From: Candidatus Latescibacterota bacterium
GTDB taxonomy: Bacteria; Latescibacterota; UBA2968
DNA length: 64,000 bases
Direction: 5' to 3'
Assembly (NCBI GenBank): GCA_965116885.1
Contig: OZ220741.1
Coordinates: 2,624,001-2,688,000, forward strand
In this document: positions 1 to 64,000 of the stretch, in pieces
How positions within the stretch are numbered: position 1 is the stretch's first letter
How the letters are laid out: each line of letters opens with the position of its first letter
Notes under the pieces: model-generated
What the model was told of the DNA's origin: nothing
The model's input: the letters and a program-made list of their open reading frames with translations, nothing else
The model's database searches: none
Made by a program: the position numbers and the translations under genes

Positions 1-810
1 AGATGCGTCGGGGTCGGTGATGTCTTCCGTGCCTTCGAGATCGACGATGAGGCGGCGCTCTGTTGTGACGCGGGCGCGAAGGTTTTCGAGCGGGCCGTCG
101 GATAGTATCTGGCCTTGTCCGATGACCATTACCCGCGTGCAGAGGGCTTCGATGTCGTCCAGATCGTGGGTGGTGAGGATGACGGTGACATCGCGTTCCT
201 GGTTGAGGCGTTTGATGAAGTCGCGCACGGCGAGTTTGGAGACGACGTCGAGGCCAATGGTCGGTTCGTCTAAGAAGAGGATTGATGGCCGGTGAATGAG
301 GGCAGCGGCGAGGTCACAGCGCATACGCTGGCCCAGGCTGAGTTGGCGCACGGGTATGTCGAGTAGCGATTCGAGGTCGAGAATGGCGATCATTTCATCG
401 CGGGTTTGCGCGTATTGGTGATGATCGACGCGATAGATGTCGCGGAGCAGGTCAAAAGATTCGATGACGGGCAGGTCCCACCACAATTGCGTGCGCTGCC
501 CAAAGACCACGCCGATTTGTGCGACGTGGGCGATGCGTTCTTTCCAGGGCACACGGCCGAGGATTTCACAGCGGCCAGAATCGGGTACGAGGATGCCGGA
601 CAAAACTTTGACGGTGGTGGATTTGCCCGCGCCATTGGGGCCGATGTAACCGATGAGTTCACCGGGTTCAATGGCGAAGGAGATGCCGTTGAGGGCTGTT
701 ATCTGGCGGTAGTTGCGGTGCATGACGCCGCGCAGAGCACCCCACACACCGGGCTGGCGTTGGGCGATTTGGAAGGTTTTGACGAGGTTTTCGATAATGA
801 TGTGGGGCAT
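1..810 (-). CDS. ABC transporter ATP-binding protein (runs off window start)
   Basis: Manual translation from ATG at 810: MPHIIIENLVKTF; Walker A GPNGAGKST, signature LSLGQ, Walker B ILFLDEPT, H-loop LTTHD; no stop before position 1. Confidence 0.9.
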   Translation of the reverse strand, partial: MPHIIIENLVKTFQIAQRQPGVWGALRGVMHRNYRQITALNGISFAIEPGELIGYIGPNGAGKSTTVKVLSGILVPDSGRCEILGRVPWKERIAHVAQIGVVFGQRTQLWWDLPVIESFDLLRDIYRVDHHQYAQTRDEMIAILDLESLLDIPVRQLSLGQRMRCDLAAALIHRPSILFLDEPTIGLDVVSKLAVRDFIKRLNQERDVTVILTTHDLDDIEALCTRVMVIGQGQILSDGPLENLRARVTTERRLIVDLEGTEDITDPDAS

Positions 811-937
811 GGCGCAATGTACAGGGTTTACATTTCTTCGTGTTTATTAGACGGGTATCTCGGCGGGTGTGTTTTGATTTGTGGGAATTTTTTTAACTGG
901 ACGAATCCCGCGAGATGTGGTTTTGCATAAAAATATA

Positions 938-972
938 GCGTGCCCGATTCGTACATAAAGAATCGGGCACGC
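938..972 (-). terminator. Intrinsic terminator downstream of the SUF operon
   Basis: 13-bp perfect inverted repeat GCGTGCCCGATTC/GAATCGGGCACGC just after the nfuA stop, followed by a T-rich tract on the minus strand. Confidence 0.65.
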
Positions 973-999
973 GCTTTTGTAGAGATGGAATCCAGATCT

Positions 1000-1584
1000 T
1001 TACTGCGTGGTCTGGTAATACGGGTTGGTGCCTTCGGCGTGGTCTGTGATATCGCGGATGTTTGCGATTTCGGGAACAGCTTCTTTGATCATGACTTCCA
1101 CGCCCTGTTTGAGGGTGACATCGACCATCCCACAGCCCTGACATCCGCCGCCAAATTGGAGAAAGGCCGTGTCTTCTTTCACATCGACCAGTGATACGTG
1201 ACCGCCGTGTGCGGCAATGCCCGGGTTGATTTTTTCGTCGATTACCATTTGGATTTTTTCAGCCACACTGCCTTTGAGGTGCGGGGGCACTTTGTGTGGG
1301 TTGTCAATTTTGAAGCCGCGTCCCATCAGGCCATCGACAAAGTCGAGCGTGATGTCCTGGGTATAAGGCACGCTGTTTTCGTCAATGTAAATGTTGAAGC
1401 CGTCGTATGGTATTGTGGTGTCGCGGTCGTTGTCCTGTCCTTCGGCAACAAATGCGAGGCGGTAGTTGGCCTGTAAGGGCGATGTTGCTTCGGCGGTGAT
1501 GCGCACGCCTGTGATCACCTGTTCTTGATCGTTTATTAAGCGGGTGATTTCTGTTTGTGCAACGTCTGTGACGGTGATTTCCAT
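1000..1584 (-). CDS. nfuA: NfuA-type Fe-S carrier (degenerate A-type domain + NifU-C domain)
   Basis: N-terminal A-type-like domain (FKIDNP) and NifU-C motif INPGIAAHGG...GGGCQGC. Confidence 0.85.
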   Translation of the reverse strand: MEITVTDVAQTEITRLINDQEQVITGVRITAEATSPLQANYRLAFVAEGQDNDRDTTIPYDGFNIYIDENSVPYTQDITLDFVDGLMGRGFKIDNPHKVPPHLKGSVAEKIQMVIDEKINPGIAAHGGHVSLVDVKEDTAFLQFGGGCQGCGMVDVTLKQGVEVMIKEAVPEIANIRDITDHAEGTNPYYQTTQ

Positions 1585-1603
1585 GAATTTTCTCCTATGT
1601 CAA

Positions 1604-2086
1604 TTACGGCATTGTGACTTGTAAGAGTTCGTCTGCTTTGTGCGCGAGATGATTTTCGAGCTGGTGCCCATCTCCCATCAGGTCTTGCAATGTAATGCGG
1701 TCAAGCATCTGGTCAACCACAAATTGGATGGCGTTCCAGAGGGAGCGAATTGAGCAATCGACAGAATGTGTGCAGCAGGCTTCATAGCCGGTGTGTTCGT
1801 CGCAAAAGTCTTCGTTGAAGAACGGGTCACCGAGGGCACCGAGTACATCGGAGATCAGGATTTCACTGGCGGGACGAGCCAATTTGTATCCGCCGGTTTG
1901 ACCGCGCACGCTTTCGACGAGGTTGCCCAGGCGCAAGAGGCGGACGAGTTTGCCGACATGGGCGGTGGATAATCCTTCGGCGCGGCTGATTTCGGGAATC
2001 GAAATGCTGCCACCTGTTTCAGATGCACGCTGTGCTACTTGCATGAGACAGCGAAGGCCGTATTCTTCTTGTGTGCTCAATTTCAT
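1604..2086 (-). CDS. Rrf2-family transcriptional regulator (IscR/SufR-like)
   Basis: YGLRCL, SVRGQTGGYKLARPASEI motif and C-terminal Cys cluster (FC..ACC..DC); lies inside the SUF operon. Confidence 0.9.
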   Translation of the reverse strand: MKLSTQEEYGLRCLMQVAQRASETGGSISIPEISRAEGLSTAHVGKLVRLLRLGNLVESVRGQTGGYKLARPASEILISDVLGALGDPFFNEDFCDEHTGYEACCTHSVDCSIRSLWNAIQFVVDQMLDRITLQDLMGDGHQLENHLAHKADELLQVTMP

Positions 2087-2114
2087 AAAAGAACCTTTTC
2101 AGTGAGAGGCATTG

Positions 2115-2555
2115 TCAAAACATGCCCAATTCGAGTTTGGCCGCTTCTGACATGCGTTCTGGCGTCCAGGGAGGGTCGAATACGAGATCGAGTTTGACAT
2201 CGTAAACGCCTTCGACCGATCGGGCTGCAGATTCGATCTGTCCGGGCAAAATACCCGCGGCGGGGCAATTGGGCGCTGTGAGTGTCATTTGAACATAGGT
2301 ATTGCCGTCTTCTTCCACTTTGATCTCGTAGATGAGGCCCAGTTCGTAAATGTCAACGGGGATTTCTGGATCATATACTGTTTTGAGTGCTTTTACGATT
2401 TCTTTTTTTACGGCTTCGGTGTCGATGGGGCCTTCTGGCGGAGATTTTTCCGCGGGTGTTTCCGGCGTTTCAATATCGTGAACTTCTTCAGTATGGTCGG
2501 AATCATCGTTGGACTGTGCGTCTGTGTCTTTGCGGAAGATGTTCAGGAGGCTCAT
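2115..2555 (-). CDS. sufT: DUF59/SufT Fe-S assembly protein
   Basis: YDPEIPVDIYELGLIY, TLTAPNCP and FDPPW motifs. Confidence 0.85.
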   Translation of the reverse strand: MSLLNIFRKDTDAQSNDDSDHTEEVHDIETPETPAEKSPPEGPIDTEAVKKEIVKALKTVYDPEIPVDIYELGLIYEIKVEEDGNTYVQMTLTAPNCPAAGILPGQIESAARSVEGVYDVKLDLVFDPPWTPERMSEAAKLELGMF

Positions 2556-2558
2556 GTG

Positions 2559-3011
2559 TTATCTCTCTGTTGTTATAGGCGTTTGGACATTGTCTATGGC
2601 TGCCCGAAGCGCGTGCCACGATAGGGTCGCGCATTTGATACGGGTGGGATAGTCGCGCACGCCGGCAAAAACGAATAATTTGCCCATCTGATCGAGGCCG
2701 AGATTGCTGGATGGGTCGGTGAGCATCGCTTGAAAGTCTTTGAAATAGGTTTCTGTTTCACCGAGGGTTTTGCCTTTGATGGTTTCGGTCATTAAAGAAG
2801 CCGATGCTTTGGAAATGGCGCAGCCCGAACCCTGAAAGCCGATGTCTTTTATGCGGTCGCCGTGGAGTTGAAGATAAACTTCCACTTTATCGCCGCACAG
2901 TGGATTATAGCCTTTGGCAAAGCGGTCTGCTGGATCGAGTACGCGAAAATTTCTGGGGTTTTTGTTGTGATCCAGAATGAGTTGCTGATAGAGTTCGCGC
3001 AAATCTGACAT
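2559..3011 (-). CDS. sufU: SufU (NifU-family) sulfur transfer protein
   Basis: LYQQLILDH, NPLCGD, GSGCAIS, RIKCA motifs. Confidence 0.9.
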   Translation of the reverse strand: MSDLRELYQQLILDHNKNPRNFRVLDPADRFAKGYNPLCGDKVEVYLQLHGDRIKDIGFQGSGCAISKASASLMTETIKGKTLGETETYFKDFQAMLTDPSSNLGLDQMGKLFVFAGVRDYPTRIKCATLSWHALRAAIDNVQTPITTER

Positions 3012-4291
3012 CAGCCAAAAATCTTTCGCACGGTGTGAAGGCCAGAGACCAGCGCGTCAATGTCTTCACGCGTGTTGTAAAGTGCCAGGGAAGCGCGCGT
3101 TGCTGCGGGTATGTCGTAGTGTTTCATAATGGGTTGCGCGCAGTGGTGCCCGGCGCGAACGGCGACGCCGGCCTGGTCGAGAATGGTGCCCACATCGTGG
3201 GGATGAATATCGGCGAGGGTAAATGAGAGCACGCCTACTTTGCGCTCGGCTGTGCCGATCAGGTTGAGGTCCGGCACGTCGCGCAGTGCGTCGTGTGCGT
3301 ATTCCAGCAGATTGGCTTCGTATTTTGCCGCGCCATCAAAGTCGATACTGTTGAGGTAATCAATGGCGACACCCAGGCCAATACTGCCCGCGATATTGGG
3401 CGTTCCCGCTTCAAATTTGTTGGGCAAGTTTCCATACGTGATATTGTCGAAGTCAACGTTTTGGATCATGCTGCCGCCACCCTGGTAGGGCGGCATGGTG
3501 TCGAGATATGTTTCGCAGCCATACAGGACGCCAATGCCCGTGGGTGCAAACATTTTGTGTCCCGAGAAGGTGTAGAACTCGCAGCCGAGGGCGCGGACAT
3601 CCACGCGCTGATGGGGCACGGCTTGTGCGCCGTCGATATGTACGGGCACGCCGTGTGCGTGCGCGATTTGCACGATTTCTTCTACGGGATTGACTGTGCC
3701 GAGCACATTGGAAATGTGTACGATGGAGACGAGTTTTGTGTGCGGGGAGAATAGGGTTTGATAGGTGTCCATGCAGAGTTCGCCCCGGTCGTTCATGGGG
3801 ATGACGCGCAGTTTGGCTCCCTTTTCCCGGCAGAGCATCCACCAGGGGACGATGTTGGAATGGTGCTCCATTTCGGTGATGATGATTTCATCGCCCTCGC
3901 CGATTTGCTCGCGCCCAAAGGTCTGAGCAATGAGGTTGATGCCTTCAGTGGTTCCGCGCACAAAGATGATTTCTCTATCTGTGGCCGCGTTGATAAAGGT
4001 CGCCACCTTTCTTCTGGCGGCTTCATAAACATCGGTCGCTATTTGCGAGAGGTGGTGTACGCCTCTGTGTACATTGGCATTCTGGTCGGTGTAATAATGC
4101 GAGAGGGCATCGATGACTGCGCGGGGTTTTTGCGATGTGGCGCCATTGTCGAGGTACACGAGCGGTTGACCCTGGACTTGTTGGCCCAAAATGGGGAAGT
4201 CCGCGCGAATGCGGCGCACGTCAAAAGGCAGTGCCGGGCGCACGGCTGGCTCGGGCGGTTGGAGCGTTAATATGTCCAGAGGCGAATTCAT
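3011..4291 (-). CDS. sufS: Cysteine desulfurase SufS
   Basis: YLDNGATSQKP, SGHK (PLP lysine), RAGHHCA group-II motif. Confidence 0.95.
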   Translation of the reverse strand: MNSPLDILTLQPPEPAVRPALPFDVRRIRADFPILGQQVQGQPLVYLDNGATSQKPRAVIDALSHYYTDQNANVHRGVHHLSQIATDVYEAARRKVATFINAATDREIIFVRGTTEGINLIAQTFGREQIGEGDEIIITEMEHHSNIVPWWMLCREKGAKLRVIPMNDRGELCMDTYQTLFSPHTKLVSIVHISNVLGTVNPVEEIVQIAHAHGVPVHIDGAQAVPHQRVDVRALGCEFYTFSGHKMFAPTGIGVLYGCETYLDTMPPYQGGGSMIQNVDFDNITYGNLPNKFEAGTPNIAGSIGLGVAIDYLNSIDFDGAAKYEANLLEYAHDALRDVPDLNLIGTAERKVGVLSFTLADIHPHDVGTILDQAGVAVRAGHHCAQPIMKHYDIPAATRASLALYNTREDIDALVSGLHTVRKIFG

Positions 4292-5613
4292 GCCGTGTCC
4301 TTTGCATCGATGTGTTCGAGGCGAGTGTCGATTAAGTCGCTCAGGTGTGACCGCACGGGGGCGAGGGTCACGCGCCCGATAATATCATCGGCAAAAGCGC
4401 GGAGTAAAATGTGCTTTGCCTCGGCTTTGGGAATGCCGCGCGCTTGCAGGTAAAAGAGCGCGTTTTCGTCGAGTTGGCCTATTGTTGCGCCATGCGAGCA
4501 TTTGACTTCGTCGGCGTAGATTTCGAGCTGGGGTTTGGTGTTGACGCGCGCGTTGTCCGAAAGCAGAATATTTTCGTTTTGCTGGTAGGCATCTGTGTGT
4601 TGCGCTTTTTGATGGACGTGAATTTTTCCCCGAAAAATCGCGCGAGAAGATCCTCCCAGAATTCCTTTGTAGAGTTCGTGGCTGGGGCAATGGGGTTCGG
4701 CGTGCTCAAGCAGGGTATAATTATCGACGTGTTGGGATCCTTCGAGGGCATAAAATCCATTGACGGTGGCTTCGCTGCCTTCGCCGCGCAGGTACGCGCT
4801 TACGTCGTTGCGAACAAATGCCCCGCCGAGTGTAAAATCGTGAAAGGTCATCCTGCTGCTGCGCCCGAGTTGTGCCTGAAAATTGGCGACGTGCAAACCC
4901 GCTGTGCCCTGCAATTCGAGGCGGATACAATTCACGCTGGCATTGTCGCGGGCGATAATTTCTGTGACTGCATTGGTGAGATAAGTCTCTGTGCCCGTTC
5001 CCGCATAGGTTTCAACAATTGAGAGCTGGCTGTTCTCATCCGCGATGATCAGGTTGCGCGGATGAGATATTGTGGGGGTTTCTGACGCCGTTGTGATAAA
5101 GAGGATATGTACGGGGACTTCTACTGCGACATTGCGCTGAACATGGATGAATACGCCATCGCGCATGAATGCTGTGTTGAGGGCGGTGAAGGCCAAATCT
5201 GCGGTTTGTGCGAGTTTGCCCAGATGCGCTTTGACGAGTGGATGGTCGTAAACATCGGCGAGGTTGGCGATGGTTATGCCTTCTGGTATGTCAGATGTGT
5301 GTTCTGGCGCGTAATGCCCATTGACGAATACGAGGCGGATGCCTTGCAGGTCGGGATAGATGAAGGGTGCCAGTTCTGCATCTGCAAGGGCGGCAGGGGG
5401 GGCAGGTCCATAATCGAGTCTGGTGAGCGCAGATGGATTCACGCTTTTCCAGGCTTCATCTGCGGTGGTGGGATATCCCAGGCGGTTAAAGTCGGCTATT
5501 GCGCGTTGGCGCAATGCGCGCAGTGGCTGACCATTGAGGCTGGATTCAAATTTTTGAATCCAGGATGTGTGATTAGACGCTGTGTGTCGCGTGTTCTTCT
5601 TTGATCCAGTCAT
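4288..5613 (-). CDS. sufD: Fe-S assembly protein SufD (start uncertain; ATG at 5613 chosen)
   Basis: KPQLEIYADEVKCSHGATIG and FYLQARGI motifs; position between sufC and sufS. Confidence 0.9.
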   Translation of the reverse strand: MTGSKKNTRHTASNHTSWIQKFESSLNGQPLRALRQRAIADFNRLGYPTTADEAWKSVNPSALTRLDYGPAPPAALADAELAPFIYPDLQGIRLVFVNGHYAPEHTSDIPEGITIANLADVYDHPLVKAHLGKLAQTADLAFTALNTAFMRDGVFIHVQRNVAVEVPVHILFITTASETPTISHPRNLIIADENSQLSIVETYAGTGTETYLTNAVTEIIARDNASVNCIRLELQGTAGLHVANFQAQLGRSSRMTFHDFTLGGAFVRNDVSAYLRGEGSEATVNGFYALEGSQHVDNYTLLEHAEPHCPSHELYKGILGGSSRAIFRGKIHVHQKAQHTDAYQQNENILLSDNARVNTKPQLEIYADEVKCSHGATIGQLDENALFYLQARGIPKAEAKHILLRAFADDIIGRVTLAPVRSHLSDLIDTRLEHIDAKDTA

Positions 5614-6334
5614 AGCCTTTTTCTTCCAGTTCCAGGGCGAGTGTTTTGTCGCCCGATTGCACGATGCGTCCGTCGAGCATAACGTGGACAAAGTCGGGCA
5701 CGATATTGTTGAGCAAGCGCTGATAGTGCGTGACCACAATGGTCGCTTTGTCCGCGCTGTGGAGTGTATTGACGCCGTTGGCAACAACGCGCAGAGCGTC
5801 GATATCGAGTCCAGAATCGGTTTCGTCGAGTATGGCGAGGCGGGGTTCCAGAACAGCCATTTGCAGAATTTCATGGCGTTTTTTTTCGCCGCCAGAAAAG
5901 CCCTCGTTGACCGAACGTTTGAGGAATTTTTCGTCCATTTCGACCAGTTTGAGTTTGTCGCGAATCAGTGTGAGAAAGTCTATGGCATCGACTTCTTCTT
6001 CATCTCTGGCTGTTCGAAGGGCGTTGAGTGCTGTGCGCAAGAAGTACGCGCTGTTGACACCGGGTATTTCTACCGGGTACTGAAAGGCGAGGAAGACGCC
6101 CTGTGCAGCGCGTTCATCCGGGTCCATATCGAGCAGGTCCTGGTCCTCGTAGATGACTTCGCCCGTTGTAACGCTATAGGCTTCGTGACCCGCGAGCACC
6201 TGAGCCAATGTGCTTTTGCCCGACCCGTTGGGTCCCATGATGGCGTGGGTTTCTCCCGCGTTGACCGTGAGGTCGATGCCGTGGAGAATTTCCGCGCCTT
6301 CCACACCTGCGTGCAGATTCCGAATTTCGAGCAT
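5573..6334 (-). CDS. sufC: Fe-S assembly ATPase SufC
   Basis: MLEIRNLH start, GPNGSGKST, NEGFSGGEKKR, ILDETDSGLDIDA, VTHYQRLL. Confidence 0.95.
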   Translation of the reverse strand: MLEIRNLHAGVEGAEILHGIDLTVNAGETHAIMGPNGSGKSTLAQVLAGHEAYSVTTGEVIYEDQDLLDMDPDERAAQGVFLAFQYPVEIPGVNSAYFLRTALNALRTARDEEEVDAIDFLTLIRDKLKLVEMDEKFLKRSVNEGFSGGEKKRHEILQMAVLEPRLAILDETDSGLDIDALRVVANGVNTLHSADKATIVVTHYQRLLNNIVPDFVHVMLDGRIVQSGDKTLALELEEKGYDWIKEEHATHSV

Positions 6335-6359
6335 GTTATTTGGTTCCTTAGATTGTGAT

Positions 6360-7829
6360 CTATCCGACACTGCCTTCGAGGCTGATGCCGAGGAGTTTCT
6401 GAGCTTCGACTGCAAATTCCATGGGCAGTTCTGCGAGGACTTCTTTGCAGAAGCCATTGACGATCATTGAGACGGCGTCTTCTGTGGAGATGCCGCGCTG
6501 GTTACAATAGAAGATCTGGTCTTCGCCTATTTTGGATGTGGTGGCTTCGTGCTCGACCTGCGCCGATGGGTTGCGCACGTCGATATAGGGAAAGGTGTGT
6601 GCGCCGCACTGGTCGCCGATGAGCATGGAGTCGCATTGGGTAAAGTTTCTGGCGTTGTGCGCGCCTTTGAGTACTTGCACGGCGCCGCGATAGGTGTTTT
6701 GTCCGCGCAGGGCGGATATGCCTTTGGAGATGATGGTACTTCGGGTGTTTTTCCCTATGTGAATCATTTTTGTGCCGGTGTCGGCCTGTTGTTTGAGAGA
6801 GGTGACGGCGACAGAGTAAAATTCGCCGACGGAGTTGTCCCCCTGAAGAATGCAACTGGGATATTTCCAGGTGATGGCCGATCCGGTTTCGACCTGTGTC
6901 CACGAGATTTTGGAATTTGCGCCCCGACAGGCACCGCGTTTGGTGACGAAGTTGTAGATGCCTCCCCTGCCGTCTATGTCGCCGGGATACCAGTTTTGGA
7001 CGGTGGAGTATTTGATCTGCGCATTGTCGAGTGCGACGAGTTCGACCACGGCTGCGTGGAGTTGATTTTCGTCGCGCATTGGCGCCGTACAGCCTTCTAA
7101 ATACGATACATAAGCACCTTCTTCGGCGATGACGAGCGTGCGCTCAAACTGCCCGGTGTTGGCGGCGTTGATGCGGAAATACGTCGATAATTCCATTGGG
7201 CAGCGCACGCCTTTGGGGATATAGCAAAAGGACCCATCGCTAAAGACAGCCGAATTGAGGGCGGCAAAATAATTGTCGGTGTGCGGGACGACAGAACCGA
7301 GATACTGGCGCACGAGGTCCGGGTGATCTTGCACGGCTTCTGAAAAAGAGCAAAAGATAACGCCCGCTTCGGCGAGTGTTTCCTTAAAGGTGGTGGCGAC
7401 TGAGACACTGTCAAAGACTGCATCGACAGCCACACCGGCGAGCATTTTTTGTTCTTCGAGAGGGATGCCGAGCTTTTCATAGGTGGCGAGCAGTTCGGGA
7501 TCGACTTCGTCCAGGCTTGCGGGACCGTCGTCTGCGTTTTTCGGCGCTGCGTAATACACGATGCTTTGATAGTCGATATCGGGGTAGGTAACCATGGCCC
7601 ACTGTTCGCTTTTTTTGCGTTTGAGCGGGTCTGTCATGGTCAGCCAGTGGCGATAGGCTTTTAAGCGCCATTCGAGCAGCCAGTCGGGTTCATTTTTTTT
7701 CTCTGAAATAAACCGAATAATGTCTTCATTCAGACCTGGGGGGGCAGATTCCTGCTCGATATCTGTCACCCATCCAAATTTGTAATCACTCGTTGCGAGT
7801 GTTTCAAGTTCCTGGGTCTGTGAACTCAT
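6360..7829 (-). CDS. sufB: Fe-S assembly protein SufB
   Basis: [40 protein letters not shown]-terminus; AAGGAG RBS. Confidence 0.97.
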
Positions 7830-7874
7830 TGTAGCACTCCTTATTATGGTCTAAAAAGTAGTCGTGCAATGGCA

Positions 7875-7903
7875 AACTTACCTTAAATATACAAAAATGT
7901 CAA
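7875..7903 (-). promoter_or_regulatory. Sigma70-type promoter of the SUF operon
   Basis: Minus strand TTGACA-17 nt-TAAGTT upstream of sufB. Confidence 0.6.
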
Positions 7904-7967
7904 GATTAAAAATACAAAAAAAGCCCCAAAATAATTTGTTGTAAAGTAACATATTAGAGATGATAAA

Positions 7968-8390
7968 CTATCCCCATGCCTTGCCGCTGGCACGCCTGCG
8001 ACGCTTGCTGCCGGGCAGGTCTTTTTTGGCAACGGCAAAGCCGAGCAGTCCTTTTTGCCCCAGCTTTTTGAGATAGGCGAGCAGGGATATTTCGGCTTCT
8101 TTCACGTTGAGCTGGTGGGTTTTGCTCAGGCGTTTGATGATGGCTTCGACGGTTGTGCGCCCATCGCACATATCCCAGACCTGTGCACCAATTTCGTCGA
8201 GTACCAGTGTTTTCTGTTGGGGAATCCAAAAAAGTTTAGACAGAGTGCGCACTTTCCAGGAATCGCCGCGGGTAAGGGTGACGTGGATCTCGCCGTCGTC
8301 GTTTTTTTTCCATTCGACCTGATTGTTGCGAACGGGCTTGGATTGGAACATGGCCTCGCGACCAATTTTGGGTTGTTTTTTGAATAGCAT
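7968..8390 (-). CDS. PqqD-family (RiPP recognition element-like) protein
   Basis: LDEIGAQVWDMCDGRTTVEAIIKRL...YLKKLGQKGLL matches the PqqD winged-helix pattern. Confidence 0.75.
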   Translation of the reverse strand: MLFKKQPKIGREAMFQSKPVRNNQVEWKKNDDGEIHVTLTRGDSWKVRTLSKLFWIPQQKTLVLDEIGAQVWDMCDGRTTVEAIIKRLSKTHQLNVKEAEISLLAYLKKLGQKGLLGFAVAKKDLPGSKRRRRASGKAWG

Positions 8391-8429
8391 AACGGGACTC
8401 CGCTAAATAGACAGGGTATATGTATTCTG

Positions 8430-9371
8430 TCAGGAAATGGCTGTTACATCTTTGCAATAGGCATCGAGGTTTGGGGCACCTTCGGATTTTTTCCAGAAGG
8501 TCTGTACAACAAAAATTTTATTGGTCTCCATATCGGTCCAAATCCGTCCCGAAAGATTCTGGCGGGGGCGCATGTTCCAAAAGGGCAAGGGTTGAAGAAG
8601 GCCCTGCCATCGGCTTTTAGGATGTCCATTGACCGAGAGCACGATGTTGGTGCCCTCGGTTTGGATATCGGTTTCAATGTGAATATGTCGAAGGTCTTTT
8701 GTAAAAAATTCAACATACCATTCATCGAGGTCTTTGCTATTGAGAATTGTGCGCGCTAAGCTGAAGCGGTCAATATTGAGCCGCGTGCTGTCTTTTTGAA
8801 ATCTCAAGCCTATATGCCCGGATTTGAGTTCAAAATTTTCGAGTTCGTATTCTGGAGGAGATTGGCAGATCAAATCGTAGAGTGCCCAGGTCAGGGGACC
8901 GCCGGGCGGGGTGTCCCGCAGGGTGTTGAGGACGAGGGGCAAAACGGCGTCGAGGTTTTCGTCTGTGCGTCCCATAATTCGAATAAAAATGAGCCGATCC
9001 GAGGCTGGACTATACGTCGCGAGGGTGTGTACTGTGTAACGCGATTCCCACACAAAATACTGCGTGTTTTGCATGGCGGGAAGGTCGAGGTCAATGGCTT
9101 TGGGGTCGCGTTCAACGCGCAGGCGGCTTTTTTGTTTTTTGGCATTTTTTGCCAGACCTTCGATGTAGCGATCCACAATTTGCGCCACGCGGTCATCCCC
9201 CCGCGCTTCTTTCCATTCGAGTTCGAGGCGTGCAATTTGAGAGTCGTCGAGGCGCACTTCGCCCGAGTTGGCCTCTCCCGATATTTTGCCCGGGTTCCAT
9301 TCTGATGGGATGTTCAGGCCAATGCCATGCCAGGCAAAGGGTATGTATTCGTCAAATGTGAGATTTTTCAT
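8430..9371 (-). CDS. Hypothetical protein, probably co-transcribed with the PqqD-family gene
   Basis: 313-aa ORF ending 39 nt before the PqqD-like gene; no recognisable catalytic motif. Confidence 0.75.
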   Translation of the reverse strand: MKNLTFDEYIPFAWHGIGLNIPSEWNPGKISGEANSGEVRLDDSQIARLELEWKEARGDDRVAQIVDRYIEGLAKNAKKQKSRLRVERDPKAIDLDLPAMQNTQYFVWESRYTVHTLATYSPASDRLIFIRIMGRTDENLDAVLPLVLNTLRDTPPGGPLTWALYDLICQSPPEYELENFELKSGHIGLRFQKDSTRLNIDRFSLARTILNSKDLDEWYVEFFTKDLRHIHIETDIQTEGTNIVLSVNGHPKSRWQGLLQPLPFWNMRPRQNLSGRIWTDMETNKIFVVQTFWKKSEGAPNLDAYCKDVTAIS

Positions 9372-9533
9372 GGTGTTTTTCCGTTCAGTGCTCGTGCGCC
9401 TGCGCTCACACAGATAAGATACAAGGGGGTATTTGCGGTGTCAAGAGAGGATATGTAGATGTATTTACGTTGTTTAGTGTAGATGAGATGGGGAAAGATA
9501 ATATATTTTTTAAAAATTATTTGAGATGAAAAC

Positions 9534-9562
9534 TTGACGGATGCACGAACGTTCACTATATT
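9534..9562 (+). promoter_or_regulatory. Sigma70 promoter of lexA with candidate SOS box in the spacer
   Basis: TTGACG-17 nt-TATATT; spacer contains TGCAC-GAAC-GTTCA (9542-9555). Confidence 0.7.
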
Positions 9563-9617
9563 CAAATGTGCAGGTTATGGATATATGCGTTTTGGACTGA
9601 TAATAAGGAGGTGTGTT

Positions 9618-10247
9618 TTGCGAAAAAAACTAACTGCGCGCCAACAGGAGATATACGATTTTATCGCTCAGGTGATTCGCGATCAGGGATATCCGCCTAC
9701 GATCCGAGAAATTATGGAGGCTTTTGGGATTGCTTCAACCAATGGTGTGCGAACCACGCTGTCTGCATTGGAAAAGAAAGGGTATATTCGTCGGACTGCT
9801 ATGTTGTCGCGCAGCATTGAATTGACGGATTATCAGGCACGCGATGCCTCGCTTTCCGGGGATGTGCGCGAAGTGCCAGTGATTGGGCGCGTTGCTGCCG
9901 GTGAACCGATTCTGGCGATGGAAAATATTGAGAGTACGCTTGCTGTAGATTCCGGGTTTGTGCCGCGCGGCGATGTTTTTGCCCTTCAGGTTGAGGGTGA
10001 TAGCATGCGCGATGCAGGGATATTGGATGGCGATTTTGTGCTCGCGCGCCATCAGGAATCCGCCCATCAAGGTGAGATTGTCGTGGCTGTGATTGGCGAA
10101 GAAGCGACGGTTAAGCGCTACTATCGAGAGGGTTCGCAGGTCAAGTTGATGCCCGAAAATGAAGCCTACCAACCCATTGTGGTAGGTAAAAGCCACGAGA
10201 CATTCCGTATTGCCGGCAAAATCGTGGGTTTGATGCGGTCTTTTTAG
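9618..10247 (+). CDS. lexA: LexA repressor
   Basis: TTG start after AAGGAGG; LTARQ..GYPPTIREI HTH, VAAGEP cleavage site, GDSM serine and TVKR lysine. Confidence 0.95.
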   Translation: MRKKLTARQQEIYDFIAQVIRDQGYPPTIREIMEAFGIASTNGVRTTLSALEKKGYIRRTAMLSRSIELTDYQARDASLSGDVREVPVIGRVAAGEPILAMENIESTLAVDSGFVPRGDVFALQVEGDSMRDAGILDGDFVLARHQESAHQGEIVVAVIGEEATVKRYYREGSQVKLMPENEAYQPIVVGKSHETFRIAGKIVGLMRSF

Positions 10248-10277
10248 ACGAGTCAGAATACCGCTGCGTGATAGGAT

Positions 10278-10309
10278 AAAAGAGAGGTCTTAACAGATCT
10301 CTCTTTTTT
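10278..10309. terminator. Bidirectional intrinsic terminator between lexA and dprA
   Basis: AAAAGAGAGGTCT-TAAC-AGATCTCTCTTTT hairpin between convergent genes. Confidence 0.7.
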
Positions 10310-11405
10310 ATTTTTTTTGCCTGAAATGCATGCCGGGCAGTTGTTCGACATGGCCCTTGATTTCGAGGCTCAAGAGGATGTTGAGGGTTTCTCCAGAAGA
10401 GAATTTCACGGCTTTGGTGAGGGCGTCAATATGTACCGGGGTCGCATCGGCAGACAGGCTGACAAGAGCGTCCCATACGCGTTGTTCTCGGTCGGATAAG
10501 ACAGGTTGCTCAGAGGGTTGAGGAGGGAGTGGTGACCGATGTTCAATTTCGCTCAAGATGTCCTGTGTCGTTTGTACGAGAATGGCTCCCTGGCTGAGGA
10601 GGCTATTTGTGCCCTGACTTTTGCCCGAATAAATCGGACCGGGTACGGCAAAGACATCTCGGTTCTGGTCAAGTGCAAATTGGGCGGTGATGAGCGCCCC
10701 GCTCTGTTTGCCCGCTTCAACAACGACTGTGCCGAGGCTCAAGCCACTGATAATGCGGTTGCGTCTTGGAAAGTTGTGGGCTTCTGGGGTAGTGCCCAGT
10801 GGAAATTCTGAGAAGACCACACCGCGTTCACATATTTGTTGAAATAGGGTGCGATTTTCAGGTGGGTAGGGGCAATCCAGGCTGCTGCCCAGTACTGCTG
10901 CTGTTGCGCCGTGTTCGAGTGCCCCCCGATGTGCATGGGTATCAATGCCAACGGCCATGCCGCTGACCACTGTGACCCCTGCTCTGGCGAGATCACTTCC
11001 CAGGCGATGCGCGGTTTCCCGTCCATAAGGCGTGAAAGAGCGCGAGCCGACAATGCTTATGGTGGGGCTGTGGCAATGGCTTATATCGCCTTTTGCAAAG
11101 AGCAGAGGTGGTGGGGCGTAGATTTGATTTAATATTTCGGGATAGAGGGGATCGGTAAGCGTGCAGATCTGGATGCCGAGGTCTTTTGCGCGTGCGATTT
11201 GATCTCGCGCCCATGCCCAGTTCCGTTTGGTAGAGATAGATTGTGCGGTGCTGGGGCCAATGCCGGGGATCTCGCACAGTGCTTTGGGAGATTTAGAAAG
11301 AATATTTTCCGGCGTTTCAAAATGTTCGAGAAGAGCGCAATAGGCAGCGGGCCCCAGGCCCGGTACGGCGTAGAGTACCAGCCAGGGTAAAGTGTGGTCA
11401 CACAT
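10308..11405 (-). CDS. dprA: DNA-processing protein DprA
   Basis: IVGSR, VSGMAVGID, FPRRNRIISGLS, VVEAG, SGALITA, FAVPG motifs plus C-terminal wHTH; start could be 11450. Confidence 0.93.
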   Translation of the reverse strand: MCDHTLPWLVLYAVPGLGPAAYCALLEHFETPENILSKSPKALCEIPGIGPSTAQSISTKRNWAWARDQIARAKDLGIQICTLTDPLYPEILNQIYAPPPLLFAKGDISHCHSPTISIVGSRSFTPYGRETAHRLGSDLARAGVTVVSGMAVGIDTHAHRGALEHGATAAVLGSSLDCPYPPENRTLFQQICERGVVFSEFPLGTTPEAHNFPRRNRIISGLSLGTVVVEAGKQSGALITAQFALDQNRDVFAVPGPIYSGKSQGTNSLLSQGAILVQTTQDILSEIEHRSPLPPQPSEQPVLSDREQRVWDALVSLSADATPVHIDALTKAVKFSSGETLNILLSLEIKGHVEQLPGMHFRQKK

Positions 11406-11460
11406 AATGTCTCGTTTGAAAGGGGCGTTTTTAGGGATATAGGTAAGCAATATTTATGCC

Positions 11461-11491
11461 AAAAAAAAAGCCCGTTAAATGGGCTTTTTTT
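11461..11491. terminator. Intrinsic terminator after the sulfatase gene
   Basis: A-tract, AAGCCC-GTTAAAT-GGGCTT hairpin, T-tract. Confidence 0.65.
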
Positions 11492-11563
11492 CTTTTTGAC
11501 GTGAATATTTTGTTCACAATGCGGATAATGGGTTGAAATATTTGAATACTGGAAGAGGAGGAT

Positions 11564-13042
11564 TCAGTCTCTTGAATATCCGGGGATATTGTAGAGTGGA
11601 ACCGCCCATCCCGCATCCTGAATTAGCAAATTTGCATCCACACTTTTGGGTTCAGCTATCGCGCCAAAGTCTTTCCACTGGTCGCCATCTATAGGTTCGG
11701 TATAGCCTTCGTTTTGGAAAAAGCCTATTAGCTTTTCCCGCATTGTTTTTACCTCGGAGGCGTACAGGATATTGTACGCGCAGTTGCGCGTTTCCTCTGC
11801 ATCCACGCGGTGATCGAGCAGGTATTCCTTTTGGTCGCCGGCTGAATAGATGTATTTCAAGTTGCCGTCATAGGCCATGTACATACCCCGTTGTCCGCGC
11901 TGAATCTGACCGTAAATCATTCGTTCGCGCTCATTGCCCACGAGGTCGGCCATGTCCAGACCGTCTAAATCTGCGTTGTGATTGGAAATGCCTGCTGCGC
12001 CCAAAAATGTGGGGATCAGGTCCATCAATCCACACGGTGTTTCTTCTATAATACCGCGGGGAAAACGCTCGGGATAGCGCACCAGCATGGGGACTCGGGC
12101 CGCTGCATCGAGAAAGCTGCGTTTGCCAAAGCAGTTGTAATCCCCCAATAGTTCTCCGTGATCCGATGACCAGGCAATGAGGGTGTTGTCCAGTTCGCCC
12201 TGTTTTTCGAGTTCGTCAATGATTCGGCCCACGCTGTAGTCGATAAATGATATGCACGCCCAGTAATACCCGCGCATGACTTGCAACATGCGATTGTCCA
12301 ATCCCGCATCGCGGTATTTGTATCGATTCTGATGGCGATTGAAATGCGTCCACAGATCTTCCAGGTCATCGGGGCGTTTGGGAAAGGGCATCAGGGAACC
12401 GCGATAGAGTTTGTTCCAGGGCGTTGGTGGTGAGAAGGGTGGGTGCGGATGGATAAAACTCGACCATAAAAAGAATGGTTTGGATGTATCGCGGTTTTTC
12501 AGAAAGTCAATGCTGCGGTCCGCGACCCAGGCCGTTGGATGGTGGCGTGCGGGAAGTTGAGAAATTTGTGGGATATAATACATTTCTCCTCTCGCGCCCA
12601 TTGGATCGTGTACATAGTCATAGCCGTGTGCATGGAGGTATTTTAGATAATCATTTGCATCAGTTGTTCCCGAGATTTCTTCCTGTACATCTCGTGCGTG
12701 AAATCCCCGCAGTCCGCCACGATCACCGGTAAAGTGCATTTTGCCCACTCCGTGACAGAGGTACCCGCCCTGTGCGAGGAGGTCCATCAGCGATGGGCGA
12801 TCTGTCGGTTGTCGAAATCCATTGTCAAAGCACCCATTTTTGTGCGGATACTGTCCGGTAATAAGGGATGCACGGGCTGATACACAAACGGGTGATGGCG
12901 TGTATCCTTTGGTAAAATTTACTCCTTCATGGCACAACCGATCCATTACTGGCGTGCGGATATGCGGATTGCCAGCCGCGTGAATGGTGTCCCAGCGTTG
13001 CTGGTCGGTAAATGCGAATAGAATATTGGGTTGTTTGGGCAT
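11564..13042 (-). CDS. Sulfatase (Cys-type, choline-sulfatase-like)
   Basis: PNILF..TDQQR, CVSARASLITG, GKMH, SDHG motifs; ATG at 13042 follows GGAG. Confidence 0.9.
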   Translation of the reverse strand: MPKQPNILFAFTDQQRWDTIHAAGNPHIRTPVMDRLCHEGVNFTKGYTPSPVCVSARASLITGQYPHKNGCFDNGFRQPTDRPSLMDLLAQGGYLCHGVGKMHFTGDRGGLRGFHARDVQEEISGTTDANDYLKYLHAHGYDYVHDPMGARGEMYYIPQISQLPARHHPTAWVADRSIDFLKNRDTSKPFFLWSSFIHPHPPFSPPTPWNKLYRGSLMPFPKRPDDLEDLWTHFNRHQNRYKYRDAGLDNRMLQVMRGYYWACISFIDYSVGRIIDELEKQGELDNTLIAWSSDHGELLGDYNCFGKRSFLDAAARVPMLVRYPERFPRGIIEETPCGLMDLIPTFLGAAGISNHNADLDGLDMADLVGNERERMIYGQIQRGQRGMYMAYDGNLKYIYSAGDQKEYLLDHRVDAEETRNCAYNILYASEVKTMREKLIGFFQNEGYTEPIDGDQWKDFGAIAEPKSVDANLLIQDAGWAVPLYNIPGYSRD

Positions 13043-13062
13043 TTTTTTCTCCCTGGAGAATA

Positions 13063-14343
13063 TTAATAATTCGAAGCTTTCATGTAAAAACACAGCCAAA
13101 ATCCCACCAAAACGGTGGTGGCAGATAGGGCAAACACACCTTGAAGATGTACGAGGTCTGCGAGCACGCCTCCAAATATGGGATAGAGCGAACCAATGCC
13201 CAGGACGGTGTTGGTGATGCCGATATAGGTTGGGCGACGCTCTGCTGGCGCGATGTCCAGTAGATAACTTTTGAATCCAATAAAGATGCCCGTTGTCGTT
13301 CCGCCTATTAAGAGAAAAATTGGCGAAAAACACGCCGCGATTATCCACTCAGACGCGTGTTGCAACACGCTCGCCTGGTTGCTTAAGATCAATGCCATAC
13401 ACGGAATTAAAGCCACGCCCAATACGGCGAACAAGACCACGCGGTGGTTTCCGTAATTGAGCGAGAGTCTTCCCCATATTATATTAAAAATAGCTGCGCC
13501 TATGGTTTGTATGGCTAAAAAAAAGCCGACTGTGCTTTCCGAGATGTAAAATGTCTCCTGGGCGAGTACCACGTAAAACGGAAGTGAGAACCCAATGCCC
13601 GATGCCAGCATTTGAACCAGGAGGAACCGTCCAAAGTTGCGGTCGCGGCGCAGTAATTGAGGAATACCGCGAATCACCTGAATGGCATTTCGGTGGGTCG
13701 TGCTCATCTCTCCTTCTGGCTCTCGAACCAGACAGAAACACCCGATGCCCAGGCTCATCATCCCGGCGCCCAGCGCGAAGATCATGACGTAATTTATCGG
13801 AAAGTCATAACCGCTATCTGAGTCGAGAAAATACTTGACCAATATGCCCGCGAGGATGCTCAATATGCCGCCGAGAAATGAACGGGATGCGTAAAATAAT
13901 CCCGTGTGCGACCTCGGCAGAGATCTGCCCACGATATCTGTATAGGCATTGCCCGCGGGGCCTCCAAAAAGAGAAGCGATGCCATATAGAATGAGAAAGC
14001 TGCTCAATACCAGACTGGGGCGCTCGAGTCCGTACCACGCGAGTAGTGGCACGATTGCCCAGATCAGCGACATGCGAATGAGGTTGGCTTGTCTGTACAC
14101 TGGAAGCCGACGCGCACGCCGCTCCAGATATCCCGCCACGAGCAATTGGGGCAAATGCCAACCTGCGCGGTGTAGAGAAGCGGCCAGGCCGACCAGCGTA
14201 TCTGAGGTTGTAAAATGCCGAATAAAAACGGGTAAGACTGTGGTGGGGTCTAAAAATGCTGTGCCAAATGCGAAGATGCCACCATTTAATGTCCCCACAA
14301 TAAAGTTGAACTGCGCATTACCCTTTTCAGGTAAGAATCCCAT
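13063..14343 (-). CDS. MFS transporter
   Basis: About 12 hydrophobic segments over 426 aa; DIAPAERRPTYIG motif. Confidence 0.8.
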   Translation of the reverse strand: MGFLPEKGNAQFNFIVGTLNGGIFAFGTAFLDPTTVLPVFIRHFTTSDTLVGLAASLHRAGWHLPQLLVAGYLERRARRLPVYRQANLIRMSLIWAIVPLLAWYGLERPSLVLSSFLILYGIASLFGGPAGNAYTDIVGRSLPRSHTGLFYASRSFLGGILSILAGILVKYFLDSDSGYDFPINYVMIFALGAGMMSLGIGCFCLVREPEGEMSTTHRNAIQVIRGIPQLLRRDRNFGRFLLVQMLASGIGFSLPFYVVLAQETFYISESTVGFFLAIQTIGAAIFNIIWGRLSLNYGNHRVVLFAVLGVALIPCMALILSNQASVLQHASEWIIAACFSPIFLLIGGTTTGIFIGFKSYLLDIAPAERRPTYIGITNTVLGIGSLYPIFGGVLADLVHLQGVFALSATTVLVGFWLCFYMKASNY

Positions 14344-14350
14344 TTAATGA

Positions 14351-14381
14351 ATTAAAAATTAAAAATTAAAAATTAAAAATT
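14351..14381. repeat. Heptamer tandem repeat (ATTAAAA)x4+
   Basis: Four perfect copies plus ATT directly upstream of the MFS start codon. Confidence 0.9.
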
Positions 14382-14505
14382 GTCCCCACACCCGATGAAC
14401 CGCTAAGTCGTTATATGCTGTTCCACAATATAATGCTTCTTGACAATCGGAAAACTCATTTCTATATCTTGGTTATAGATCACAATTCAGTGTAAGGAGA
14501 ATCCC

Positions 14506-14976
14506 ATGTCCAGAATTATTTATCTCGCCAGTCCCTACGGTTTTTCGTCTCAACAGAAACAGAAACTTTTGCCCGAGTTTGTTCAGGCGCTCGAGTCTCT
14601 CGGCGCAGAAGTGTGGGAACCGTTTGGACGCAATAATCAGATTGACAAGGCACAGCCCGGATGGGCGTATCAAATCGGGCAGGCAGATGTGCGCGATGTC
14701 AAAGAATCAGACGCGATATTTGCCATTGTCAATGGGACGCCGCCCGATGAAGGTGTGATGGTTGAGCTTGGGATTGCCATTGCTTTGGGAAAAAAGACTT
14801 TTCTCTTTCGGGACGATTTTCGCCGCTGTACCGATTCAGAAGACTATGCGCTTAACCTTATGCTGTTTACTGGTTTGCCAGAACGCGGCTGGGAAGATTA
14901 TTATTACACCTCTTTGGATGAAGTTGCCGATCCGGATAAGGCTCTGGTGCGCTGGCTGAATGGAGCAATGGATTGA
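14506..14976 (+). CDS. Nucleoside 2-deoxyribosyltransferase family protein
   Basis: IYLASP, D..DA..A, DEGVMVELGIA motifs; AAGGAG RBS; TTGACA-17-TATATC at 14440-14468. Confidence 0.8.
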   Translation: MSRIIYLASPYGFSSQQKQKLLPEFVQALESLGAEVWEPFGRNNQIDKAQPGWAYQIGQADVRDVKESDAIFAIVNGTPPDEGVMVELGIAIALGKKTFLFRDDFRRCTDSEDYALNLMLFTGLPERGWEDYYYTSLDEVADPDKALVRWLNGAMD

Positions 14977-15001
14977 CAGACCTATCATTCCTGAGTATTA
15001 T
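14973..15001 (+). promoter_or_regulatory. Sigma70 promoter for the Uma2 gene, overlapping the upstream stop codon
   Basis: TTGACA-17 nt-TATTAT. Confidence 0.55.
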
Positions 15002-15042
15002 ATTTTAACCATTATTTTCACCCAAACACAACAGGTTCAGGT

Positions 15043-15591
15043 ATGGCCCTACAAACCGTTGCCACCATGACAGCCGATGAGCTTCTGGTGATGCCGCACA
15101 ATGGCTATCGCTATGAACTCATAAAGGGAGAATTGCGCCAGATGGCTCCAGCGGGAAGTCAGCACGGACGAATTGCATTGAAGATAGGATGGCGTCTTGC
15201 CCAGTTTGTCGAAGAGAACGGACTTGGAACAACTTATGCCGCCGAAACCGGATTTATTATCGACACTGCGCCCGATACGGTGCGCGCACCCGACGCGAGT
15301 TTTGTGTCTAAAGAACGTGCGGAAGCCATAGACGACGAAGGGTTTTTTCCCGGCGCGCCCGACCTTGCCGTTGAAGTCGTCTCACCGAATGACCGCGCAT
15401 CCGAAGTGACGGAAAAAGCATTTGATTGGTTGCGGGCAGGTGCGAAGATGGTTATTGTGCTCGATCCCAAAACGCATATAGCAACCGTCTATCGCGGGTT
15501 CGATGATGTTCGCATTCTCACAGAAGGCGATACGATTGACGGCGGTGATGTCCTGCCCGGGTGGCAATTGCCACTTGCAGATGTGTTCTAA
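15043..15591 (+). CDS. Uma2-family (PD-D/ExK-like) endonuclease
   Basis: YELIKGEL..P..HG, RAPDASFV, APDLAVEVVSP, VLPGW. Confidence 0.9.
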   Translation: MALQTVATMTADELLVMPHNGYRYELIKGELRQMAPAGSQHGRIALKIGWRLAQFVEENGLGTTYAAETGFIIDTAPDTVRAPDASFVSKERAEAIDDEGFFPGAPDLAVEVVSPNDRASEVTEKAFDWLRAGAKMVIVLDPKTHIATVYRGFDDVRILTEGDTIDGGDVLPGWQLPLADVF

Positions 15592-15621
15592 AAAAAGGGC
15601 GACCAAAAGGTCGCCTTTTTT
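15591..15621. terminator. Bidirectional intrinsic terminator
   Basis: A-tract, GGCGACC-AAAA-GGTCGCC hairpin, T-tract between convergent genes. Confidence 0.8.
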
Positions 15622-15629
15622 ATATCTAT

Positions 15630-16991
15630 TTATCGCGCGGCCTCTATGGCCTCGGCTTTCATCTTTTCTCTTTCCACATCGTCCTGCCATCGCGCTTGAA
15701 TATCTTCGCGCAAACGCCAGAGTGGATCAAAATAAAAGAAAAATGTATCGGGTTTTACTACGGGACTGATATAGACGGCGATACCGGTTTCCCTGTTGTA
15801 GTATTCATAGGAGTGCGCGTCTCGTTTTCCGCCACCGCCCAATGTATCTACAATAAATGTGGGCATGTTGAACCCGGATGTGGTGCCGCGTATGGCTTTT
15901 TCAATGGCGAGGCCATCGTCGAGTGTTGTTCGCAGGTCTTCGACGCCGCGCACGAGGTCGTGGAAATACACATAATAGGGTTGTACGTTTAAGTAGCTTA
16001 ACCGCTTGACCAGGAGTCCCATCGTCTCGGTGCTGTTATTCACGCCGCTTTGAAGTACTGCCTGGTTGCGTATTGTTATTCCGCGCGACTGTAGCCGATT
16101 AAGCCCATCCTGGGTAATGCCGGTGATTTCGGAGGGGTGATTAAAATGGGTGTGCAAGACGACTTCTTTGTGCATTTTGCGCCCGCGATCTACCACGCGC
16201 GTCAGCGCATCTACCCAGGCATCATCTGTGACGAGTTTTTGCGGCATGACCGCCGGGCCTTTGGTCGCAAAGCGAAATCGCCGAATGTGGTCAATATCCA
16301 GCAGGCGATTGCCCAATTCTTCGAGTTGATCGGCTTTGAGTTGATACATGTCGCCACCGCTGACCACTACGTCTTCGATTTCGGGACGCGATTGAATATA
16401 CCCAATCGCATGGTCCCATCGTTCGCGATTGACTCGCAGATTAACTTTTTCTACATCTTCTGTATTCAGTCCTACGGCATAGCTGCGGGTGCAAAATCGG
16501 CAATATACAGGACAGGTGTCCAATACGAGGAATAACACGCGGTCTGGATAGCGATGTGTTAATCCTTCAACGGGGGCATCTCCCAATTCATTGAGCGAAT
16601 CGAGGTGCAGTTCGGGATGATCGCGCTCTTGCTCGCATCTGAGAGACAAAAATTGTTTGCGAATCGGATCGCGATATGGGTCATCCCAGTTGATCAAGCT
16701 CGTGATATACGGCGAAATCCGCACACTCATGGGCGCGTGTTGCAGGCCCGCGGCGACCTCTTGATAAAAGTCATTGGGTACCCGGTCCTCGAGTACCCGC
16801 ATCAATTTGCCCACGCTGGTTATTGAATGGCGCATCTGAAAGATGTGCGAGTGAAAGGTGCGCGCGTCTATGTTTGCAAAAGCGGGAATATGTCGCCAGA
16901 ATTCGTCCCGACGCAATTCGCGGTGCGCGAGAGCCTCGGGATCGACGGGCGGTTTTGTGCGGGGGGCATAAACTTCTTCAATAACGTCCAT
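15630..16991 (-). CDS. KamA-family radical SAM aminomutase (lysine 2,3-aminomutase-like)
   Basis: LTHRYPDRV, CPVYCRFCTR, SGGD, HFNHP, GGGGK PLP-lysine motif; minus-strand TTGACA-17-TATTAT at 17076-17048. Confidence 0.88.
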   Translation of the reverse strand: MDVIEEVYAPRTKPPVDPEALAHRELRRDEFWRHIPAFANIDARTFHSHIFQMRHSITSVGKLMRVLEDRVPNDFYQEVAAGLQHAPMSVRISPYITSLINWDDPYRDPIRKQFLSLRCEQERDHPELHLDSLNELGDAPVEGLTHRYPDRVLFLVLDTCPVYCRFCTRSYAVGLNTEDVEKVNLRVNRERWDHAIGYIQSRPEIEDVVVSGGDMYQLKADQLEELGNRLLDIDHIRRFRFATKGPAVMPQKLVTDDAWVDALTRVVDRGRKMHKEVVLHTHFNHPSEITGITQDGLNRLQSRGITIRNQAVLQSGVNNSTETMGLLVKRLSYLNVQPYYVYFHDLVRGVEDLRTTLDDGLAIEKAIRGTTSGFNMPTFIVDTLGGGGKRDAHSYEYYNRETGIAVYISPVVKPDTFFFYFDPLWRLREDIQARWQDDVEREKMKAEAIEAAR

Positions 16992-17164
16992 CTTTCTGCC
17001 TTTTTAGTGAGATGCAAAGTGTGGTTACGCCTGTGTGCAAGCTACCTATAATACACCCACAGTATATATCTGTCAAGTCTGGGCGTGGACAAAAACCTTG
17101 TCCGACCCGTTTGTTTATTTTACTTTAGGAAATCTGTTGCTATCATTTTGAATGGAATTTTTTT

Positions 17165-19927
17165 ATGCCAAAGCGCGCGTTTATTATCCTAATTTTGGGT
17201 TTTGCTATTTTTGCAGCTTTTGTTGGGCTGAGGTTGCTCTCGGTGCTTTATACAGATTTTCTCTGGTTTTCAGAACTCGGCTTTCAAAACGCTTTTGTCA
17301 CTATTATACGCACCAAAACCCTTGCCCTTTTCGCATTTGGAAGTGTTTTTGCACTGATCTGCGGTATTAGTATTGTCGCTGCCCGGCGCTATGGACAGCC
17401 CACGCGTATTATGGCGCTTGAGGTTATTATCGATGGCGATGTTCCCATACCGCCTGATCACTCCCTCCGACAGCGCTACGCCTGGATCGGGATTGTCGCG
17501 CTGTTGTCCTTTTTTATGGGTGTTGCGGGCACTTCAGCCTGGTCCGTTGTTCTCAAATACGCCAATCCCACTCCTTTTGATCTGACCGATCCCATATTTG
17601 GGTACGACATAGCATTTTATGTTTTTAGCTTGCCGCTGTACAATTTTTTGCAGGGTTGGCTCATTTCTGCAGTTATTGTGACGGGGATTGCTACGGTTGT
17701 TTCCTATCACCAGGATAGGGCGATTCGGTTCGATGACAAGCGCTGGATTACGATTTCGCATGTGCGGGCACACGTCTCGATTCTCGGCGCTGTTCTCGCT
17801 CTTTTACTCGCGTGGGGGTATTGGCTAAAAAAATACGAATTGCTCTTTTCTTTTCGCAAAGAAGCTTTTTTTGGCGCGGGTTATACAGACCTCACTATTC
17901 AGATTTGGGCTTATTATCTGATGCTTTTGGGGCTTGTTGTTCTGGCGGGTTTGCTCTTTTACAACGTGCGCGTTCGCACATGGACGATTCCCGGATTTGG
18001 CGCGGCGGGCTATCTCGCTGCGCTCATTGTCGTGAGTTGGTGCATCCCCGTGGTCTTTGAATTGGTGGTTGTGCGGGCCAATGAATTTGATAGAGAAAAG
18101 CCGTATATACAACATGCTATTAATTATACGCGCAAAGCATATAGTCTGGACAAGATCGAGGAGGTGCCTTTTCCCGGCGAATCTGATCTCACTGCGGATG
18201 ATATCGCAGATAATCAGGCTACCATACAAAGTATTCCGCTGTGGGATCGCCGCCCGCTTATGGATACGTATTCGCAGATTCAGGAAATTCGGTCCTACTA
18301 CAAATTTCGAAGTGTCGATGTGGATCGGTATCGCATTGACGGAACGTATCGGCAGGTTATGCTGGCCGCACGCGAACTCGCGAGAAATCCGCGCGATTTA
18401 CCAGGGGATACATGGGTCAATCGACGTCTTGTGTACACGCATGGATACGGTCTGGTCATGAGTCCGGCGAATGAGATTGCAGCCGAAGGACTGCCGGGAT
18501 TTTTGCTCAAAGATATTCCACCGGTTACATCAAATGGCCTGGAGGTTGTCCGCCCCGAACTCTACTATGGGGAAGACATGCGCGATTATGTTATTGTTCG
18601 GACCAATACACCCGAATTTGATTATCCCAAGGGAGATGAGAATATATACACTACTTACAAGGGACGCGGTGGTGTGCCATTGGGCGGATTTTTGACGCGC
18701 CTTGTATTTGCCATTCGCTTTGTCGATCCATTTATTCTTTTTACCGATGCGATAACGCCTCAAAGTCGCATTGTGTTTGATCGGCACATCGGCACTCGCT
18801 TTGGCGAAGATGCCCCGCGGCGGTTTGACAAAATTGCTCCGTTTCTCCGTTTTGACGACGATCCCTATCTCGCTCTGGTTGAAGGTCGCCTGGTCTGGAT
18901 ACAGGATGCCTATACCGTGTCCAATATGTTTCCCTATTCGATGCCTTATGGACGGCCTTATGTGCGAGAGATGAACTATATCCGAAATTCTGTCAAAGTG
19001 GTGCTCGACGCGTACAACGGCAGTGTCACTTTTTATGCCTGGGATACGAGTGACCCCCTTCTCAAGACCTATATGGCGATTTTCCCGCATCTGTTCAAGT
19101 CAGCCGATGAAATCAGTCCCGACCTTCGATCACACTTGCGGTATCCGATAGATCTCTTTGATATTCAGGCGTCGCTTTACAATACGTATCACATGACCAC
19201 TCCGATTGTGTTCTACAACCGCGAAGATGTGTGGGAGATTCCCACCGAATACTACGGGACAGTTGATCGCCCCATTCGTATGCGTCCGTATTATGTGATG
19301 GCGCGTTTGCCGGATGAAGACCGCGAAGAATATATTCTTATGCTGCCGGCTACGCCTTCTAACAAACCCAATATGATCGGCTGGATATTTGCGCGCTGTG
19401 ACGGAGAAAATTACGGACGACTCGTGGTCTATAAATTGCCCAAGGAAAAGCTCATTTACGGGCCGATGCTTATCGAACAACGCATCAATCAAGATACTGA
19501 TATTTCTCGAGAAATTACGCTATGGGACCAGCGAGGATCAGATGTCATACGCGGCAATTTGCTGGTTATTCCCATCCGCAATTCGTTCATTTATGTCGAG
19601 CCGCTTTATTTGCGCGCGTCCCAACACGGTATGCCAGAACTCAAGCGCGTGCTCGCTATTCACGGCGACCGCCTCGCTATGGGCGAAGATCTCAACGATG
19701 CCCTTAACAGGGTTTTTGCCAAAAAAACGGGCACGCGAGTTCGGGATACTGAAATTTTGCCAGAAGACCTCAAAGCACTTGCTCGCCAGGCATATCGGCA
19801 ATTTGAAACGGCGCAACAGCATTTGCAGGCGGGCGCGTTTTCCGATTATGGACAAAGCGTTGAGGCACTGCGCCAAACTCTTCGGCGTATGTATGAAAGT
19901 GAAGAACAAAATAGACGAGATGAATAA
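17165..19927 (+). CDS. UPF0182-family membrane protein
   Basis: LWFSELG, DPIFGYDIAFYVFSLP, YTHGYG, NYIRNSVK, YVEPLY, PELKRV motifs. Confidence 0.92.
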   Translation: MPKRAFIILILGFAIFAAFVGLRLLSVLYTDFLWFSELGFQNAFVTIIRTKTLALFAFGSVFALICGISIVAARRYGQPTRIMALEVIIDGDVPIPPDHSLRQRYAWIGIVALLSFFMGVAGTSAWSVVLKYANPTPFDLTDPIFGYDIAFYVFSLPLYNFLQGWLISAVIVTGIATVVSYHQDRAIRFDDKRWITISHVRAHVSILGAVLALLLAWGYWLKKYELLFSFRKEAFFGAGYTDLTIQIWAYYLMLLGLVVLAGLLFYNVRVRTWTIPGFGAAGYLAALIVVSWCIPVVFELVVVRANEFDREKPYIQHAINYTRKAYSLDKIEEVPFPGESDLTADDIADNQATIQSIPLWDRRPLMDTYSQIQEIRSYYKFRSVDVDRYRIDGTYRQVMLAARELARNPRDLPGDTWVNRRLVYTHGYGLVMSPANEIAAEGLPGFLLKDIPPVTSNGLEVVRPELYYGEDMRDYVIVRTNTPEFDYPKGDENIYTTYKGRGGVPLGGFLTRLVFAIRFVDPFILFTDAITPQSRIVFDRHIGTRFGEDAPRRFDKIAPFLRFDDDPYLALVEGRLVWIQDAYTVSNMFPYSMPYGRPYVREMNYIRNSVKVVLDAYNGSVTFYAWDTSDPLLKTYMAIFPHLFKSADEISPDLRSHLRYPIDLFDIQASLYNTYHMTTPIVFYNREDVWEIPTEYYGTVDRPIRMRPYYVMARLPDEDREEYILMLPATPSNKPNMIGWIFARCDGENYGRLVVYKLPKEKLIYGPMLIEQRINQDTDISREITLWDQRGSDVIRGNLLVIPIRNSFIYVEPLYLRASQHGMPELKRVLAIHGDRLAMGEDLNDALNRVFAKKTGTRVRDTEILPEDLKALARQAYRQFETAQQHLQAGAFSDYGQSVEALRQTLRRMYESEEQNRRDE

Positions 19928-20822
19928 ACAGGTCTCAAAGTGGGCCGATTTGCTCACTGAACAGCGCAATCCCAATAGCATCCACATTGACCGGTGTTCG
20001 ACGGCGGATGCATTGTGCCTTATCAACGCCGAAGATCAAAAAGTAGCGCGTGCTGTTGAAGATGTGATAGATGATGTTGCCAGTGCTGTCGATCTCGTGG
20101 TATCGGCATTTCAAAAGGGCGGTCGCCTCTTTTATGTCGGCGCGGGAACCAGCGGTCGCCTCGGTGTTCTCGATGCGTCTGAATGCCCGCCGACCTATGG
20201 CGTGTCACCCGATCTCGTGCAGGGTATTATCGCCGGCGGTATTCCCGCTTTGACGCATTCGCAAGAAGGCGCGGAAGACTATCCTGAAGATGGCGAAGTA
20301 GCACTCAAAGATCGCGGCTGTTCCTCTGGTGATGTCGTTATGGGTATTGCGGCGAGTGGGGTTACACCTTTTGTGCTCGGTGCGCTTGAATACGCACAAC
20401 GCATTGGCGCGAAGGCTTTGTTTTTTACATGTAATCCGGATGTGGTAGAAAAAGTACGCGCAGATGTTGCGATCGTCCCTGTTGTGGGGCCAGAAGTCAT
20501 TGCCGGTTCGACGCGCATGAAAGCGGGTACGGCTACCAAGCTCGTGCTCAATATGATTACTACAACGGCTATGATCCGTCTGGGTAAGATCTATGAAAAT
20601 CTGATGGTTGACCTCGCGCCGACTTGCGACAAACTCATAGACCGTGCCGAACGCATTTTGGGAATCGTATCTGATCTGACGCCTGAAGAAAGTCGTCGGG
20701 CACTCGACGATGCAGAGGGCGATCTCAAAACGGCTATTATCATGACAAAACGGGCTGTCTCTATAGAAACAGCCCGCGATTTACTGCGGCAAAATGATGG
20801 CGTTATCAATGAGGTTCTGTGA
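19920..20822 (+). CDS. murQ: N-acetylmuramic acid 6-phosphate etherase
   Basis: TEQRNP, GAGTSGRLGVLDASECPPTYG, GSTRMKAGTA motifs; start overlaps the UPF0182 stop. Confidence 0.95.
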   Translation: MNKQVSKWADLLTEQRNPNSIHIDRCSTADALCLINAEDQKVARAVEDVIDDVASAVDLVVSAFQKGGRLFYVGAGTSGRLGVLDASECPPTYGVSPDLVQGIIAGGIPALTHSQEGAEDYPEDGEVALKDRGCSSGDVVMGIAASGVTPFVLGALEYAQRIGAKALFFTCNPDVVEKVRADVAIVPVVGPEVIAGSTRMKAGTATKLVLNMITTTAMIRLGKIYENLMVDLAPTCDKLIDRAERILGIVSDLTPEESRRALDDAEGDLKTAIIMTKRAVSIETARDLLRQNDGVINEVL

Positions 20823-20870
20823 CGAATCTACGAATCGAAGCTTATAACGACTTCGGGTGGCAGAGCGGGG

Positions 20871-20899
20871 TTCGTCTATTCGTCTATTCGTCTATTCGT
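20871..20899. repeat. Octamer tandem repeat (TTCGTCTA)x3+
   Basis: Three copies plus TTCGT; spans the stop codon of the ClpX-like gene. Confidence 0.85.
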
Positions 20900-22422
20900 T
20901 TACTTTGTTCCCCTTGATAGAATGTTTTTACCAGACTGTCGAGAAAGTTTTTGGGCTGGCGCACGGCTTCTGCGGTAATGACAAAAGATTGGTGCCCCAA
21001 CAGCTTTAGCCCATGCCCGTAATCATCGAATAAATCCGGACACACTTCGTCAACTGTTCGATTTTCTTTTGCGGCCTTTTCGGCAAGTGCGCCCAGTGCG
21101 TCATCGTCAAAGATGAGTGCGATGCCATAAGCGTCCTGGAATCGCTTGACAAACGCGTTTGTGCCCCGCAGGATCAGTAACTGCTGAAGTGCGTGATCGG
21201 GATTTTCAATCACATTTTTTGTGACGTGAAAAGAATCGATGTTTGTCGATGGTAATGATTTTTCAAATTTTAGCAATGTGCGTTCACATACGCTGACCAG
21301 ACTTCGCGCGCCGGTTTGTTCTTGGGCTGCCTGTTCGGCCAATAACTTGAGCGCGTCGTCGTCAAAGGTCAGATCAATGCCATAGGCTTTGAAGTCGCGT
21401 TTCTTGCTCAGGATCACCGAACTGGTCTGGCTCTGCAAAATCGCGTAGAGATCGTCAACGCTCAAGGGCGTTAAAACTGCTGTTACGGGCAACCGCCCCA
21501 CAAACTCAGACTCAAAACCATATTCGATCAGGTCTTCTGTTTTGGCGTATTGCAAAAGTTCTGTGTGGTCCTGTTCGTGAGACATGTCGCGCCCAGATTG
21601 AAACCCGACTTTGCCCAGATTGAGACGTTTTCGCACGATGTCATTGAGTCCGCTGAATGCACCGCTTACGATAAATAGGATATTGCGCGTATTAATTTTT
21701 TGACGCTCTACTTTGCCACTGCGCTGAAATTGCATCATGGATTCCATCTGCGATGTGAGGTCGTGCGGTGCTTTGAGATCGACGTCGGTTTCTTCCATGA
21801 GCTTGAGCAGGTTGCGCTGAACGCCCGTGCGCGATACATCTGGTCCAACCAGATTAGAGGCTGATGCGATTTTGTCTATTTCGTCGATGTACACGATGCC
21901 GTATTGCGCCATTTCAATGCTGCCATCGGCTTCGCGTACGAGTTCTCGAATCAGGTCTTCGACATCGCCACCCACATATCCCGTTTCGCTGAATTTTGTC
22001 GCATCACCCTTGACAAATGGAACGCCAATGCGTTGTGCAATCAACTTGATCAAATACGTTTTTCCCACGCCCGTAGGACCAATCAGCAGTATATTGTTTT
22101 TGATTTGTCCTACATTTTTGCGCGAAAATTCCGGGTCTTCGCGGTCGAGTTTCATGCGATTGTAGTGCGTACATATCTTGGTGGCTAATACTTCTTTTGC
22201 TTCGGACTGCTGCACCACATACTCGTTTAGATAAGTCTCCAACTCTTCGGGCTTGAGGTCAAAATCTATGGTTTGTTCTGCGGGTTCTTCCACGCGGGGA
22301 CCTTCCTGCATCCCGTCGGTCTCTCCTTCGGGAAATACCACCTGGTTTCCGTATTTTTCTTCGAGGAAGTTTTTGAGATCTTTTTGCAATTCTGCAGGAG
22401 AAAAAGGTCGTTTTTCAGACAT
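20884..22422 (-). CDS. ClpX-like AAA+ ATPase lacking the N-terminal zinc-binding domain
   Basis: GPTGVGKT, DATKFSETGYVG, YIDEIDK, DVSRTGVQRNLLK, EFVGRLP, GARSL; minus-strand TTGACA-17-TATTGT at 22524-22496. Confidence 0.85.
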   Translation of the reverse strand: MSEKRPFSPAELQKDLKNFLEEKYGNQVVFPEGETDGMQEGPRVEEPAEQTIDFDLKPEELETYLNEYVVQQSEAKEVLATKICTHYNRMKLDREDPEFSRKNVGQIKNNILLIGPTGVGKTYLIKLIAQRIGVPFVKGDATKFSETGYVGGDVEDLIRELVREADGSIEMAQYGIVYIDEIDKIASASNLVGPDVSRTGVQRNLLKLMEETDVDLKAPHDLTSQMESMMQFQRSGKVERQKINTRNILFIVSGAFSGLNDIVRKRLNLGKVGFQSGRDMSHEQDHTELLQYAKTEDLIEYGFESEFVGRLPVTAVLTPLSVDDLYAILQSQTSSVILSKKRDFKAYGIDLTFDDDALKLLAEQAAQEQTGARSLVSVCERTLLKFEKSLPSTNIDSFHVTKNVIENPDHALQQLLILRGTNAFVKRFQDAYGIALIFDDDALGALAEKAAKENRTVDEVCPDLFDDYGHGLKLLGHQSFVITAEAVRQPKNFLDSLVKTFYQGEQSKRIDE

Positions 22423-22553
22423 AAAAAAAGCTCCAGGGTCAAGGGGCTGGGGATAAGTTCTCAGTCCATCCAGAGTAATAACTGAAAGCACCTAAACAAT
22501 ACCAATACTGCTTCTAACTGTCAAGTTATCTGACGGCAGGATGAGACACAGTT

Positions 22554-24278
22554 ATGAATCTCACTCCACTAACACTGCGCCGATTATGCGATGAATTGCA
22601 GCCTCAGATCGACCATCGTCTGATCCGCGATGTGTACCTCGTAGGTCGGCACGATATGTTTTTGTATCTGGGCGATGCGGGATACCTCTTGCTTTCCTCA
22701 CACCCGAGTCGAAGTTGCCTGATGCTGACGCAACCACCTATCGACGCCCAGCATGTGCGCATCCCCTGGGCGGATCGCTATTTGCGCGGTGCGGGTATTA
22801 TTGGCATTGAGCATGTTCCCCAAGAACGCATTGTGCATCTCGTGGTTCGCAAGCGCGATCGCATTGGCATAGCTACCGATTCCCGCATTATATGCGAGTT
22901 GATCAACAGGTATGCCAATGTTGTTCTCGCAGATATGAAAACGGGACGAATCCTGGGGGCACTCAGGTCCATTCGCGCCCGTCAGAACCGCGTGCGGGAA
23001 ATATCCCCGGGAAAGATCTATCAGCCGCCGCCAGCACTTGACCGCATGCCACCGGAAAGCGCGAAGCTTTCCTTTTTGATCGATATTCCCCAGGATATGC
23101 GCGCAAATGCGCTTGTCCAACATATTGCGGGTCTTGATCTGATATCTGCACGCGAATTGCTTCATATTGCTGGTTTTGTGGAGAAACGCCGGCTTTCCGC
23201 CAGCGATCTCGCAAATTTTGCAGAGATTATTCGCGCCTTTTTTGCGAATCCGCCATTTTATGACGGGGGCCTGCGCGTGCGCGAAGGGGATAATCACAAC
23301 GCGATTTGTGCTCTTGATGTTCGGCATACGCAGATAGAACAAGCGTATAGTACGCTCAGCGAAGCCATATCGGATGTTGCGGCGTGTGAAGTTCAGGCTG
23401 AAGCACTTAAAGGGCGACAGAAAAATATCGAGAAGGATGTGAAAAAACGCCTGACCGTCTGCGAGCGGAAAATTGCGCGTATCCGCGCAGATATCGACGA
23501 TGCGCGCAATGCAGATTTGTATGAAAAGATGGGGAATGTGCTGATGTGCCACATCGCGCAGATTCCTCCGAATCTCGATACTATCACGTTGCCCGATGTG
23601 TTTAGTCCCTCCAGTGGGGATATGGTTATTCCCCTCAATCCGCGACGCACGGCTTCGGAAAATGCCAGCGCGTATCTCAAGCGGGCGCGGAAAGCGAGAA
23701 AAGGCGCGCCTATTCTCGCCAAACGCCTCGTGGCCGCGCAGAGGGAAAAGGATGAAATCCAGCAGTACATAGATCGCCTCAATACTGTCCGTTCAGAAGT
23801 TGAGTTCGATGAGATACGACAGGAACTGGAAGACGCGCGCTTGATCAAAGCTCCAAAAAAGAGACCGCAAGTCAGGTCTAAACGCCAGAGCGGCGATATC
23901 CATCCCAGGCGGTATCGCACACGGGATGGTTGGCGCGTGCTGGTGGGGCGGAATAATACGGAGAACGACAAGCTTACCAAAAGTTCAGGCCGCGACGATC
24001 TCTTTTTGCATGTTCACGGATGTCCGGGATCCCATGTGATTCTCAAACGCGATGGCAGAGCGGATCGCCCTTCTCGAAAAACACTTGAAGAAGCTGCCAG
24101 TCTGGCGGCTTACTGGAGCAAAGCGCGGGGTGCCCAAAGCGTGCCGGTCAATTATACGGAGGTGCGCTATGTGCAAAAGCCGCGCGGGGCACCGCCGGGC
24201 CTGGTGACTATTCGCAACGAAAAAACCGTGATGGTCTCGCCTCGTGAACTCAAGCGCGAGGATGGGGAATATTCGTAA
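22554..24278 (+). CDS. NFACT-family protein (RqcH/FbpA-like ribosome quality control factor)
   Basis: NFACT-N (ERIV..ELINRYAN), coiled coils, ENASAY, NFACT-R (VGRNNTENDKL, HVHGCPGSHV, VNYT). Confidence 0.85.
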   Translation: MNLTPLTLRRLCDELQPQIDHRLIRDVYLVGRHDMFLYLGDAGYLLLSSHPSRSCLMLTQPPIDAQHVRIPWADRYLRGAGIIGIEHVPQERIVHLVVRKRDRIGIATDSRIICELINRYANVVLADMKTGRILGALRSIRARQNRVREISPGKIYQPPPALDRMPPESAKLSFLIDIPQDMRANALVQHIAGLDLISARELLHIAGFVEKRRLSASDLANFAEIIRAFFANPPFYDGGLRVREGDNHNAICALDVRHTQIEQAYSTLSEAISDVAACEVQAEALKGRQKNIEKDVKKRLTVCERKIARIRADIDDARNADLYEKMGNVLMCHIAQIPPNLDTITLPDVFSPSSGDMVIPLNPRRTASENASAYLKRARKARKGAPILAKRLVAAQREKDEIQQYIDRLNTVRSEVEFDEIRQELEDARLIKAPKKRPQVRSKRQSGDIHPRRYRTRDGWRVLVGRNNTENDKLTKSSGRDDLFLHVHGCPGSHVILKRDGRADRPSRKTLEEAASLAAYWSKARGAQSVPVNYTEVRYVQKPRGAPPGLVTIRNEKTVMVSPRELKREDGEYS

Positions 24279-24306
24279 AATTTTTTAATTTTTCAAGGGA
24301 GATATT

Positions 24307-25038
24307 GTGTCGAGAAAGAGGGTGTTGATTACAGGCGCAGCAGGGCGAATTGGCGTGGTGCTCACAGATGGTTTGCACGAGCGGTATCAACTGCGAGTGC
24401 TTTACAATCGCACGATTTTAGATCAGAAATACGACGAGGAAGTGATGGTGGGAAATATCGCGGATCTGGAGAAGATGGAAGAGGCTGTGGATGGAATAGA
24501 TGCGGTGGTTCACATGGCGGGCAATCCGTCGGGCGGGGCGACGTTTGAAGAAACAGTTGAGGCGAATATTATTGGTACCTACAATATTTACGAGGCGTGC
24601 AAGCGCAGAGGGGTGAAGCGGGTGATTTTTGCCAGTACAAATCACGTTACGGGCATGTATGAAAAGAAGGGTCCGATTTATACGACCTGGGAAATGCCCG
24701 TGCGTCCCGATAGTTATTACGGCGCGAGCAAAGCGTATGGCGAAGCGTTGGGACGGTATTATGTCGATGAATATGGTCTGTCTGTGATTTGCCATCGCAT
24801 TGGGTCTTTTCAGCCTGTTTCTTCTGTTCAGAATCGAGGCAGTGACCGAATTTTGTCGTCCTGGCTGAGTTATAAAGATACAGTGCAGTTGACCTGGCGA
24901 AGCATTGAGGCGCCGGAGAAAATTGATTTTGCGATTTATTACGGTATTTCGGGCAATACGCGAGCGTATTGGGATATTCAGAATGCGCGCGAAGAGATCG
25001 GGTATGATCCCGTGGATAATGCCGAGGATTATGTGTAG
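24307..25038 (+). CDS. NAD(P)-dependent oxidoreductase (extended SDR, uronate-dehydrogenase-like)
   Basis: ITGAAGRIG, FASTNH, YGASK, RIGSF. Confidence 0.85.
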   Translation: MSRKRVLITGAAGRIGVVLTDGLHERYQLRVLYNRTILDQKYDEEVMVGNIADLEKMEEAVDGIDAVVHMAGNPSGGATFEETVEANIIGTYNIYEACKRRGVKRVIFASTNHVTGMYEKKGPIYTTWEMPVRPDSYYGASKAYGEALGRYYVDEYGLSVICHRIGSFQPVSSVQNRGSDRILSSWLSYKDTVQLTWRSIEAPEKIDFAIYYGISGNTRAYWDIQNAREEIGYDPVDNAEDYV

Positions 25039-25049
25039 CGAGAAATGCT

Positions 25050-25085
25050 AAAACCCGCCGATTGCTCAAAGTCGGCGGGTTTTTT
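25050..25085. terminator. Bidirectional intrinsic terminator
   Basis: AAAACCCGCCGA...TCGGCGGGTTTTT between convergent genes. Confidence 0.8.
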
Positions 25086-25104
25086 GTGCCTGAATGTGAC
25101 GGTT

Positions 25105-25986
25105 TTATGCGAGGCCGTGCATGCGTTTGGCCGATGTTATGGTGTTGTACAGGAGCATGGTGATGGTCATGGGACCAACGCCGCCCGGGACGGGTGTGAT
25201 GGCGCGCGCTTTTTTGCTGATGGCTGCGTAATCGACGTCGCCAACGAGGCGATAACCCGTTTTTCTGGATTTGTCGGGTACCCGGTTGACGCCTATGTCG
25301 ATTACGACTGTGCCGTTTTGTACCATATCGGCAGTAATGGTGTTGGGGTGCCCTGTCACAACAATGAGGATATTCGCCTGACGGGTGAAGTGGCCGAGGT
25401 CGCGCGTACCGGTATGGCATAAGGTGACGGTGGCATTTGTGGCTTTTTGCGAAAGGATGTTGGCGAGTGGGCGGCCCACCAGGGTGCTGCGCCCCACGAT
25501 GACGACGTGTTTGCCCGCGACTTCAAAGTTGCCGCGTTTGAGGATTTGTTGCACGCCGTGAGGCGTGCAGGGCAAAAAGCCTTCTTCACCGCGCATGAGG
25601 CGGCCGAGGTTGACCGGGTGGAGACCATCTACATCTTTGTCGGGGGATATGCTGTTGAGGGTAGTTTGTTCGTCAAAGCCTTCGGGCAGGGGAAGTTGAA
25701 CGAGGATGCCGTGAATGGTGGGGTCATCGTTGAGTTGTTTAATGGTGTCGAGAAGGTGGGATTCGGGCTGGTCGGCTGTCAGGGTGTGTTCAATAGAGTA
25801 CAGGCCGATGTCTGCACAGGCTTTGCGTTTGCCTTTGATGTAGGATATGGATGCCGGGTCGTCACCGACGAGTACGACCGCGAGGCCAGGGGTGAGGTTG
25901 TGATTTGTTTTGAGGTGCCTGACTTCTTCGGCCATTTCAGCGCGCATGGTTTGGGACAGGTCTGTGCCGTTTATGATTTTTGCCAT
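25105..25986 (-). CDS. folD: Bifunctional methylene-THF dehydrogenase/cyclohydrolase
   Basis: GILVQLPLP, KDVDGLHP, PCTP, GRS..VGRP, TPVPGGVGPMT. Confidence 0.96.
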   Translation of the reverse strand: MAKIINGTDLSQTMRAEMAEEVRHLKTNHNLTPGLAVVLVGDDPASISYIKGKRKACADIGLYSIEHTLTADQPESHLLDTIKQLNDDPTIHGILVQLPLPEGFDEQTTLNSISPDKDVDGLHPVNLGRLMRGEEGFLPCTPHGVQQILKRGNFEVAGKHVVIVGRSTLVGRPLANILSQKATNATVTLCHTGTRDLGHFTRQANILIVVTGHPNTITADMVQNGTVVIDIGVNRVPDKSRKTGYRLVGDVDYAAISKKARAITPVPGGVGPMTITMLLYNTITSAKRMHGLA

Positions 25987-26012
25987 GGTCGCTTTCTCCC
26001 ATGTGAATGCCC

Positions 26013-26061
26013 AAAATAAAAAGACGCCCGGGCGATGTGATTGTTTTTAGCCCAGGCGGTC
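26013..26061 (-). terminator. Riboswitch expression-platform terminator in the folD leader
   Basis: GACCGCCTGGGC pairs with GCCCGGGCGTC, followed by TTTTTATTTT; 5' arm overlaps aptamer P3. Confidence 0.75.
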
Positions 26062-26125
26062 GGCGTGTGTTTATAGTCCAGTGCTTCCTCGTGGTTATTT
26101 CCACGTTTCCGCCAGTTACACTGGA
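26050..26125 (-). ncRNA. ZMP/ZTP (pfl) riboswitch aptamer
   Basis: Minus strand: TCCAGTG-TAACTGGCGGAAA-CGTGG-AAATAA-CCACG-AGGAAG-CACTGGA, linker, GCCGACCGCCTGGGC (CGCC in L3 complementary to GGCG); upstream of folD; TTGAAT-17-TAAATT promoter just upstream. Confidence 0.9.
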
Positions 26126-26176
26126 GATTTCTGTAAATTTAAGGGATTTGGGCAGATAATTCAAATTTTTTTTGGG

Positions 26177-27604
26177 TTACCAGCCCGCGTTTTTTTGAAG
26201 GGAGATCGGATGTTCGAAATCGCTTTCCATTGTTTCGGGGAGTTGATAGACGTTGCCTTTTTTGTCGCAGAAGTAAAGGCATGATTTGGATGCACGTCGC
26301 GCATTGCCGTCAGCCCAGAGGGCGTAGAAGTCGGGGTGTGCATTGACGGGGCTTCGGGCATAGGTGTGGTTGCGGATGCTGTCTTGCGTGAGTTGTTTGA
26401 CGCGCTTCCACGTTTGTTCACTGCGTTCCCACATTGCCATTTCTCCGCCGGGATTGTAGGGTTGTGGTCCGGTTTCTGTGGGGGCGATGACGCGATAGGT
26501 GCCATCTGCTTCGAGGTAGAGGGACCCCATGTCATAGTTGCTGTCGGATATGGTGATGGGATGGGCGTGCCAGTCGCTCCCGGTCCATTGCAATAGGGTC
26601 CAGGTGCGCGGGCCATTTTCCGGGCCCGATTCATAACCTTTGCTGGTGATGACGAGGATGACGGGCTTTCCCTGTGGGTCGAGGCGAATGTCTTTGAGAT
26701 AGACTTTTAGTCCTTCGGCTGCGTAATCGCGCACGAGGGCGTTGTTGTGTGGGGTTGTGAGCGGAATTTCGACGGGTTCCCCGGCTGCGTTTTGCCAGGT
26801 TTGTCCAAAGTCGGGGGTTTCGAGGTAGTAGAGGTTGGTGCGCCAGTTGAGACCGTGAGGATCGGGATGGTAGTTGAAGGCTGTGACGGCTTTTTGGCTG
26901 GAGCATATACTGATTTGATAATGTCCTTTTTCGATGGCGGCCAGGCGCGTCCATTCGGACCATTTGACGCCGTTGGGGCTGGTCGTGAAGAAGAGGGTGC
27001 GGTCGGCCGGGTCTTTGTAGCGGGTGACAAAGTTGATGAAGCCGCGACCGGGTAAGTGCCAGGCTTGCATGTAGGAGAAGTTGTCCATGGGGCGTTCTGC
27101 GCCATTGAGGCGATAGGTCGCGTCAATTTGTTCAAATTCATCGATGTCGTAGGGTTTTGCGCTTCGGTGGATATATGAGGGGCGCGATAAGCCGTGTGCG
27201 GTAGAGAAGATCCAGATATAGCCGTCGTCGTCTATGGAGATGACGGGATTGTCGTGGGCGTCGGCTGTGTTTTTGTCGAGGAGGATGGTCGGACGGGGTA
27301 CTTGTCGGGTTTTGTGGTCGAAGTAGGAGATCATGTGCAGGAGAAAACCGCTGCGATTGCGCGAGAAAGCGCGGTCGCCATTGAGGTCTTCTTCTGTGTG
27401 TTTGAGATGTGCGTCAACGGGTGTGCCACCATAACAGAAGAAGGTTTTTTCGACTTCGGGTCGGTACACGGCAAAGGGGCGATGTTTGGCACAGTACGTG
27501 CCCAATCCACCGCTGTATTTGTACACGTATTCATCGCCGGATGGCTGATTGTAATACCATATTCCGCGATAGCCCGTGTCTTTTTGGTTTATGGTGAGGG
27601 TCAT
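26177..27604 (-). CDS. BNR-repeat (BNR_4-like) beta-propeller protein
   Basis: DAHDNP..IDDDGYIW motif and Asp-box-like repeats SPNGVKW, TPDFGQTW. Confidence 0.7.
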   Translation of the reverse strand: MTLTINQKDTGYRGIWYYNQPSGDEYVYKYSGGLGTYCAKHRPFAVYRPEVEKTFFCYGGTPVDAHLKHTEEDLNGDRAFSRNRSGFLLHMISYFDHKTRQVPRPTILLDKNTADAHDNPVISIDDDGYIWIFSTAHGLSRPSYIHRSAKPYDIDEFEQIDATYRLNGAERPMDNFSYMQAWHLPGRGFINFVTRYKDPADRTLFFTTSPNGVKWSEWTRLAAIEKGHYQISICSSQKAVTAFNYHPDPHGLNWRTNLYYLETPDFGQTWQNAAGEPVEIPLTTPHNNALVRDYAAEGLKVYLKDIRLDPQGKPVILVITSKGYESGPENGPRTWTLLQWTGSDWHAHPITISDSNYDMGSLYLEADGTYRVIAPTETGPQPYNPGGEMAMWERSEQTWKRVKQLTQDSIRNHTYARSPVNAHPDFYALWADGNARRASKSCLYFCDKKGNVYQLPETMESDFEHPISLQKNAGW

Positions 27605-27724
27605 GTTTTCTCCTTTGGATGAGAATATTGGCAGATGATAAAAAAAGGGAAAAGGAAATCCGCGTCAAGTTTCTTGACAAAGTTTGGTTTCATGGCTTCA
27701 TTGAAAAAATAATGTGCCATGCAT

Positions 27725-27776
27725 GGGCAGATCCTGTGTCTGCTTCATTGTAGGGGCGGTGCCCCCGTGCCCGCCC
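27725..27776 (+). repeat. REP-like palindromes
   Basis: GTAG followed by GGGCGG...CCGCCC (27750-27776) and a degenerate GCAGA...TCTGC hairpin just before. Confidence 0.5.
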
Positions 27777-27795
27777 GCTCTTAGAAAGGATTATT

Positions 27796-28548
27796 ATGTC
27801 GAATCCCACGATTGATGTGTTGATGTCGCACAGGAGTATTCGGAGGTTTGAAGATCGAGCATTGCCCGATGGGGTGTTGGAGACGCTGATTCGGTGCGGG
27901 CAGCAGGCGAGTACGTCGAGTAATTTGCAGGCTTATACGGTGATTCATGTGGCTGATCCCGAACGGAAGAAGAAGTTGGCCGAGTTGTGTGCCGATCAGG
28001 TGCAGATTCATCAGAGTGCGGCATTTTTGGCTTTTTGTGCGGATTTGCATCGGGATCGGATGGCGAATCAGATGCATGGGGTTGAGCGGTTTGATGGGGA
28101 TTATGTGGAGGCGTTGATGATTGCGACGGTGGATGTCGCGCTGATGATGCAGAATGTGGCGATTGCGGCAGAGTCTATGGGGTTGGGTATTTGTATGATT
28201 GGGGCAATGCGGAATAATCCAAAGGCTGTGGGTGAATTGCTCGGGTTGCCGCCTTATGTTGTGGCTGTGTCGGGTTTTTGTATTGGGTATCCCGCGCAGG
28301 AGCCAGAGGTGAAACCGCGGTTGCCCGTCGATGCGGTGTTGCACCGGGAGCGTTATCTGGACGATGAGACGCATTGCGCGATTATGAAGGATTACGATCA
28401 GAAGATGGTGGAATTTTATGCGTCACAGGGGATGCACGAAGGAGATCAGCGCTGGACAACGGTGGTGGGCGGGCGCACCGGGCAATTTCATGCGCGTGAG
28501 GAACTGGATGAGTTTCTGACAGCGCAGGGGTTTAAGTTGCGGCGGTGA
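27796..28548 (+). CDS. NADPH-dependent nitro/flavin reductase (NfsA/NfrA family)
   Basis: HRSIRRF, ASTSSNLQ, AAESMGLG..IG..RN, KPRLP. Confidence 0.9.
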   Translation: MSNPTIDVLMSHRSIRRFEDRALPDGVLETLIRCGQQASTSSNLQAYTVIHVADPERKKKLAELCADQVQIHQSAAFLAFCADLHRDRMANQMHGVERFDGDYVEALMIATVDVALMMQNVAIAAESMGLGICMIGAMRNNPKAVGELLGLPPYVVAVSGFCIGYPAQEPEVKPRLPVDAVLHRERYLDDETHCAIMKDYDQKMVEFYASQGMHEGDQRWTTVVGGRTGQFHAREELDEFLTAQGFKLRR

Positions 28549-28658
28549 AGGGGCGACTCGGTGGGATGATGGAATTGAAAAGAACTTGACCGAATTTCAA
28601 GCGTGTATTATATACGCCGATGTAAGTTTGAAGATGAATAATCATAAAGGAGGATGAG

Positions 28659-29306
28659 ATGAAAGTGCTGATTTTATCGGGGCCGAACCATCGGTTTGAT
28701 GCAAGTGCCGAGGTTATCCATGGGTTTTTGGGCGCTCAGAACGATTTGTCTGTGGCGCTTGAAGACAATAAGGATGTGCTGACTTCAGACGCTTTGGACG
28801 ATTTTGATGTGCTGGTACACGGTACGGGATTCACGCGTACAGAACGGGATGCAGATGGGACGGTGAATCGCTTGCCTGATTTGGCGCCTGAGCAAGAAGA
28901 GGGACTATTTGATTTTGTGGCGGGTGGCAAAGGTCTGGTGGGCATTCACGGGACGGCATGGTGGATTGGTGGGAGGGCTGTGGATTTGATCGGCGGACAC
29001 GCAAACTGGCATCCGCCGGGATTGACGTTTACCGTCAATATTGCGGATGACGCGCATCCCATTACGCAAGGGGTCGATGATTTTGAAGTGGAAGATGAGA
29101 TTTATATGTCGGCCTGGGATCCCGCTGTTCACATTTTGGCAACCGCGGATTGGAGCGATAAGCAGCATCCCATGGCCTGGGTGAAAGATTATGGCGAAGG
29201 ACGGGTATTTTACACGACTCTGGGACACGGGCCAGGTACATTTGAGCGGGCAGGGATGCAACAACTGGTCACGCAGGGCGTGAGGTGGGCTGGAGGGAAC
29301 TCGTGA
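28659..29306 (+). CDS. ThuA (trehalose utilization)-like glutamine-amidotransferase-fold protein
   Basis: GGKGLVGIH, HPIT, DEIY, PMAW, GRVFYTTLGH; AAGGAGG RBS. Confidence 0.85.
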   Translation: MKVLILSGPNHRFDASAEVIHGFLGAQNDLSVALEDNKDVLTSDALDDFDVLVHGTGFTRTERDADGTVNRLPDLAPEQEEGLFDFVAGGKGLVGIHGTAWWIGGRAVDLIGGHANWHPPGLTFTVNIADDAHPITQGVDDFEVEDEIYMSAWDPAVHILATADWSDKQHPMAWVKDYGEGRVFYTTLGHGPGTFERAGMQQLVTQGVRWAGGNS

Positions 29307-29956
29307 TGCTTAGATTTGCCGAAGAACTCTTGCTTCTGACACTCGACGACGAGAATGGGAGATTTGCTCGCGTGCCAGACCGGTTGATGCGGTACGCGCT
29401 GGCCGGTGGTGTGTTGATGGATTTGGCGCTGGAGAATCGGATTGATACGGATCTCAAAAATCTGATCCTCGTCGATTCGACTCCGCTTGAGGATAGCTTG
29501 CTCGATCCGACGCTCGCGGATATTGCCCAGGCGGACGATACCAGGGATGCGCGCTTTTGGGTGGAGCGCACCGCGCTTCGCGCAGATACGATTCGAGAAG
29601 TGGCACTCAACCGACTCGTAGAACAGGGTATTCTCAAGCGCGAGGAGGACCGGTTCATGTGGGTGTTCCAGGCGCGGCGCTATCCCATTGTTGACAATAC
29701 GGCCGAGCGCGAGGTCAAGCTGAGGATTATGGAGGTGTTGTTCAGCGATCAGATCCCCGGTCCGCGCGATGTCGTGATTATTGGCCTTGCACATGCGTGC
29801 GATATTTTCAAGGAGATTCTGTCCGCACGCGAATTGGCGCGTGTTTCAGACCGCATCGACCAGGTGCGAAAGCTGGATTTGATCGGTCAGGCTATGTCGC
29901 AGGCGATTACAGATATCGAGCTATCACTCGCCCTCGCCGTGCAGATGATGCCGTGA
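29306..29956 (+). CDS. GPP34/GOLPH3-Vps74-family protein
   Basis: LRFAEELLLLTLDD..G, LAGGVLMDLAL..RI pattern; TGATG overlap with the ThuA-like gene. Confidence 0.8.
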   Translation: MLRFAEELLLLTLDDENGRFARVPDRLMRYALAGGVLMDLALENRIDTDLKNLILVDSTPLEDSLLDPTLADIAQADDTRDARFWVERTALRADTIREVALNRLVEQGILKREEDRFMWVFQARRYPIVDNTAEREVKLRIMEVLFSDQIPGPRDVVIIGLAHACDIFKEILSARELARVSDRIDQVRKLDLIGQAMSQAITDIELSLALAVQMMP

Positions 29957-29976
29957 GGAGTGGGAAGGACGAAGTG

Positions 29977-30016
29977 AAAAGCCGCTTTGCTGAAGTCCCA
30001 GCAAGGCGGCTTTTTT
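29977..30016. terminator. Bidirectional intrinsic terminator
   Basis: AAAAGCCGCTTTGCTG...CAGCAAGGCGGCTTTTTT. Confidence 0.8.
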
Positions 30017-30042
30017 GAGGTACCGCTGTAGTGAGGCAGAAG

Positions 30043-30330
30043 TTACACGCCTTCGGCGATTATCACGTCGGCGGTGGCGGACCTCATGCGGATCTCTTTG
30101 AGTCTGGCGTATTCCGGGGAATTTAGCCACGTTCTCGCCTGTTCAACGCTGTCGAATTCCACCACTACCATGCGGTCGGGTACCCAATCGCCCTCTATCG
30201 CCTCAGTGGCACCGCCTCGCACCAGGTATTTGCCGCCGTGAGCCTCAACGGTCGCTGCAATCCCTTTTTGAAATTCGGCGAAGACAGCCTGATCCGTTAT
30301 TCCGTTATTCAAAATTACGTATCCAGCCAT
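30043..30330 (-). CDS. DUF1330 domain protein
   Basis: HGGKYLVRGG..EGDW..VVVEFDS..W..SPEY; AGGAGG RBS. Confidence 0.88.
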   Translation of the reverse strand: MAGYVILNNGITDQAVFAEFQKGIAATVEAHGGKYLVRGGATEAIEGDWVPDRMVVVEFDSVEQARTWLNSPEYARLKEIRMRSATADVIIAEGV

Positions 30331-30421
30331 GTTGACTCCTCCTTTCGCATGTTATGTGAGCAAGATGGTAATGCCGATTTTACTATAAGCAACGATCTAA
30401 AGTTTTTGTCAACACTCTTTT

Positions 30422-31474
30422 TTATGGATTGGTGTCGCTCGTATCCTCAATGGTTCCGTCTCTGGTTTGCAACCGCATCCCGGTGTTATTGGCGCGCGTG
30501 CTCCAGACTTGCCCCGAGATAGCAGTGTGCTTCTGTAAGGCCGTTAGCAACTGCGCCTTGACTGCATCATCTGAGATCTCATCGGCGTCGAAGAATCCGA
30601 AGACTGTGGATCCGGTTGACGAAAGGCCACACCCAACAATGCTGCCCACCTCGTCAAACCCGCGCCGAACCGCCTGAAGCGGGGCGAGGTCTGGTCGCTC
30701 CCAATGTCGCCGCTTCCAGCCAGTCTCCTGCAGGGCACTCACTGATGATCCAAACGCCGGCAGGTCGAACTCCAGGATCGCGGGCAGGAGCTGCATCAGG
30801 ATTACATGCGACACCGCTTGAACCTCATTCAGTGGTATCGGTGTGTTAGCGACCATGAACTCAAGTTCTCGCTGGCCCGATAGCCCGCCCAAATCCCGAG
30901 GCGTGAACAGGACCACGCCCCAGTGAACTGGAAATTCGTAGCGAAGCAAGAGAGGCGGTTGACGCACATCGCGGGCAAAGCGGCTGGGCGCAAAGAAGTC
31001 CTTGTCCCGGTCAACGGAGTGGCCGCCGTCCAGCAGCAGGCCGCCCCATCGGAATGCACCAGTGCCGATGCCCGACGTACCCCCTCGCGTCGATATATCT
31101 GCCAGTTTGGACTGTGACAGATTCAGCTCGAAGCAGTGATTCAGCGCCGCCAGCAAGGACAGCCTCCACTGGGTACCCGAACCAAGCCCATGATGAGGAG
31201 GGATCGTCTCGCGGATAACGATCTGCAAGGCTGGATCAACATCCAGCAACTCGCTGCTGGCTATGAGTTCTCTCATCACGAACTCTCGTAGCCTGGCGTC
31301 GCCGCCACGCACGTTGGCGTGCCCGTGAGAGCGGAAGCCGAACGCGATTCCCGGTTGTTCCAGCGCAACGCCGAGACCGCCGTCGATGCGACCCAGTTGA
31401 CCGTTCATGTCAACGAGCGTGAAATGCAAACGCGACGGGGTGCTCATGCGATTGTGCGTGAAGGTTGAGGACAT
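30422..31474 (-). CDS. Beta-ribofuranosylaminobenzene 5'-phosphate synthase-like protein (GHMP kinase fold, MptG family)
   Basis: TPSRLHFTLVDMNG..GRIDGGLG, HHGLGSGTQ, RGGTSGIG..F..GG..DGGH, GLSSTG, ANNTG. Confidence 0.8.
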   Translation of the reverse strand: MSSTFTHNRMSTPSRLHFTLVDMNGQLGRIDGGLGVALEQPGIAFGFRSHGHANVRGGDARLREFVMRELIASSELLDVDPALQIVIRETIPPHHGLGSGTQWRLSLLAALNHCFELNLSQSKLADISTRGGTSGIGTGAFRWGGLLLDGGHSVDRDKDFFAPSRFARDVRQPPLLLRYEFPVHWGVVLFTPRDLGGLSGQRELEFMVANTPIPLNEVQAVSHVILMQLLPAILEFDLPAFGSSVSALQETGWKRRHWERPDLAPLQAVRRGFDEVGSIVGCGLSSTGSTVFGFFDADEISDDAVKAQLLTALQKHTAISGQVWSTRANNTGMRLQTRDGTIEDTSDTNP

Positions 31475-31520
31475 CGGCAGCCTTTTTTGACTGTGGTTTT
31501 TTGTGTGTGTTCTGTCAATA

Positions 31521-33263
31521 CTATCGCGAGCCATCGACCTGCACCGTAATGATGTCTATGCCGTGATATTTCCGGTGGCGCACAGAAGACGCGTAATGCC
31601 GCAACAGGCGGAACGATATCTCGCTTTCCTCTGGAACCTCGACCTGTTCGCTCAGGTACGCCAGCTGGTCTTCGATGTTCTCCTCTTCGAAGACCGCCAG
31701 AAACTCTATCTCTATTGTCCCGTTGTTGGGACGCGCAAAGAGGATCAACTTCGGCGCATTATCAGTCGCGTAGTTACCCCCCAACTGTAACAGACTCGAC
31801 AGTGCCTCCTCACCGGCGGCACGCAGCCGCTCCGTCGAAGCATCATTCCAGCCGCTCCTGGAGGCGAGGTCGCGGAGTAATGCGTCAATCATAGGCAGAG
31901 CGGAGATGTCCAATGCGGTCTCCAGGCGTCTGCGCCGCGGGTTGGTCAGCTCTGTGAATGAGGTCATCAGAATCGCAGCCAGAACGCCGGCCGTCATGCC
32001 GTTGCCGAGTGACGCGCCCCACGTCTGGCCCAGCAGGTCCAGGAGGATGTTCTGATTCTCCAGGCCCACCCCGATCGAGAGTGCCAGGCCCACCGCCAGA
32101 GCCTTTCGATGGTCGAGACCGTCCTGAAAGACTGTCCTCATACCTTCCACGAAGAGCAGCCCCATTATCATCAACAGGAATGCCCCCATGACGTGACTGG
32201 GAATTGTGAGCAGGATAGCCGCCGTCTTGGGTAAGAACGCCAGTCCGACTAAGATGCCCCCAATAATATATCCAACGCTGCGTGCTGCGACGCCAGTGAG
32301 GGTGATGAGCGACACGCAGGAAGGCGAATAGATTATAGTGGGCAGCGTTCCTGCAATTCCGGATAGCAGCGCGCCCAGTCCGTTGGTGTTGAGCGTGCCC
32401 TGGACCAGGCGGAAATCGGTCGCCTGTGGCCTGCGTCGCGAAATTTGTTGTATGACAACGCTATCGCCGCTGGTTTTGATGGCGACTACGAGACTCACAA
32501 TCACGAACACTGGCAGAAGTGCCCAGAACTCCGCACCCGGTCTCAGATCGAGCCCCGCCCATGCTGCGATATCCGGCAGGTCAAACCAGGGCGCTTCGAT
32601 TACTCGCTGAGCATCGTACAGTCCGAAGTATGCGGCGACCGCGCAACCCGCCGTGATTCCGATAAGTGGCGACCACAGCCGCCAAATCCCTGAGGCGCGC
32701 AGTGCCAGTGCTACGGCGACGGTCAATGTCACTGCGGCACTGACTATACCCGCGGCCAGAGGCACCCCTTCGGGTACCTCTTTCAGCCTGTCGAATGCGA
32801 TTGACATGACTGTGACTGCTATCAGCATGATCGCTGTACCTGAGACGACCGGCGTGATAATGCGCCGCAGCAACGGGAGCCATGCGGCCAGTGCGAACTG
32901 CATCAGCGACGACACGACGATGAGACTCGCCAGCATGGACAGTTCGCCCTCCTTTAGTGCCAGGACAGAGATAGCTATGAAGTGGGGTCCGGCACCTGTC
33001 ATGAGCACTTGCCCTGCTCCCAGCCGTCCGACTCGACCAGCCTGTAGCGCAGTAATAGCACCACCAATTATAAGCGAGGAAAAGACGGCCCACGATAGGT
33101 AGTGTTCACTCTGGCCGGCCGCACGGAAGATGATGGTCACAAACAACACCGTGTTGGCCAGGGTGAGCATGACACCCTGAAAGGCGACGCCAATCGACAC
33201 TGAGGGAGGACACTGCTCGTCAGGCTCGTATTGGATGGTTTCACTTTTGTGTGCTATACTCAA
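31521..33263 (-). CDS. NCS2 (xanthine/uracil permease family) transporter with C-terminal soluble extension
   Basis: ITALQ, ITPVVSG, PWF, LTGVAAR, IPSHVMG motifs, many TM helices, about 140-aa hydrophilic tail; TTG start after GGAG chosen. Confidence 0.8.
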   Translation of the reverse strand: MSIAHKSETIQYEPDEQCPPSVSIGVAFQGVMLTLANTVLFVTIIFRAAGQSEHYLSWAVFSSLIIGGAITALQAGRVGRLGAGQVLMTGAGPHFIAISVLALKEGELSMLASLIVVSSLMQFALAAWLPLLRRIITPVVSGTAIMLIAVTVMSIAFDRLKEVPEGVPLAAGIVSAAVTLTVAVALALRASGIWRLWSPLIGITAGCAVAAYFGLYDAQRVIEAPWFDLPDIAAWAGLDLRPGAEFWALLPVFVIVSLVVAIKTSGDSVVIQQISRRRPQATDFRLVQGTLNTNGLGALLSGIAGTLPTIIYSPSCVSLITLTGVAARSVGYIIGGILVGLAFLPKTAAILLTIPSHVMGAFLLMIMGLLFVEGMRTVFQDGLDHRKALAVGLALSIGVGLENQNILLDLLGQTWGASLGNGMTAGVLAAILMTSFTELTNPRRRRLETALDISALPMIDALLRDLASRSGWNDASTERLRAAGEEALSSLLQLGGNYATDNAPKLILFARPNNGTIEIEFLAVFEEENIEDQLAYLSEQVEVPEESEISFRLLRHYASSVRHRKYHGIDIITVQVDGSR

Positions 33264-33277
33264 AGATAGCTCCCAAT

Positions 33278-34558
33278 TCAAACTAATTCTGCGGGGTCGT
33301 TGATGCGCGCGCCTTCAGGGGCAGAAACTGCGCCTGCGAGCAGTGGGTCGTCGGTTGTTTCCATCCAGGTTTGGAGGCGATGGCGCAGGTCGTCTAACGC
33401 GTCCTGATATTTGGGGTCAGAGGCGAGGTTGTTGGTTTCATGGGGGTCAAAAATGAGGTCGTAGAGTTGTTCAGGGGGTTGGTTTTTCTGCCGCCAGCCC
33501 TGGTCGAGAAAGTAGGATTTGCTGGGGCTGCCGTCGCAGTTGATGTCGCCAGGGCGCAATGTGGGATACCAGTGGCGGATGTATTTCCATTTTTTTGTGC
33601 GAATGGCGCGTTGTGGGTCGTAATAGCTGTGGTAGTTGACTTCTGCGAAAATTTCATCGTGGATTTCATCTGTTTCTTCGCGGACGAGTGGCAGTATGGA
33701 TTTGCCTTGTAGCCAGTGTGGATGGTCTATGCCGATCACATCGCACAAGGTGGGGAAGAGGTCAATTTGAGAGACTATGCCGTCGATGACTTTGCCACCT
33801 GAAAAACCCGGTCCGCGCATGATGAGCATGACGCCGATGCCGTGATCGGTGAGGTTGCATTTCATCATGGGGAATGCGATGCCGTGGTCTGTGGTGCTGA
33901 TGACGATGGTGTTGTCGGATAGTCCGGCGCGATCTATGGCGTTGAGGACGCGCCCGACTTCGGTATCGAGGATGCGAACGCAGGTTTTGTATGCGGCGGT
34001 ATCGTACCGGGTTTCGGGGGTGTCGGGTAAGGGCGCGGGGGGTATGCAATAGCGCGGGTCGTCTTCTGGCTCTGGCTCGGGAAAGCTGCGGTGGGTGACG
34101 GTATATCCGACGTCGAGGAAGAAGGGCTTGTCATGGGATCGGTTGATGTATGCAATGGCTGCATCAGAGGTCGTCCGTTGATTTTTCGCTGTGTCGAATA
34201 TTTCGTCATAACCGATTTCCGAGGGATCGGCTGCGGGAGGGCGACCGACGTGCTGAAAACCCGATAGAGCGGTTGTGTAACCCGCTTTTTTGAGCGTTTG
34301 AACGAGGTGATGGCTGTAATCGTTGAGCCGAAAGCCGCGGTGGGCAAGCCCCAGCATGCCACAACTGTGGGGCCATTGTCCGGTCAGGAGTGCGGCTCGG
34401 CTCGGCGAGCAGGTCGGGTTGGCGCAAAATGCCTGGCGAAAGAGAACGCCCTGTTCGGCGAGGCGCTGAAAATTTGGAGTGGGCATGGCATGCCCAAAGG
34501 GCTGAATGTAGCGACCTGTGTCGTGAGAGTGGATGTAGAGGATGTTTGGATGGGGCAT
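33278..34558 (-). CDS. Sulfatase (Cys-type, sulfamidase-like)
   Basis: PNILYIHSHD, CSPSRAALLTG, TTDHG, LYDL..DPHE..NL. Confidence 0.9.
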   Translation of the reverse strand: MPHPNILYIHSHDTGRYIQPFGHAMPTPNFQRLAEQGVLFRQAFCANPTCSPSRAALLTGQWPHSCGMLGLAHRGFRLNDYSHHLVQTLKKAGYTTALSGFQHVGRPPAADPSEIGYDEIFDTAKNQRTTSDAAIAYINRSHDKPFFLDVGYTVTHRSFPEPEPEDDPRYCIPPAPLPDTPETRYDTAAYKTCVRILDTEVGRVLNAIDRAGLSDNTIVISTTDHGIAFPMMKCNLTDHGIGVMLIMRGPGFSGGKVIDGIVSQIDLFPTLCDVIGIDHPHWLQGKSILPLVREETDEIHDEIFAEVNYHSYYDPQRAIRTKKWKYIRHWYPTLRPGDINCDGSPSKSYFLDQGWRQKNQPPEQLYDLIFDPHETNNLASDPKYQDALDDLRHRLQTWMETTDDPLLAGAVSAPEGARINDPAELV

Positions 34559-34576
34559 TGCATTCTCCTGTGATTA

Positions 34577-35992
34577 TTACGTAGGGGATAGATATGCACG
34601 AAGGTGTTTGAGGGCGCGGCCGTTGTCTATTGTTTTTCGCGCCTGTTGAATGGCATCGTGGGGGGCGGCGGTGAAACCGAGCAGATGATCTGTGAGGGCT
34701 GCATTGAGTACGATGCGGTCGTAAACTGGTCCTTTTTCCCCAGAGAGGGCTGCAAGACCGAGTTTGGCAAAGGTCTGTGCATCGACGGCTTTGGGGCGTG
34801 GATTTTGTGTGTAGTGAAAGCCGTAAGTGGCGGGATTGATGTCGCAAGCATAGGTTTGATTGGCGCGAAAGCCCTGTGAAAAATTGATGGCGTTGCGCGT
34901 TTTGTCGGTGGGTTTTCCCAGGCGAAGGGAAAAGTGGCTGGTGCCTTCTTCTCCCTTGATCGCTACTGCAGATATAAACCCGGTCTCGCGTGCGATTTTC
35001 AGAAGGGGGATTTCGTATCCCGAATGGTAATAACCGATGACGATGTGATTGCTGCCAGCACAGGTGAAGAGTTGCTGCGCTTTTTCTGTGGCAGACCACG
35101 GGGGGCGTTTGCCTATGTGGGCGCGAAGGTCGCGGGCAGCGTAGGCCAATGGCGCATATTCGCGTTGGCTGATGTAGGCAAAACCGATCTCGGGATTTTC
35201 GAGTCGTTCGGCTGCTTCTGAAAGCGACAAATTGGTGCGGGCATTGAGGGCGTTGAGGATCAGTTCGTCGGTTACACCCCATTTGGGGGGCATGGCATCT
35301 ACACCGTGAAGCACGGTGGGACGACCAAGAGCCGCGCGCAGTGCCGCGACAAAAATGGTGGGTTTGAAGTAGCGGGTTGAGCCATTGTAGGGTTGACCAA
35401 AGTGGGTGAGGTTATTCACCTGTACTGCGTGGATGCGTTCGGGTGCAAAGGTCGAGTGGAGGTATCCTCGCACTTCGTCATAGGATTCGAGGTTCATGCG
35501 CTGGCCAATCAGCGCGGCACCTTTGAGGCTGCCGCGAACGCTTTCGGTGAGAATGGCTTCGCACATAAGGCGCGTTTGGTCGTAGGTGAGATGTCGTCCA
35601 GCGAGAATGGTTTTTAGCGAGGCAATGACGGTTTGCTCGTCGGGTGATTCTGCGGGACAGTGATCTTTAAAGCCGAAGATATACTGGAGGTCCGGTGGTA
35701 GGTGGATTTGTAGAAGGGGGGTATATTGTTCAAAGGCATTGATTTCAGTCTGGCTCCAGGCTGTTTTGGGCGGGTAATTGCGCCGCAGACGCATCGCTGC
35801 AAAAAAGGCTCCCATCTGGATATCGGAGACTGGATGATGCGCTTTGTTTTGTAGCGTATTGAGGATGGTATCCAGTACGGGCTGCGGCTGTGGATCGCCG
35901 GATTTGTTGCCCAGGGGACGAGATTGCGTGGGGCCTGTACACACGCGCGCCTGGGCTTCGAGGACGAGGGGGTTGGGATCGAATAGTGGCAT
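34577..35992 (-). CDS. Anthranilate phosphoribosyltransferase-like protein (non-canonical)
   Basis: Helical N-terminal region, GQPYNG, LHGVDAMPPKWGVT, LRAHIGKRP..ATEK, KGEEG, VLNAA. Confidence 0.7.
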   Translation of the reverse strand: MPLFDPNPLVLEAQARVCTGPTQSRPLGNKSGDPQPQPVLDTILNTLQNKAHHPVSDIQMGAFFAAMRLRRNYPPKTAWSQTEINAFEQYTPLLQIHLPPDLQYIFGFKDHCPAESPDEQTVIASLKTILAGRHLTYDQTRLMCEAILTESVRGSLKGAALIGQRMNLESYDEVRGYLHSTFAPERIHAVQVNNLTHFGQPYNGSTRYFKPTIFVAALRAALGRPTVLHGVDAMPPKWGVTDELILNALNARTNLSLSEAAERLENPEIGFAYISQREYAPLAYAARDLRAHIGKRPPWSATEKAQQLFTCAGSNHIVIGYYHSGYEIPLLKIARETGFISAVAIKGEEGTSHFSLRLGKPTDKTRNAINFSQGFRANQTYACDINPATYGFHYTQNPRPKAVDAQTFAKLGLAALSGEKGPVYDRIVLNAALTDHLLGFTAAPHDAIQQARKTIDNGRALKHLRAYLSPT

Positions 35993-36179
35993 AGATGGAA
36001 AGTATTGCGGGGATGCGGTGTTGTCAAGAGATTGAAAACGCGAAGGGAAAGTGCAAGGGGAAAGTCACGGAGGGTGTAAAAGTGCTATACATCCCCCCAA
36101 TTTGTTTGTATTATGTTTCTCATTAGTCTCACTTCGTGTTTCGTTGGAGAGTATAAATTAGAAACTGAGGAATTTTCCA

Positions 36180-37730
36180 ATGTTTTTCAGATGTTCTCGT
36201 TTCGCTTTTCTGATGGGACTGTTTCTGTCCCGTGATGCATTTGCACAGGATGCTTTGGCTGGCGAGTCGTCTGGCGCGATACAGATGGTTATTGACGTAT
36301 TGAATGCAGGCTTAGATGCGATAACCAATTTTCTATCTTCGATTATATTTTTTGATTTTGGCCTGGGTCTTCCACTCGTCATTATTGTGCTCGTAGGTGG
36401 TGGCATTTATTATTCTTTTTATTGTCGCTGGATCTCTCTGCGCGGAATGAAACATTCGATTGATGTGATTCGCGGAGGGTATGACAATCCGGATCATCCC
36501 GGTGAAATTTCGCATTTTAAGGCATTGACCAGTGCGTTGTCTGCCACTGTGGGCCAGGGGAATATCGCGGGTGTAGCGATTGCGGTGAGTTCTGGGGGCC
36601 CTGGTGCTGTTTTCTGGATGATTGTCACAGCTTTTTTTGGTATGGCGTCCAAGTTTGTATCCTGTACTCTGTCGGTGATGTACAGAAGAATCTATCCCGA
36701 TGGGCGCGTGTCGGGTGGTCCGATGTACTATCTGGAACAGGGCTTAAAAGAAAAAGGACTTGGGATTTTGGGGCGCGTGATGGCCGTGATTTTTGCCGTG
36801 TTGACAGTTGGCGGTTCTCTGGGCATCGGCAATATGTTTCAGGTGAATCAGACAGTTGAAATGCTCGGCACTGTATCCGAGGGATTTAAGACCTATAACT
36901 GGGTTGTTGGACTTTTAATGGCAGGGGTGGTGGGCGTTGTCATTAGTGGAGGCATTAAGCGCATTGGCACTGTCACAGCGGGCATTGTACCCTTCATGTG
37001 TGGATTGTACGTGCTCACATCCTTTCTCATTATTCTCGCGCGTATTACCGAATTGCCCAATCTGATTGTGAATATCATTTCCCAGGCGTTTATACCCGAA
37101 GCCATGTATGGTGGCTTCATGGGCGCTCTGGTTCAAGGGGTACGCAGGGCGGCTTTTTCCAACGAAGCGGGGTTGGGGTCTGCGGCATTTGCCCATGCGG
37201 CAGCCAAAACCGATGAACCCGTGCGTCAGGGGATAGTGGCGATGATTGGACCATTTATTGACACCGTTATTATATGTTTAATGACGGCATTGGTTTGTAT
37301 GATTACGGGTGCGTATCTGTTGCCCGAATTTCAAGGGCAAAGTGGATATCTCGTGGGAATCCAGATGACATCTGTGGCATTTGATTCGTTCGCGCCCGGG
37401 TCGCGTTATGTCATCGCAATTGTGGCAATGTTCTTTGCCTATACGACGGTGATCGCGTGGGCATATTACGGCGAGCGAGCGTGGGAATATCTTTTTGGAT
37501 TGCGATCTACTCTGACGTATCGAATTGTTTTTGTGTGTTTTGTATTTATCGGGTCTGTCACCGCGCTAAAGAGCGTGGTCGATTTTTCCGACGCGATGAT
37601 TTTTGCAATGGCGTTTCCGAATATTGTCGGCTGTATTATTATGTGTCCGCAGATCAAAAACAGGCTCAACGAATACTGGGGGCGTTACAAGGCGGGTGAG
37701 ATAAAGGCGTATCCGAGGAACACATATTGA
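36180..37730 (+). CDS. Alanine/glycine:cation symporter (AGCS family)
   Basis: ALSATVGQGNIAGVA, GGPGAVFWM, GGPMYY, FSNEAGLGS, FIDT, YYGER. Confidence 0.93.
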   Translation: MFFRCSRFAFLMGLFLSRDAFAQDALAGESSGAIQMVIDVLNAGLDAITNFLSSIIFFDFGLGLPLVIIVLVGGGIYYSFYCRWISLRGMKHSIDVIRGGYDNPDHPGEISHFKALTSALSATVGQGNIAGVAIAVSSGGPGAVFWMIVTAFFGMASKFVSCTLSVMYRRIYPDGRVSGGPMYYLEQGLKEKGLGILGRVMAVIFAVLTVGGSLGIGNMFQVNQTVEMLGTVSEGFKTYNWVVGLLMAGVVGVVISGGIKRIGTVTAGIVPFMCGLYVLTSFLIILARITELPNLIVNIISQAFIPEAMYGGFMGALVQGVRRAAFSNEAGLGSAAFAHAAAKTDEPVRQGIVAMIGPFIDTVIICLMTALVCMITGAYLLPEFQGQSGYLVGIQMTSVAFDSFAPGSRYVIAIVAMFFAYTTVIAWAYYGERAWEYLFGLRSTLTYRIVFVCFVFIGSVTALKSVVDFSDAMIFAMAFPNIVGCIIMCPQIKNRLNEYWGRYKAGEIKAYPRNTY

Positions 37731-37776
37731 TAACACTTATACCGGCTATAGTATAAAAAAAGAGTCAAAAAAAGAT

Positions 37777-37805
37777 TTGACTTTCGCATAGACAAGTAAT
37801 ATTTT
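37777..37805 (+). promoter_or_regulatory. Candidate sigma70 promoter for the signalling operon
   Basis: TTGACT-17 nt-TATTTT about 140 nt upstream of the STAS gene. Confidence 0.5.
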
Positions 37806-37947
37806 AGCTGAGCTTCTCAATTCCCTGCAAGAATATATCTCGCTATGGGGCGCAATAGCTCTTGACCGAATTGAGTGTGTTTGTTTTTTGCACGCGATGT
37901 GCGGCAAGAGCTTCCGTAGATAATTTCACACATCAGGATATAGGTCC

Positions 37948-38286
37948 ATGGAGATTAAAACCCAAAGAGAAAATGGCATTTTAATCGCGAACGTGAATGG
38001 CCGGGTTGATAGTGCCAATGCCCGCGAGTTCGAAAATGTATTAAGTTCTGCAATCAGTGACGACGATTCCTGCGTGGTCGTAGATTTTGGAGGGCTTTCT
38101 TACATTAGTAGCTCGGGCCTGCGGGTCATTTTGCTGGTTGCCAAGTCACTCCGGAATCGCAATGCGGAATTCGCGCTTTGCTCGCTTTCTGGTCCCATCG
38201 GAGAGGTCTTCAAAATCAGCGGATTTGACAAGATCATTTCGATCTACGACTCACAGGCAGAGGCTTGTGCCGCTCTGGGCGGATAA
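37948..38286 (+). CDS. STAS-domain anti-sigma factor antagonist
   Basis: GRVDS, VDF..LSYISSSGLRV (phospho-Ser motif), VFKISGF. Confidence 0.9.
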   Translation: MEIKTQRENGILIANVNGRVDSANAREFENVLSSAISDDDSCVVVDFGGLSYISSSGLRVILLVAKSLRNRNAEFALCSLSGPIGEVFKISGFDKIISIYDSQAEACAALGG

Positions 38287-38727
38287 TTCGCTCTATCGCA
38301 CAAGCCATAGATGAGAGTTTGGCGTATCTCATCTCACCTGTTGCACAGACCGATTTAGCTCGCCAGGCTTACTGTGTGCTTTCTCCAATCGGATTGCAAG
38401 CGCTATCAGACCCACCAATCCGATTTTCGTGTGTATCTGGTCCATAGATCACTTTCCAGGGTATTTCTCATGCCCCGTATATTCGCTTCCAAAACCTCCC
38501 GAATAACAGCCAACCTTCTACCTGGTGTCGCGCAGTTTGTCATTACAAAATGATCGGTCTGGCATTTATCTACTTTAGTAACTCTCCCCGGAACCCTTTC
38601 CACACAAGTGAGTAAAAAAAATAGGTCCATTAAGCGAGGACTTTTGCTATCGCAACCATTGTGCTCCAATCAAAGAATGCTTAACATCAGTATAAGTAAG
38701 ACACCATTAATCGTAAGAGGCGCATAT

Positions 38728-39897
38728 ATGAAAAAGGCGCAATACAAAATACTCGTAGTTGATGACGAACCCGATCTCGAACATCTCGTGAGGCAGCGCA
38801 TGCGGCGCGATGTTCGCGCTGGGCACTACGAATTCGTCTTTGCTTACAACGGCGTTGAGGCTCTCGAGGTGCTGAACGCGGATCCGGATATCGATATGGT
38901 GCTTTCGGACATCAATATGCCGCGGATGGATGGCCTCACCTTGCTCGAACAGATGCCGCAGGTTGATCCAGACCTCCGGGCTGTCATTGTCTCGGCTTAT
39001 GGCGATATGAAAAATATCCGTACGGCCATGAATCGGGGGGCGTTCGACTTTGTTACCAAGCCCATTGATTTTCAGGATTTGAGGGTCACTATTGAGCGCA
39101 CTTTGGAACACCTGAAGCTGTGGCGCGAGGCTGTGGCTTCGCGGGATAAGTTGGTGGCACTGCAAAACGAGCTTCGCGTTGCCCATGAGATGCAGCAGTC
39201 GATCCTGCCGAAGACCTTTCCCGACAAACCGGGCTATCAGCTATTTGGAAACATGGAGCCTGCACGCGAAGTGGGCGGTGATTTTTTTGATATTATCAAT
39301 CTGGAAAATGACTGTGTCGGTCTGGCAATTGCCGATGTTTCCGATAAGGGTGTACCGGCTGCGCTGTTCATGATGTCCAGTCGCACGTTGATGAAAGGAG
39401 CTGCAATTGGCAGATCGAATCCGGCCGAGGTGTTGAGCGAGGTCAATAGTCTCCTGCAGGAAGACAACGACGCAGCGATGTTTGTCACTGTATTTTACGC
39501 CGAATACAATCCGGAGAATGGGGTGCTGTCTTACGCCAACGGAGGGCACAATCCCCCGATTGTCGTCCATGCAGATGGCAGCTCGACTGTGCTCCCCCAG
39601 ACCAACGGAATTGCTCTGGGTATCATGCCAGATATTAAATACGAACAAAACTCAGTCACTCTGTCGCCTGGCGATGCCCTCGTGCTCTACACAGATGGTG
39701 TCACCGAAGCCATGAATGCCCAGAATGAGGAGTTTGAGATGGAGCGCTTGTGTGCCGTATTGTCCGAGCATTGTTCGTGTGATGTCCGCGAAATTAATCA
39801 GGCGGTTTTTCAAGCTGTGCAGGCATTTGCGGGTGATATGCCCCAGTTCGACGATATGACCTGTATGACACTTTTTTGCAGAGAGATAGGAATATGA
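38728..39897 (+). CDS. Receiver-domain PP2C (SpoIIE/RsbU-type) phosphatase
   Basis: ILVVDD, LSDINMP..DG, FVTKP receiver; MQQSILP, VGGDFFD, IADVSDKG, LYTDG, FDDMT PP2C motifs. Confidence 0.93.
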   Translation: MKKAQYKILVVDDEPDLEHLVRQRMRRDVRAGHYEFVFAYNGVEALEVLNADPDIDMVLSDINMPRMDGLTLLEQMPQVDPDLRAVIVSAYGDMKNIRTAMNRGAFDFVTKPIDFQDLRVTIERTLEHLKLWREAVASRDKLVALQNELRVAHEMQQSILPKTFPDKPGYQLFGNMEPAREVGGDFFDIINLENDCVGLAIADVSDKGVPAALFMMSSRTLMKGAAIGRSNPAEVLSEVNSLLQEDNDAAMFVTVFYAEYNPENGVLSYANGGHNPPIVVHADGSSTVLPQTNGIALGIMPDIKYEQNSVTLSPGDALVLYTDGVTEAMNAQNEEFEMERLCAVLSEHCSCDVREINQAVFQAVQAFAGDMPQFDDMTCMTLFCREIGI

Positions 39898-40316
39898 AGG
39901 TGAAACGTTCTCTATGTATTGCGTCGGATCTCAGCGAGTTGGATCGGCTGCACGATGCCGTGGCAGAACTCGGCGAAGCGGGAGATTGGCCTCCCGATCT
40001 CGTGTACCAGGTTGATCTCGTCCTCGAAGAATTGATCGTCAATACTGTGAACTATGGATACGACGACGATGCACGCCATGAGATTGAGGTCACGCTGACC
40101 TCGGATGAGGATGTCTTCACCGTTGAGATTATAGACGACGGGCATGCCTTCAATCCACTGAGTGACGCCCCCGAACCAGACCTGGACGCGGGGATAGAAG
40201 ATCGGCCGATAGGGGGGCTTGGCATCCATCTGATGCGCGTTATGATGGACGATGTACACTATCGTCGCGAGCAGAATAAGAATCATCTTACTCTGATTAA
40301 GCGGAGGAATGGATGA
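39894..40316 (+). CDS. Anti-sigma factor / Ser kinase (HATPase_c_2, RsbW-like)
   Basis: EELIVNTVNYG, DDGHAFNP, GGLGIHLM; ATGA overlaps at both ends. Confidence 0.9.
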   Translation: MKVKRSLCIASDLSELDRLHDAVAELGEAGDWPPDLVYQVDLVLEELIVNTVNYGYDDDARHEIEVTLTSDEDVFTVEIIDDGHAFNPLSDAPEPDLDAGIEDRPIGGLGIHLMRVMMDDVHYRREQNKNHLTLIKRRNG

Positions 40317-41485
40317 GGACTACGCGCTACAGTTGTGCGGTTTTACTAATCTTCTTGCTGATTGTAGGGATCAGTGCGGAAGAATCCGGAATTTCTGACG
40401 AGCGCATCCTTTTTGGGCAGTCCGCCGCCTTTAGTGGCCCCGCTCAAGAACTGGGTAAGGACATGCGGATTGGTATTGAGGCAGCTTTTCAGGAGGCCAA
40501 CGCGCGGGGCGGCGTGCATGGTCGGCAACTCACGTTGTTGTCTCTCGACGATGCGTACGAACCCGAAGCTGCTATCACCAATACCCGTCGTCTGATTGAA
40601 CAGGAAGGGGTTTTCGCGCTGATCGGTGCTGTCGGTACGCCTACATCGCTCTCTGCCACCCCTGTGGCCGCAGCTGCTGACGTCCCCTATGTCGCCCCCT
40701 TTACCGGTGCTGCCTTCTTGCGTGAAGATAGGTGGCAAAACGTGATTAACCTGCGGGCGTCTTATAACCAGGAAACCGAGGCTATGGTCGCTCGCTTGAC
40801 CACAGACCTGGGCATTAAGCGCATTGCCGTTATGTACCAGGATGACTCTTTTGGTCGGGCGGGTTATCGCGGCGTGCGGCAGGCACTTGAGCGGCGTAGC
40901 ATGGAACCTGTGGCAATAGGGGTGTACCAGCGCAATACCACGGCGGTGAAGACGGGTCTGCTCAACCTGCATAGTGCAAACCCCGATGCAGTCATCCTGA
41001 TAGGGGCCTACCGGCCGGTGGCAACGCTGATTGCCTGGGCGCGACACATAGGGCTGGATCCCGTATTCATGACCATCTCTTTTGTGGGCAGCAATGCATT
41101 GGCCAGGGAACTCGGTCGCGGTGGTGCTGGGGTCTTCGTTACTCAGGTCGTACCCTTTCCAACAGATAACACGCCCCCCGTTGGTATTGCCTATCGCCGT
41201 GCTCTGACGGCCCACGCCCCCGAAGCGACTCCTGGCTTTGTCTCATACGAAGGCTATTTGGCGGGGCGATTGGCTATCGCCGCTCTCGAACGTTGTGGGG
41301 CAGAGGTTAACCGCACCCGGTTTCTCAACAGTTTGCGCGGTGCGGATACTATTGATCTGGACGGCTTTGAACTTCGCTATGGCGCCACTGACAATCAGGG
41401 TTCAGACGCTGTTTTTCTCACCGTGATTGGCACAGAGGGCAGTTATCGCTCGATCCAAACTCTGCGGGACGCAATAAAGCCATGA
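40313..41485 (+). CDS. Periplasmic ligand-binding protein (LivJ/Peripla_BP_6-like)
   Basis: Signal peptide; FGQSAAFSGP, GGVHGR..LDDAYEP, GAVGTP, RASY, YQDDSFG. Confidence 0.88.
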   Translation: MRTTRYSCAVLLIFLLIVGISAEESGISDERILFGQSAAFSGPAQELGKDMRIGIEAAFQEANARGGVHGRQLTLLSLDDAYEPEAAITNTRRLIEQEGVFALIGAVGTPTSLSATPVAAAADVPYVAPFTGAAFLREDRWQNVINLRASYNQETEAMVARLTTDLGIKRIAVMYQDDSFGRAGYRGVRQALERRSMEPVAIGVYQRNTTAVKTGLLNLHSANPDAVILIGAYRPVATLIAWARHIGLDPVFMTISFVGSNALARELGRGGAGVFVTQVVPFPTDNTPPVGIAYRRALTAHAPEATPGFVSYEGYLAGRLAIAALERCGAEVNRTRFLNSLRGADTIDLDGFELRYGATDNQGSDAVFLTVIGTEGSYRSIQTLRDAIKP

Positions 41486-43644
41486 TTGACATACTAAAAC
41501 ACCTGCTTGAAGGCCGCTACCGAATTTCGACGCAACTCTATTTGGGTATTGGCGGTGCTGTTGTCCTCACTATGGGGGCGAGTTTGGTTGGCTGGTTTTC
41601 CTTCAACAGCGTGGGTGACGCGCAAAGTCGCGTGAATGAAGGCAGTGTGCCCGGAATGGCAGCCGCATTTGGAGTCGCTCAACAAAGCGGTGCCATTGTA
41701 GCCGCAGCACCGCGTCTCATCGCTGCTGCAACGCCAGAGACATTTAATCAGGTTATTGCCGAGATCGCCACAGAGCGAAACACTTTTGAAGCGCAGTTGG
41801 CGGCTCTGACGCAGCAAGGTGAAGAAGAGGAACGCTTCAATCGCATTCGCGCCCAGGGTGGCACTCTGATCTCAAATATCGAAGCAATTGAAAGCTCAGT
41901 AGCCGAGCTTTTTGTGCTGCAAGAACAGAGTGAAGCCCTGCGTGCAGAACTGGTTAAAGTGCGCAATGATCTGGTTGGTGTCATGGTTCCGCTTATTGAC
42001 GACCAGTTGTTCTACGCTATGACGGGGTATCGCAATCTCGGCGAAGCACCCGCGCCGCGCAATCAGCACTTGTCGAGACAAGAGTTCGACCACTATCGCC
42101 ATCTGGCTGCATTGCAAGCAGACGCCACCACAGCAATCCAGCTTCTGTCGAGTGCTTTCAATCTTTCAGATGCGCCCTTGATTGAGCCATTGCGGGAGCG
42201 ATTTGAGGCTGCTAAAGACAGGATTGAATGGAGTTTGTCGGCACTCGGAACGGCCCGTGCGCGCAGTCAGATCGCTCCGATATGTGCCCGTCTGTACCAG
42301 TTGGGGCTGGGGGAAGAAGGGGGCTTCGACCTGCGTACACGAGAACTCGAACACGTCGCGCACCAGCGGGACCTGCTCGCACGCAATCAGTCTCTTGCCC
42401 TTAATCTGGTCGCCGAAGCCGAGGGGCTGGTAAATGCTGCCCGCATAAGTGCGAAGGAAGCAACCCACGCTTCCACACTGGCCATCGGCACCGGGCGCAG
42501 TCTTCTGTTGGTTTTGAATGTGATCAGCATTACTGGCGCGTTGTTGATCGCCTATTTATTCGTGGGACGAATGCTATTGCCCCGTCTCGAGCGACTATCC
42601 GAGCGGATGCGCCGCATGGCTGATGGCGACCTGGAGGGCAAGGTCGAGATCGGTGGGAACGACGAGGTGGCAGACATGGCCGCAGCCCTTGAAGTCTTTC
42701 GCCGCCACGCTCTGGAGGTGCAGCGCCTGAATCTGGTGGAAAAACTGGCAGAAGAGTTGCAATCTAAAAACGAAGAGCTCGAAAAGGTGCTGGAGGATTT
42801 GCAGGTGGCGCAGGACCAGATTGTTATGCGCGAGAAATTGGCCGCGCTCGGCGAACTCACTGCAGGTGTGGCGCACGAGATCAAGAATCCGCTGAATTTT
42901 GTGAAAAACTTCTCGGAAGCGTCGGAAGAACTCATGGAGGAGTTGGTGGAGGTACTGGACGAAATTCCCGAGGCGCTGGACGAGGAGCAGCGCGAATTGG
43001 TTGACGAGATATGCCAGGACCTCACCGACAACATGGGGCGCATCCTCCAACACGGCACCCGCGCCGACCGCATTGTTCACGATATGCTCATGATGGGGCG
43101 CGGCTCTGGTGAGCGACTGCCCATTGAAATTAACAATCTGCTCGATGAACACGCCCGCCTTGCCTACCACAGTGCACGGGCCACTGACGCGGATTTTAAC
43201 TTGACTATTGAGACGGATTTCGATCCAGATGCGGGGCAAATTGAGGCCGTGCCGCAGGATCTGGGGCGCGTTTTCCTCAACATGGTAGGCAATGCCTGTT
43301 ACGCTACCGATGAGAAACGTCGTGCTATTGAAGCAGATAATGGTGAGACCTTTTTTCCGACCCTGTCGCTGAGCACCAGGCGCCTGGATGATCGGATAGA
43401 GGTGAGCATAAGAGATAATGGGAATGGGATTCCGCCCGAGGTTGTCGATAAAATTTTCAATCCTTTTTTTACCACCAAACCGACAGACAAGGGAACTGGC
43501 CTCGGCCTTGCTCTTTCCAATGATATTGTGCGCGAACACGGGGGAAATATCCGGGTTGTATCTGAACCTGGTGAATTTACCGAGATGATAGTAGAATTGC
43601 CTTTGGTGCCGTCCGCGGTGACGACTGAAGAGGTAGAGAGATAG
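41482..43644 (+). CDS. Membrane sensor histidine kinase with TorS-like periplasmic domain and HAMP
   Basis: Two TM helices, helical periplasmic domain, HAMP (DEVADMA), H-box AHEIKNP, N/G1/F/G2 boxes (NMVGNA, DNGNG, FNPFFTTK, GTGLGL). Confidence 0.9.
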   Translation: MIDILKHLLEGRYRISTQLYLGIGGAVVLTMGASLVGWFSFNSVGDAQSRVNEGSVPGMAAAFGVAQQSGAIVAAAPRLIAAATPETFNQVIAEIATERNTFEAQLAALTQQGEEEERFNRIRAQGGTLISNIEAIESSVAELFVLQEQSEALRAELVKVRNDLVGVMVPLIDDQLFYAMTGYRNLGEAPAPRNQHLSRQEFDHYRHLAALQADATTAIQLLSSAFNLSDAPLIEPLRERFEAAKDRIEWSLSALGTARARSQIAPICARLYQLGLGEEGGFDLRTRELEHVAHQRDLLARNQSLALNLVAEAEGLVNAARISAKEATHASTLAIGTGRSLLLVLNVISITGALLIAYLFVGRMLLPRLERLSERMRRMADGDLEGKVEIGGNDEVADMAAALEVFRRHALEVQRLNLVEKLAEELQSKNEELEKVLEDLQVAQDQIVMREKLAALGELTAGVAHEIKNPLNFVKNFSEASEELMEELVEVLDEIPEALDEEQRELVDEICQDLTDNMGRILQHGTRADRIVHDMLMMGRGSGERLPIEINNLLDEHARLAYHSARATDADFNLTIETDFDPDAGQIEAVPQDLGRVFLNMVGNACYATDEKRRAIEADNGETFFPTLSLSTRRLDDRIEVSIRDNGNGIPPEVVDKIFNPFFTTKPTDKGTGLGLALSNDIVREHGGNIRVVSEPGEFTEMIVELPLVPSAVTTEEVER

Positions 43645-43688
43645 AAGGGAGTGGAGGCACTGTTCCATCATTATGGGAGGGAATATCC

Positions 43689-45071
43689 ATGCGGACGTTT
43701 TTAAAAACCCTTATTCATCACCGGTTCACCAACCGGGTGGGAAAACCGCTCGCGGTGCTCGGGTTCCTTGCGTGTGCTACAACCGCCGCGCACGCAGCGG
43801 TTGACGAGGAAACCCTGTTCGTCTTCAACACTTTTTCATTTCTCCTTTGGGGCGTGCTGGTGATGTGGATGTGCGCGGGATTTACCATGCTCGAGTCCGG
43901 CTCTGTGCGCACCAAGAATGCCTCTATGATTTGCCTGAAGAATATTGGCCTCTATTCTATTGCCGGGCTTGCTTACTATTTCATCGGCTATAATCTCATG
44001 TACGTCGATGTGGGAAGTGTAATCGGTTCATTTAAGTTTTTATACGGACCATCTGGCGATGAGCTTGCTCTGATAGCGGGAAATGAGGCCGCGAAGACGA
44101 ACGTGATTAAGAGCGGCTATTCCACCATGTCCAATTGGTTTTTCCAGATGGTCTTTGTTGCGACCACTGCTTCTATTGTCTCTGGAACTCTGGCCGAACG
44201 AGTTAAAATGTGGTCCTTTTTTGTTTTTATTCTGGTGCTGACAGCGATTATCTATCCCGTCGTCGGCGCGTGGACATGGGGCGAAGGATGGCTAAGTGCG
44301 ATGGGTTTCAAGGATTTTGCTGGATCGACCATTGTGCATAGCACCGGTGGCTGGGCGGCACTTGCTGGCGCGATAGTCGTTGGACCGAGGCTCGGCAAAT
44401 TCCGCAGCGATGGTACGGTCAAATCCACGCCGCCCTCTAACATTTTGATAGTAACACTGGGCGTCTTCATCCTGTGGTTCGGGTGGTTCGGTTTCAACGG
44501 TGGGTCGCAACTGGCATTGGGAAGCGCGCTTGACGCGGTCGCGATGAGTCATGTGCTGGTCAATACCAATTTGGGAGCTGCAGCCGGTGTTATGGCAGCT
44601 CTTTTAGTTTCTCGTCCCATCCTGGGACGCGTAGATCTGTTCGCAGGTCTGAATGGCGCAATCGCCGGTCTGGTGTCGATTACTGCGGGACCCGATATTG
44701 TCGATCACTACTGGGCGGTCATTATTGGTGCTATTGGCGCGGTTGTGTGTACTGCCGGGATCAAGCTTCTGGAAAAGATCAAGCTGGATGATGTGGTCGG
44801 GGCAATACCCGCTCACCTGTTCGCCGGTATCTGGGGCACCATAGCGGTCTGCATCGCTGGCGGCGGTAACTTAGGCGTACAATTGATCGGTATTGTAGCG
44901 GTTGGCGCATTCGTGTTTGTGACTTCGTGGGTGTTGTGGCGCGTAATTGCTATGACGTTGAGTGTGCGCGTGTCGCGCCAGGTCGAACAATTGGGGCAGG
45001 ATGTTGGGGAATTGGGAATTGACGCCTATCCCGAATTTGTGCTTATGCCGGAAGAAGATGATGAAGAATAA
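43689..45071 (+). CDS. amt: Ammonium transporter (Amt family)
   Basis: GFTMLESG, FFQMVF, DFAGSTIVH, WFGWFGFNGGS, DD..GAIPAH (twin His). Confidence 0.93.
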   Translation: MRTFLKTLIHHRFTNRVGKPLAVLGFLACATTAAHAAVDEETLFVFNTFSFLLWGVLVMWMCAGFTMLESGSVRTKNASMICLKNIGLYSIAGLAYYFIGYNLMYVDVGSVIGSFKFLYGPSGDELALIAGNEAAKTNVIKSGYSTMSNWFFQMVFVATTASIVSGTLAERVKMWSFFVFILVLTAIIYPVVGAWTWGEGWLSAMGFKDFAGSTIVHSTGGWAALAGAIVVGPRLGKFRSDGTVKSTPPSNILIVTLGVFILWFGWFGFNGGSQLALGSALDAVAMSHVLVNTNLGAAAGVMAALLVSRPILGRVDLFAGLNGAIAGLVSITAGPDIVDHYWAVIIGAIGAVVCTAGIKLLEKIKLDDVVGAIPAHLFAGIWGTIAVCIAGGGNLGVQLIGIVAVGAFVFVTSWVLWRVIAMTLSVRVSRQVEQLGQDVGELGIDAYPEFVLMPEEDDEE

Positions 45072-46006
45072 GCAAGGATCTTCTGCATATCTTCTGGTGG
45101 ATGTGCTTCAAACATCATTTCTTTTTTTGTTACGGGATGCACGAATGTCAATTGAGTCGCGTGGAGCATCTGTCGATTAGTTTGCGCGAGCAGGTGGGTT
45201 GCCTCTCTCCGAAACAGGGGGGCAATCCCAGACAGCCGCTCCTCGCGTCCGCCGTATAGCGGGTCGCCAAATACGGGGCGGTTGAGATGCGTTAGATGCA
45301 CTCTGATCTGGTGTGTACGACCCGTCTCCAGCGCGAGAGATAGCAAAGAGAGAAAATCGTAACGCGCCCTTATTTTCCAGCGCGTTGCTGCATATTTTCC
45401 ATTTAGAGAAACGGTCATTCGCTTTCGATCTTTGGGATGCCTTCCAATTGGTGCTTCTATGCGCCCTTCATCTGCTTCAAAGCCCCCCCATATCAACGCG
45501 AGATAACGCCGCTCCATTGCACGGGCTTCCAACTGGGCAGCCAATCCGCGGTGCCCGGCATCACTTTTGGCGACGACCATCAGGCCCGATGTGTCTTTGT
45601 CTAATCGATGTACAATGCCCGGTCGCAAAACCCCGTTGATACCCGATAAATGCGTGCAGTGTGACAGGAGGGCATTGACGAGTGTTCCCGAGGTCACGCT
45701 TCCCGCTGGATGTACAATCATACCCGCAGGTTTGTCGAGCACCAGCACATGGTCATCTTCAAAAAAAATATCCAGAGGAATATCCTCTGGATTAATTGCA
45801 CTATCTGTTGGAGGGGGTATGTTTATTGTGATGCTATCGCCAGCCACCACCCGATAGCTCGATCGGGGCGTCTTTCCCTTGATGAAAACAGCACCCTCGG
45901 CAATCAGTTTTTGAAGGCGTGAACGCGAAAGTTCGGGGCGTTGGTCGGCCAAATAGCGGTCCAGACGCTGGCCTTCATGTTGAGGCAGAATTTTTAGATG
46001 AATCAC
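45026..46006 (-). CDS. rluD: RluD-type 23S rRNA pseudouridine synthase
   Basis: S4-like RLDRYL, KPAGMIVHP, HRLDKDTSG, TGRTHQIRVH; GTG start at 46006 inferred. Confidence 0.88.
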   Translation of the reverse strand: MIHLKILPQHEGQRLDRYLADQRPELSRSRLQKLIAEGAVFIKGKTPRSSYRVVAGDSITINIPPPTDSAINPEDIPLDIFFEDDHVLVLDKPAGMIVHPAGSVTSGTLVNALLSHCTHLSGINGVLRPGIVHRLDKDTSGLMVVAKSDAGHRGLAAQLEARAMERRYLALIWGGFEADEGRIEAPIGRHPKDRKRMTVSLNGKYAATRWKIRARYDFLSLLSLALETGRTHQIRVHLTHLNRPVFGDPLYGGREERLSGIAPLFRREATHLLAQTNRQMLHATQLTFVHPVTKKEMMFEAHPPEDMQKILAYSSSSSSGISTNSG

Positions 46007-46472
46007 GGTTATGCACCGTCTCACGGCGTTTAGATGTGATGCCAAAAGCAAAAATCAAGAGAGCGGTCCCCACACTGACACAGGTATCCGCGAGGTTAAA
46101 AACCCACCACCGCGCAGTTCCAATGCCAAAATCGAGAAAATCAATTACGACGCCAAATCGCACGCGGTCGATGATATTGCCAATTGCACCTCCCAACACC
46201 AGAGTCAAACCAATGGCTGCGAGGCGGTCTTCGGGAGGGATACGCCACAGCAACCCACCAACCACGATAAGTGCCACACAAGCCAGTAGTAGATGCAGGT
46301 AAGGGTTGCCCAATCGGATGCCGAATACTGCACCTGGATTGTGAATATAGGTCAGCTTAAAAAAAGATCCCAGTACCGGTACAGATTCGCCCAGGGTCAT
46401 GGTTTGCAACACCCACCATTTTGTAAATTGGTCCAGCACCAATGCCACACCTGTAATCCACAAGAATCTCAC
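45975..46472 (-). CDS. lspA: Lipoprotein signal peptidase II
   Basis: DQFTK, NPGAVFG, GGAIGNIIDR, VIDF, FNLAD. Confidence 0.95.
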   Translation of the reverse strand: MRFLWITGVALVLDQFTKWWVLQTMTLGESVPVLGSFFKLTYIHNPGAVFGIRLGNPYLHLLLACVALIVVGGLLWRIPPEDRLAAIGLTLVLGGAIGNIIDRVRFGVVIDFLDFGIGTARWWVFNLADTCVSVGTALLIFAFGITSKRRETVHNRDSSKNSAST

Positions 46473-46481
46473 AATTATACC

Positions 46482-46853
46482 TCATGCCAATTTGTTTTGT
46501 TTTTCTTTACAAGGGACGCAAATTTCCGTGGTTGGCACAGCTTCCAGTCTTGCTCTGGGGATAGGAGATTTACATGCTCGACACACGCCAAATTTGCGGT
46601 TTTTAATGCGCGTTAAAGCAGCGTCAATTTGGTCCAGATAAGCACCGTCGCGTGCTGCAAATAGAAAAGCCTTTTCGCGTTCCATGGTCGAATTGCCCAA
46701 ATCGGGCATGTGATCTGAATACGTCAGGTCGCCCGACGATTCTGCCGAGGTGATCTGCATGGAATGGCTCTGCAACGTGCCCAGGTCTTTAACGATGGAG
46801 GTGCGTTTGGTCTGTAAAAGTTTTTTGAAATACTCCAGGTCTTGATCTGTCAT
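46482..46853 (-). CDS. TraR/DksA-family C4 zinc-finger protein
   Basis: Coiled coil with HMPD tip, CRAC..I...RLEAVP....CVPC. Confidence 0.88.
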   Translation of the reverse strand: MTDQDLEYFKKLLQTKRTSIVKDLGTLQSHSMQITSAESSGDLTYSDHMPDLGNSTMEREKAFLFAARDGAYLDQIDAALTRIKNRKFGVCRACKSPIPRARLEAVPTTEICVPCKEKQNKLA

Positions 46854-46854
46854 T

Positions 46855-47319
46855 TTATTCCTTTCTATCCACAGCTTCCCAAATTTGACGCGCGTTTTCT
46901 TCGATTAGCGCGCGTTGTTCCGGCCAGAAAAACACGGGGAGTGGATCGAGTGGCACCCAGGACATGCTTTCGTGATGCGTTGTGTCGGTTGGCACGGCAT
47001 CAATCTGCTCGGTCGAATACAAAAAATAATGTGTTATTTTCCATTCTTTCTTGGAAAAATCAAGCCGTTCTTTTGTGCCGAGTTTTTCCACGAGTTGCAG
47101 TTTTGATACCCCAACTTCTTCTTTGATCTCTCGTCTGGCAGCACATTCGATTTTCTCGCCCGCTTCAATGTGTCCTTTGGGCAACACATAGTCGGTGTGC
47201 CCTCTTTCGCGGGCCAGAGCCAGCAATATCTGATGGCCATCCCAACGCACGACTACACCGCCCGCAGCGTGACGTTCTCGCAATCCTTTGGGGCGTATGT
47301 ACCAGCTATTGTCGATCAT
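46855..47319 (-). CDS. NUDIX hydrolase
   Basis: AAGGVV, LPKGHIEAGE...AARREIKEEVG Nudix box. Confidence 0.9.
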   Translation of the reverse strand: MIDNSWYIRPKGLRERHAAGGVVVRWDGHQILLALARERGHTDYVLPKGHIEAGEKIECAARREIKEEVGVSKLQLVEKLGTKERLDFSKKEWKITHYFLYSTEQIDAVPTDTTHHESMSWVPLDPLPVFFWPEQRALIEENARQIWEAVDRKE

Positions 47320-47349
47320 AAATCAGTTATCAGTGGGGCACGTCTTTGT

Positions 47350-48225
47350 TCATTTCCAGTACTTATCGTATAGAAGACCGAGTCTTTCTTTTGCCGCGTT
47401 GGAAATTGCATCTGGCGATGTGATAATCGCAAATTGTGCGGCATTGAGACAATCGCAATCCGATGTTCTGGGCAACTGTGCGGCCAATGTACATACAATT
47501 TGATTTGCGTGCTCGGCATTGGCTTTTAACACAGCGACTACGGCTTCTACCGACACATCTTCTTCTGCTTCATGCCAGCAATCGTAATCGGTGCCCATAG
47601 CCAGCATCGCATAACACATTTCGGCCTCGCGTGCGAGTTTGGCTTCGGGCAAAGCCGTCATTCCAATCACGGTCGCATTGACTTCTCGACGATAAAAATG
47701 GGACTCTGCGCGTGTGGAGAATTGCGGTCCCTCCATACAGATATACGTTCCACCATCGTGGGTGGTTACTCCGGAGTTTTTTGCAGCAGCCAGCAGTAAG
47801 TCGCGCAATTCGCCGCAAAAAGGATCCGCAAAGGCCACATGGCCGGCAATGCCTTTACCAAAAAATGTGCTCGCACGGATGCCGCGGGTGCGATCAAAAA
47901 TCTGGTCGGGCACCACCATATCACCCGGTTTTATAGCTTCCCGCATAATTCCCACAGCACTTATCGACAACAGATGTGTCACGCCCATCTGTTTCATGGC
48001 ATATACATTGGCGCGATAGGGCACTTCAGAAGGCAGCAGCACATGTCCACGTCCATGACGGGGCAAAAAATATACCGATTGGTCGCCTATACGCGTTTCG
48101 ACAACGGCATCTGAAGGCGCGCCAAAAGGTGTGGCAAGGCGATGTTCGGCTACGATTTCCACACCTTCCATGTGATAAACACCAGATCCGCCCATAACAC
48201 CCAGTCGAACAATCTGTTCAGGCAT
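47350..48225 (-). CDS. mtnP: S-methyl-5'-thioadenosine phosphorylase
   Basis: GGSG, TPFG.PSD, PRHG, EGPQFSTRAES, IGMT..PEAKLARE, TDYDCW. Confidence 0.92.
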   Translation of the reverse strand: MPEQIVRLGVMGGSGVYHMEGVEIVAEHRLATPFGAPSDAVVETRIGDQSVYFLPRHGRGHVLLPSEVPYRANVYAMKQMGVTHLLSISAVGIMREAIKPGDMVVPDQIFDRTRGIRASTFFGKGIAGHVAFADPFCGELRDLLLAAAKNSGVTTHDGGTYICMEGPQFSTRAESHFYRREVNATVIGMTALPEAKLAREAEMCYAMLAMGTDYDCWHEAEEDVSVEAVVAVLKANAEHANQIVCTLAAQLPRTSDCDCLNAAQFAIITSPDAISNAAKERLGLLYDKYWK

Positions 48226-48739
48226 TTTCGTCGTCCTGATCTGTGGTGTCATCTTCTATTTCGGGAATATTCTCTTTTACCACATCGAAGGTCGTCATTT
48301 GAAATTGGTCCAAAAAATCAGTCTGACCCTGTACCAGGGCCTTAAATTTGGACAAGAACATATTGCGTTGATTTTGTAACTCTACAAGCTCTGTGCGGAT
48401 TTCCTGCACCTGTGTGCGCGCTTTTTCAATAGCCCGATTGCTGCGGATTTCCGCTTCTTTCACAATCAGCCGCGCTTCTTTGTGCCCATTTTCCTTGACT
48501 TCTTCAGCCGTTTGTTGAGCAGTTCTGAGCATTTCCTGGAGGGTTTGCTCTATTGACTGATAGTGATGCACTTCTGATTGCAACGCATTGAGAAATTCTT
48601 TTAGTTCGATATTCTCGGAGTTGAGATGTTCGACTTCTGTCGCCAGCGTTTCGAGAAATGTCTGCACTTCTTCTTGATCATAACCGCGAAAAGATTTCTT
48701 AAAAATCTGTTTGCGAATATCCTGTGGTGTGATGTTCAC
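48218..48739 (-). CDS. DivIVA-domain protein
   Basis: ITPQDIRKQIFKKSFRGYD.EEV..FL followed by long coiled coil. Confidence 0.9.
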   Translation of the reverse strand: MNITPQDIRKQIFKKSFRGYDQEEVQTFLETLATEVEHLNSENIELKEFLNALQSEVHHYQSIEQTLQEMLRTAQQTAEEVKENGHKEARLIVKEAEIRSNRAIEKARTQVQEIRTELVELQNQRNMFLSKFKALVQGQTDFLDQFQMTTFDVVKENIPEIEDDTTDQDDENA

Positions 48740-48762
48740 AATTTCCCTCCCTCAGAGCTATT

Positions 48763-49350
48763 TTATAACTCAAATACACTTTGGATAGCACTCTGAACAA
48801 TTTGCAGAAGCAAAATTAACAAAATAGGCGACAAATCGAACATGCCCAGCGGAGGGACGATCTGCCGAAAAGGTCCCATAATAGGCTCAGTCAAGCTGTA
48901 AAGTGTCCACATAAACCTGCCCCCGCGCACAAAGGGCAACCAGGAAAATACAATACGCGCAATAATTAAAACCAGCAGGGTCGCAACGGCCCCATAGAGC
49001 AACCAACCGATGACATGCAGGATTTCGCCAGAAGAAATACCTTGTAGCAATCCTATGAGTGCAAGCAGTACATCGTTGGTTAACCATTTAAAAAAAAATG
49101 CCCCAATTAATGTCGCTATCACCAGAATCAATGGTGCCGCAGCGGTATTTCCAGGCATGTGTTGCGCAATGGGCCACACGAGCGGATCGGTTATGCGCCG
49201 AACATAATATTGAGACCAGCCAAAAGAATTCATACGCACCAAAATAGCGCGTAATAGCAACAAAGCCACCATGCCGATTACCAGTGCAACAAGCATCCAG
49301 TCAATGGCTTGTTGGATTAAAATAATCGCCTGAGCAACCACATCAACCAT
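48763..49350 (-). CDS. yggT: YggT-family membrane protein (two YGGT repeats)
   Basis: RRITDPL and SLTEPIMGPFRQIVPPLGMFDLSP. Confidence 0.85.
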   Translation of the reverse strand: MVDVVAQAIILIQQAIDWMLVALVIGMVALLLLRAILVRMNSFGWSQYYVRRITDPLVWPIAQHMPGNTAAAPLILVIATLIGAFFFKWLTNDVLLALIGLLQGISSGEILHVIGWLLYGAVATLLVLIIARIVFSWLPFVRGGRFMWTLYSLTEPIMGPFRQIVPPLGMFDLSPILLILLLQIVQSAIQSVFEL

Positions 49351-49353
49351 AGT

Positions 49354-50037
49354 TTATACCGTCCGCTGACCAAAAATCGCCGTGCCCACGCGAACCATTG
49401 TCGCGCCTTCTTCAATTGCAACTTCAAAGTCGCTGGACATCCCCATAGACAGGATAGACACCTGGGGCTTGTGAATTGCGATGCGATCCCTAATTTGTCG
49501 CAACAAGACAAAATTTGGCCGCGCTGTTTCGGAGTCTGGAGCAAATGCACCAATCGTCATTAGCCCTGCCACTGAAACCCCCTGCAGGTCATCGACCTGC
49601 CCGACCAGATCTAATGCCGCGTTGGGCGATACACCAAACTTCGATGCTTCGCCCGATGTATTTACCTGTACCAATACGCGAGTTGGGATGTTTCTTCGCA
49701 CAGCCCACCGGCTGATTTCTTTCGCCAGGCGCAATGTGTCAACCGAGTGAATCAGATCGAATAAAGGCAAGGCTATTTTGACTTTGTTGCGCTGTAAGTG
49801 TCCAACCAAATGCCAGGATACGGTGCCTGCTACCTCTGTGACTTTATGCTGTGCCTCTTGCACGCGACTTTCGCCTAAAATCCTTGTTCCCGCATCTACG
49901 ACCTGTTGCACGACATCGGCAGGCCAGGTCTTTGTTACAACAATCAATTTAACCGCATCTGCCGACCGCCCGGACCGATGAGCAGCCCTATCAATGCGGT
50001 CTTGAACGCGTTTTAAGTTATCAGCAATTGCCGACAT
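49354..50037 (-). CDS. yggS: YggS-family PLP homeostasis protein
   Basis: VVTK, WHLVGHLQRNK, HSVD, GLMTI, SMGMSSD, VRVGTAIFG. Confidence 0.93.
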   Translation of the reverse strand: MSAIADNLKRVQDRIDRAAHRSGRSADAVKLIVVTKTWPADVVQQVVDAGTRILGESRVQEAQHKVTEVAGTVSWHLVGHLQRNKVKIALPLFDLIHSVDTLRLAKEISRWAVRRNIPTRVLVQVNTSGEASKFGVSPNAALDLVGQVDDLQGVSVAGLMTIGAFAPDSETARPNFVLLRQIRDRIAIHKPQVSILSMGMSSDFEVAIEEGATMVRVGTAIFGQRTV

Positions 50038-50244
50038 AGATTTCGGTCTCAAAATTGAAATATAGATTTCATAATGTAGGCAAAAACCAGTGTAATAGCA
50101 ACAAAAACGGCCTGGAATACTGAGGCGAACTGCGTGAGCTTTTTAGCTGTGAGGAGAAAAAAACGTTGACTCTACACAGGAGATCTATGTATTGTACAGG
50201 TGCTCTCGCGCCACGTCTTATTTTTCTACTCCGGAGCTATTCTT

Positions 50245-52179
50245 ATGCCGCGAAATGGTTATGGACACATGGTGCTGGATGACTATGTCGCGCGCGTGCG
50301 GGCTGTAAATGCCGACCGCGCAAAACGCCTATCATCCATTCGCACAAAAAAAGAAGCTTTCGCATACCGCGATGAAGTGCGTGAGGCGATTGACAAAGCC
50401 TATCGCCCCTGGCCGAGCAAAACACCGCTTAATGCGCGTGTCATAGGTACAATTGAACGCCGCCATTATCGCATTGAAAAAATCCTCTTTGAGAGCCGCC
50501 CGGGTTGTTTGGTTACCGCTCACCTTTATGTGCCGGACAAACTCGATGGACCAGTACCTGGTATTATTGGTTCTTGCGGTCATGCTGCCGATGGCAAAAA
50601 TGCCTCGCTTTATCAGGCATTTTGTCAGCGTCTGGCGCGCAATGGTTTTGTCGTTTTGATCTATGATCCCTTTAATCAGGGCGAACGCGATCAATACTAT
50701 GCCCTGCACAGCCGCGAAAGTGTGCGATCATCGACACATGCCCACAATATGATGGGCAAACAACTCGAACTTGTGGGCGAATGGTTTGGCGCGTGGCGCG
50801 CATGGGATGGTATCCGCGCGCTCGATTATCTGCTTACCCGTCCCGAAGTTGATCCCGCGCATATCGGCCTTACGGGTAACTCGGGCGGCGGTACTATGAC
50901 CAGTTGGATATGGCCGGTGGAAGCGCGTTTTACTATGGCTGCCCCCAGTTGCTTTGTCACCACGTTTGCCGCCAATCTCGAAAATGAATTGCCCGCCGAT
51001 TCGGAACAGTATCCGCCGGGTGTGATTGGCGCGGGTCTGGATATGGCCGATTTTTTTATTGCCCGAGCACCGGCTCCCGTCATTTTGCTCGGACAAGCCT
51101 ATTGCTTTTTTGACCGACGCGGTCTCAAACAAGCCTATTCTGAAGTCCGTCGTTTCTACGATATCATTGGCGCGCCAGGCAATGCGACTGATATTTTTAT
51201 CGGGTCAGAAGGCCACGGCTTTTTTCGAGATAACCAGGAAGCTATGGTGCAATTTTTTGCAACACATGCGGGCATTCAGCAGGTTACCCGTTTGGAAGAG
51301 ACCGAAGACTTGAGCGATGTTTTAAATGTCACTCCAAAAGGCGAGGTTGTGCCCGAAGGGGCTACGCCCATTTACGATCTGATTGCCCAAAAAGCAGATG
51401 TTCTTGCATCAAAACGCAAAAAGTTGGGTAAAGGCGAACTCACCCGTTGTGTGCAAAATACGCTCAATTTGTCTGATGACCGCGACCTGCCCCATCACCG
51501 CTGGTTGCGCAGTACGACAGAAGATGGCGTTCGCCTGGCGCGGTATGCGATTGAAACCGAGGGCAATATTCGCGCTATTATGCGGAAACGCCTGTCCAAT
51601 CCGTCTTATTCGCATACGCTCGATGTCGAGCGCGAGGTTCATCTCTATTTGCCACATGTTTCTGCGGAAGTGGATCTGATTGAGGATCCTTTTGCAAAAA
51701 GGCTGAAAGAACAACACCCGCTCTATGCGCTTGATGTGCGCGGTCTGGGGGAATCGCTTGCCGATGATGAACGCGATTTTTTTCATCCTTATGGCAATGA
51801 CTATATGTGCAATGGATATGGTTTGATGCTCGGTCAGAGCTTTCTGGGACGGCGGGTTCACGATGTGTTATCCACACTCGACCTGCTGGCTTATGAAGGC
51901 GCGGAAAAAATCCATCTTTACGGTCGCGGACAAGGTGCGATTCACGCACTATTTGCCGGGTTTCTCCATTCCGGAGTGACGACTGTTACGCTGAAAAACT
52001 ATCCACAGTCCTTTCACGCCTGGACACAAACGCCCCTGGTCAGTTGGCCCACTGCCAATATACCTCGGGGCGTTCTCACATTATTTGATCTGCCCGATCT
52101 GATGGATGTCGTGGATAAAAAACTCGAGCTTATACAGCCCTGGGGGGTGGATATGGGAGAAGTGGGGCGTGAGAAGTGA
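50245..52179 (+). CDS. Alpha/beta-hydrolase (acetyl xylan esterase-like, two-domain)
   Basis: FESRPG, WDGIRALDYL, GNSGGG nucleophile elbow; degenerate second hydrolase domain (DVRGLGE). Confidence 0.8.
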   Translation: MPRNGYGHMVLDDYVARVRAVNADRAKRLSSIRTKKEAFAYRDEVREAIDKAYRPWPSKTPLNARVIGTIERRHYRIEKILFESRPGCLVTAHLYVPDKLDGPVPGIIGSCGHAADGKNASLYQAFCQRLARNGFVVLIYDPFNQGERDQYYALHSRESVRSSTHAHNMMGKQLELVGEWFGAWRAWDGIRALDYLLTRPEVDPAHIGLTGNSGGGTMTSWIWPVEARFTMAAPSCFVTTFAANLENELPADSEQYPPGVIGAGLDMADFFIARAPAPVILLGQAYCFFDRRGLKQAYSEVRRFYDIIGAPGNATDIFIGSEGHGFFRDNQEAMVQFFATHAGIQQVTRLEETEDLSDVLNVTPKGEVVPEGATPIYDLIAQKADVLASKRKKLGKGELTRCVQNTLNLSDDRDLPHHRWLRSTTEDGVRLARYAIETEGNIRAIMRKRLSNPSYSHTLDVEREVHLYLPHVSAEVDLIEDPFAKRLKEQHPLYALDVRGLGESLADDERDFFHPYGNDYMCNGYGLMLGQSFLGRRVHDVLSTLDLLAYEGAEKIHLYGRGQGAIHALFAGFLHSGVTTVTLKNYPQSFHAWTQTPLVSWPTANIPRGVLTLFDLPDLMDVVDKKLELIQPWGVDMGEVGREK

Positions 52180-52186
52180 GGCGGAT

Positions 52187-52945
52187 TTATCCTTCCAGCC
52201 GCTCGCGCAGGTGGGCTTCCATGGCCACAAATTGGGGGTCGGCGCGCAAGGTGTTTTCCCGGGGATGGGGAAAATGAACGCTCAGGTCTTCCGCGATTTT
52301 ACCGGGTCTGGCAGACATGACCACAACGCGGTCGGAGAGGAGTAATGCTTCAGAGATGCTGTGGGTTATAAATAAGACAGCAGCACCGGTTGCCTGCCAT
52401 ATTCGCAACAGTTCAATTTGCATCTTTTCTCGCGTCATTTCATCCAATGCGCCAAAAGGCTCGTCCATGAGCAAAACGGATGGGCGGAAGGTCAAGACTC
52501 TGGCTATGGCGACCCGCGATTGCATGCCGCCCGATAGTTCGCGCGGATACGCCTGCTCAAATCCAGCCAGTCCGACAATGTCGATCATCTCAGAGACCCG
52601 GCTTAAAATCTCTGCGTCTCCAAAGACCTCTGCGGGCAGGCGCACATTTTCCTCTACCGTGCGCCAGGCGAGAAGCGAGGGATGTTGAAATACAAAGCCC
52701 ACCAATCGTTCGCGCCGCGCGACTTCGGGTATTTTCCCCAGTACGCGAACGGTGCCATTCGTCGGTGTTTCCAAATCGCCGACAATCCGCATTAAGCTCG
52801 TTTTGCCACATCCCGAGGGTCCGATCATACTGACAAATTCACCCTGCGCTATCTGTAGGGAAATTTGTGCGAGTGCCTCTACCCGGTTGCTGTCGGTCAC
52901 AAAAACCTTGTGAATATCTCGCAGTTCAATGGCTAATTCGTTCAT
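52187..52945 (-). CDS. ABC transporter ATP-binding protein (nitrate/sulfonate/taurine type)
   Basis: GPSGCGKT, LSGGMQSR, LLMDEPFGALD, FITH, MSARPG. Confidence 0.92.
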   Translation of the reverse strand: MNELAIELRDIHKVFVTDSNRVEALAQISLQIAQGEFVSMIGPSGCGKTSLMRIVGDLETPTNGTVRVLGKIPEVARRERLVGFVFQHPSLLAWRTVEENVRLPAEVFGDAEILSRVSEMIDIVGLAGFEQAYPRELSGGMQSRVAIARVLTFRPSVLLMDEPFGALDEMTREKMQIELLRIWQATGAAVLFITHSISEALLLSDRVVVMSARPGKIAEDLSVHFPHPRENTLRADPQFVAMEAHLRERLEG

Positions 52946-53053
52946 AGTAGTCAGTAGTCAGTCCGCCTAACCGCCTGCCAGCCTCCTTCGTGTCCCTTTG
53001 TGTTCTTCGTGGATCCCATCCTTCTTACTTCTCACCTCTCACTTCTCACTTCA
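52946..53053. repeat. Composite short-tandem-repeat tract
   Basis: (AGTAGTC)x2, CCGCCTAACCGCC, degenerate CTTCGTG-type repeats, (TTCTCAC)x4 degenerate. Confidence 0.8.
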
Positions 53054-53054
53054 T

Positions 53055-54536
53055 TCAATGCTTGATCAAGTGCTTTTCCAGGGTTTTGACCACGGTTTTT
53101 AGCGTTTTAATGCGCGCATATAGCTTGCAATTGGACTCGACAATGGTCCATGGTGCGTAATCTGTATTTGTGCGGTACAACATCTCATCCACAGCGTCGC
53201 GATACTGATTCCATTTCTCTCGATTGCGCCAGTCTTCATCTGTAATTTTCCACTGTTTAGATGGGACTTCTTCGCGGTCTCGAAAGCGCTTCAATTGTTC
53301 GTCTTTGTCGATATCGATCCAGAATTTAAATAATAAGGTGCCGTAATTTGCCATCTGTTCTTCCATTTCGTTGATTTCGCGGTACGCGCGCTGCCATTCC
53401 TGTATTGTCGCAAATCCCTCTACGCGCTCGACCAGAACGCGCCCATACCACGACCGATCAAAGATGGCAAAATGACCGGCTTTGGGCATTTTGATCCAGA
53501 ACCGCCACAAATAGTGATGTGCCAGTTCGATATCATTTGGCGCGGCGATGGGGATCACGTCGTATCCACGCGGGTCCATGCGGCGCACCAGGCGTTTGAT
53601 ATTGCCTCCCTTTCCCGCAGCATCCCAGCCTTCGTACACAATGACGACGGACTGCCTTCGCAAATATACTTCGTGCTCGAGTTCCCATATCTTTTTTTGA
53701 TAAATGCGGCGCAGGCGATCGTATTCTTTGCGCGTGAGTTCTCTGGATAAGTCAGAGGTCTCGAGCATAGAATGCGGGATTGGGGGTAGGGAGACCGCTT
53801 TGGTCCGCGTCTTTTTGTTCAGAGATGTCAGTTTTTTTTCGAGGACTTTGATCACTTTTTCAAATACTGAAATCGTTGCAAAACGCCAGTTTTCAGCCGG
53901 CACAATATGCCAGGGCGCGTATTTGCTATCCGTGCGTGAGATCATTTCTTCGATGACTTCTCCATACGATTCGTATTGTTTATTTTTTTTCCAATCGTAA
54001 TCTGTTACGCGCCAGGACGTCAGGGGATTTTTCTCGAGTTGCTTAAAACGCTTTTTTTGTTCTTTGCGCGAGATGTGCAGGAAAAACTTGATGATTACAT
54101 GGCCGTCATCTACGAGTTGTCGCTCGAAATTATTCACTTCTTGATACGCTTTATCAACCGGTAGCTTGCTCATCATCGGATCTAATTTCTCCACAATAAA
54201 TCGACTGTACCAACTCCGACCGTAAATCGCCAGGCGCCCGCGTTCGGGGATTTTGGTCCAGAACCGCCACATAAATGGTCGGTAAGCCTCTTCTGTATTG
54301 GAAACTTGCGTCGAATATACTTTGACGCCCCGGGGATCGAGCACTTGCAACAACTCATTGATCTGTCGTCCTTTACCAGAAGCACCCCAGCCTTCGAACA
54401 CAATCGTGATGGGCACTTTGTTTTCCAGTGCTTTTCGCTCCAGTTGGCCCATTTTTATTTCCAGCTTTTCCATTTGGGCGTTGTAGTCAGATTTTTTTAT
54501 TTTTTGTTTTAGATCAATAGCATTCAGGATGCCCAT
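53055..54536 (-). CDS. Polyphosphate:AMP phosphotransferase (two-domain PPK2)
   Basis: Two PPK2 domains: EGWGASGKG..RSWY and EGWDAAGKGG..FDRSWYGRVLVERVEG..WKITDEDW. Confidence 0.9.
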   Translation of the reverse strand: MGILNAIDLKQKIKKSDYNAQMEKLEIKMGQLERKALENKVPITIVFEGWGASGKGRQINELLQVLDPRGVKVYSTQVSNTEEAYRPFMWRFWTKIPERGRLAIYGRSWYSRFIVEKLDPMMSKLPVDKAYQEVNNFERQLVDDGHVIIKFFLHISRKEQKKRFKQLEKNPLTSWRVTDYDWKKNKQYESYGEVIEEMISRTDSKYAPWHIVPAENWRFATISVFEKVIKVLEKKLTSLNKKTRTKAVSLPPIPHSMLETSDLSRELTRKEYDRLRRIYQKKIWELEHEVYLRRQSVVIVYEGWDAAGKGGNIKRLVRRMDPRGYDVIPIAAPNDIELAHHYLWRFWIKMPKAGHFAIFDRSWYGRVLVERVEGFATIQEWQRAYREINEMEEQMANYGTLLFKFWIDIDKDEQLKRFRDREEVPSKQWKITDEDWRNREKWNQYRDAVDEMLYRTNTDYAPWTIVESNCKLYARIKTLKTVVKTLEKHLIKH

Positions 54537-54538
54537 AT

Positions 54539-55663
54539 TTACTCCTTTACCCATGTGCGTGAGTCGGGTACGTATAGCCACGCGCCGTCTTGCACAATTG
54601 ACTGTTGACTGATTAAGCCCGGCAAGGTCATGTCCATAGCTTCGTGAATGCCAATTGGACAGGCGATTTCGCCGTTGATGCTTTGAATAAAATCCATGAT
54701 TTCGAAATAGTCGCCCCCACCGTGTCCGGCTTTTAATGCCGATTCAGAGGGGTTGCGCCACATGTCGGGTAAATAGTCTTCTTCCAGATCTTTCAGATCT
54801 ATCCATTCGTTTTTTTCGTCGCAGATATCTGTGAGCCATACGCGATTGACACCGCCGCGTGCGCGCGCCGATTCGTAACACCCTTTTGTCCCTTGCAGTT
54901 GAAAATTGCCGGTTGCGTGGGGGCGTTCCGATAGCATATCTACCCGGATTTTTACCAGCCCGCCGCTCGCCATCTGACACAACATGACGCACGAATCTTG
55001 ATTTTCATACTGGTCTCCCCGAGGGTCTGTGTAATGGTGTCCGCTGCCCGCACAACACACGCGCACCACGCGGTCCCCCGGCATCCACTGCAAGAGAGGT
55101 CCCAGGCTGTGCGTGCAATAGGTTATACCATCAATGCCCGTTTGCCACTTGCGCCGCCATGTTGTGATTTCATTCAGGGCTTTCAATTCGTGGAGATATT
55201 CTCCTTCTCCGTAATATACATCGCCGAACAAACCCCGCCGCACGAGTTCTTTTATCAGGACATTGGGGCGGGTGTAGGTGTAATTTTCTGCCATCATATA
55301 GATTGCTTTTGACGATGTAGCGGTCTGTACCAGGGCGCGGCATTCCTCTATGGAGACCCCGGCTGTGACTTCGCTCAAGACGTGGATGTTGCGGTGCAGT
55401 GCCTCAATTGCTTGCTGAGCGTGAAAATGCATGGGTGTGCCGATGACTACTGCATCGAGTTCAGAGCGCGCGAGCATGGTTTCGTAGTCCGCGTATTTTT
55501 CAGAGGCTCCCAATCGTTCAGCAGCAGCGTCGAGTTCCTCTTCGCGCACATCGCATACCGCGTGAATGCGCGCTGTTTTTTGCGCTTCAAAAGCGACCCG
55601 AAAACTCCCCCCACGCCCAGCAGCCCCCACAATACCCACGTTTAATTTTTCAGCAATGCCCAT
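54539..55663 (-). CDS. Gfo/Idh/MocA-family oxidoreductase
   Basis: VGIVG.AGRG, AVCD, IGTP..FH, HVLSEV, MAENY, YCTHSLGP. Confidence 0.88.
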   Translation of the reverse strand: MGIAEKLNVGIVGAAGRGGSFRVAFEAQKTARIHAVCDVREEELDAAAERLGASEKYADYETMLARSELDAVVIGTPMHFHAQQAIEALHRNIHVLSEVTAGVSIEECRALVQTATSSKAIYMMAENYTYTRPNVLIKELVRRGLFGDVYYGEGEYLHELKALNEITTWRRKWQTGIDGITYCTHSLGPLLQWMPGDRVVRVCCAGSGHHYTDPRGDQYENQDSCVMLCQMASGGLVKIRVDMLSERPHATGNFQLQGTKGCYESARARGGVNRVWLTDICDEKNEWIDLKDLEEDYLPDMWRNPSESALKAGHGGGDYFEIMDFIQSINGEIACPIGIHEAMDMTLPGLISQQSIVQDGAWLYVPDSRTWVKE

Positions 55664-55684
55664 TAAATACCTCCGGAAAATTGG

Positions 55685-57367
55685 CTAATCGCTAAGGTTC
55701 GACAAGCGTATGTCCTCTACCAGCATTTGCACGCTGGTTCTGCCCTGCCAGGTATTGGCCTGTAGTGCAAAGGCGAGATCGACGCGGTCGCCCACTGACA
55801 ATTCGTAAACCAGCTCGCCCTGGCGAAACCAGATTGCATCGCACAGGTCAGCACCTGTATCCACGCTGAGTTTTAAATGCGCCCCGCGGCCTATGGCGCG
55901 CGCATCTGCAATTCGGCAATCGCGAGCTACAAAACGCGGCAACTCGTTTTTTGCGCCAAAAGGTGCCAATTTGTCCAGGGTGTCAACGGTTGTCAGCGAA
56001 ATATCGGACGGCTTGAGGGTGGCATCGACTTCCAGTTGGGGCGTCAGTGCTTCCTCTGATAGCCGCGCCTGGGCATCTGCGATCAACCGGTCTTGAAATT
56101 CGAAATAATTTTCAGCGGGGACTGAAAATCCGGCGGCGTCGGCGTGTCCACCAAATTCGGTGAGCAGATCTGAGACGCGGAAAATCGCTTCGACGATATT
56201 GTATCCACCTGCTGTGCGCGCAGAACCCGTGTAGATGCCATTTTTGCGAAAGTTGGTACACACCAGCGCTGGGCGCGAAAATTTTTCGACCAATCGCCCG
56301 GCGATCAGTCCGACCACACCCAGATGCCAGTCTTCGCCGCGTACCACCAGAATGCGATATTGATCCAACCAGTTATCTTCTACCATGCGTTCTGCTTCGG
56401 CTATGCCGTCGTTTTGCAGGGTCTGCCTTTCGCCATTTAGACCGTTTAATTCTTCGGCGAGTTTTGCCGCTTGTTCCCGGTTTTGACAGCGCAACAAATC
56501 GAGTGCCAAGTCTGCCGATGACAGGCGCCCGGCGCTGTTGATGCGCGGTCCCAGGAAGAATCCAATAGAGATTGTGTCAACGGGGCGGTTGGTCGCACCC
56601 GCGACGGCTTTGAGTGCCTGCAAGCCCGGGCGGTCGGTGGTGTTGAGGACCTGCATCCCCCTTCGCGTAAGCAGGCGATTTTCTGCGACCATGGGGGCCA
56701 TGTCAGCCACAGTGCCCAAAGCGACCAGATCCAGAAGTGAGTTCAAATATCGGCGGCGCTCTGAATCGGACAGGAACTCCGATGTTAGAGCCTGCACCAC
56801 CTTAAATGCCACTCCTACGGCAGCCAGTCCTTTGAAGGGATATTCGCAGTCTGCGCGATTGGGATTCACCAGCGCCAGAGCGTCTGGCAATTTGTCCTGT
56901 GGATGGTGATGGTCAATGACTACCACATCAATTCCGGCGTCATTGGCCGTGTCAACAGCCTCAAAAGCTGAAATCCCGTTGTCCGCGGTTACAATGAGTT
57001 GCGCTCCTTGTGCGTATGCCGTCTCTACACCCGACGGTTTCATGCCATACCCATCTCGGAACCGGTCGGGCAACAAAAATGTGGCATTGGCACCTACCAG
57101 ATCGAAAAAATCCAGCAAGACAGCGGTGCTCGTGACGCCATCTACATCGTAATCGCCAAAAACTACAATGCGCTCTTTATTGTGAATGGCTTCTGATATG
57201 CGTTCGACAATGCGGCGCATGTCTTGCATTAAATAGGGGTCATTCAAAATATCGGGAGAGTCGGCCAAATCTTCTTTTGTTAATGAACGGTTTGCGAGAA
57301 TGACATCGGCAATAGAATGATAATTGCCCTTATGGCGTATGTTCCATATCGGGTACCTGGGTTCCAT
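55685..57367 (-). CDS. recJ: ssDNA-specific exonuclease RecJ
   Basis: GDYDVDG, DNG, IDHH, LGTVAD, PRINSAGRL, GSAR, FGGH..AAG. Confidence 0.95.
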   Translation of the reverse strand: MEPRYPIWNIRHKGNYHSIADVILANRSLTKEDLADSPDILNDPYLMQDMRRIVERISEAIHNKERIVVFGDYDVDGVTSTAVLLDFFDLVGANATFLLPDRFRDGYGMKPSGVETAYAQGAQLIVTADNGISAFEAVDTANDAGIDVVVIDHHHPQDKLPDALALVNPNRADCEYPFKGLAAVGVAFKVVQALTSEFLSDSERRRYLNSLLDLVALGTVADMAPMVAENRLLTRRGMQVLNTTDRPGLQALKAVAGATNRPVDTISIGFFLGPRINSAGRLSSADLALDLLRCQNREQAAKLAEELNGLNGERQTLQNDGIAEAERMVEDNWLDQYRILVVRGEDWHLGVVGLIAGRLVEKFSRPALVCTNFRKNGIYTGSARTAGGYNIVEAIFRVSDLLTEFGGHADAAGFSVPAENYFEFQDRLIADAQARLSEEALTPQLEVDATLKPSDISLTTVDTLDKLAPFGAKNELPRFVARDCRIADARAIGRGAHLKLSVDTGADLCDAIWFRQGELVYELSVGDRVDLAFALQANTWQGRTSVQMLVEDIRLSNLSD

Positions 57368-57413
57368 AAAGTCTCCAGAGTGGTTGATCAAAGTGCGTAT
57401 ATGCGATCTCTAC

Positions 57414-57428
57414 TTGACTTGAAGTCAA
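57414..57428. promoter_or_regulatory. Perfect palindrome in the recJ / psp-like divergent promoter region
   Basis: TTGACTT-G-AAGTCAA; each arm also reads as a TTGACT -35 hexamer. Confidence 0.5.
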
Positions 57429-57531
57429 TTTGAACGTTAATTTTTTGAAACCAATATTTCGCTTGAGAATCTCATAGGCAGGACGGAGGGCCAGTTATGC
57501 CTCTTCCGCTAACCGCTTTCAGGAGTTTAAA

Positions 57532-57927
57532 ATGTCAGAATATTTCAATACAGTCAAATCTTATCTTCAAGACCTCAATCTCGCGGTTGACGAGGAAGAT
57601 ACCGCTGAAGAACTCGTTGTGGTGAGCGACGAAGATCGCGGTGTCAATCATCTTATTGTCGATTGCGAGGATCCCATCCTCATTATTGAGCAGGCTATTA
57701 TGCCTATTCCCAATGTCCCTGGGGATCTGTACAAAAGGTTGCTCGAAATGAATCGCACACTCATCCACGGGGCGTTTGCCCTGGACTCTGAAACCGGCAC
57801 GGTTCTTTTTCGCGATACCCTGCGCCTGGATACGCTCGACCGATCTGAGCTTGAAGGCTCGATTACCGCGCTCGAACTCGCCTTAGCTGATAATGCCGCA
57901 GAATTACTCGAATATAGCCACCAGTAG
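57532..57927 (+). CDS. YbjN/CesT(Tir)-chaperone-like protein
   Basis: Acidic 131-aa protein, LLEMNRTLIHGAFALD..VLFRDTL; directly upstream of pspA-like gene. Confidence 0.75.
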   Translation: MSEYFNTVKSYLQDLNLAVDEEDTAEELVVVSDEDRGVNHLIVDCEDPILIIEQAIMPIPNVPGDLYKRLLEMNRTLIHGAFALDSETGTVLFRDTLRLDTLDRSELEGSITALELALADNAAELLEYSHQ

Positions 57928-57951
57928 TCATTTCCCAAAAAGGAGTATCTC

Positions 57952-58662
57952 ATGAGCATCTTTCAACGTCTCTTCAGTGTGGGCAAGGCCGAAGTCCATT
58001 CGACTATTGACAAATTTGAAGATCCGATAAAAATGACCGAACAGGGTATCCGCGACCTGAAAAATGACCTCAATAGCGCGATGACCAGCCTGGCTGAGGT
58101 CAAAGGTCAGGCCATTCGATTGCGAAAGCAAGCTGAAGACAATAAGAAGGCGTCTGCTGACTGGGAGCGTAAGGCCATGGTTTTGCTCCAAAAAGCCCAG
58201 AGCGGTGAGTTGGATGCTGGAGAAGCCGACCGGTTGGCAACCGAAGCCCTTAGTCGCAAATCAGAGGCCGATGACCGCATTTCTCAGTTTGAGCAGGATG
58301 CCGAGATGCAGGAAGATATGGCCACTAAGCTTCAAAGTCAGGTGGAGAAACTCAAATCTACCATTGCAACACACGAAAATGAACTCATTTCACTGCGCGC
58401 GCGGGCAAAAACAGCCGCTGCGACGAAGAAAATCAACAAGCAACTCGCCAAAGTCGATTCGTCTGGTACAATTGCCATGCTCGAGCGTATGAAAGAACGG
58501 GTTGAAGAAGATGAATCGCTCTCGCAGGCTTATGGCGAAATAGCCGGTGAATCCAAGAGCGTTGATGAGGAGATTGATGCGGCACTGAGTACTTCATCGA
58601 GCGGCACAGATCAACGCCTTGCTGAACTCAAGGCAAAGATGGGGATGACTTCGAAAGACTGA
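57952..58662 (+). CDS. pspA: PspA/IM30-family protein
   Basis: MSIFQRL amphipathic start, EDPIKM.EQ.IRD, long coiled coils, LAELKAKM C-terminus. Confidence 0.9.
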   Translation: MSIFQRLFSVGKAEVHSTIDKFEDPIKMTEQGIRDLKNDLNSAMTSLAEVKGQAIRLRKQAEDNKKASADWERKAMVLLQKAQSGELDAGEADRLATEALSRKSEADDRISQFEQDAEMQEDMATKLQSQVEKLKSTIATHENELISLRARAKTAAATKKINKQLAKVDSSGTIAMLERMKERVEEDESLSQAYGEIAGESKSVDEEIDAALSTSSSGTDQRLAELKAKMGMTSKD

Positions 58663-58742
58663 CGCTGGGTGTGCCTGTAGGGGAGACGCTCGCGCACCCG
58701 TTCTATCTGTCGCAGAAGGTTCATGGGTTGCATGGAGAGAAA

Positions 58743-59300
58743 ATGAATTGGAATCCTTTTAAGAAAAAGAAAGAAGAACCCGAAGCTCTCGATCCCCTCA
58801 GTGTTACGCTGTCCGATCTCAAGCTGGGTTATGTCCTCGACTACGATCTCAAAACATGGCAGGTTACAGCACAGCATTATTACGATTACGAAGGTGATCG
58901 CGCGGATGAATGGGAACTTACCTGCGGCGATGATGTGGCATTTCTCGAGCGGTCAGAAGACGATAGTATCTCCTGGGCCTTGACGCGCAAGATCCCCCTT
59001 TCCGATATTGAGGGCGATGTCCGCGGGCATATGCGCGACCACGACAATGATGATCCTCCCGATGAAGTTAGATGCCATGGGATTATGTTCTATGGCGTAT
59101 CGTCAGCCGTTGGATCTTTTTACAAAGATGGCGGGGACGAGGGACAGAAGTTTATCATCTGGAATTATCTCGACGAGTCGGAGAAACACACCCTATCTAT
59201 CGAGCAATGGGACGAAGACGCTTTTGATGCTGCGGTGGGTGAGGTTGTCGAAGAATATCAATTTAGCAATATCCTGCCGTCAGTAGCCAGTAGTCAGTAG
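58743..59300 (+). CDS. DUF4178-like protein
   Basis: LSDLKLGY..W.V..EWEL..FL..W; WNYLD..LSIEQW; follows pspA as in known DUF4178 operons. Confidence 0.7.
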   Translation: MNWNPFKKKKEEPEALDPLSVTLSDLKLGYVLDYDLKTWQVTAQHYYDYEGDRADEWELTCGDDVAFLERSEDDSISWALTRKIPLSDIEGDVRGHMRDHDNDDPPDEVRCHGIMFYGVSSAVGSFYKDGGDEGQKFIIWNYLDESEKHTLSIEQWDEDAFDAAVGEVVEEYQFSNILPSVASSQ

Positions 59301-59388
59301 TCAGTTGCTGGCCCGCTTAACCGCCCCAAGCTATTAGCGGTCAGCCAGCCTCTTGCCTCTCATCTGCGTCCATCTGCGTCCATCTGCG
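59281..59388. repeat. Composite short-tandem-repeat tract between convergent genes
   Basis: (CAGTAGY)x3-4, CCGCTTAACCGCC, GCCAGCCTC, (CATCTGCGTC)x2.8. Confidence 0.85.
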
Positions 59389-59404
59389 GATACTTTTCTC
59401 GTCT

Positions 59405-60931
59405 TTACTCAAACCCCCATTCTGATTTCCGATAGTAGCGATCCACTGTCGGCTCCATTTCTGTGCTGACTTCGATTGCGTGTTTTTCATCGAACATGCC
59501 CTTCCAGAAGTGCAACATGCCCCGCATTGCTTCTGCATTCAAAAATTGCGTTTCAATATTCTCAAAGGTGAGTTGTTGCGTTCGTTGAACGAGGTCCATT
59601 TCTTCGGTTTTCATTCCCAATACCCATCCCCAATCTCCCATCGTTGGTATATAGGTGTGATAGGGGATTGTCGAAAAGCCAGCGTCTGTCATCGTGCGCT
59701 CAATGCACAGAAAAGCGAGGCGCGCGTTGAGAGGACTCGACGCCTGGGTTACCAGTACGCCGTCGGGTGTTAAGTGACGCGCGCAGAGGCGATAGAATTC
59801 CCGCGAATACAATCTGGCGAGGTCCGGTCCTTTGGGGTCGGGCAAGTCGATGATGATGATGTTGAATAACGCTTCTGAATGCGCCAAAAATGCGCCCGCA
59901 TCCCCGATTACTACGTTGACACGCGGGTCGTCCAGTGCCCGTGTATTCGCTTCCACAAAGACCGGGTGTGTGCGCGCCAGATCGATTATCGCTTTGTCCA
60001 AATCTACCAGGGTAATCGCTTGTACATCTGCATATTTTATTACTTCTCGCACAGCGAGTCCATCCCCCCCGCCTAAGATGAGTACGTTGTTCCGCGATCC
60101 CGATAGTTTCATGGCCGGATGTACCAGTGATTCGTGATAGCGTTCTTCGTCATAGGTGCTGAATTGCACGTTGCCATTTAAGTGCAGCCAGTGGTGGCCT
60201 TTCCATTCTGTTATGACAATGCGTTGATAAGCGGTCTGGTCTTGATAGACTACGCGGTCGCGATACCGACTTTGCTCGCCCCATATTACAATGGGACGGA
60301 TATAAAGCCCCAGTACCAGAAGGCCCGCGCCCAGGGTCCAGAATGCCGTCAATAACAGCCAGCGACGCGCCAATAAGTGCCGATATTGCCACAGCAATAC
60401 CGATGCTACGATAAAGTTAATCGCGGCCAACGCCAGCGGTGTGTACGTCAGGCCCAATTCTGGCAATAAAAAAAAGGCGAACAATAGTCCGCCGATCAAG
60501 GCGCCAAAATAGTCTTTTTCCATCACTGAAGCGATGTTGGTGCGCAGGTCCTGATATGCTTCGTTCATGCGCGCGACCAGCGGAATTTCCATGCCGATGA
60601 GCACGCCGATTGCAAAAGCATAGCTATAGATGAAAACACCTGCCGATAACGCGAGTACCGATCCAAAATACGCCACAACCGCACAGGTGGCGCACAGGAC
60701 CGAGAGATAAAATTCGATTGCGATAAAGCGATCCAGCAACCTGTCCGTCAACAATCGGCTCCATCGGCTGCCCAATCCCATGGCAAATAACATCAACGAC
60801 ATGAGCACGGCCCACTGCAATGTCGTGTTGCCCAATAGATAGCTCGCCAGCGTTGACAATGTAAATTCCGCCACAATGCCGGCACATCCCGTGGCGAATA
60901 TACAGGCTTTTAAGAGATAGCTCTGTCGCAT
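59405..60931 (-). CDS. speE: Membrane-anchored polyamine aminopropyltransferase (spermidine synthase-like)
   Basis: N-terminal multi-TM domain (GMEIPL..DYFGAL.GG); YQRI, YHESLVHP, LILGGGDG, LVDLD, IIDLPDP. Confidence 0.85.
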   Translation of the reverse strand: MRQSYLLKACIFATGCAGIVAEFTLSTLASYLLGNTTLQWAVLMSLMLFAMGLGSRWSRLLTDRLLDRFIAIEFYLSVLCATCAVVAYFGSVLALSAGVFIYSYAFAIGVLIGMEIPLVARMNEAYQDLRTNIASVMEKDYFGALIGGLLFAFFLLPELGLTYTPLALAAINFIVASVLLWQYRHLLARRWLLLTAFWTLGAGLLVLGLYIRPIVIWGEQSRYRDRVVYQDQTAYQRIVITEWKGHHWLHLNGNVQFSTYDEERYHESLVHPAMKLSGSRNNVLILGGGDGLAVREVIKYADVQAITLVDLDKAIIDLARTHPVFVEANTRALDDPRVNVVIGDAGAFLAHSEALFNIIIIDLPDPKGPDLARLYSREFYRLCARHLTPDGVLVTQASSPLNARLAFLCIERTMTDAGFSTIPYHTYIPTMGDWGWVLGMKTEEMDLVQRTQQLTFENIETQFLNAEAMRGMLHFWKGMFDEKHAIEVSTEMEPTVDRYYRKSEWGFE

Positions 60932-60935
60932 ACTA

Positions 60936-60979
60936 AAATAATAAAACAACTCGGAGGGCTATAAACACCCGCCGAGTTG
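60936..60979 (-). terminator. Terminator-like hairpin after the aspartic protease gene
   Basis: CAACTCGG...CCGAGTTG stem followed by TTTTATTATTTT on the minus strand. Confidence 0.5.
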
Positions 60980-60995
60980 GAAAGAGTTAATCGGG

Positions 60996-61379
60996 TTAGC
61001 GCAAGGAAATATCACCTTGCAGAAAGTCAATTATTAAAATTTGTCCACGTAGAAAATCCAGGCCCAAAAGCCCATCAACACTCGCACTCGGTGGCAGTGT
61101 ATGAGCAAGTACAGGGAAATTATCTCGTGTCTGCCCCAATGCTTGAAATCGGGTGACCAATAAACGCGGTGTGTATTCAACACCACTTCCCGTCGTGACT
61201 TGAACGCGATCAGGTGCTAATGAGGGATCGTATCCAATTGTTGTTAGTGGTGCGACATTAATCATCGTTCCTGTCGCACCAGTATCCAATGCGAGACGCA
61301 AAACAATACTGCCTGAAGGCCCGAAAACCTCAGCCTGAATAACGATAAGGCCGCGCAAAGGATTAAATATATCATTCAT
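60996..61379 (-). CDS. Clan AA (retropepsin-like) aspartic protease
   Basis: LDTGA catalytic motif and GLLGLDFL psi-loop motif in 127 aa. Confidence 0.85.
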   Translation of the reverse strand: MNDIFNPLRGLIVIQAEVFGPSGSIVLRLALDTGATGTMINVAPLTTIGYDPSLAPDRVQVTTGSGVEYTPRLLVTRFQALGQTRDNFPVLAHTLPPSASVDGLLGLDFLRGQILIIDFLQGDISLR

Positions 61380-61603
61380 AGTACGACCGCAGTATCTTCT
61401 GGGATTTCACCAGTATAGACAATTGCAGATCGTTTAGGTCGCAAAGCTACTGCTTTCCGATAAACTTCGTCCCGGTCCTTGCTATGGTGAAGAATTTTAC
61501 CTTTTAAGACCTCAAGCGTATCATTTGTTTGAGGATTCTCGACCAGTACCCATTCCGACTCAAATTGTGCCCTCATTTCTTCGACTGTCATGATGTTATC
61601 CAT
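61376..61603 (-). CDS. Small DUF5678-like protein
   Basis: F..EWVLV..G.ILHHSKDRDEVY..YTG; AAGGAG RBS; ATGA overlap with the protease. Confidence 0.7.
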   Translation of the reverse strand: MDNIMTVEEMRAQFESEWVLVENPQTNDTLEVLKGKILHHSKDRDEVYRKAVALRPKRSAIVYTGEIPEDTAVVL

Positions 61604-61706
61604 CTTTGCTCTCCTTTTAGTCGAATGTATCGGTAGCCTCATTCTACCAAATTTCGCGCACTGGAATTTTCTTTAATTCCCCAAAGTTATTCATTTCTGT
61701 CCTTTT

Positions 61707-62552
61707 TCACAAACTCCACACAATCAGGAACGATGCGCCGATATAAGATGTGGCTTCGATGAAGCCCGCGGCCAGGTTGGGGTGTTCTTGATTGGCGATT
61801 TCATCGGTCAGTTTTTGTCCGGGTAAGAGGATTACGTCGGAGATGAGTCGAACGATGGGTAGCAAGATCAATCCCGCGACGACTTCGATTGCAAAGTCCT
61901 GTAGATTTACAGCCCAGGAAATAAAATTGCCCGCCGATGCGTGAAACACGATGACGCCAATACCGACCAGTGCGCCTGCAAAAGCGACGCCTGCGGCGAC
62001 GTTGTCTTTTTCGATTTCATCGTGTATGCTATACGGGGTAATCCATTCGTACATCAGTCCGGCCAATACCAGGGCGAGTTGGCCCAATGCCCAGAAAATC
62101 ACGGTTGTCACAATTCCGCCAATCTCACCCGATACGGCGCCAAAGATTACCAGTCCCGTTGCGATATACGACGCGGCGACCACAACACCCGTACCCGCGT
62201 TTTGATCGTCGATCAATTCATCCCGAACTTTGAATCCGTGTAAGATCAATCCGTCATTGACCAGACGAGACAGATTGAGCAAGATGATCGCCAGCAATCC
62301 GTATATGCCGATGTCGATCAAATCGTTTTCCAATCCCTGCGATGGCCCAGATAGGGTGCCGCCGATGGCCATGATCAATCCGAAGAAATATCCCGCCATG
62401 GCCACACCCAGTGCGACGTTGTCTTTTTCTACGAGTTCTTCCCGCACGCTGTAACTCGTTGTCGTCAAGTCTTTGACCAATTTGCCGATCCAGAATAATA
62501 CAAACGCGCTGATGAGATAAATACCCGTTGCAATCAAATCTTGTAAAATCAT
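61707..62552 (-). CDS. DUF350 membrane protein (tandem repeats)
   Basis: Four repeats: EELVEKDNVALG, DELIDDQNAGTG, DEIEKDNVAAG, DEIANQEHPNLAAG. Confidence 0.85.
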   Translation of the reverse strand: MILQDLIATGIYLISAFVLFWIGKLVKDLTTTSYSVREELVEKDNVALGVAMAGYFFGLIMAIGGTLSGPSQGLENDLIDIGIYGLLAIILLNLSRLVNDGLILHGFKVRDELIDDQNAGTGVVVAASYIATGLVIFGAVSGEIGGIVTTVIFWALGQLALVLAGLMYEWITPYSIHDEIEKDNVAAGVAFAGALVGIGVIVFHASAGNFISWAVNLQDFAIEVVAGLILLPIVRLISDVILLPGQKLTDEIANQEHPNLAAGFIEATSYIGASFLIVWSL

Positions 62553-63280
62553 TTTCCAAATCCTCCAAAGCTGCGGCTGCCAAATCCTGATCGGCTGCGA
62601 CTTGTTGAACGCGAGCTTCCAAAGCCGGTCCGACTCTGGCTCGTGCGACTTTGCACTTTTTGTGCGAATGATTGTCTTTTTTGCGCTATGTTTGCCTGGC
62701 GCCGCTGGAATGTCGTTGGTTTTTGTTTTTGCGTGACAGATCCCTGCGTGCCATACTCCCGATTGCGCCCGTAATACGGACGTTGATCTCGGCGATAAGA
62801 CCGATAATCGTCGTAGTCGTAGCGACTCATGCCAAATCCGCCGCCCCAACCGAGCAAATGACTCATGAGCGCGTATTGGCCGTAGAATTCCCAGAACGAT
62901 GTGCCTCCGCGATCCGTCCAACGCCCGTAGCTCGAATTGCCCACATAGTGGTATCCGGGGGGATGTGGCGTGTTGTTGACGCCATCTTGCTCAGATTTGG
63001 CAACGAGTGCCATTCCCAAAAACGGTTCGTATTTTCGATAGATGGATTCCGATACTTCTATCCAGTCCGATTGTACCTGTTTTTCGCCCTGTGTTATTAA
63101 ATACCGGTGATAATACGTGGTGAAAAGAGAGCCTTCTTCGCGCATGTCATCCAGTACAATCATATATGCCGGTGCCGAGGCCAGCGATTTTTGCATTTCG
63201 ACGACGGGATCGCGTTCGCCGCCGCATCCGGACAACAACAATAGGCCGACCAGCAAGATCGGCAATCGTTCTCGTGTCAT
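62549..63280 (-). CDS. Lipoprotein with Gly/Ser/Arg-rich tail
   Basis: Lipobox LSGC; PPGYHYVGN..YG.W..SFWEFYGQYA; SRSRSGFG tail; GGAGG RBS; ATGA overlap with DUF350. Confidence 0.8.
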   Translation of the reverse strand: MTRERLPILLVGLLLLSGCGGERDPVVEMQKSLASAPAYMIVLDDMREEGSLFTTYYHRYLITQGEKQVQSDWIEVSESIYRKYEPFLGMALVAKSEQDGVNNTPHPPGYHYVGNSSYGRWTDRGGTSFWEFYGQYALMSHLLGWGGGFGMSRYDYDDYRSYRRDQRPYYGRNREYGTQGSVTQKQKPTTFQRRQANIAQKRQSFAQKVQSRTSQSRTGFGSSRSTSRSRSGFGSRSFGGFGK

Positions 63281-63325
63281 AATTTCCTCCAAAAAAGATA
63301 TTCACATCGCTTTTGTGAACTTTAC

Positions 63326-63766
63326 TTATTCGACATCAGAATCTTCTCCATCTACTTCCGACTTGATTTGCTGATCTTCAAAACCCCAAAAATCCGATGG
63401 TTTCAGAATCGGGATATTTTCAAAATATTCGAGATCAAGTAAGTCTTTGTCACCAGAGATCAAACAGTCTGCCTGTGCTTGTTTCACACTTAAAAGCACA
63501 TGATTATCATCTTCATCCCGGGATACGGATGGCAGCGTTCCTTCTAATTGGAAGTGTTCACTAATTTCCAGTATCCAAGATTCGACTTCTCGAATACGGT
63601 CTGGCGTGTATTGAAATCGAGTTGCGAGTTTCTCTGTAACTTCGTCTAAAATCCAGTCAGATATCACTAATTGATGTGTACTTAGACAATAATCAATAAG
63701 TTCAGCACAAGCGCCTCGTGTGATTAATCCAGCGATCCAGACATTGGTATCCAGCAAAATTCTCAA
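63326..63766 (-). CDS. PIN-domain putative toxin
   Basis: ILLDTNV, E, RDEDDN, LISGDKDLL acidic PIN motifs. Confidence 0.9.
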   Translation of the reverse strand: MRILLDTNVWIAGLITRGACAELIDYCLSTHQLVISDWILDEVTEKLATRFQYTPDRIREVESWILEISEHFQLEGTLPSVSRDEDDNHVLLSVKQAQADCLISGDKDLLDLEYFENIPILKPSDFWGFEDQQIKSEVDGEDSDVE

Positions 63767-63981
63767 GAAATTCTCCTAAATACATCTTCATCTGTATAAA
63801 CGCCCTGAGCTTGTGCCTGAGGAATCATTACGCGCCTGAGTCGCTGAAATTCTTCTCTTTGAAGATATTGTCGGAGAGCTTCGCTCACCACTTCGTTGCG
63901 AGTGATCTGGGCAGTCTCAACCATCTGGTCCAATCGTGTACGCAACGAACCAGGTAAACTAATCTGAATCGTATCTTTCAT
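63763..63981 (-). CDS. Ribbon-helix-helix/CopG-type putative antitoxin
   Basis: IQISLP..LD..TRNEVVSEALRQYL; GGAGG RBS; overlaps the PIN start. Confidence 0.85.
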   Translation of the reverse strand: MKDTIQISLPGSLRTRLDQMVETAQITRNEVVSEALRQYLQREEFQRLRRVMIPQAQAQGVYTDEDVFRRIS

Positions 63982-64000
63982 AACGTCCTCCTTTGTCTTT

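Follow-up and report, generated by a model that had tools for sequence, protein, structure and literature searches.

Six genes on the + strand of the window (the whole 64,000-nt stretch of DNA that was analyzed) probably encode a signaling route in which a periplasmic binding protein acts on a TorS-like histidine kinase, the kinase sets a partner switch, and the switch may serve nitrogen acquisition. The genes specify, in order, a STAS protein, a REC-PP2C phosphatase, an RsbW-like kinase, a Peripla_BP_6 protein, a HAMP histidine kinase, and an ammonium transporter (amt). Their positions, together with that of the single long spacer between them, are as follows.

37948..38286, + strand: STAS protein, 112 aa (PF01740, 5.9e-21)
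38287..38727, no strand: spacer between the STAS and REC-PP2C genes, 441 nt, no feature assigned
38728..39897, + strand: REC-PP2C (SpoIIE-type) Ser/Thr phosphatase, 389 aa (Response_reg, 7.1e-25; SpoIIE, 8.8e-55)
39894..40316, + strand: RsbW/SpoIIAB-like GHKL serine kinase, 140 aa (HATPase_c_2, 2e-29)
40313..41485, + strand: LivJ-fold periplasmic binding protein, 390 aa, presumed co-receptor (Peripla_BP_6, 1.1e-60)
41482..43644, + strand: membrane histidine kinase, 720 aa (TorS_sensor_domain, HAMP, HisKA, and HATPase_c by Pfam)
43689..45071, + strand: amt, ammonium transporter of the "marine subtype", 460 aa (Ammonium_transp, 7.9e-97)

The identities and coordinates of the six genes, as placed by the original prediction, were confirmed using the open reading frames and Pfam. 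The three ATGA overlaps that join the genes for REC-PP2C, the RsbW-like kinase, the binding protein, and the histidine kinase were read directly in the sequence, as was the 44-nt gap between the kinase gene and amt. With so short a gap and no predicted terminator, amt is proposed to be co-transcribed cargo in this genome. The longest open reading frame for REC-PP2C starts with a GTG at 38608; the ATG at 38728 is preferred for the AAGAGG shortly before it. Pfam scans of 63 greedy ORF calls of at least 80 aa, made over the whole 64,000 nt, gave no LivH/M-type permease, P-II protein, sigma-70 gene, or DNA-binding response regulator, and E. coli GlnK and RpoH had no tblastn match in the window. 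The predicted absence of a permease, a DNA-binding response regulator, a sigma factor, and glnK thus holds for the whole window within the scope of these searches. The sole ABC ATPase of the window is encoded 7 kb away at 52187-52945 on the opposite strand.

At least 562 related loci were confirmed, and the best 80 of these were surveyed. The 80 loci span 7 phyla, belong by their titles to metagenome-assembled genomes throughout, and are related by descent or transfer; the counts given below are not counts of independent events. An arrangement of the six-gene type recurs in these 80 loci across the 7 phyla and is therefore more than chance. The neighborhood comparison that the original prediction had called for showed that the five-gene signaling module is kept widely and that amt lies within 10 kb in part of the loci. 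The module is 56-96% identical across the 7 phyla, and the catalytic sites are intact in all of the module orthologues aligned. As part of the proposed explanation, the module would be a self-contained, horizontally mobile signaling unit. Its other neighbors are diverse and include sulfatases, ThiC, and glycosyltransferases.

The spacer between the STAS and REC-PP2C genes was not mentioned in the original prediction. No Rfam family reached its gathering score in the 441 nt, promoter and terminator scans gave matches at chance level, and an 87-aa ORF on the minus strand had no Pfam match. The length of the spacer varies among the related loci, and in some of them the two genes are separated by a Na+/H+ exchanger-CBS gene (locus L012; eight loci by tblastn).

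The histidine kinase consists, in order, of TM1, a double helical bundle (residues about 42-336), TM2, HAMP, HisKA, and HATPase_c. Its periplasmic domain had been predicted to be TorS-like, and the Pfam, profile, and fold comparisons agree on this. TorS_sensor_domain (PF21689) was matched with 30.7 bits (gathering score 27). Of the 967 positions of TIGR02956, 6-430 align with residues 19-438, at 160 bits (cut-off 676.5). Alignment to the periplasmic part of E. coli TorS using hhalign covers 276 columns (probability 80.6, E 1.3e-5), and the profile alignment of the two proteins is colinear from TM1 through the ATPase domain. The AF2 model of the kinase (pLDDT 91.7) was compared with the PDB using Foldseek. 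The best fold matches are the TorS sensor entries 3o1i, 3o1j, 3o1h, 3i9y, and 3i9w, and TorS chains are six of the first seven among the matches listed. The TM-scores to TorS are 0.59-0.77 (query) and 0.63-0.84 (target), with 0.73-0.84 for the four best chains. By sequence alone, the likeness of the kinase sensor to the TorS sensor is modest, and a phmmer search of the PDB chains with the kinase did not find TorS. Structures of McpS with malate and succinate are also among the fold matches of the kinase. An assignment of the kinase as a TorS orthologue was rejected: the protein ends after HATPase_c with neither REC nor Hpt, and the same Pfam scan returned both Response_reg and Hpt for E. coli TorS.

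The three proteins of the putative partner switch retain their active-site residues. The STAS protein scores 79.2 bits against TIGR00377 (cut-off 53.45). Ser54 and Ser55, within the motif Y-I-S-S-x-G-L-R, do not vary in any of the 70 orthologues, and Ser55 is taken by us to be the equivalent of the SpoIIAA/RsbV phospho-serine. The protein is presumed to be the phosphorylated output switch, of the anti-sigma-factor-antagonist type. REC-PP2C is a PP2C phosphatase with an N-terminal receiver input domain and intact metal-binding aspartates; D12, D13, D61, and K111 of the receiver and D185, D203, D323, D375, and D376 of the PP2C domain are invariant in all 76 orthologues. The N, G1, and G2 boxes of the RsbW-like kinase are intact, with N50, D81, and G107-G110 invariant or nearly so in 73 sequences, and the protein scores only 40 bits against the RsbW model (cut-off 145). 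Among the best 80 of at least 562 loci, the STAS gene is present in 69, the REC-PP2C gene in 76 (three of the four misses are truncated loci), and the gene for the RsbW-like kinase in 72. At least one of the three is missing from 12 of these 80 loci. Eight of the 12 are full-length loci with no RsbW and/or STAS gene within 10 kb, six of them having neither, so that the sensor genes do not always have a partner switch encoded beside them.

No receiver other than that of REC-PP2C was detected within 10 kb of the module, and none of the 80 loci gave a second REC match. When TorR was used as a tblastn query, the receiver of REC-PP2C was matched in the window and in 65 loci, and the DNA-binding half of TorR was never matched. 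In addition, a distant relative (P0178) is a fusion of TorS_sensor, HAMP, and SpoIIE domains, with 34% identity in the sensor and 39% in the PP2C portion. The sole receiver and the fusion lend comparative support to the predicted transfer of phosphate from the kinase to REC-PP2C.

The output of the switch could instead be a sigma factor. The RsbW-like protein would then hold an alternative sigma factor encoded elsewhere, the cascade would control a regulon, and amt would be a neighbor or a member of that regulon. This is a possibility to be taken seriously, though we consider it the less likely outcome. RsbW/SpoIIAB-type kinases are anti-sigma factors in the characterized RsfSR/SigF and RsbKY/SigB systems, as these are described in the accessible portions of the literature, the STAS protein lies above the cut-off of the anti-sigma-antagonist superfamily model, and 25 of the best 80 of at least 562 loci have no nearby Amt or ATP-grasp cluster. 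Against this, no alternative sigma gene was found in the window or within 10 kb in the 80 loci by tblastn with RpoH, a query that ECF sigmas could escape; its single match is a full-length housekeeping rpoD (L052). The RsbW-like kinase also scores far under the cut-offs of the RsbW equivalog models. Finally, dependence on a lineage-specific sigma factor is hard to reconcile with a module that is 56-96% identical over 7 phyla.

The evidence for nitrogen acquisition as the output comes from the neighboring genes. The amt product scores far above the cut-off of Ammonium_transp and has 510.1 bits against TIGR03644, the "marine subtype" model with a cut-off of 514. Within 10 kb of the module, an Amt gene from one of two subfamilies is found in 49 of the best 80 of at least 562 loci and a marine-type homologue (at least 65% identity) in 41; glnK does not adjoin the marine-type amt in the window or in these 41 loci. 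Of the best 80 loci, 55 have an Amt gene or a CP_ATPgrasp/Alpha-E/transglutaminase cluster at a distance of no more than 10 kb, and the 25 loci with neither include 10 of 15 Pseudomonadota and both Spirochaetota. This cluster is related to the Anbu operon (ATP-grasp, Alpha-E, transglutaminase, and Anbu), and the Anbu gene is up-regulated under nitrogen limitation in P. putida, according to the accessible text of PMC5666114. Either amt or amtB-glnK is immediately 5' of the STAS gene in 16 of the best 80 loci. The order amt-STAS, with gaps of 45-72 nt, appears in 9; an AmtB-like gene followed by glnK and STAS appears in 7; and the kinase gene is followed by amt within 300 nt in 10. The nitrogen genes are placed in four different arrangements around the module in the best 80 of at least 562 loci, and the presence of Amt requires at least 11 changes on a FastTree tree.

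The predicted coupling to nitrogen uptake is retained for Amt, given its presence within 10 kb in 49 of the 80 loci and its position directly 5' of STAS in 16. The AGCS symporter upstream, which had been included in the same picture, is kept in only 3 of the 80 loci and is set aside. The window amt is taken to be associated cargo or a possible target of the module, not part of its core. In a more direct form of the coupling, the STAS/RsbW switch would gate the marine-type Amt in a GlnK-independent manner, driven by an extracellular signal. Such gating would be expected to pair the genes as amt-STAS (9), amtB-glnK-STAS (7), and kinase-amt (10), and the observed orders therefore fit, but we regard direct gating as improbable. 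If true, ammonium influx would be coupled to a sensed outside signal within seconds and without transcription. The STAS protein is not simply a substitute for GlnK, because glnK and STAS both follow the AmtB-like gene in 7 loci.

It is decidedly improbable that Amt only hitch-hikes with the module or shares nitrogen-regulated expression with it, the two being functionally uncoupled and the module responding to something other than nitrogen. In favor of this reading, 31 of the best 80 loci (of at least 562) have no Amt within 10 kb, and the remaining neighbors are as varied as sulfatases, ThiC, and glycosyltransferases. However, two Amt subfamilies, glnK, GlnE (3 loci), and the Anbu-type ATP-grasp/Alpha-E/transglutaminase cluster recur, in four arrangements and in five of the 7 labeled phyla, and a chance amt in a 20-kb span would be rare by estimate rather than by computation. 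A functional link between the module and nitrogen acquisition is the preferred reading.

The input to the kinase is presumably the binding protein. This protein has an N-terminal signal-like segment, and its gene has an ATGA overlap at either end. The closest solved structure is 4kv7 (1.7e-69), and the AF2 model (pLDDT 90.3) gave Foldseek TM-scores of 0.88 to 4kv7 and 0.80-0.85 to many LivJ-family structures. A relationship to TorT was rejected: the protein belongs to Peripla_BP_6 and TorT to Peripla_BP_1, with a profile probability of 0.3. Among the best 80 of at least 562 loci, the binding protein is better conserved than any other part of the module (median identity 73%; orthologues 64-95% identical), and its gene is directly 5' of the kinase gene in all 80, at a distance of at most 60 nt in 78 and 219 nt in the other two. 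No ABC genes adjoin the binding-protein gene in the 80 loci. ABC ATPase-like matches occur in 25 of them, never adjacent, and the nearest (L027) belongs to a transporter on the other strand with its own SBP_bac_8 protein.

Homologues of the binding protein at 55, 53, and 49% identity in the cultured alphaproteobacteria Terrarubrum, Ruegeria TM1040, and Phaeobacter inhibens, respectively, are encoded directly before chemoreceptor genes, and these chemoreceptors carry a TorS-like or related sensor. In Chelatococcus and Azospirillum, the genes of distant TorS-like sensors follow genes for binding proteins from other families, which they overlap by 4 nt. The constant adjacency to the kinase gene (80 of 80 loci), the lack of an adjoining ABC transporter, and the chemoreceptor neighbors in 3 of 3 contexts support the original proposal that the binding protein would be a dedicated signaling partner, or co-receptor; homologues routinely sitting beside ABC permeases, which would have spoken against it, were seen neither in the 80 loci nor in the three cultured contexts. 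It is very unlikely that the protein is an ordinary transport protein with its ABC permease elsewhere, merely co-expressed with a kinase that senses something else by itself: it is a Peripla_BP_6 member labeled "ABC transporter substrate-binding protein" in public records, and TorS-like/HBM-type chemoreceptor bundles can bind ligands directly (McpS with malate and succinate), but in every one of the 80 loci its gene adjoins, and often overlaps, that of the kinase and has no ABC genes alongside, cultured homologues adjoin chemoreceptor genes rather than permeases in 3 of 3 contexts, and binding-protein genes that serve sensor kinases occur with signaling genes, according to the accessible text of a review (PMC8050422).

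The earlier suggestion of an amine or amino-acid signal was not supported. LivJ residues S79, Y150, and Y202 align to T, F, and Y of the binding protein, Y18 aligns to L, and E226 aligns to S, all invariant in 45 sequences; we take the five LivJ residues to be those that contact the amino acid. An amino-acid ligand is not assured because the position of Glu226 is an invariant Ser.

The proposed mechanism has five steps. First, the secreted LivJ-fold protein would bind a small molecule and dock on the TorS-like bundle as TorT does on TorS. Second, judging from the domain order, the signal would pass via HAMP and set the autokinase/phosphatase balance of HisKA/HATPase. Third, the kinase would transfer phosphate directly to Asp61 of REC-PP2C with no Hpt or second receiver, as suggested by the exclusive co-occurrence of REC-PP2C and the sensor-PP2C fusion in a relative. 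Fourth, by homology with RsfSR and RsbKY, receiver phosphorylation would alter the activity of the PP2C on the STAS phospho-serine, the RsbW-like kinase would re-phosphorylate that serine, and unphosphorylated STAS would capture RsbW, thereby completing a partner switch. Fifth, and least certain, the output of the switch would act on nitrogen acquisition, either by release of a regulator encoded elsewhere or by action on the neighboring Amt or nitrogen-assimilation proteins.

The input half of this mechanism resembles TorT-TorS of E. coli and Vibrio parahaemolyticus (3o1h, 3o1i, and 3o1j), where a binding-protein gene also lies beside a membrane-kinase gene and a periplasmic double four-helix bundle is followed by TM2 and HAMP (TM 0.73-0.84). 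Unlike the window kinase, TorS carries REC and Hpt as a hybrid kinase and signals to the DNA-binding TorR; TorT differs in family from the window protein, and no torCAD-like target is found at the window locus. A parallel for the input protein is BasB-BasT of Halobacterium salinarum, in which a Peripla_BP_6 protein works with a signal transducer and not with a transporter, whereas BasT is a chemoreceptor with a dCache-like domain and not a TorS-like kinase, according to the accessible text of PMC8050422.

Characterized analogues exist for the downstream wiring. In RsfS-RsfR-RsfB-RsbW1-SigF of Mycobacterium smegmatis (accessible text of PMC10950880) and in RsbK-RsbY-RsbV-RsbW-SigB of Bacillus cereus, as described in the sources available, a histidine kinase acts on a REC-PP2C and this on a STAS antagonist opposed by RsbW. 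In the same descriptions the inputs are CHASE3 (RsfS) and a hybrid kinase (RsbK), neither with a binding-protein partner, and both systems end on a known sigma factor, whereas none was detected here or near the 80 relatives. The original claim that no characterized system has this wiring therefore stands for the whole combination and falls for the segment from kinase to STAS/RsbW. The HptB-HsbR-HsbA system of Pseudomonas is similar in its receiver-PP2C-type regulator and STAS antagonist with no sigma gene in the cluster, as far as the available descriptions go. The kinase in the window is a separate 140-aa protein and there is no Hpt. HsbR has its kinase domain fused and receives its input through an Hpt protein. 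In AmtB-GlnK (E. coli locus L085) a small regulatory gene adjoins amt, as in the 9 loci with the order amt-STAS; GlnK is a P-II protein, whereas STAS is unrelated in fold and controlled by serine phosphorylation.

The combination of a binding-protein input with an Amt link was not found in the published literature. The Peripla_BP_6/TorS-like pair would be added to a short list of binding-protein-dependent sensor kinases. At least three families of binding proteins are encoded ahead of TorS-type sensors, whose output partners include kinases, chemoreceptors, a cyclase, and a PP2C phosphatase, and this shows the TorS-type bundle to be an apparently general docking platform. For the input half, cultured handles are provided by the homologues of Phaeobacter inhibens DSM 17395 and Ruegeria sp. 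TM1040 and by structure 4kv7. A partner-switching cascade that has no sigma gene and moves between phyla as a unit raises the question of non-sigma targets, and its placement near Amt, glnK, and the Anbu-type cluster is a testable lead on the regulation of the widespread marine-type Amt, which has no GlnK partner in these loci. The module, beside ammonium-transporter genes in many uncultured bacteria, may be a so far unstudied means of tuning nitrogen uptake.

The module lies within a row of seven consecutive plus-strand genes in the window, which extends from an AGCS-family symporter to an ammonium transporter and is followed by a convergent gene. The features are listed below.

Genes of the module and its immediate neighbors in the window
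36180-37730, + strand, AGCS-family symporter
37948-38286, + strand, STAS protein, 112 aa
38728-39897, + strand, receiver-PP2C (REC-PP2C) protein
39894-40316, + strand, RsbW/SpoIIAB-like kinase, 140 aa
40313-41485, + strand, Peripla_BP_6 binding protein
41482-43644, + strand, histidine kinase, 720 aa
43689-45071, + strand, ammonium transporter (amt)
45026-46051, - strand, RluD-like gene, convergent to amt

As described in the original prediction, ATGA overlaps join the genes at three junctions and 44 nt separate the kinase gene from amt; both features are seen directly in the sequence. The STAS and REC-PP2C genes are separated by a spacer of 441 nt (38287-38727), in which no recognisable feature was found using Rfam, ORF/Pfam, promoter and terminator scans. 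Rfam provided no match anywhere in the module, and scans for sigma-70-type promoters, terminators and the sigma-54 consensus gave matches at chance level only. The position of the spacer, at about 5240-7160, is occupied by a gene for a CBS-domain Na+/H+ exchanger in 8 related loci (L012-L015, L017, L018, L020 and L024). In the longest-ORF calls, amt (+) and the RluD-like gene (-) share 46 nt at their 3′ ends (45026-45071), and a comparable overlap is present in locus L002. Elsewhere in the window, a ZMP/ZTP riboswitch (RF01750, 26043-26129, - strand, 61.7 bits against a gathering score of 39) is located directly upstream of a folD-like gene (25105-25986, - strand) with THF dehydrogenase/cyclohydrolase domains. 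A bacterial member of the GPP34 (Golgi phosphoprotein 3) family is encoded at 29285-29956 (+ strand, E 2e-45), 8 kb upstream of the module; another (5077-5733, - strand) is directly upstream of STAS in L048, a Dehalococcoidia locus.

The periplasmic domain of the histidine kinase was predicted to resemble the sensor of TorS, and Pfam, profile comparison and the predicted fold agree on this assignment. The Pfam TorS_sensor_domain model scores 30.7 bits against a gathering score of 27. Positions 6-430 of the NCBIfam TorS model align to kinase residues 19-438, with a total of 160 bits that is far under the cut-off of 676.5. A profile of 74 relatives is colinear with E. coli TorS from TM1 through the ATPase domain (probability 99.9), and the same profile compared with the periplasmic part of TorS alone gives a probability of 80.6 (E 1.3e-5, 276 columns). 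When the kinase was compared with the PDB sequences using phmmer, only kinase cores were retrieved and TorS was not found; a comparison of folds was needed. The AlphaFold2 model of residues 42-336 is all-helical, with a pLDDT of 91.7 and a pTM of 0.83. The best matches in the PDB are the TorS sensor entries 3o1i, 3o1j, 3o1h, 3i9y and 3i9w, and TorS sensors account for six of the first seven chains. TM values for the four best chains are 0.73-0.77 (query) and 0.80-0.84 (target); those for 3i9y (0.65/0.81) and 3i9w (0.59/0.63) are lower, and the bundles of PilJ and McpS come next with far smaller TM values. The kinase itself was rejected as a TorS orthologue candidate, since it contains neither the receiver nor the Hpt domain that are present in E. 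coli TorS. The binding protein was likewise rejected as a relative of TorT, which belongs to Peripla_BP_1 rather than Peripla_BP_6 (profile probability 0.3). With a TorS-like sensor, a kinase of different composition and a partner unlike TorT, we infer an input that works like TorT-TorS in a system that is not a member of that family.

Several observations favor a role of the binding protein as a partner in signalling. The absence of an ABC permease or ATPase beside the binding-protein gene was confirmed for the window and for 80/80 related loci. ABC ATPase-like matches occur in 25 of these loci, adjacent to the binding-protein gene in none; the nearest, in L027, is on the other strand and is part of a transporter with its own SBP_bac_8 protein. 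A tblastn search of plasmids with the binding protein returned 199 records, the closest from Terrarubrum flagellatum (55%), Ruegeria sp. TM1040 (53%) and Phaeobacter (58 records, 49%). In all three of the contexts examined, the homologue is followed directly by a chemoreceptor gene, with no permease. The Terrarubrum chemoreceptor contains the Pfam TorS_sensor_domain and HAMP and is 29% identical to the N-terminal 420 residues of the window kinase, and the sensor of the P. inhibens chemoreceptor matches the kinase profile with a probability of 90. In Chelatococcus and Azospirillum, genes of distant TorS-like kinases overlap by 4 nt with an upstream gene for an SBP_bac_6/1/8-type binding protein and are followed by sigma-54-dependent regulators. 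From this variety of partners, the TorS-type bundle seems to serve generally as a docking module, accepting binding proteins from several families. A review (PMC8050422) states that genes of binding proteins serving sensor kinases sit among signalling genes, and its Table 1 includes BasB, a Peripla_BP_6 protein that serves a transducer.

The closest solved relative of the binding protein is 4kv7 (E 1.7e-69, 38% identity, TM 0.88), the title of which names no ligand. The binding protein was also aligned to E. coli LivJ (probability 97.6). Residues Y18, S79, Y150, Y202 and E226 of mature LivJ correspond to L, T, F, Y and S, which are invariant in 45 binding-protein sequences and mostly common to 4kv7 (with Tyr at the F158 position), not to 3lop. 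If Glu226 of LivJ is, as we take it to be, the residue that holds the alpha-ammonium group, the serine at this position makes the standard amino-acid binding mode doubtful. The structural neighbors did not point to a ligand; they bind very different compounds: branched-chain amino acids, 2-oxo acids, aromatic acids, pyroglutamate, a fatty acid, urea and amides. Nothing relevant was found in the literature on 4KV7, 3LOP and 4M88, which are absent from the main text of the review PMC10443332.

The sensor family comprises 2137 representatives at E <= 1e-3 among 50%-identity clusters, and 183 at E <= 1e-30. A survey of loci using one genome per species gave at least 599 pattern matches, and tblastn confirmed at least 562 of these. 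The analysis covered the best 80 of the confirmed loci (L001-L080), with 10-kb flanks. Gene presence was scored by tblastn with the window proteins at a coverage of >= 50% and identity floors of 40-65%. The Pfam scan of relatives covered 75 of 85 listed ORFs in 11 loci; the greedy ORF calls behind these scans mis-call strands in GC-rich loci.

Gene presence in the 80 best related loci
Binding protein directly upstream of kinase: 80/80 (gap <= 60 nt in 78, 219 nt in 2)
REC-PP2C: 76/80 (3 of the 4 absences are truncated loci)
RsbW-like kinase: 72/80
STAS: 69/80 (same strand and upstream in 54, opposite strand and downstream in 15)
AGCS: 3/80
RluD: 9/80

Compared with their counterparts in the window, the binding proteins share 64-95% identity, the kinases 60-96%, the REC-PP2C proteins 64-96%, the RsbW proteins 43-97% and the STAS proteins 48-99%. 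The closest public relatives are labelled Candidatus Latescibacterota or Gemmatimonadota. By record title, all 80 loci are from metagenome-assembled genomes: 27 Latescibacterota, 27 Chloroflexota, 15 Pseudomonadota, 3 Acidobacteriota, 3 Verrucomicrobiota, 2 Spirochaetota, 1 Gemmatimonadota and 2 unlabelled. The five-gene block is 56-96% identical among genomes labelled as seven phyla, and the between-phylum identity of the module proteins is unusually high. On a FastTree tree of the binding protein and kinase, with local supports only, the Latescibacterota label is scattered over six places and requires 6 changes. Together, the high identity and the label changes suggest that the whole block was spread horizontally and recently, or that some genomes are mis-binned; bin labels can be wrong. 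Additional copies of module genes are found in some loci. A second REC-PP2C, a second RsbW and a 53%-identical kinase are downstream in L060 (13311-17254), and a second STAS/REC-PP2C/RsbW set is upstream in L011 (2967-5158) and L019 (2887-5070). In alphaproteobacterial loci that lack RsbW and/or STAS, the kinase gene is closely followed by another Peripla_BP_6 gene (L022, L029, L031, L032 and L035, at about 12250-13580; L021, L043 and L044); the product of this second gene is 35% identical to the window protein and 77-100% identical among these loci.

A coupling of the module to nitrogen uptake had been suggested from the adjoining amt and AGCS genes. The AGCS symporter was rejected as a part of the system on account of its poor conservation, and the recurrence of Amt neighbors supports the coupling as an association. 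A close homologue of the window Amt (71-95% identity) is within 10 kb in 41/80 loci, and with the AmtB-like type (about 30% identity) included the count is 49/80. In 10 loci amt begins less than or equal to 300 nt after the kinase gene, in 9 it precedes STAS on one strand with gaps of 45-72 nt, and the order amtB-glnK-STAS is found in 7. The amt gene is also found inside a CP_ATPgrasp/amt/Alpha-E/transglutaminase cluster adjoining the module. This Anbu-operon type cluster, with or without amt, is present in 27/80 loci and is 58-85% identical across phyla; it is not found in the window. The loci concerned are L013-L018, L020, L023-L025, L030, L034, L040, L045-L048, L050, L051, L054, L056, L057, L063, L069, L071, L073 and L076, and in many of them the ATP-grasp and Alpha-E genes flank the marine-type amt, the type to which the window gene probably belongs. 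No function is known for the ATP-grasp/Alpha-E/transglutaminase operon, whose Anbu member is reported to be up-regulated in nitrogen-limited Pseudomonas putida (PMC5666114). Amt or the ATP-grasp cluster is present in 55/80 loci and neither in 25, including 10 of the 15 Pseudomonadota and both Spirochaetota. On the tree, Amt presence requires at least 11 changes. GlnE is nearby in 3 loci. GlnK is present in 9, none of which has it next to the marine-type Amt, and the search for it in the window was negative, as predicted. The links between the module and nitrogen genes are best read as associations among related loci, not as independent trials.

The conventional guess for the output of the switch is a sigma factor encoded elsewhere; however, the only sigma gene detected within 10 kb in the 80 loci is the housekeeping rpoD of L052, and the block appears to have spread across phyla. 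Under a bolder reading, the switch would act directly on Amt or nitrogen-assimilation proteins. A sigma factor adjoining the module was rejected, the sole match being the RpoD of L052. This full-length rpoD (5298-7169, + strand, 832 bits against a cut-off of 555) is in the one gammaproteobacterial locus and ends one base before the REC-PP2C start codon, a placement that may be an accident of the insertion site.

Receiver queries (TorR and an NtrC-like protein) matched one place per locus, which in each of the 80 loci is the REC-PP2C receiver; no match fell in a DNA-binding or AAA+ part, in agreement with the predicted lack of a DNA-binding response regulator. Receiver residues D12, D13, D61 and K111 and the PP2C aspartates are invariant (76/76), as are S54 and S55 of STAS (70/70), one of which is presumably the phosphorylated serine by comparison with SpoIIAA and RsbV. 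In RsbW, N50 and the G boxes are invariant or nearly so in 73 sequences. A distant sensor relative of 700 aa, P0178, is a TorS_sensor, HAMP and SpoIIE fusion with a sensor 34% identical to that of the window kinase and a phosphatase domain 39% identical to that of the window REC-PP2C (E 1e-55); this fusion bypasses the kinase-receiver step. The output modules of other distant sensor relatives are of the chemoreceptor, cyclase, PAS-kinase or hybrid-kinase type. The claim that no characterised system has this wiring was upheld only for the whole combination of binding protein, TorS-like kinase, partner switch and Amt, which was not found described in the literature searched, with its few subscription journals. 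The downstream half has characterised counterparts: RsfS phosphorylates the REC-PP2C protein RsfR, lowering its activity on the STAS protein RsfB, and RsbK-RsbY of B. cereus is comparable. The likeness of both systems to the module is in this half. In the chain with the most support, the ligand-loaded binding protein would act on the TorS-like bundle of the kinase, the signal would pass to the HAMP and kinase domains and then to Asp61 of REC-PP2C, and the phosphatase activity of REC-PP2C would act on phosphorylated STAS, opposed by the RsbW-like kinase, to operate a partner switch.
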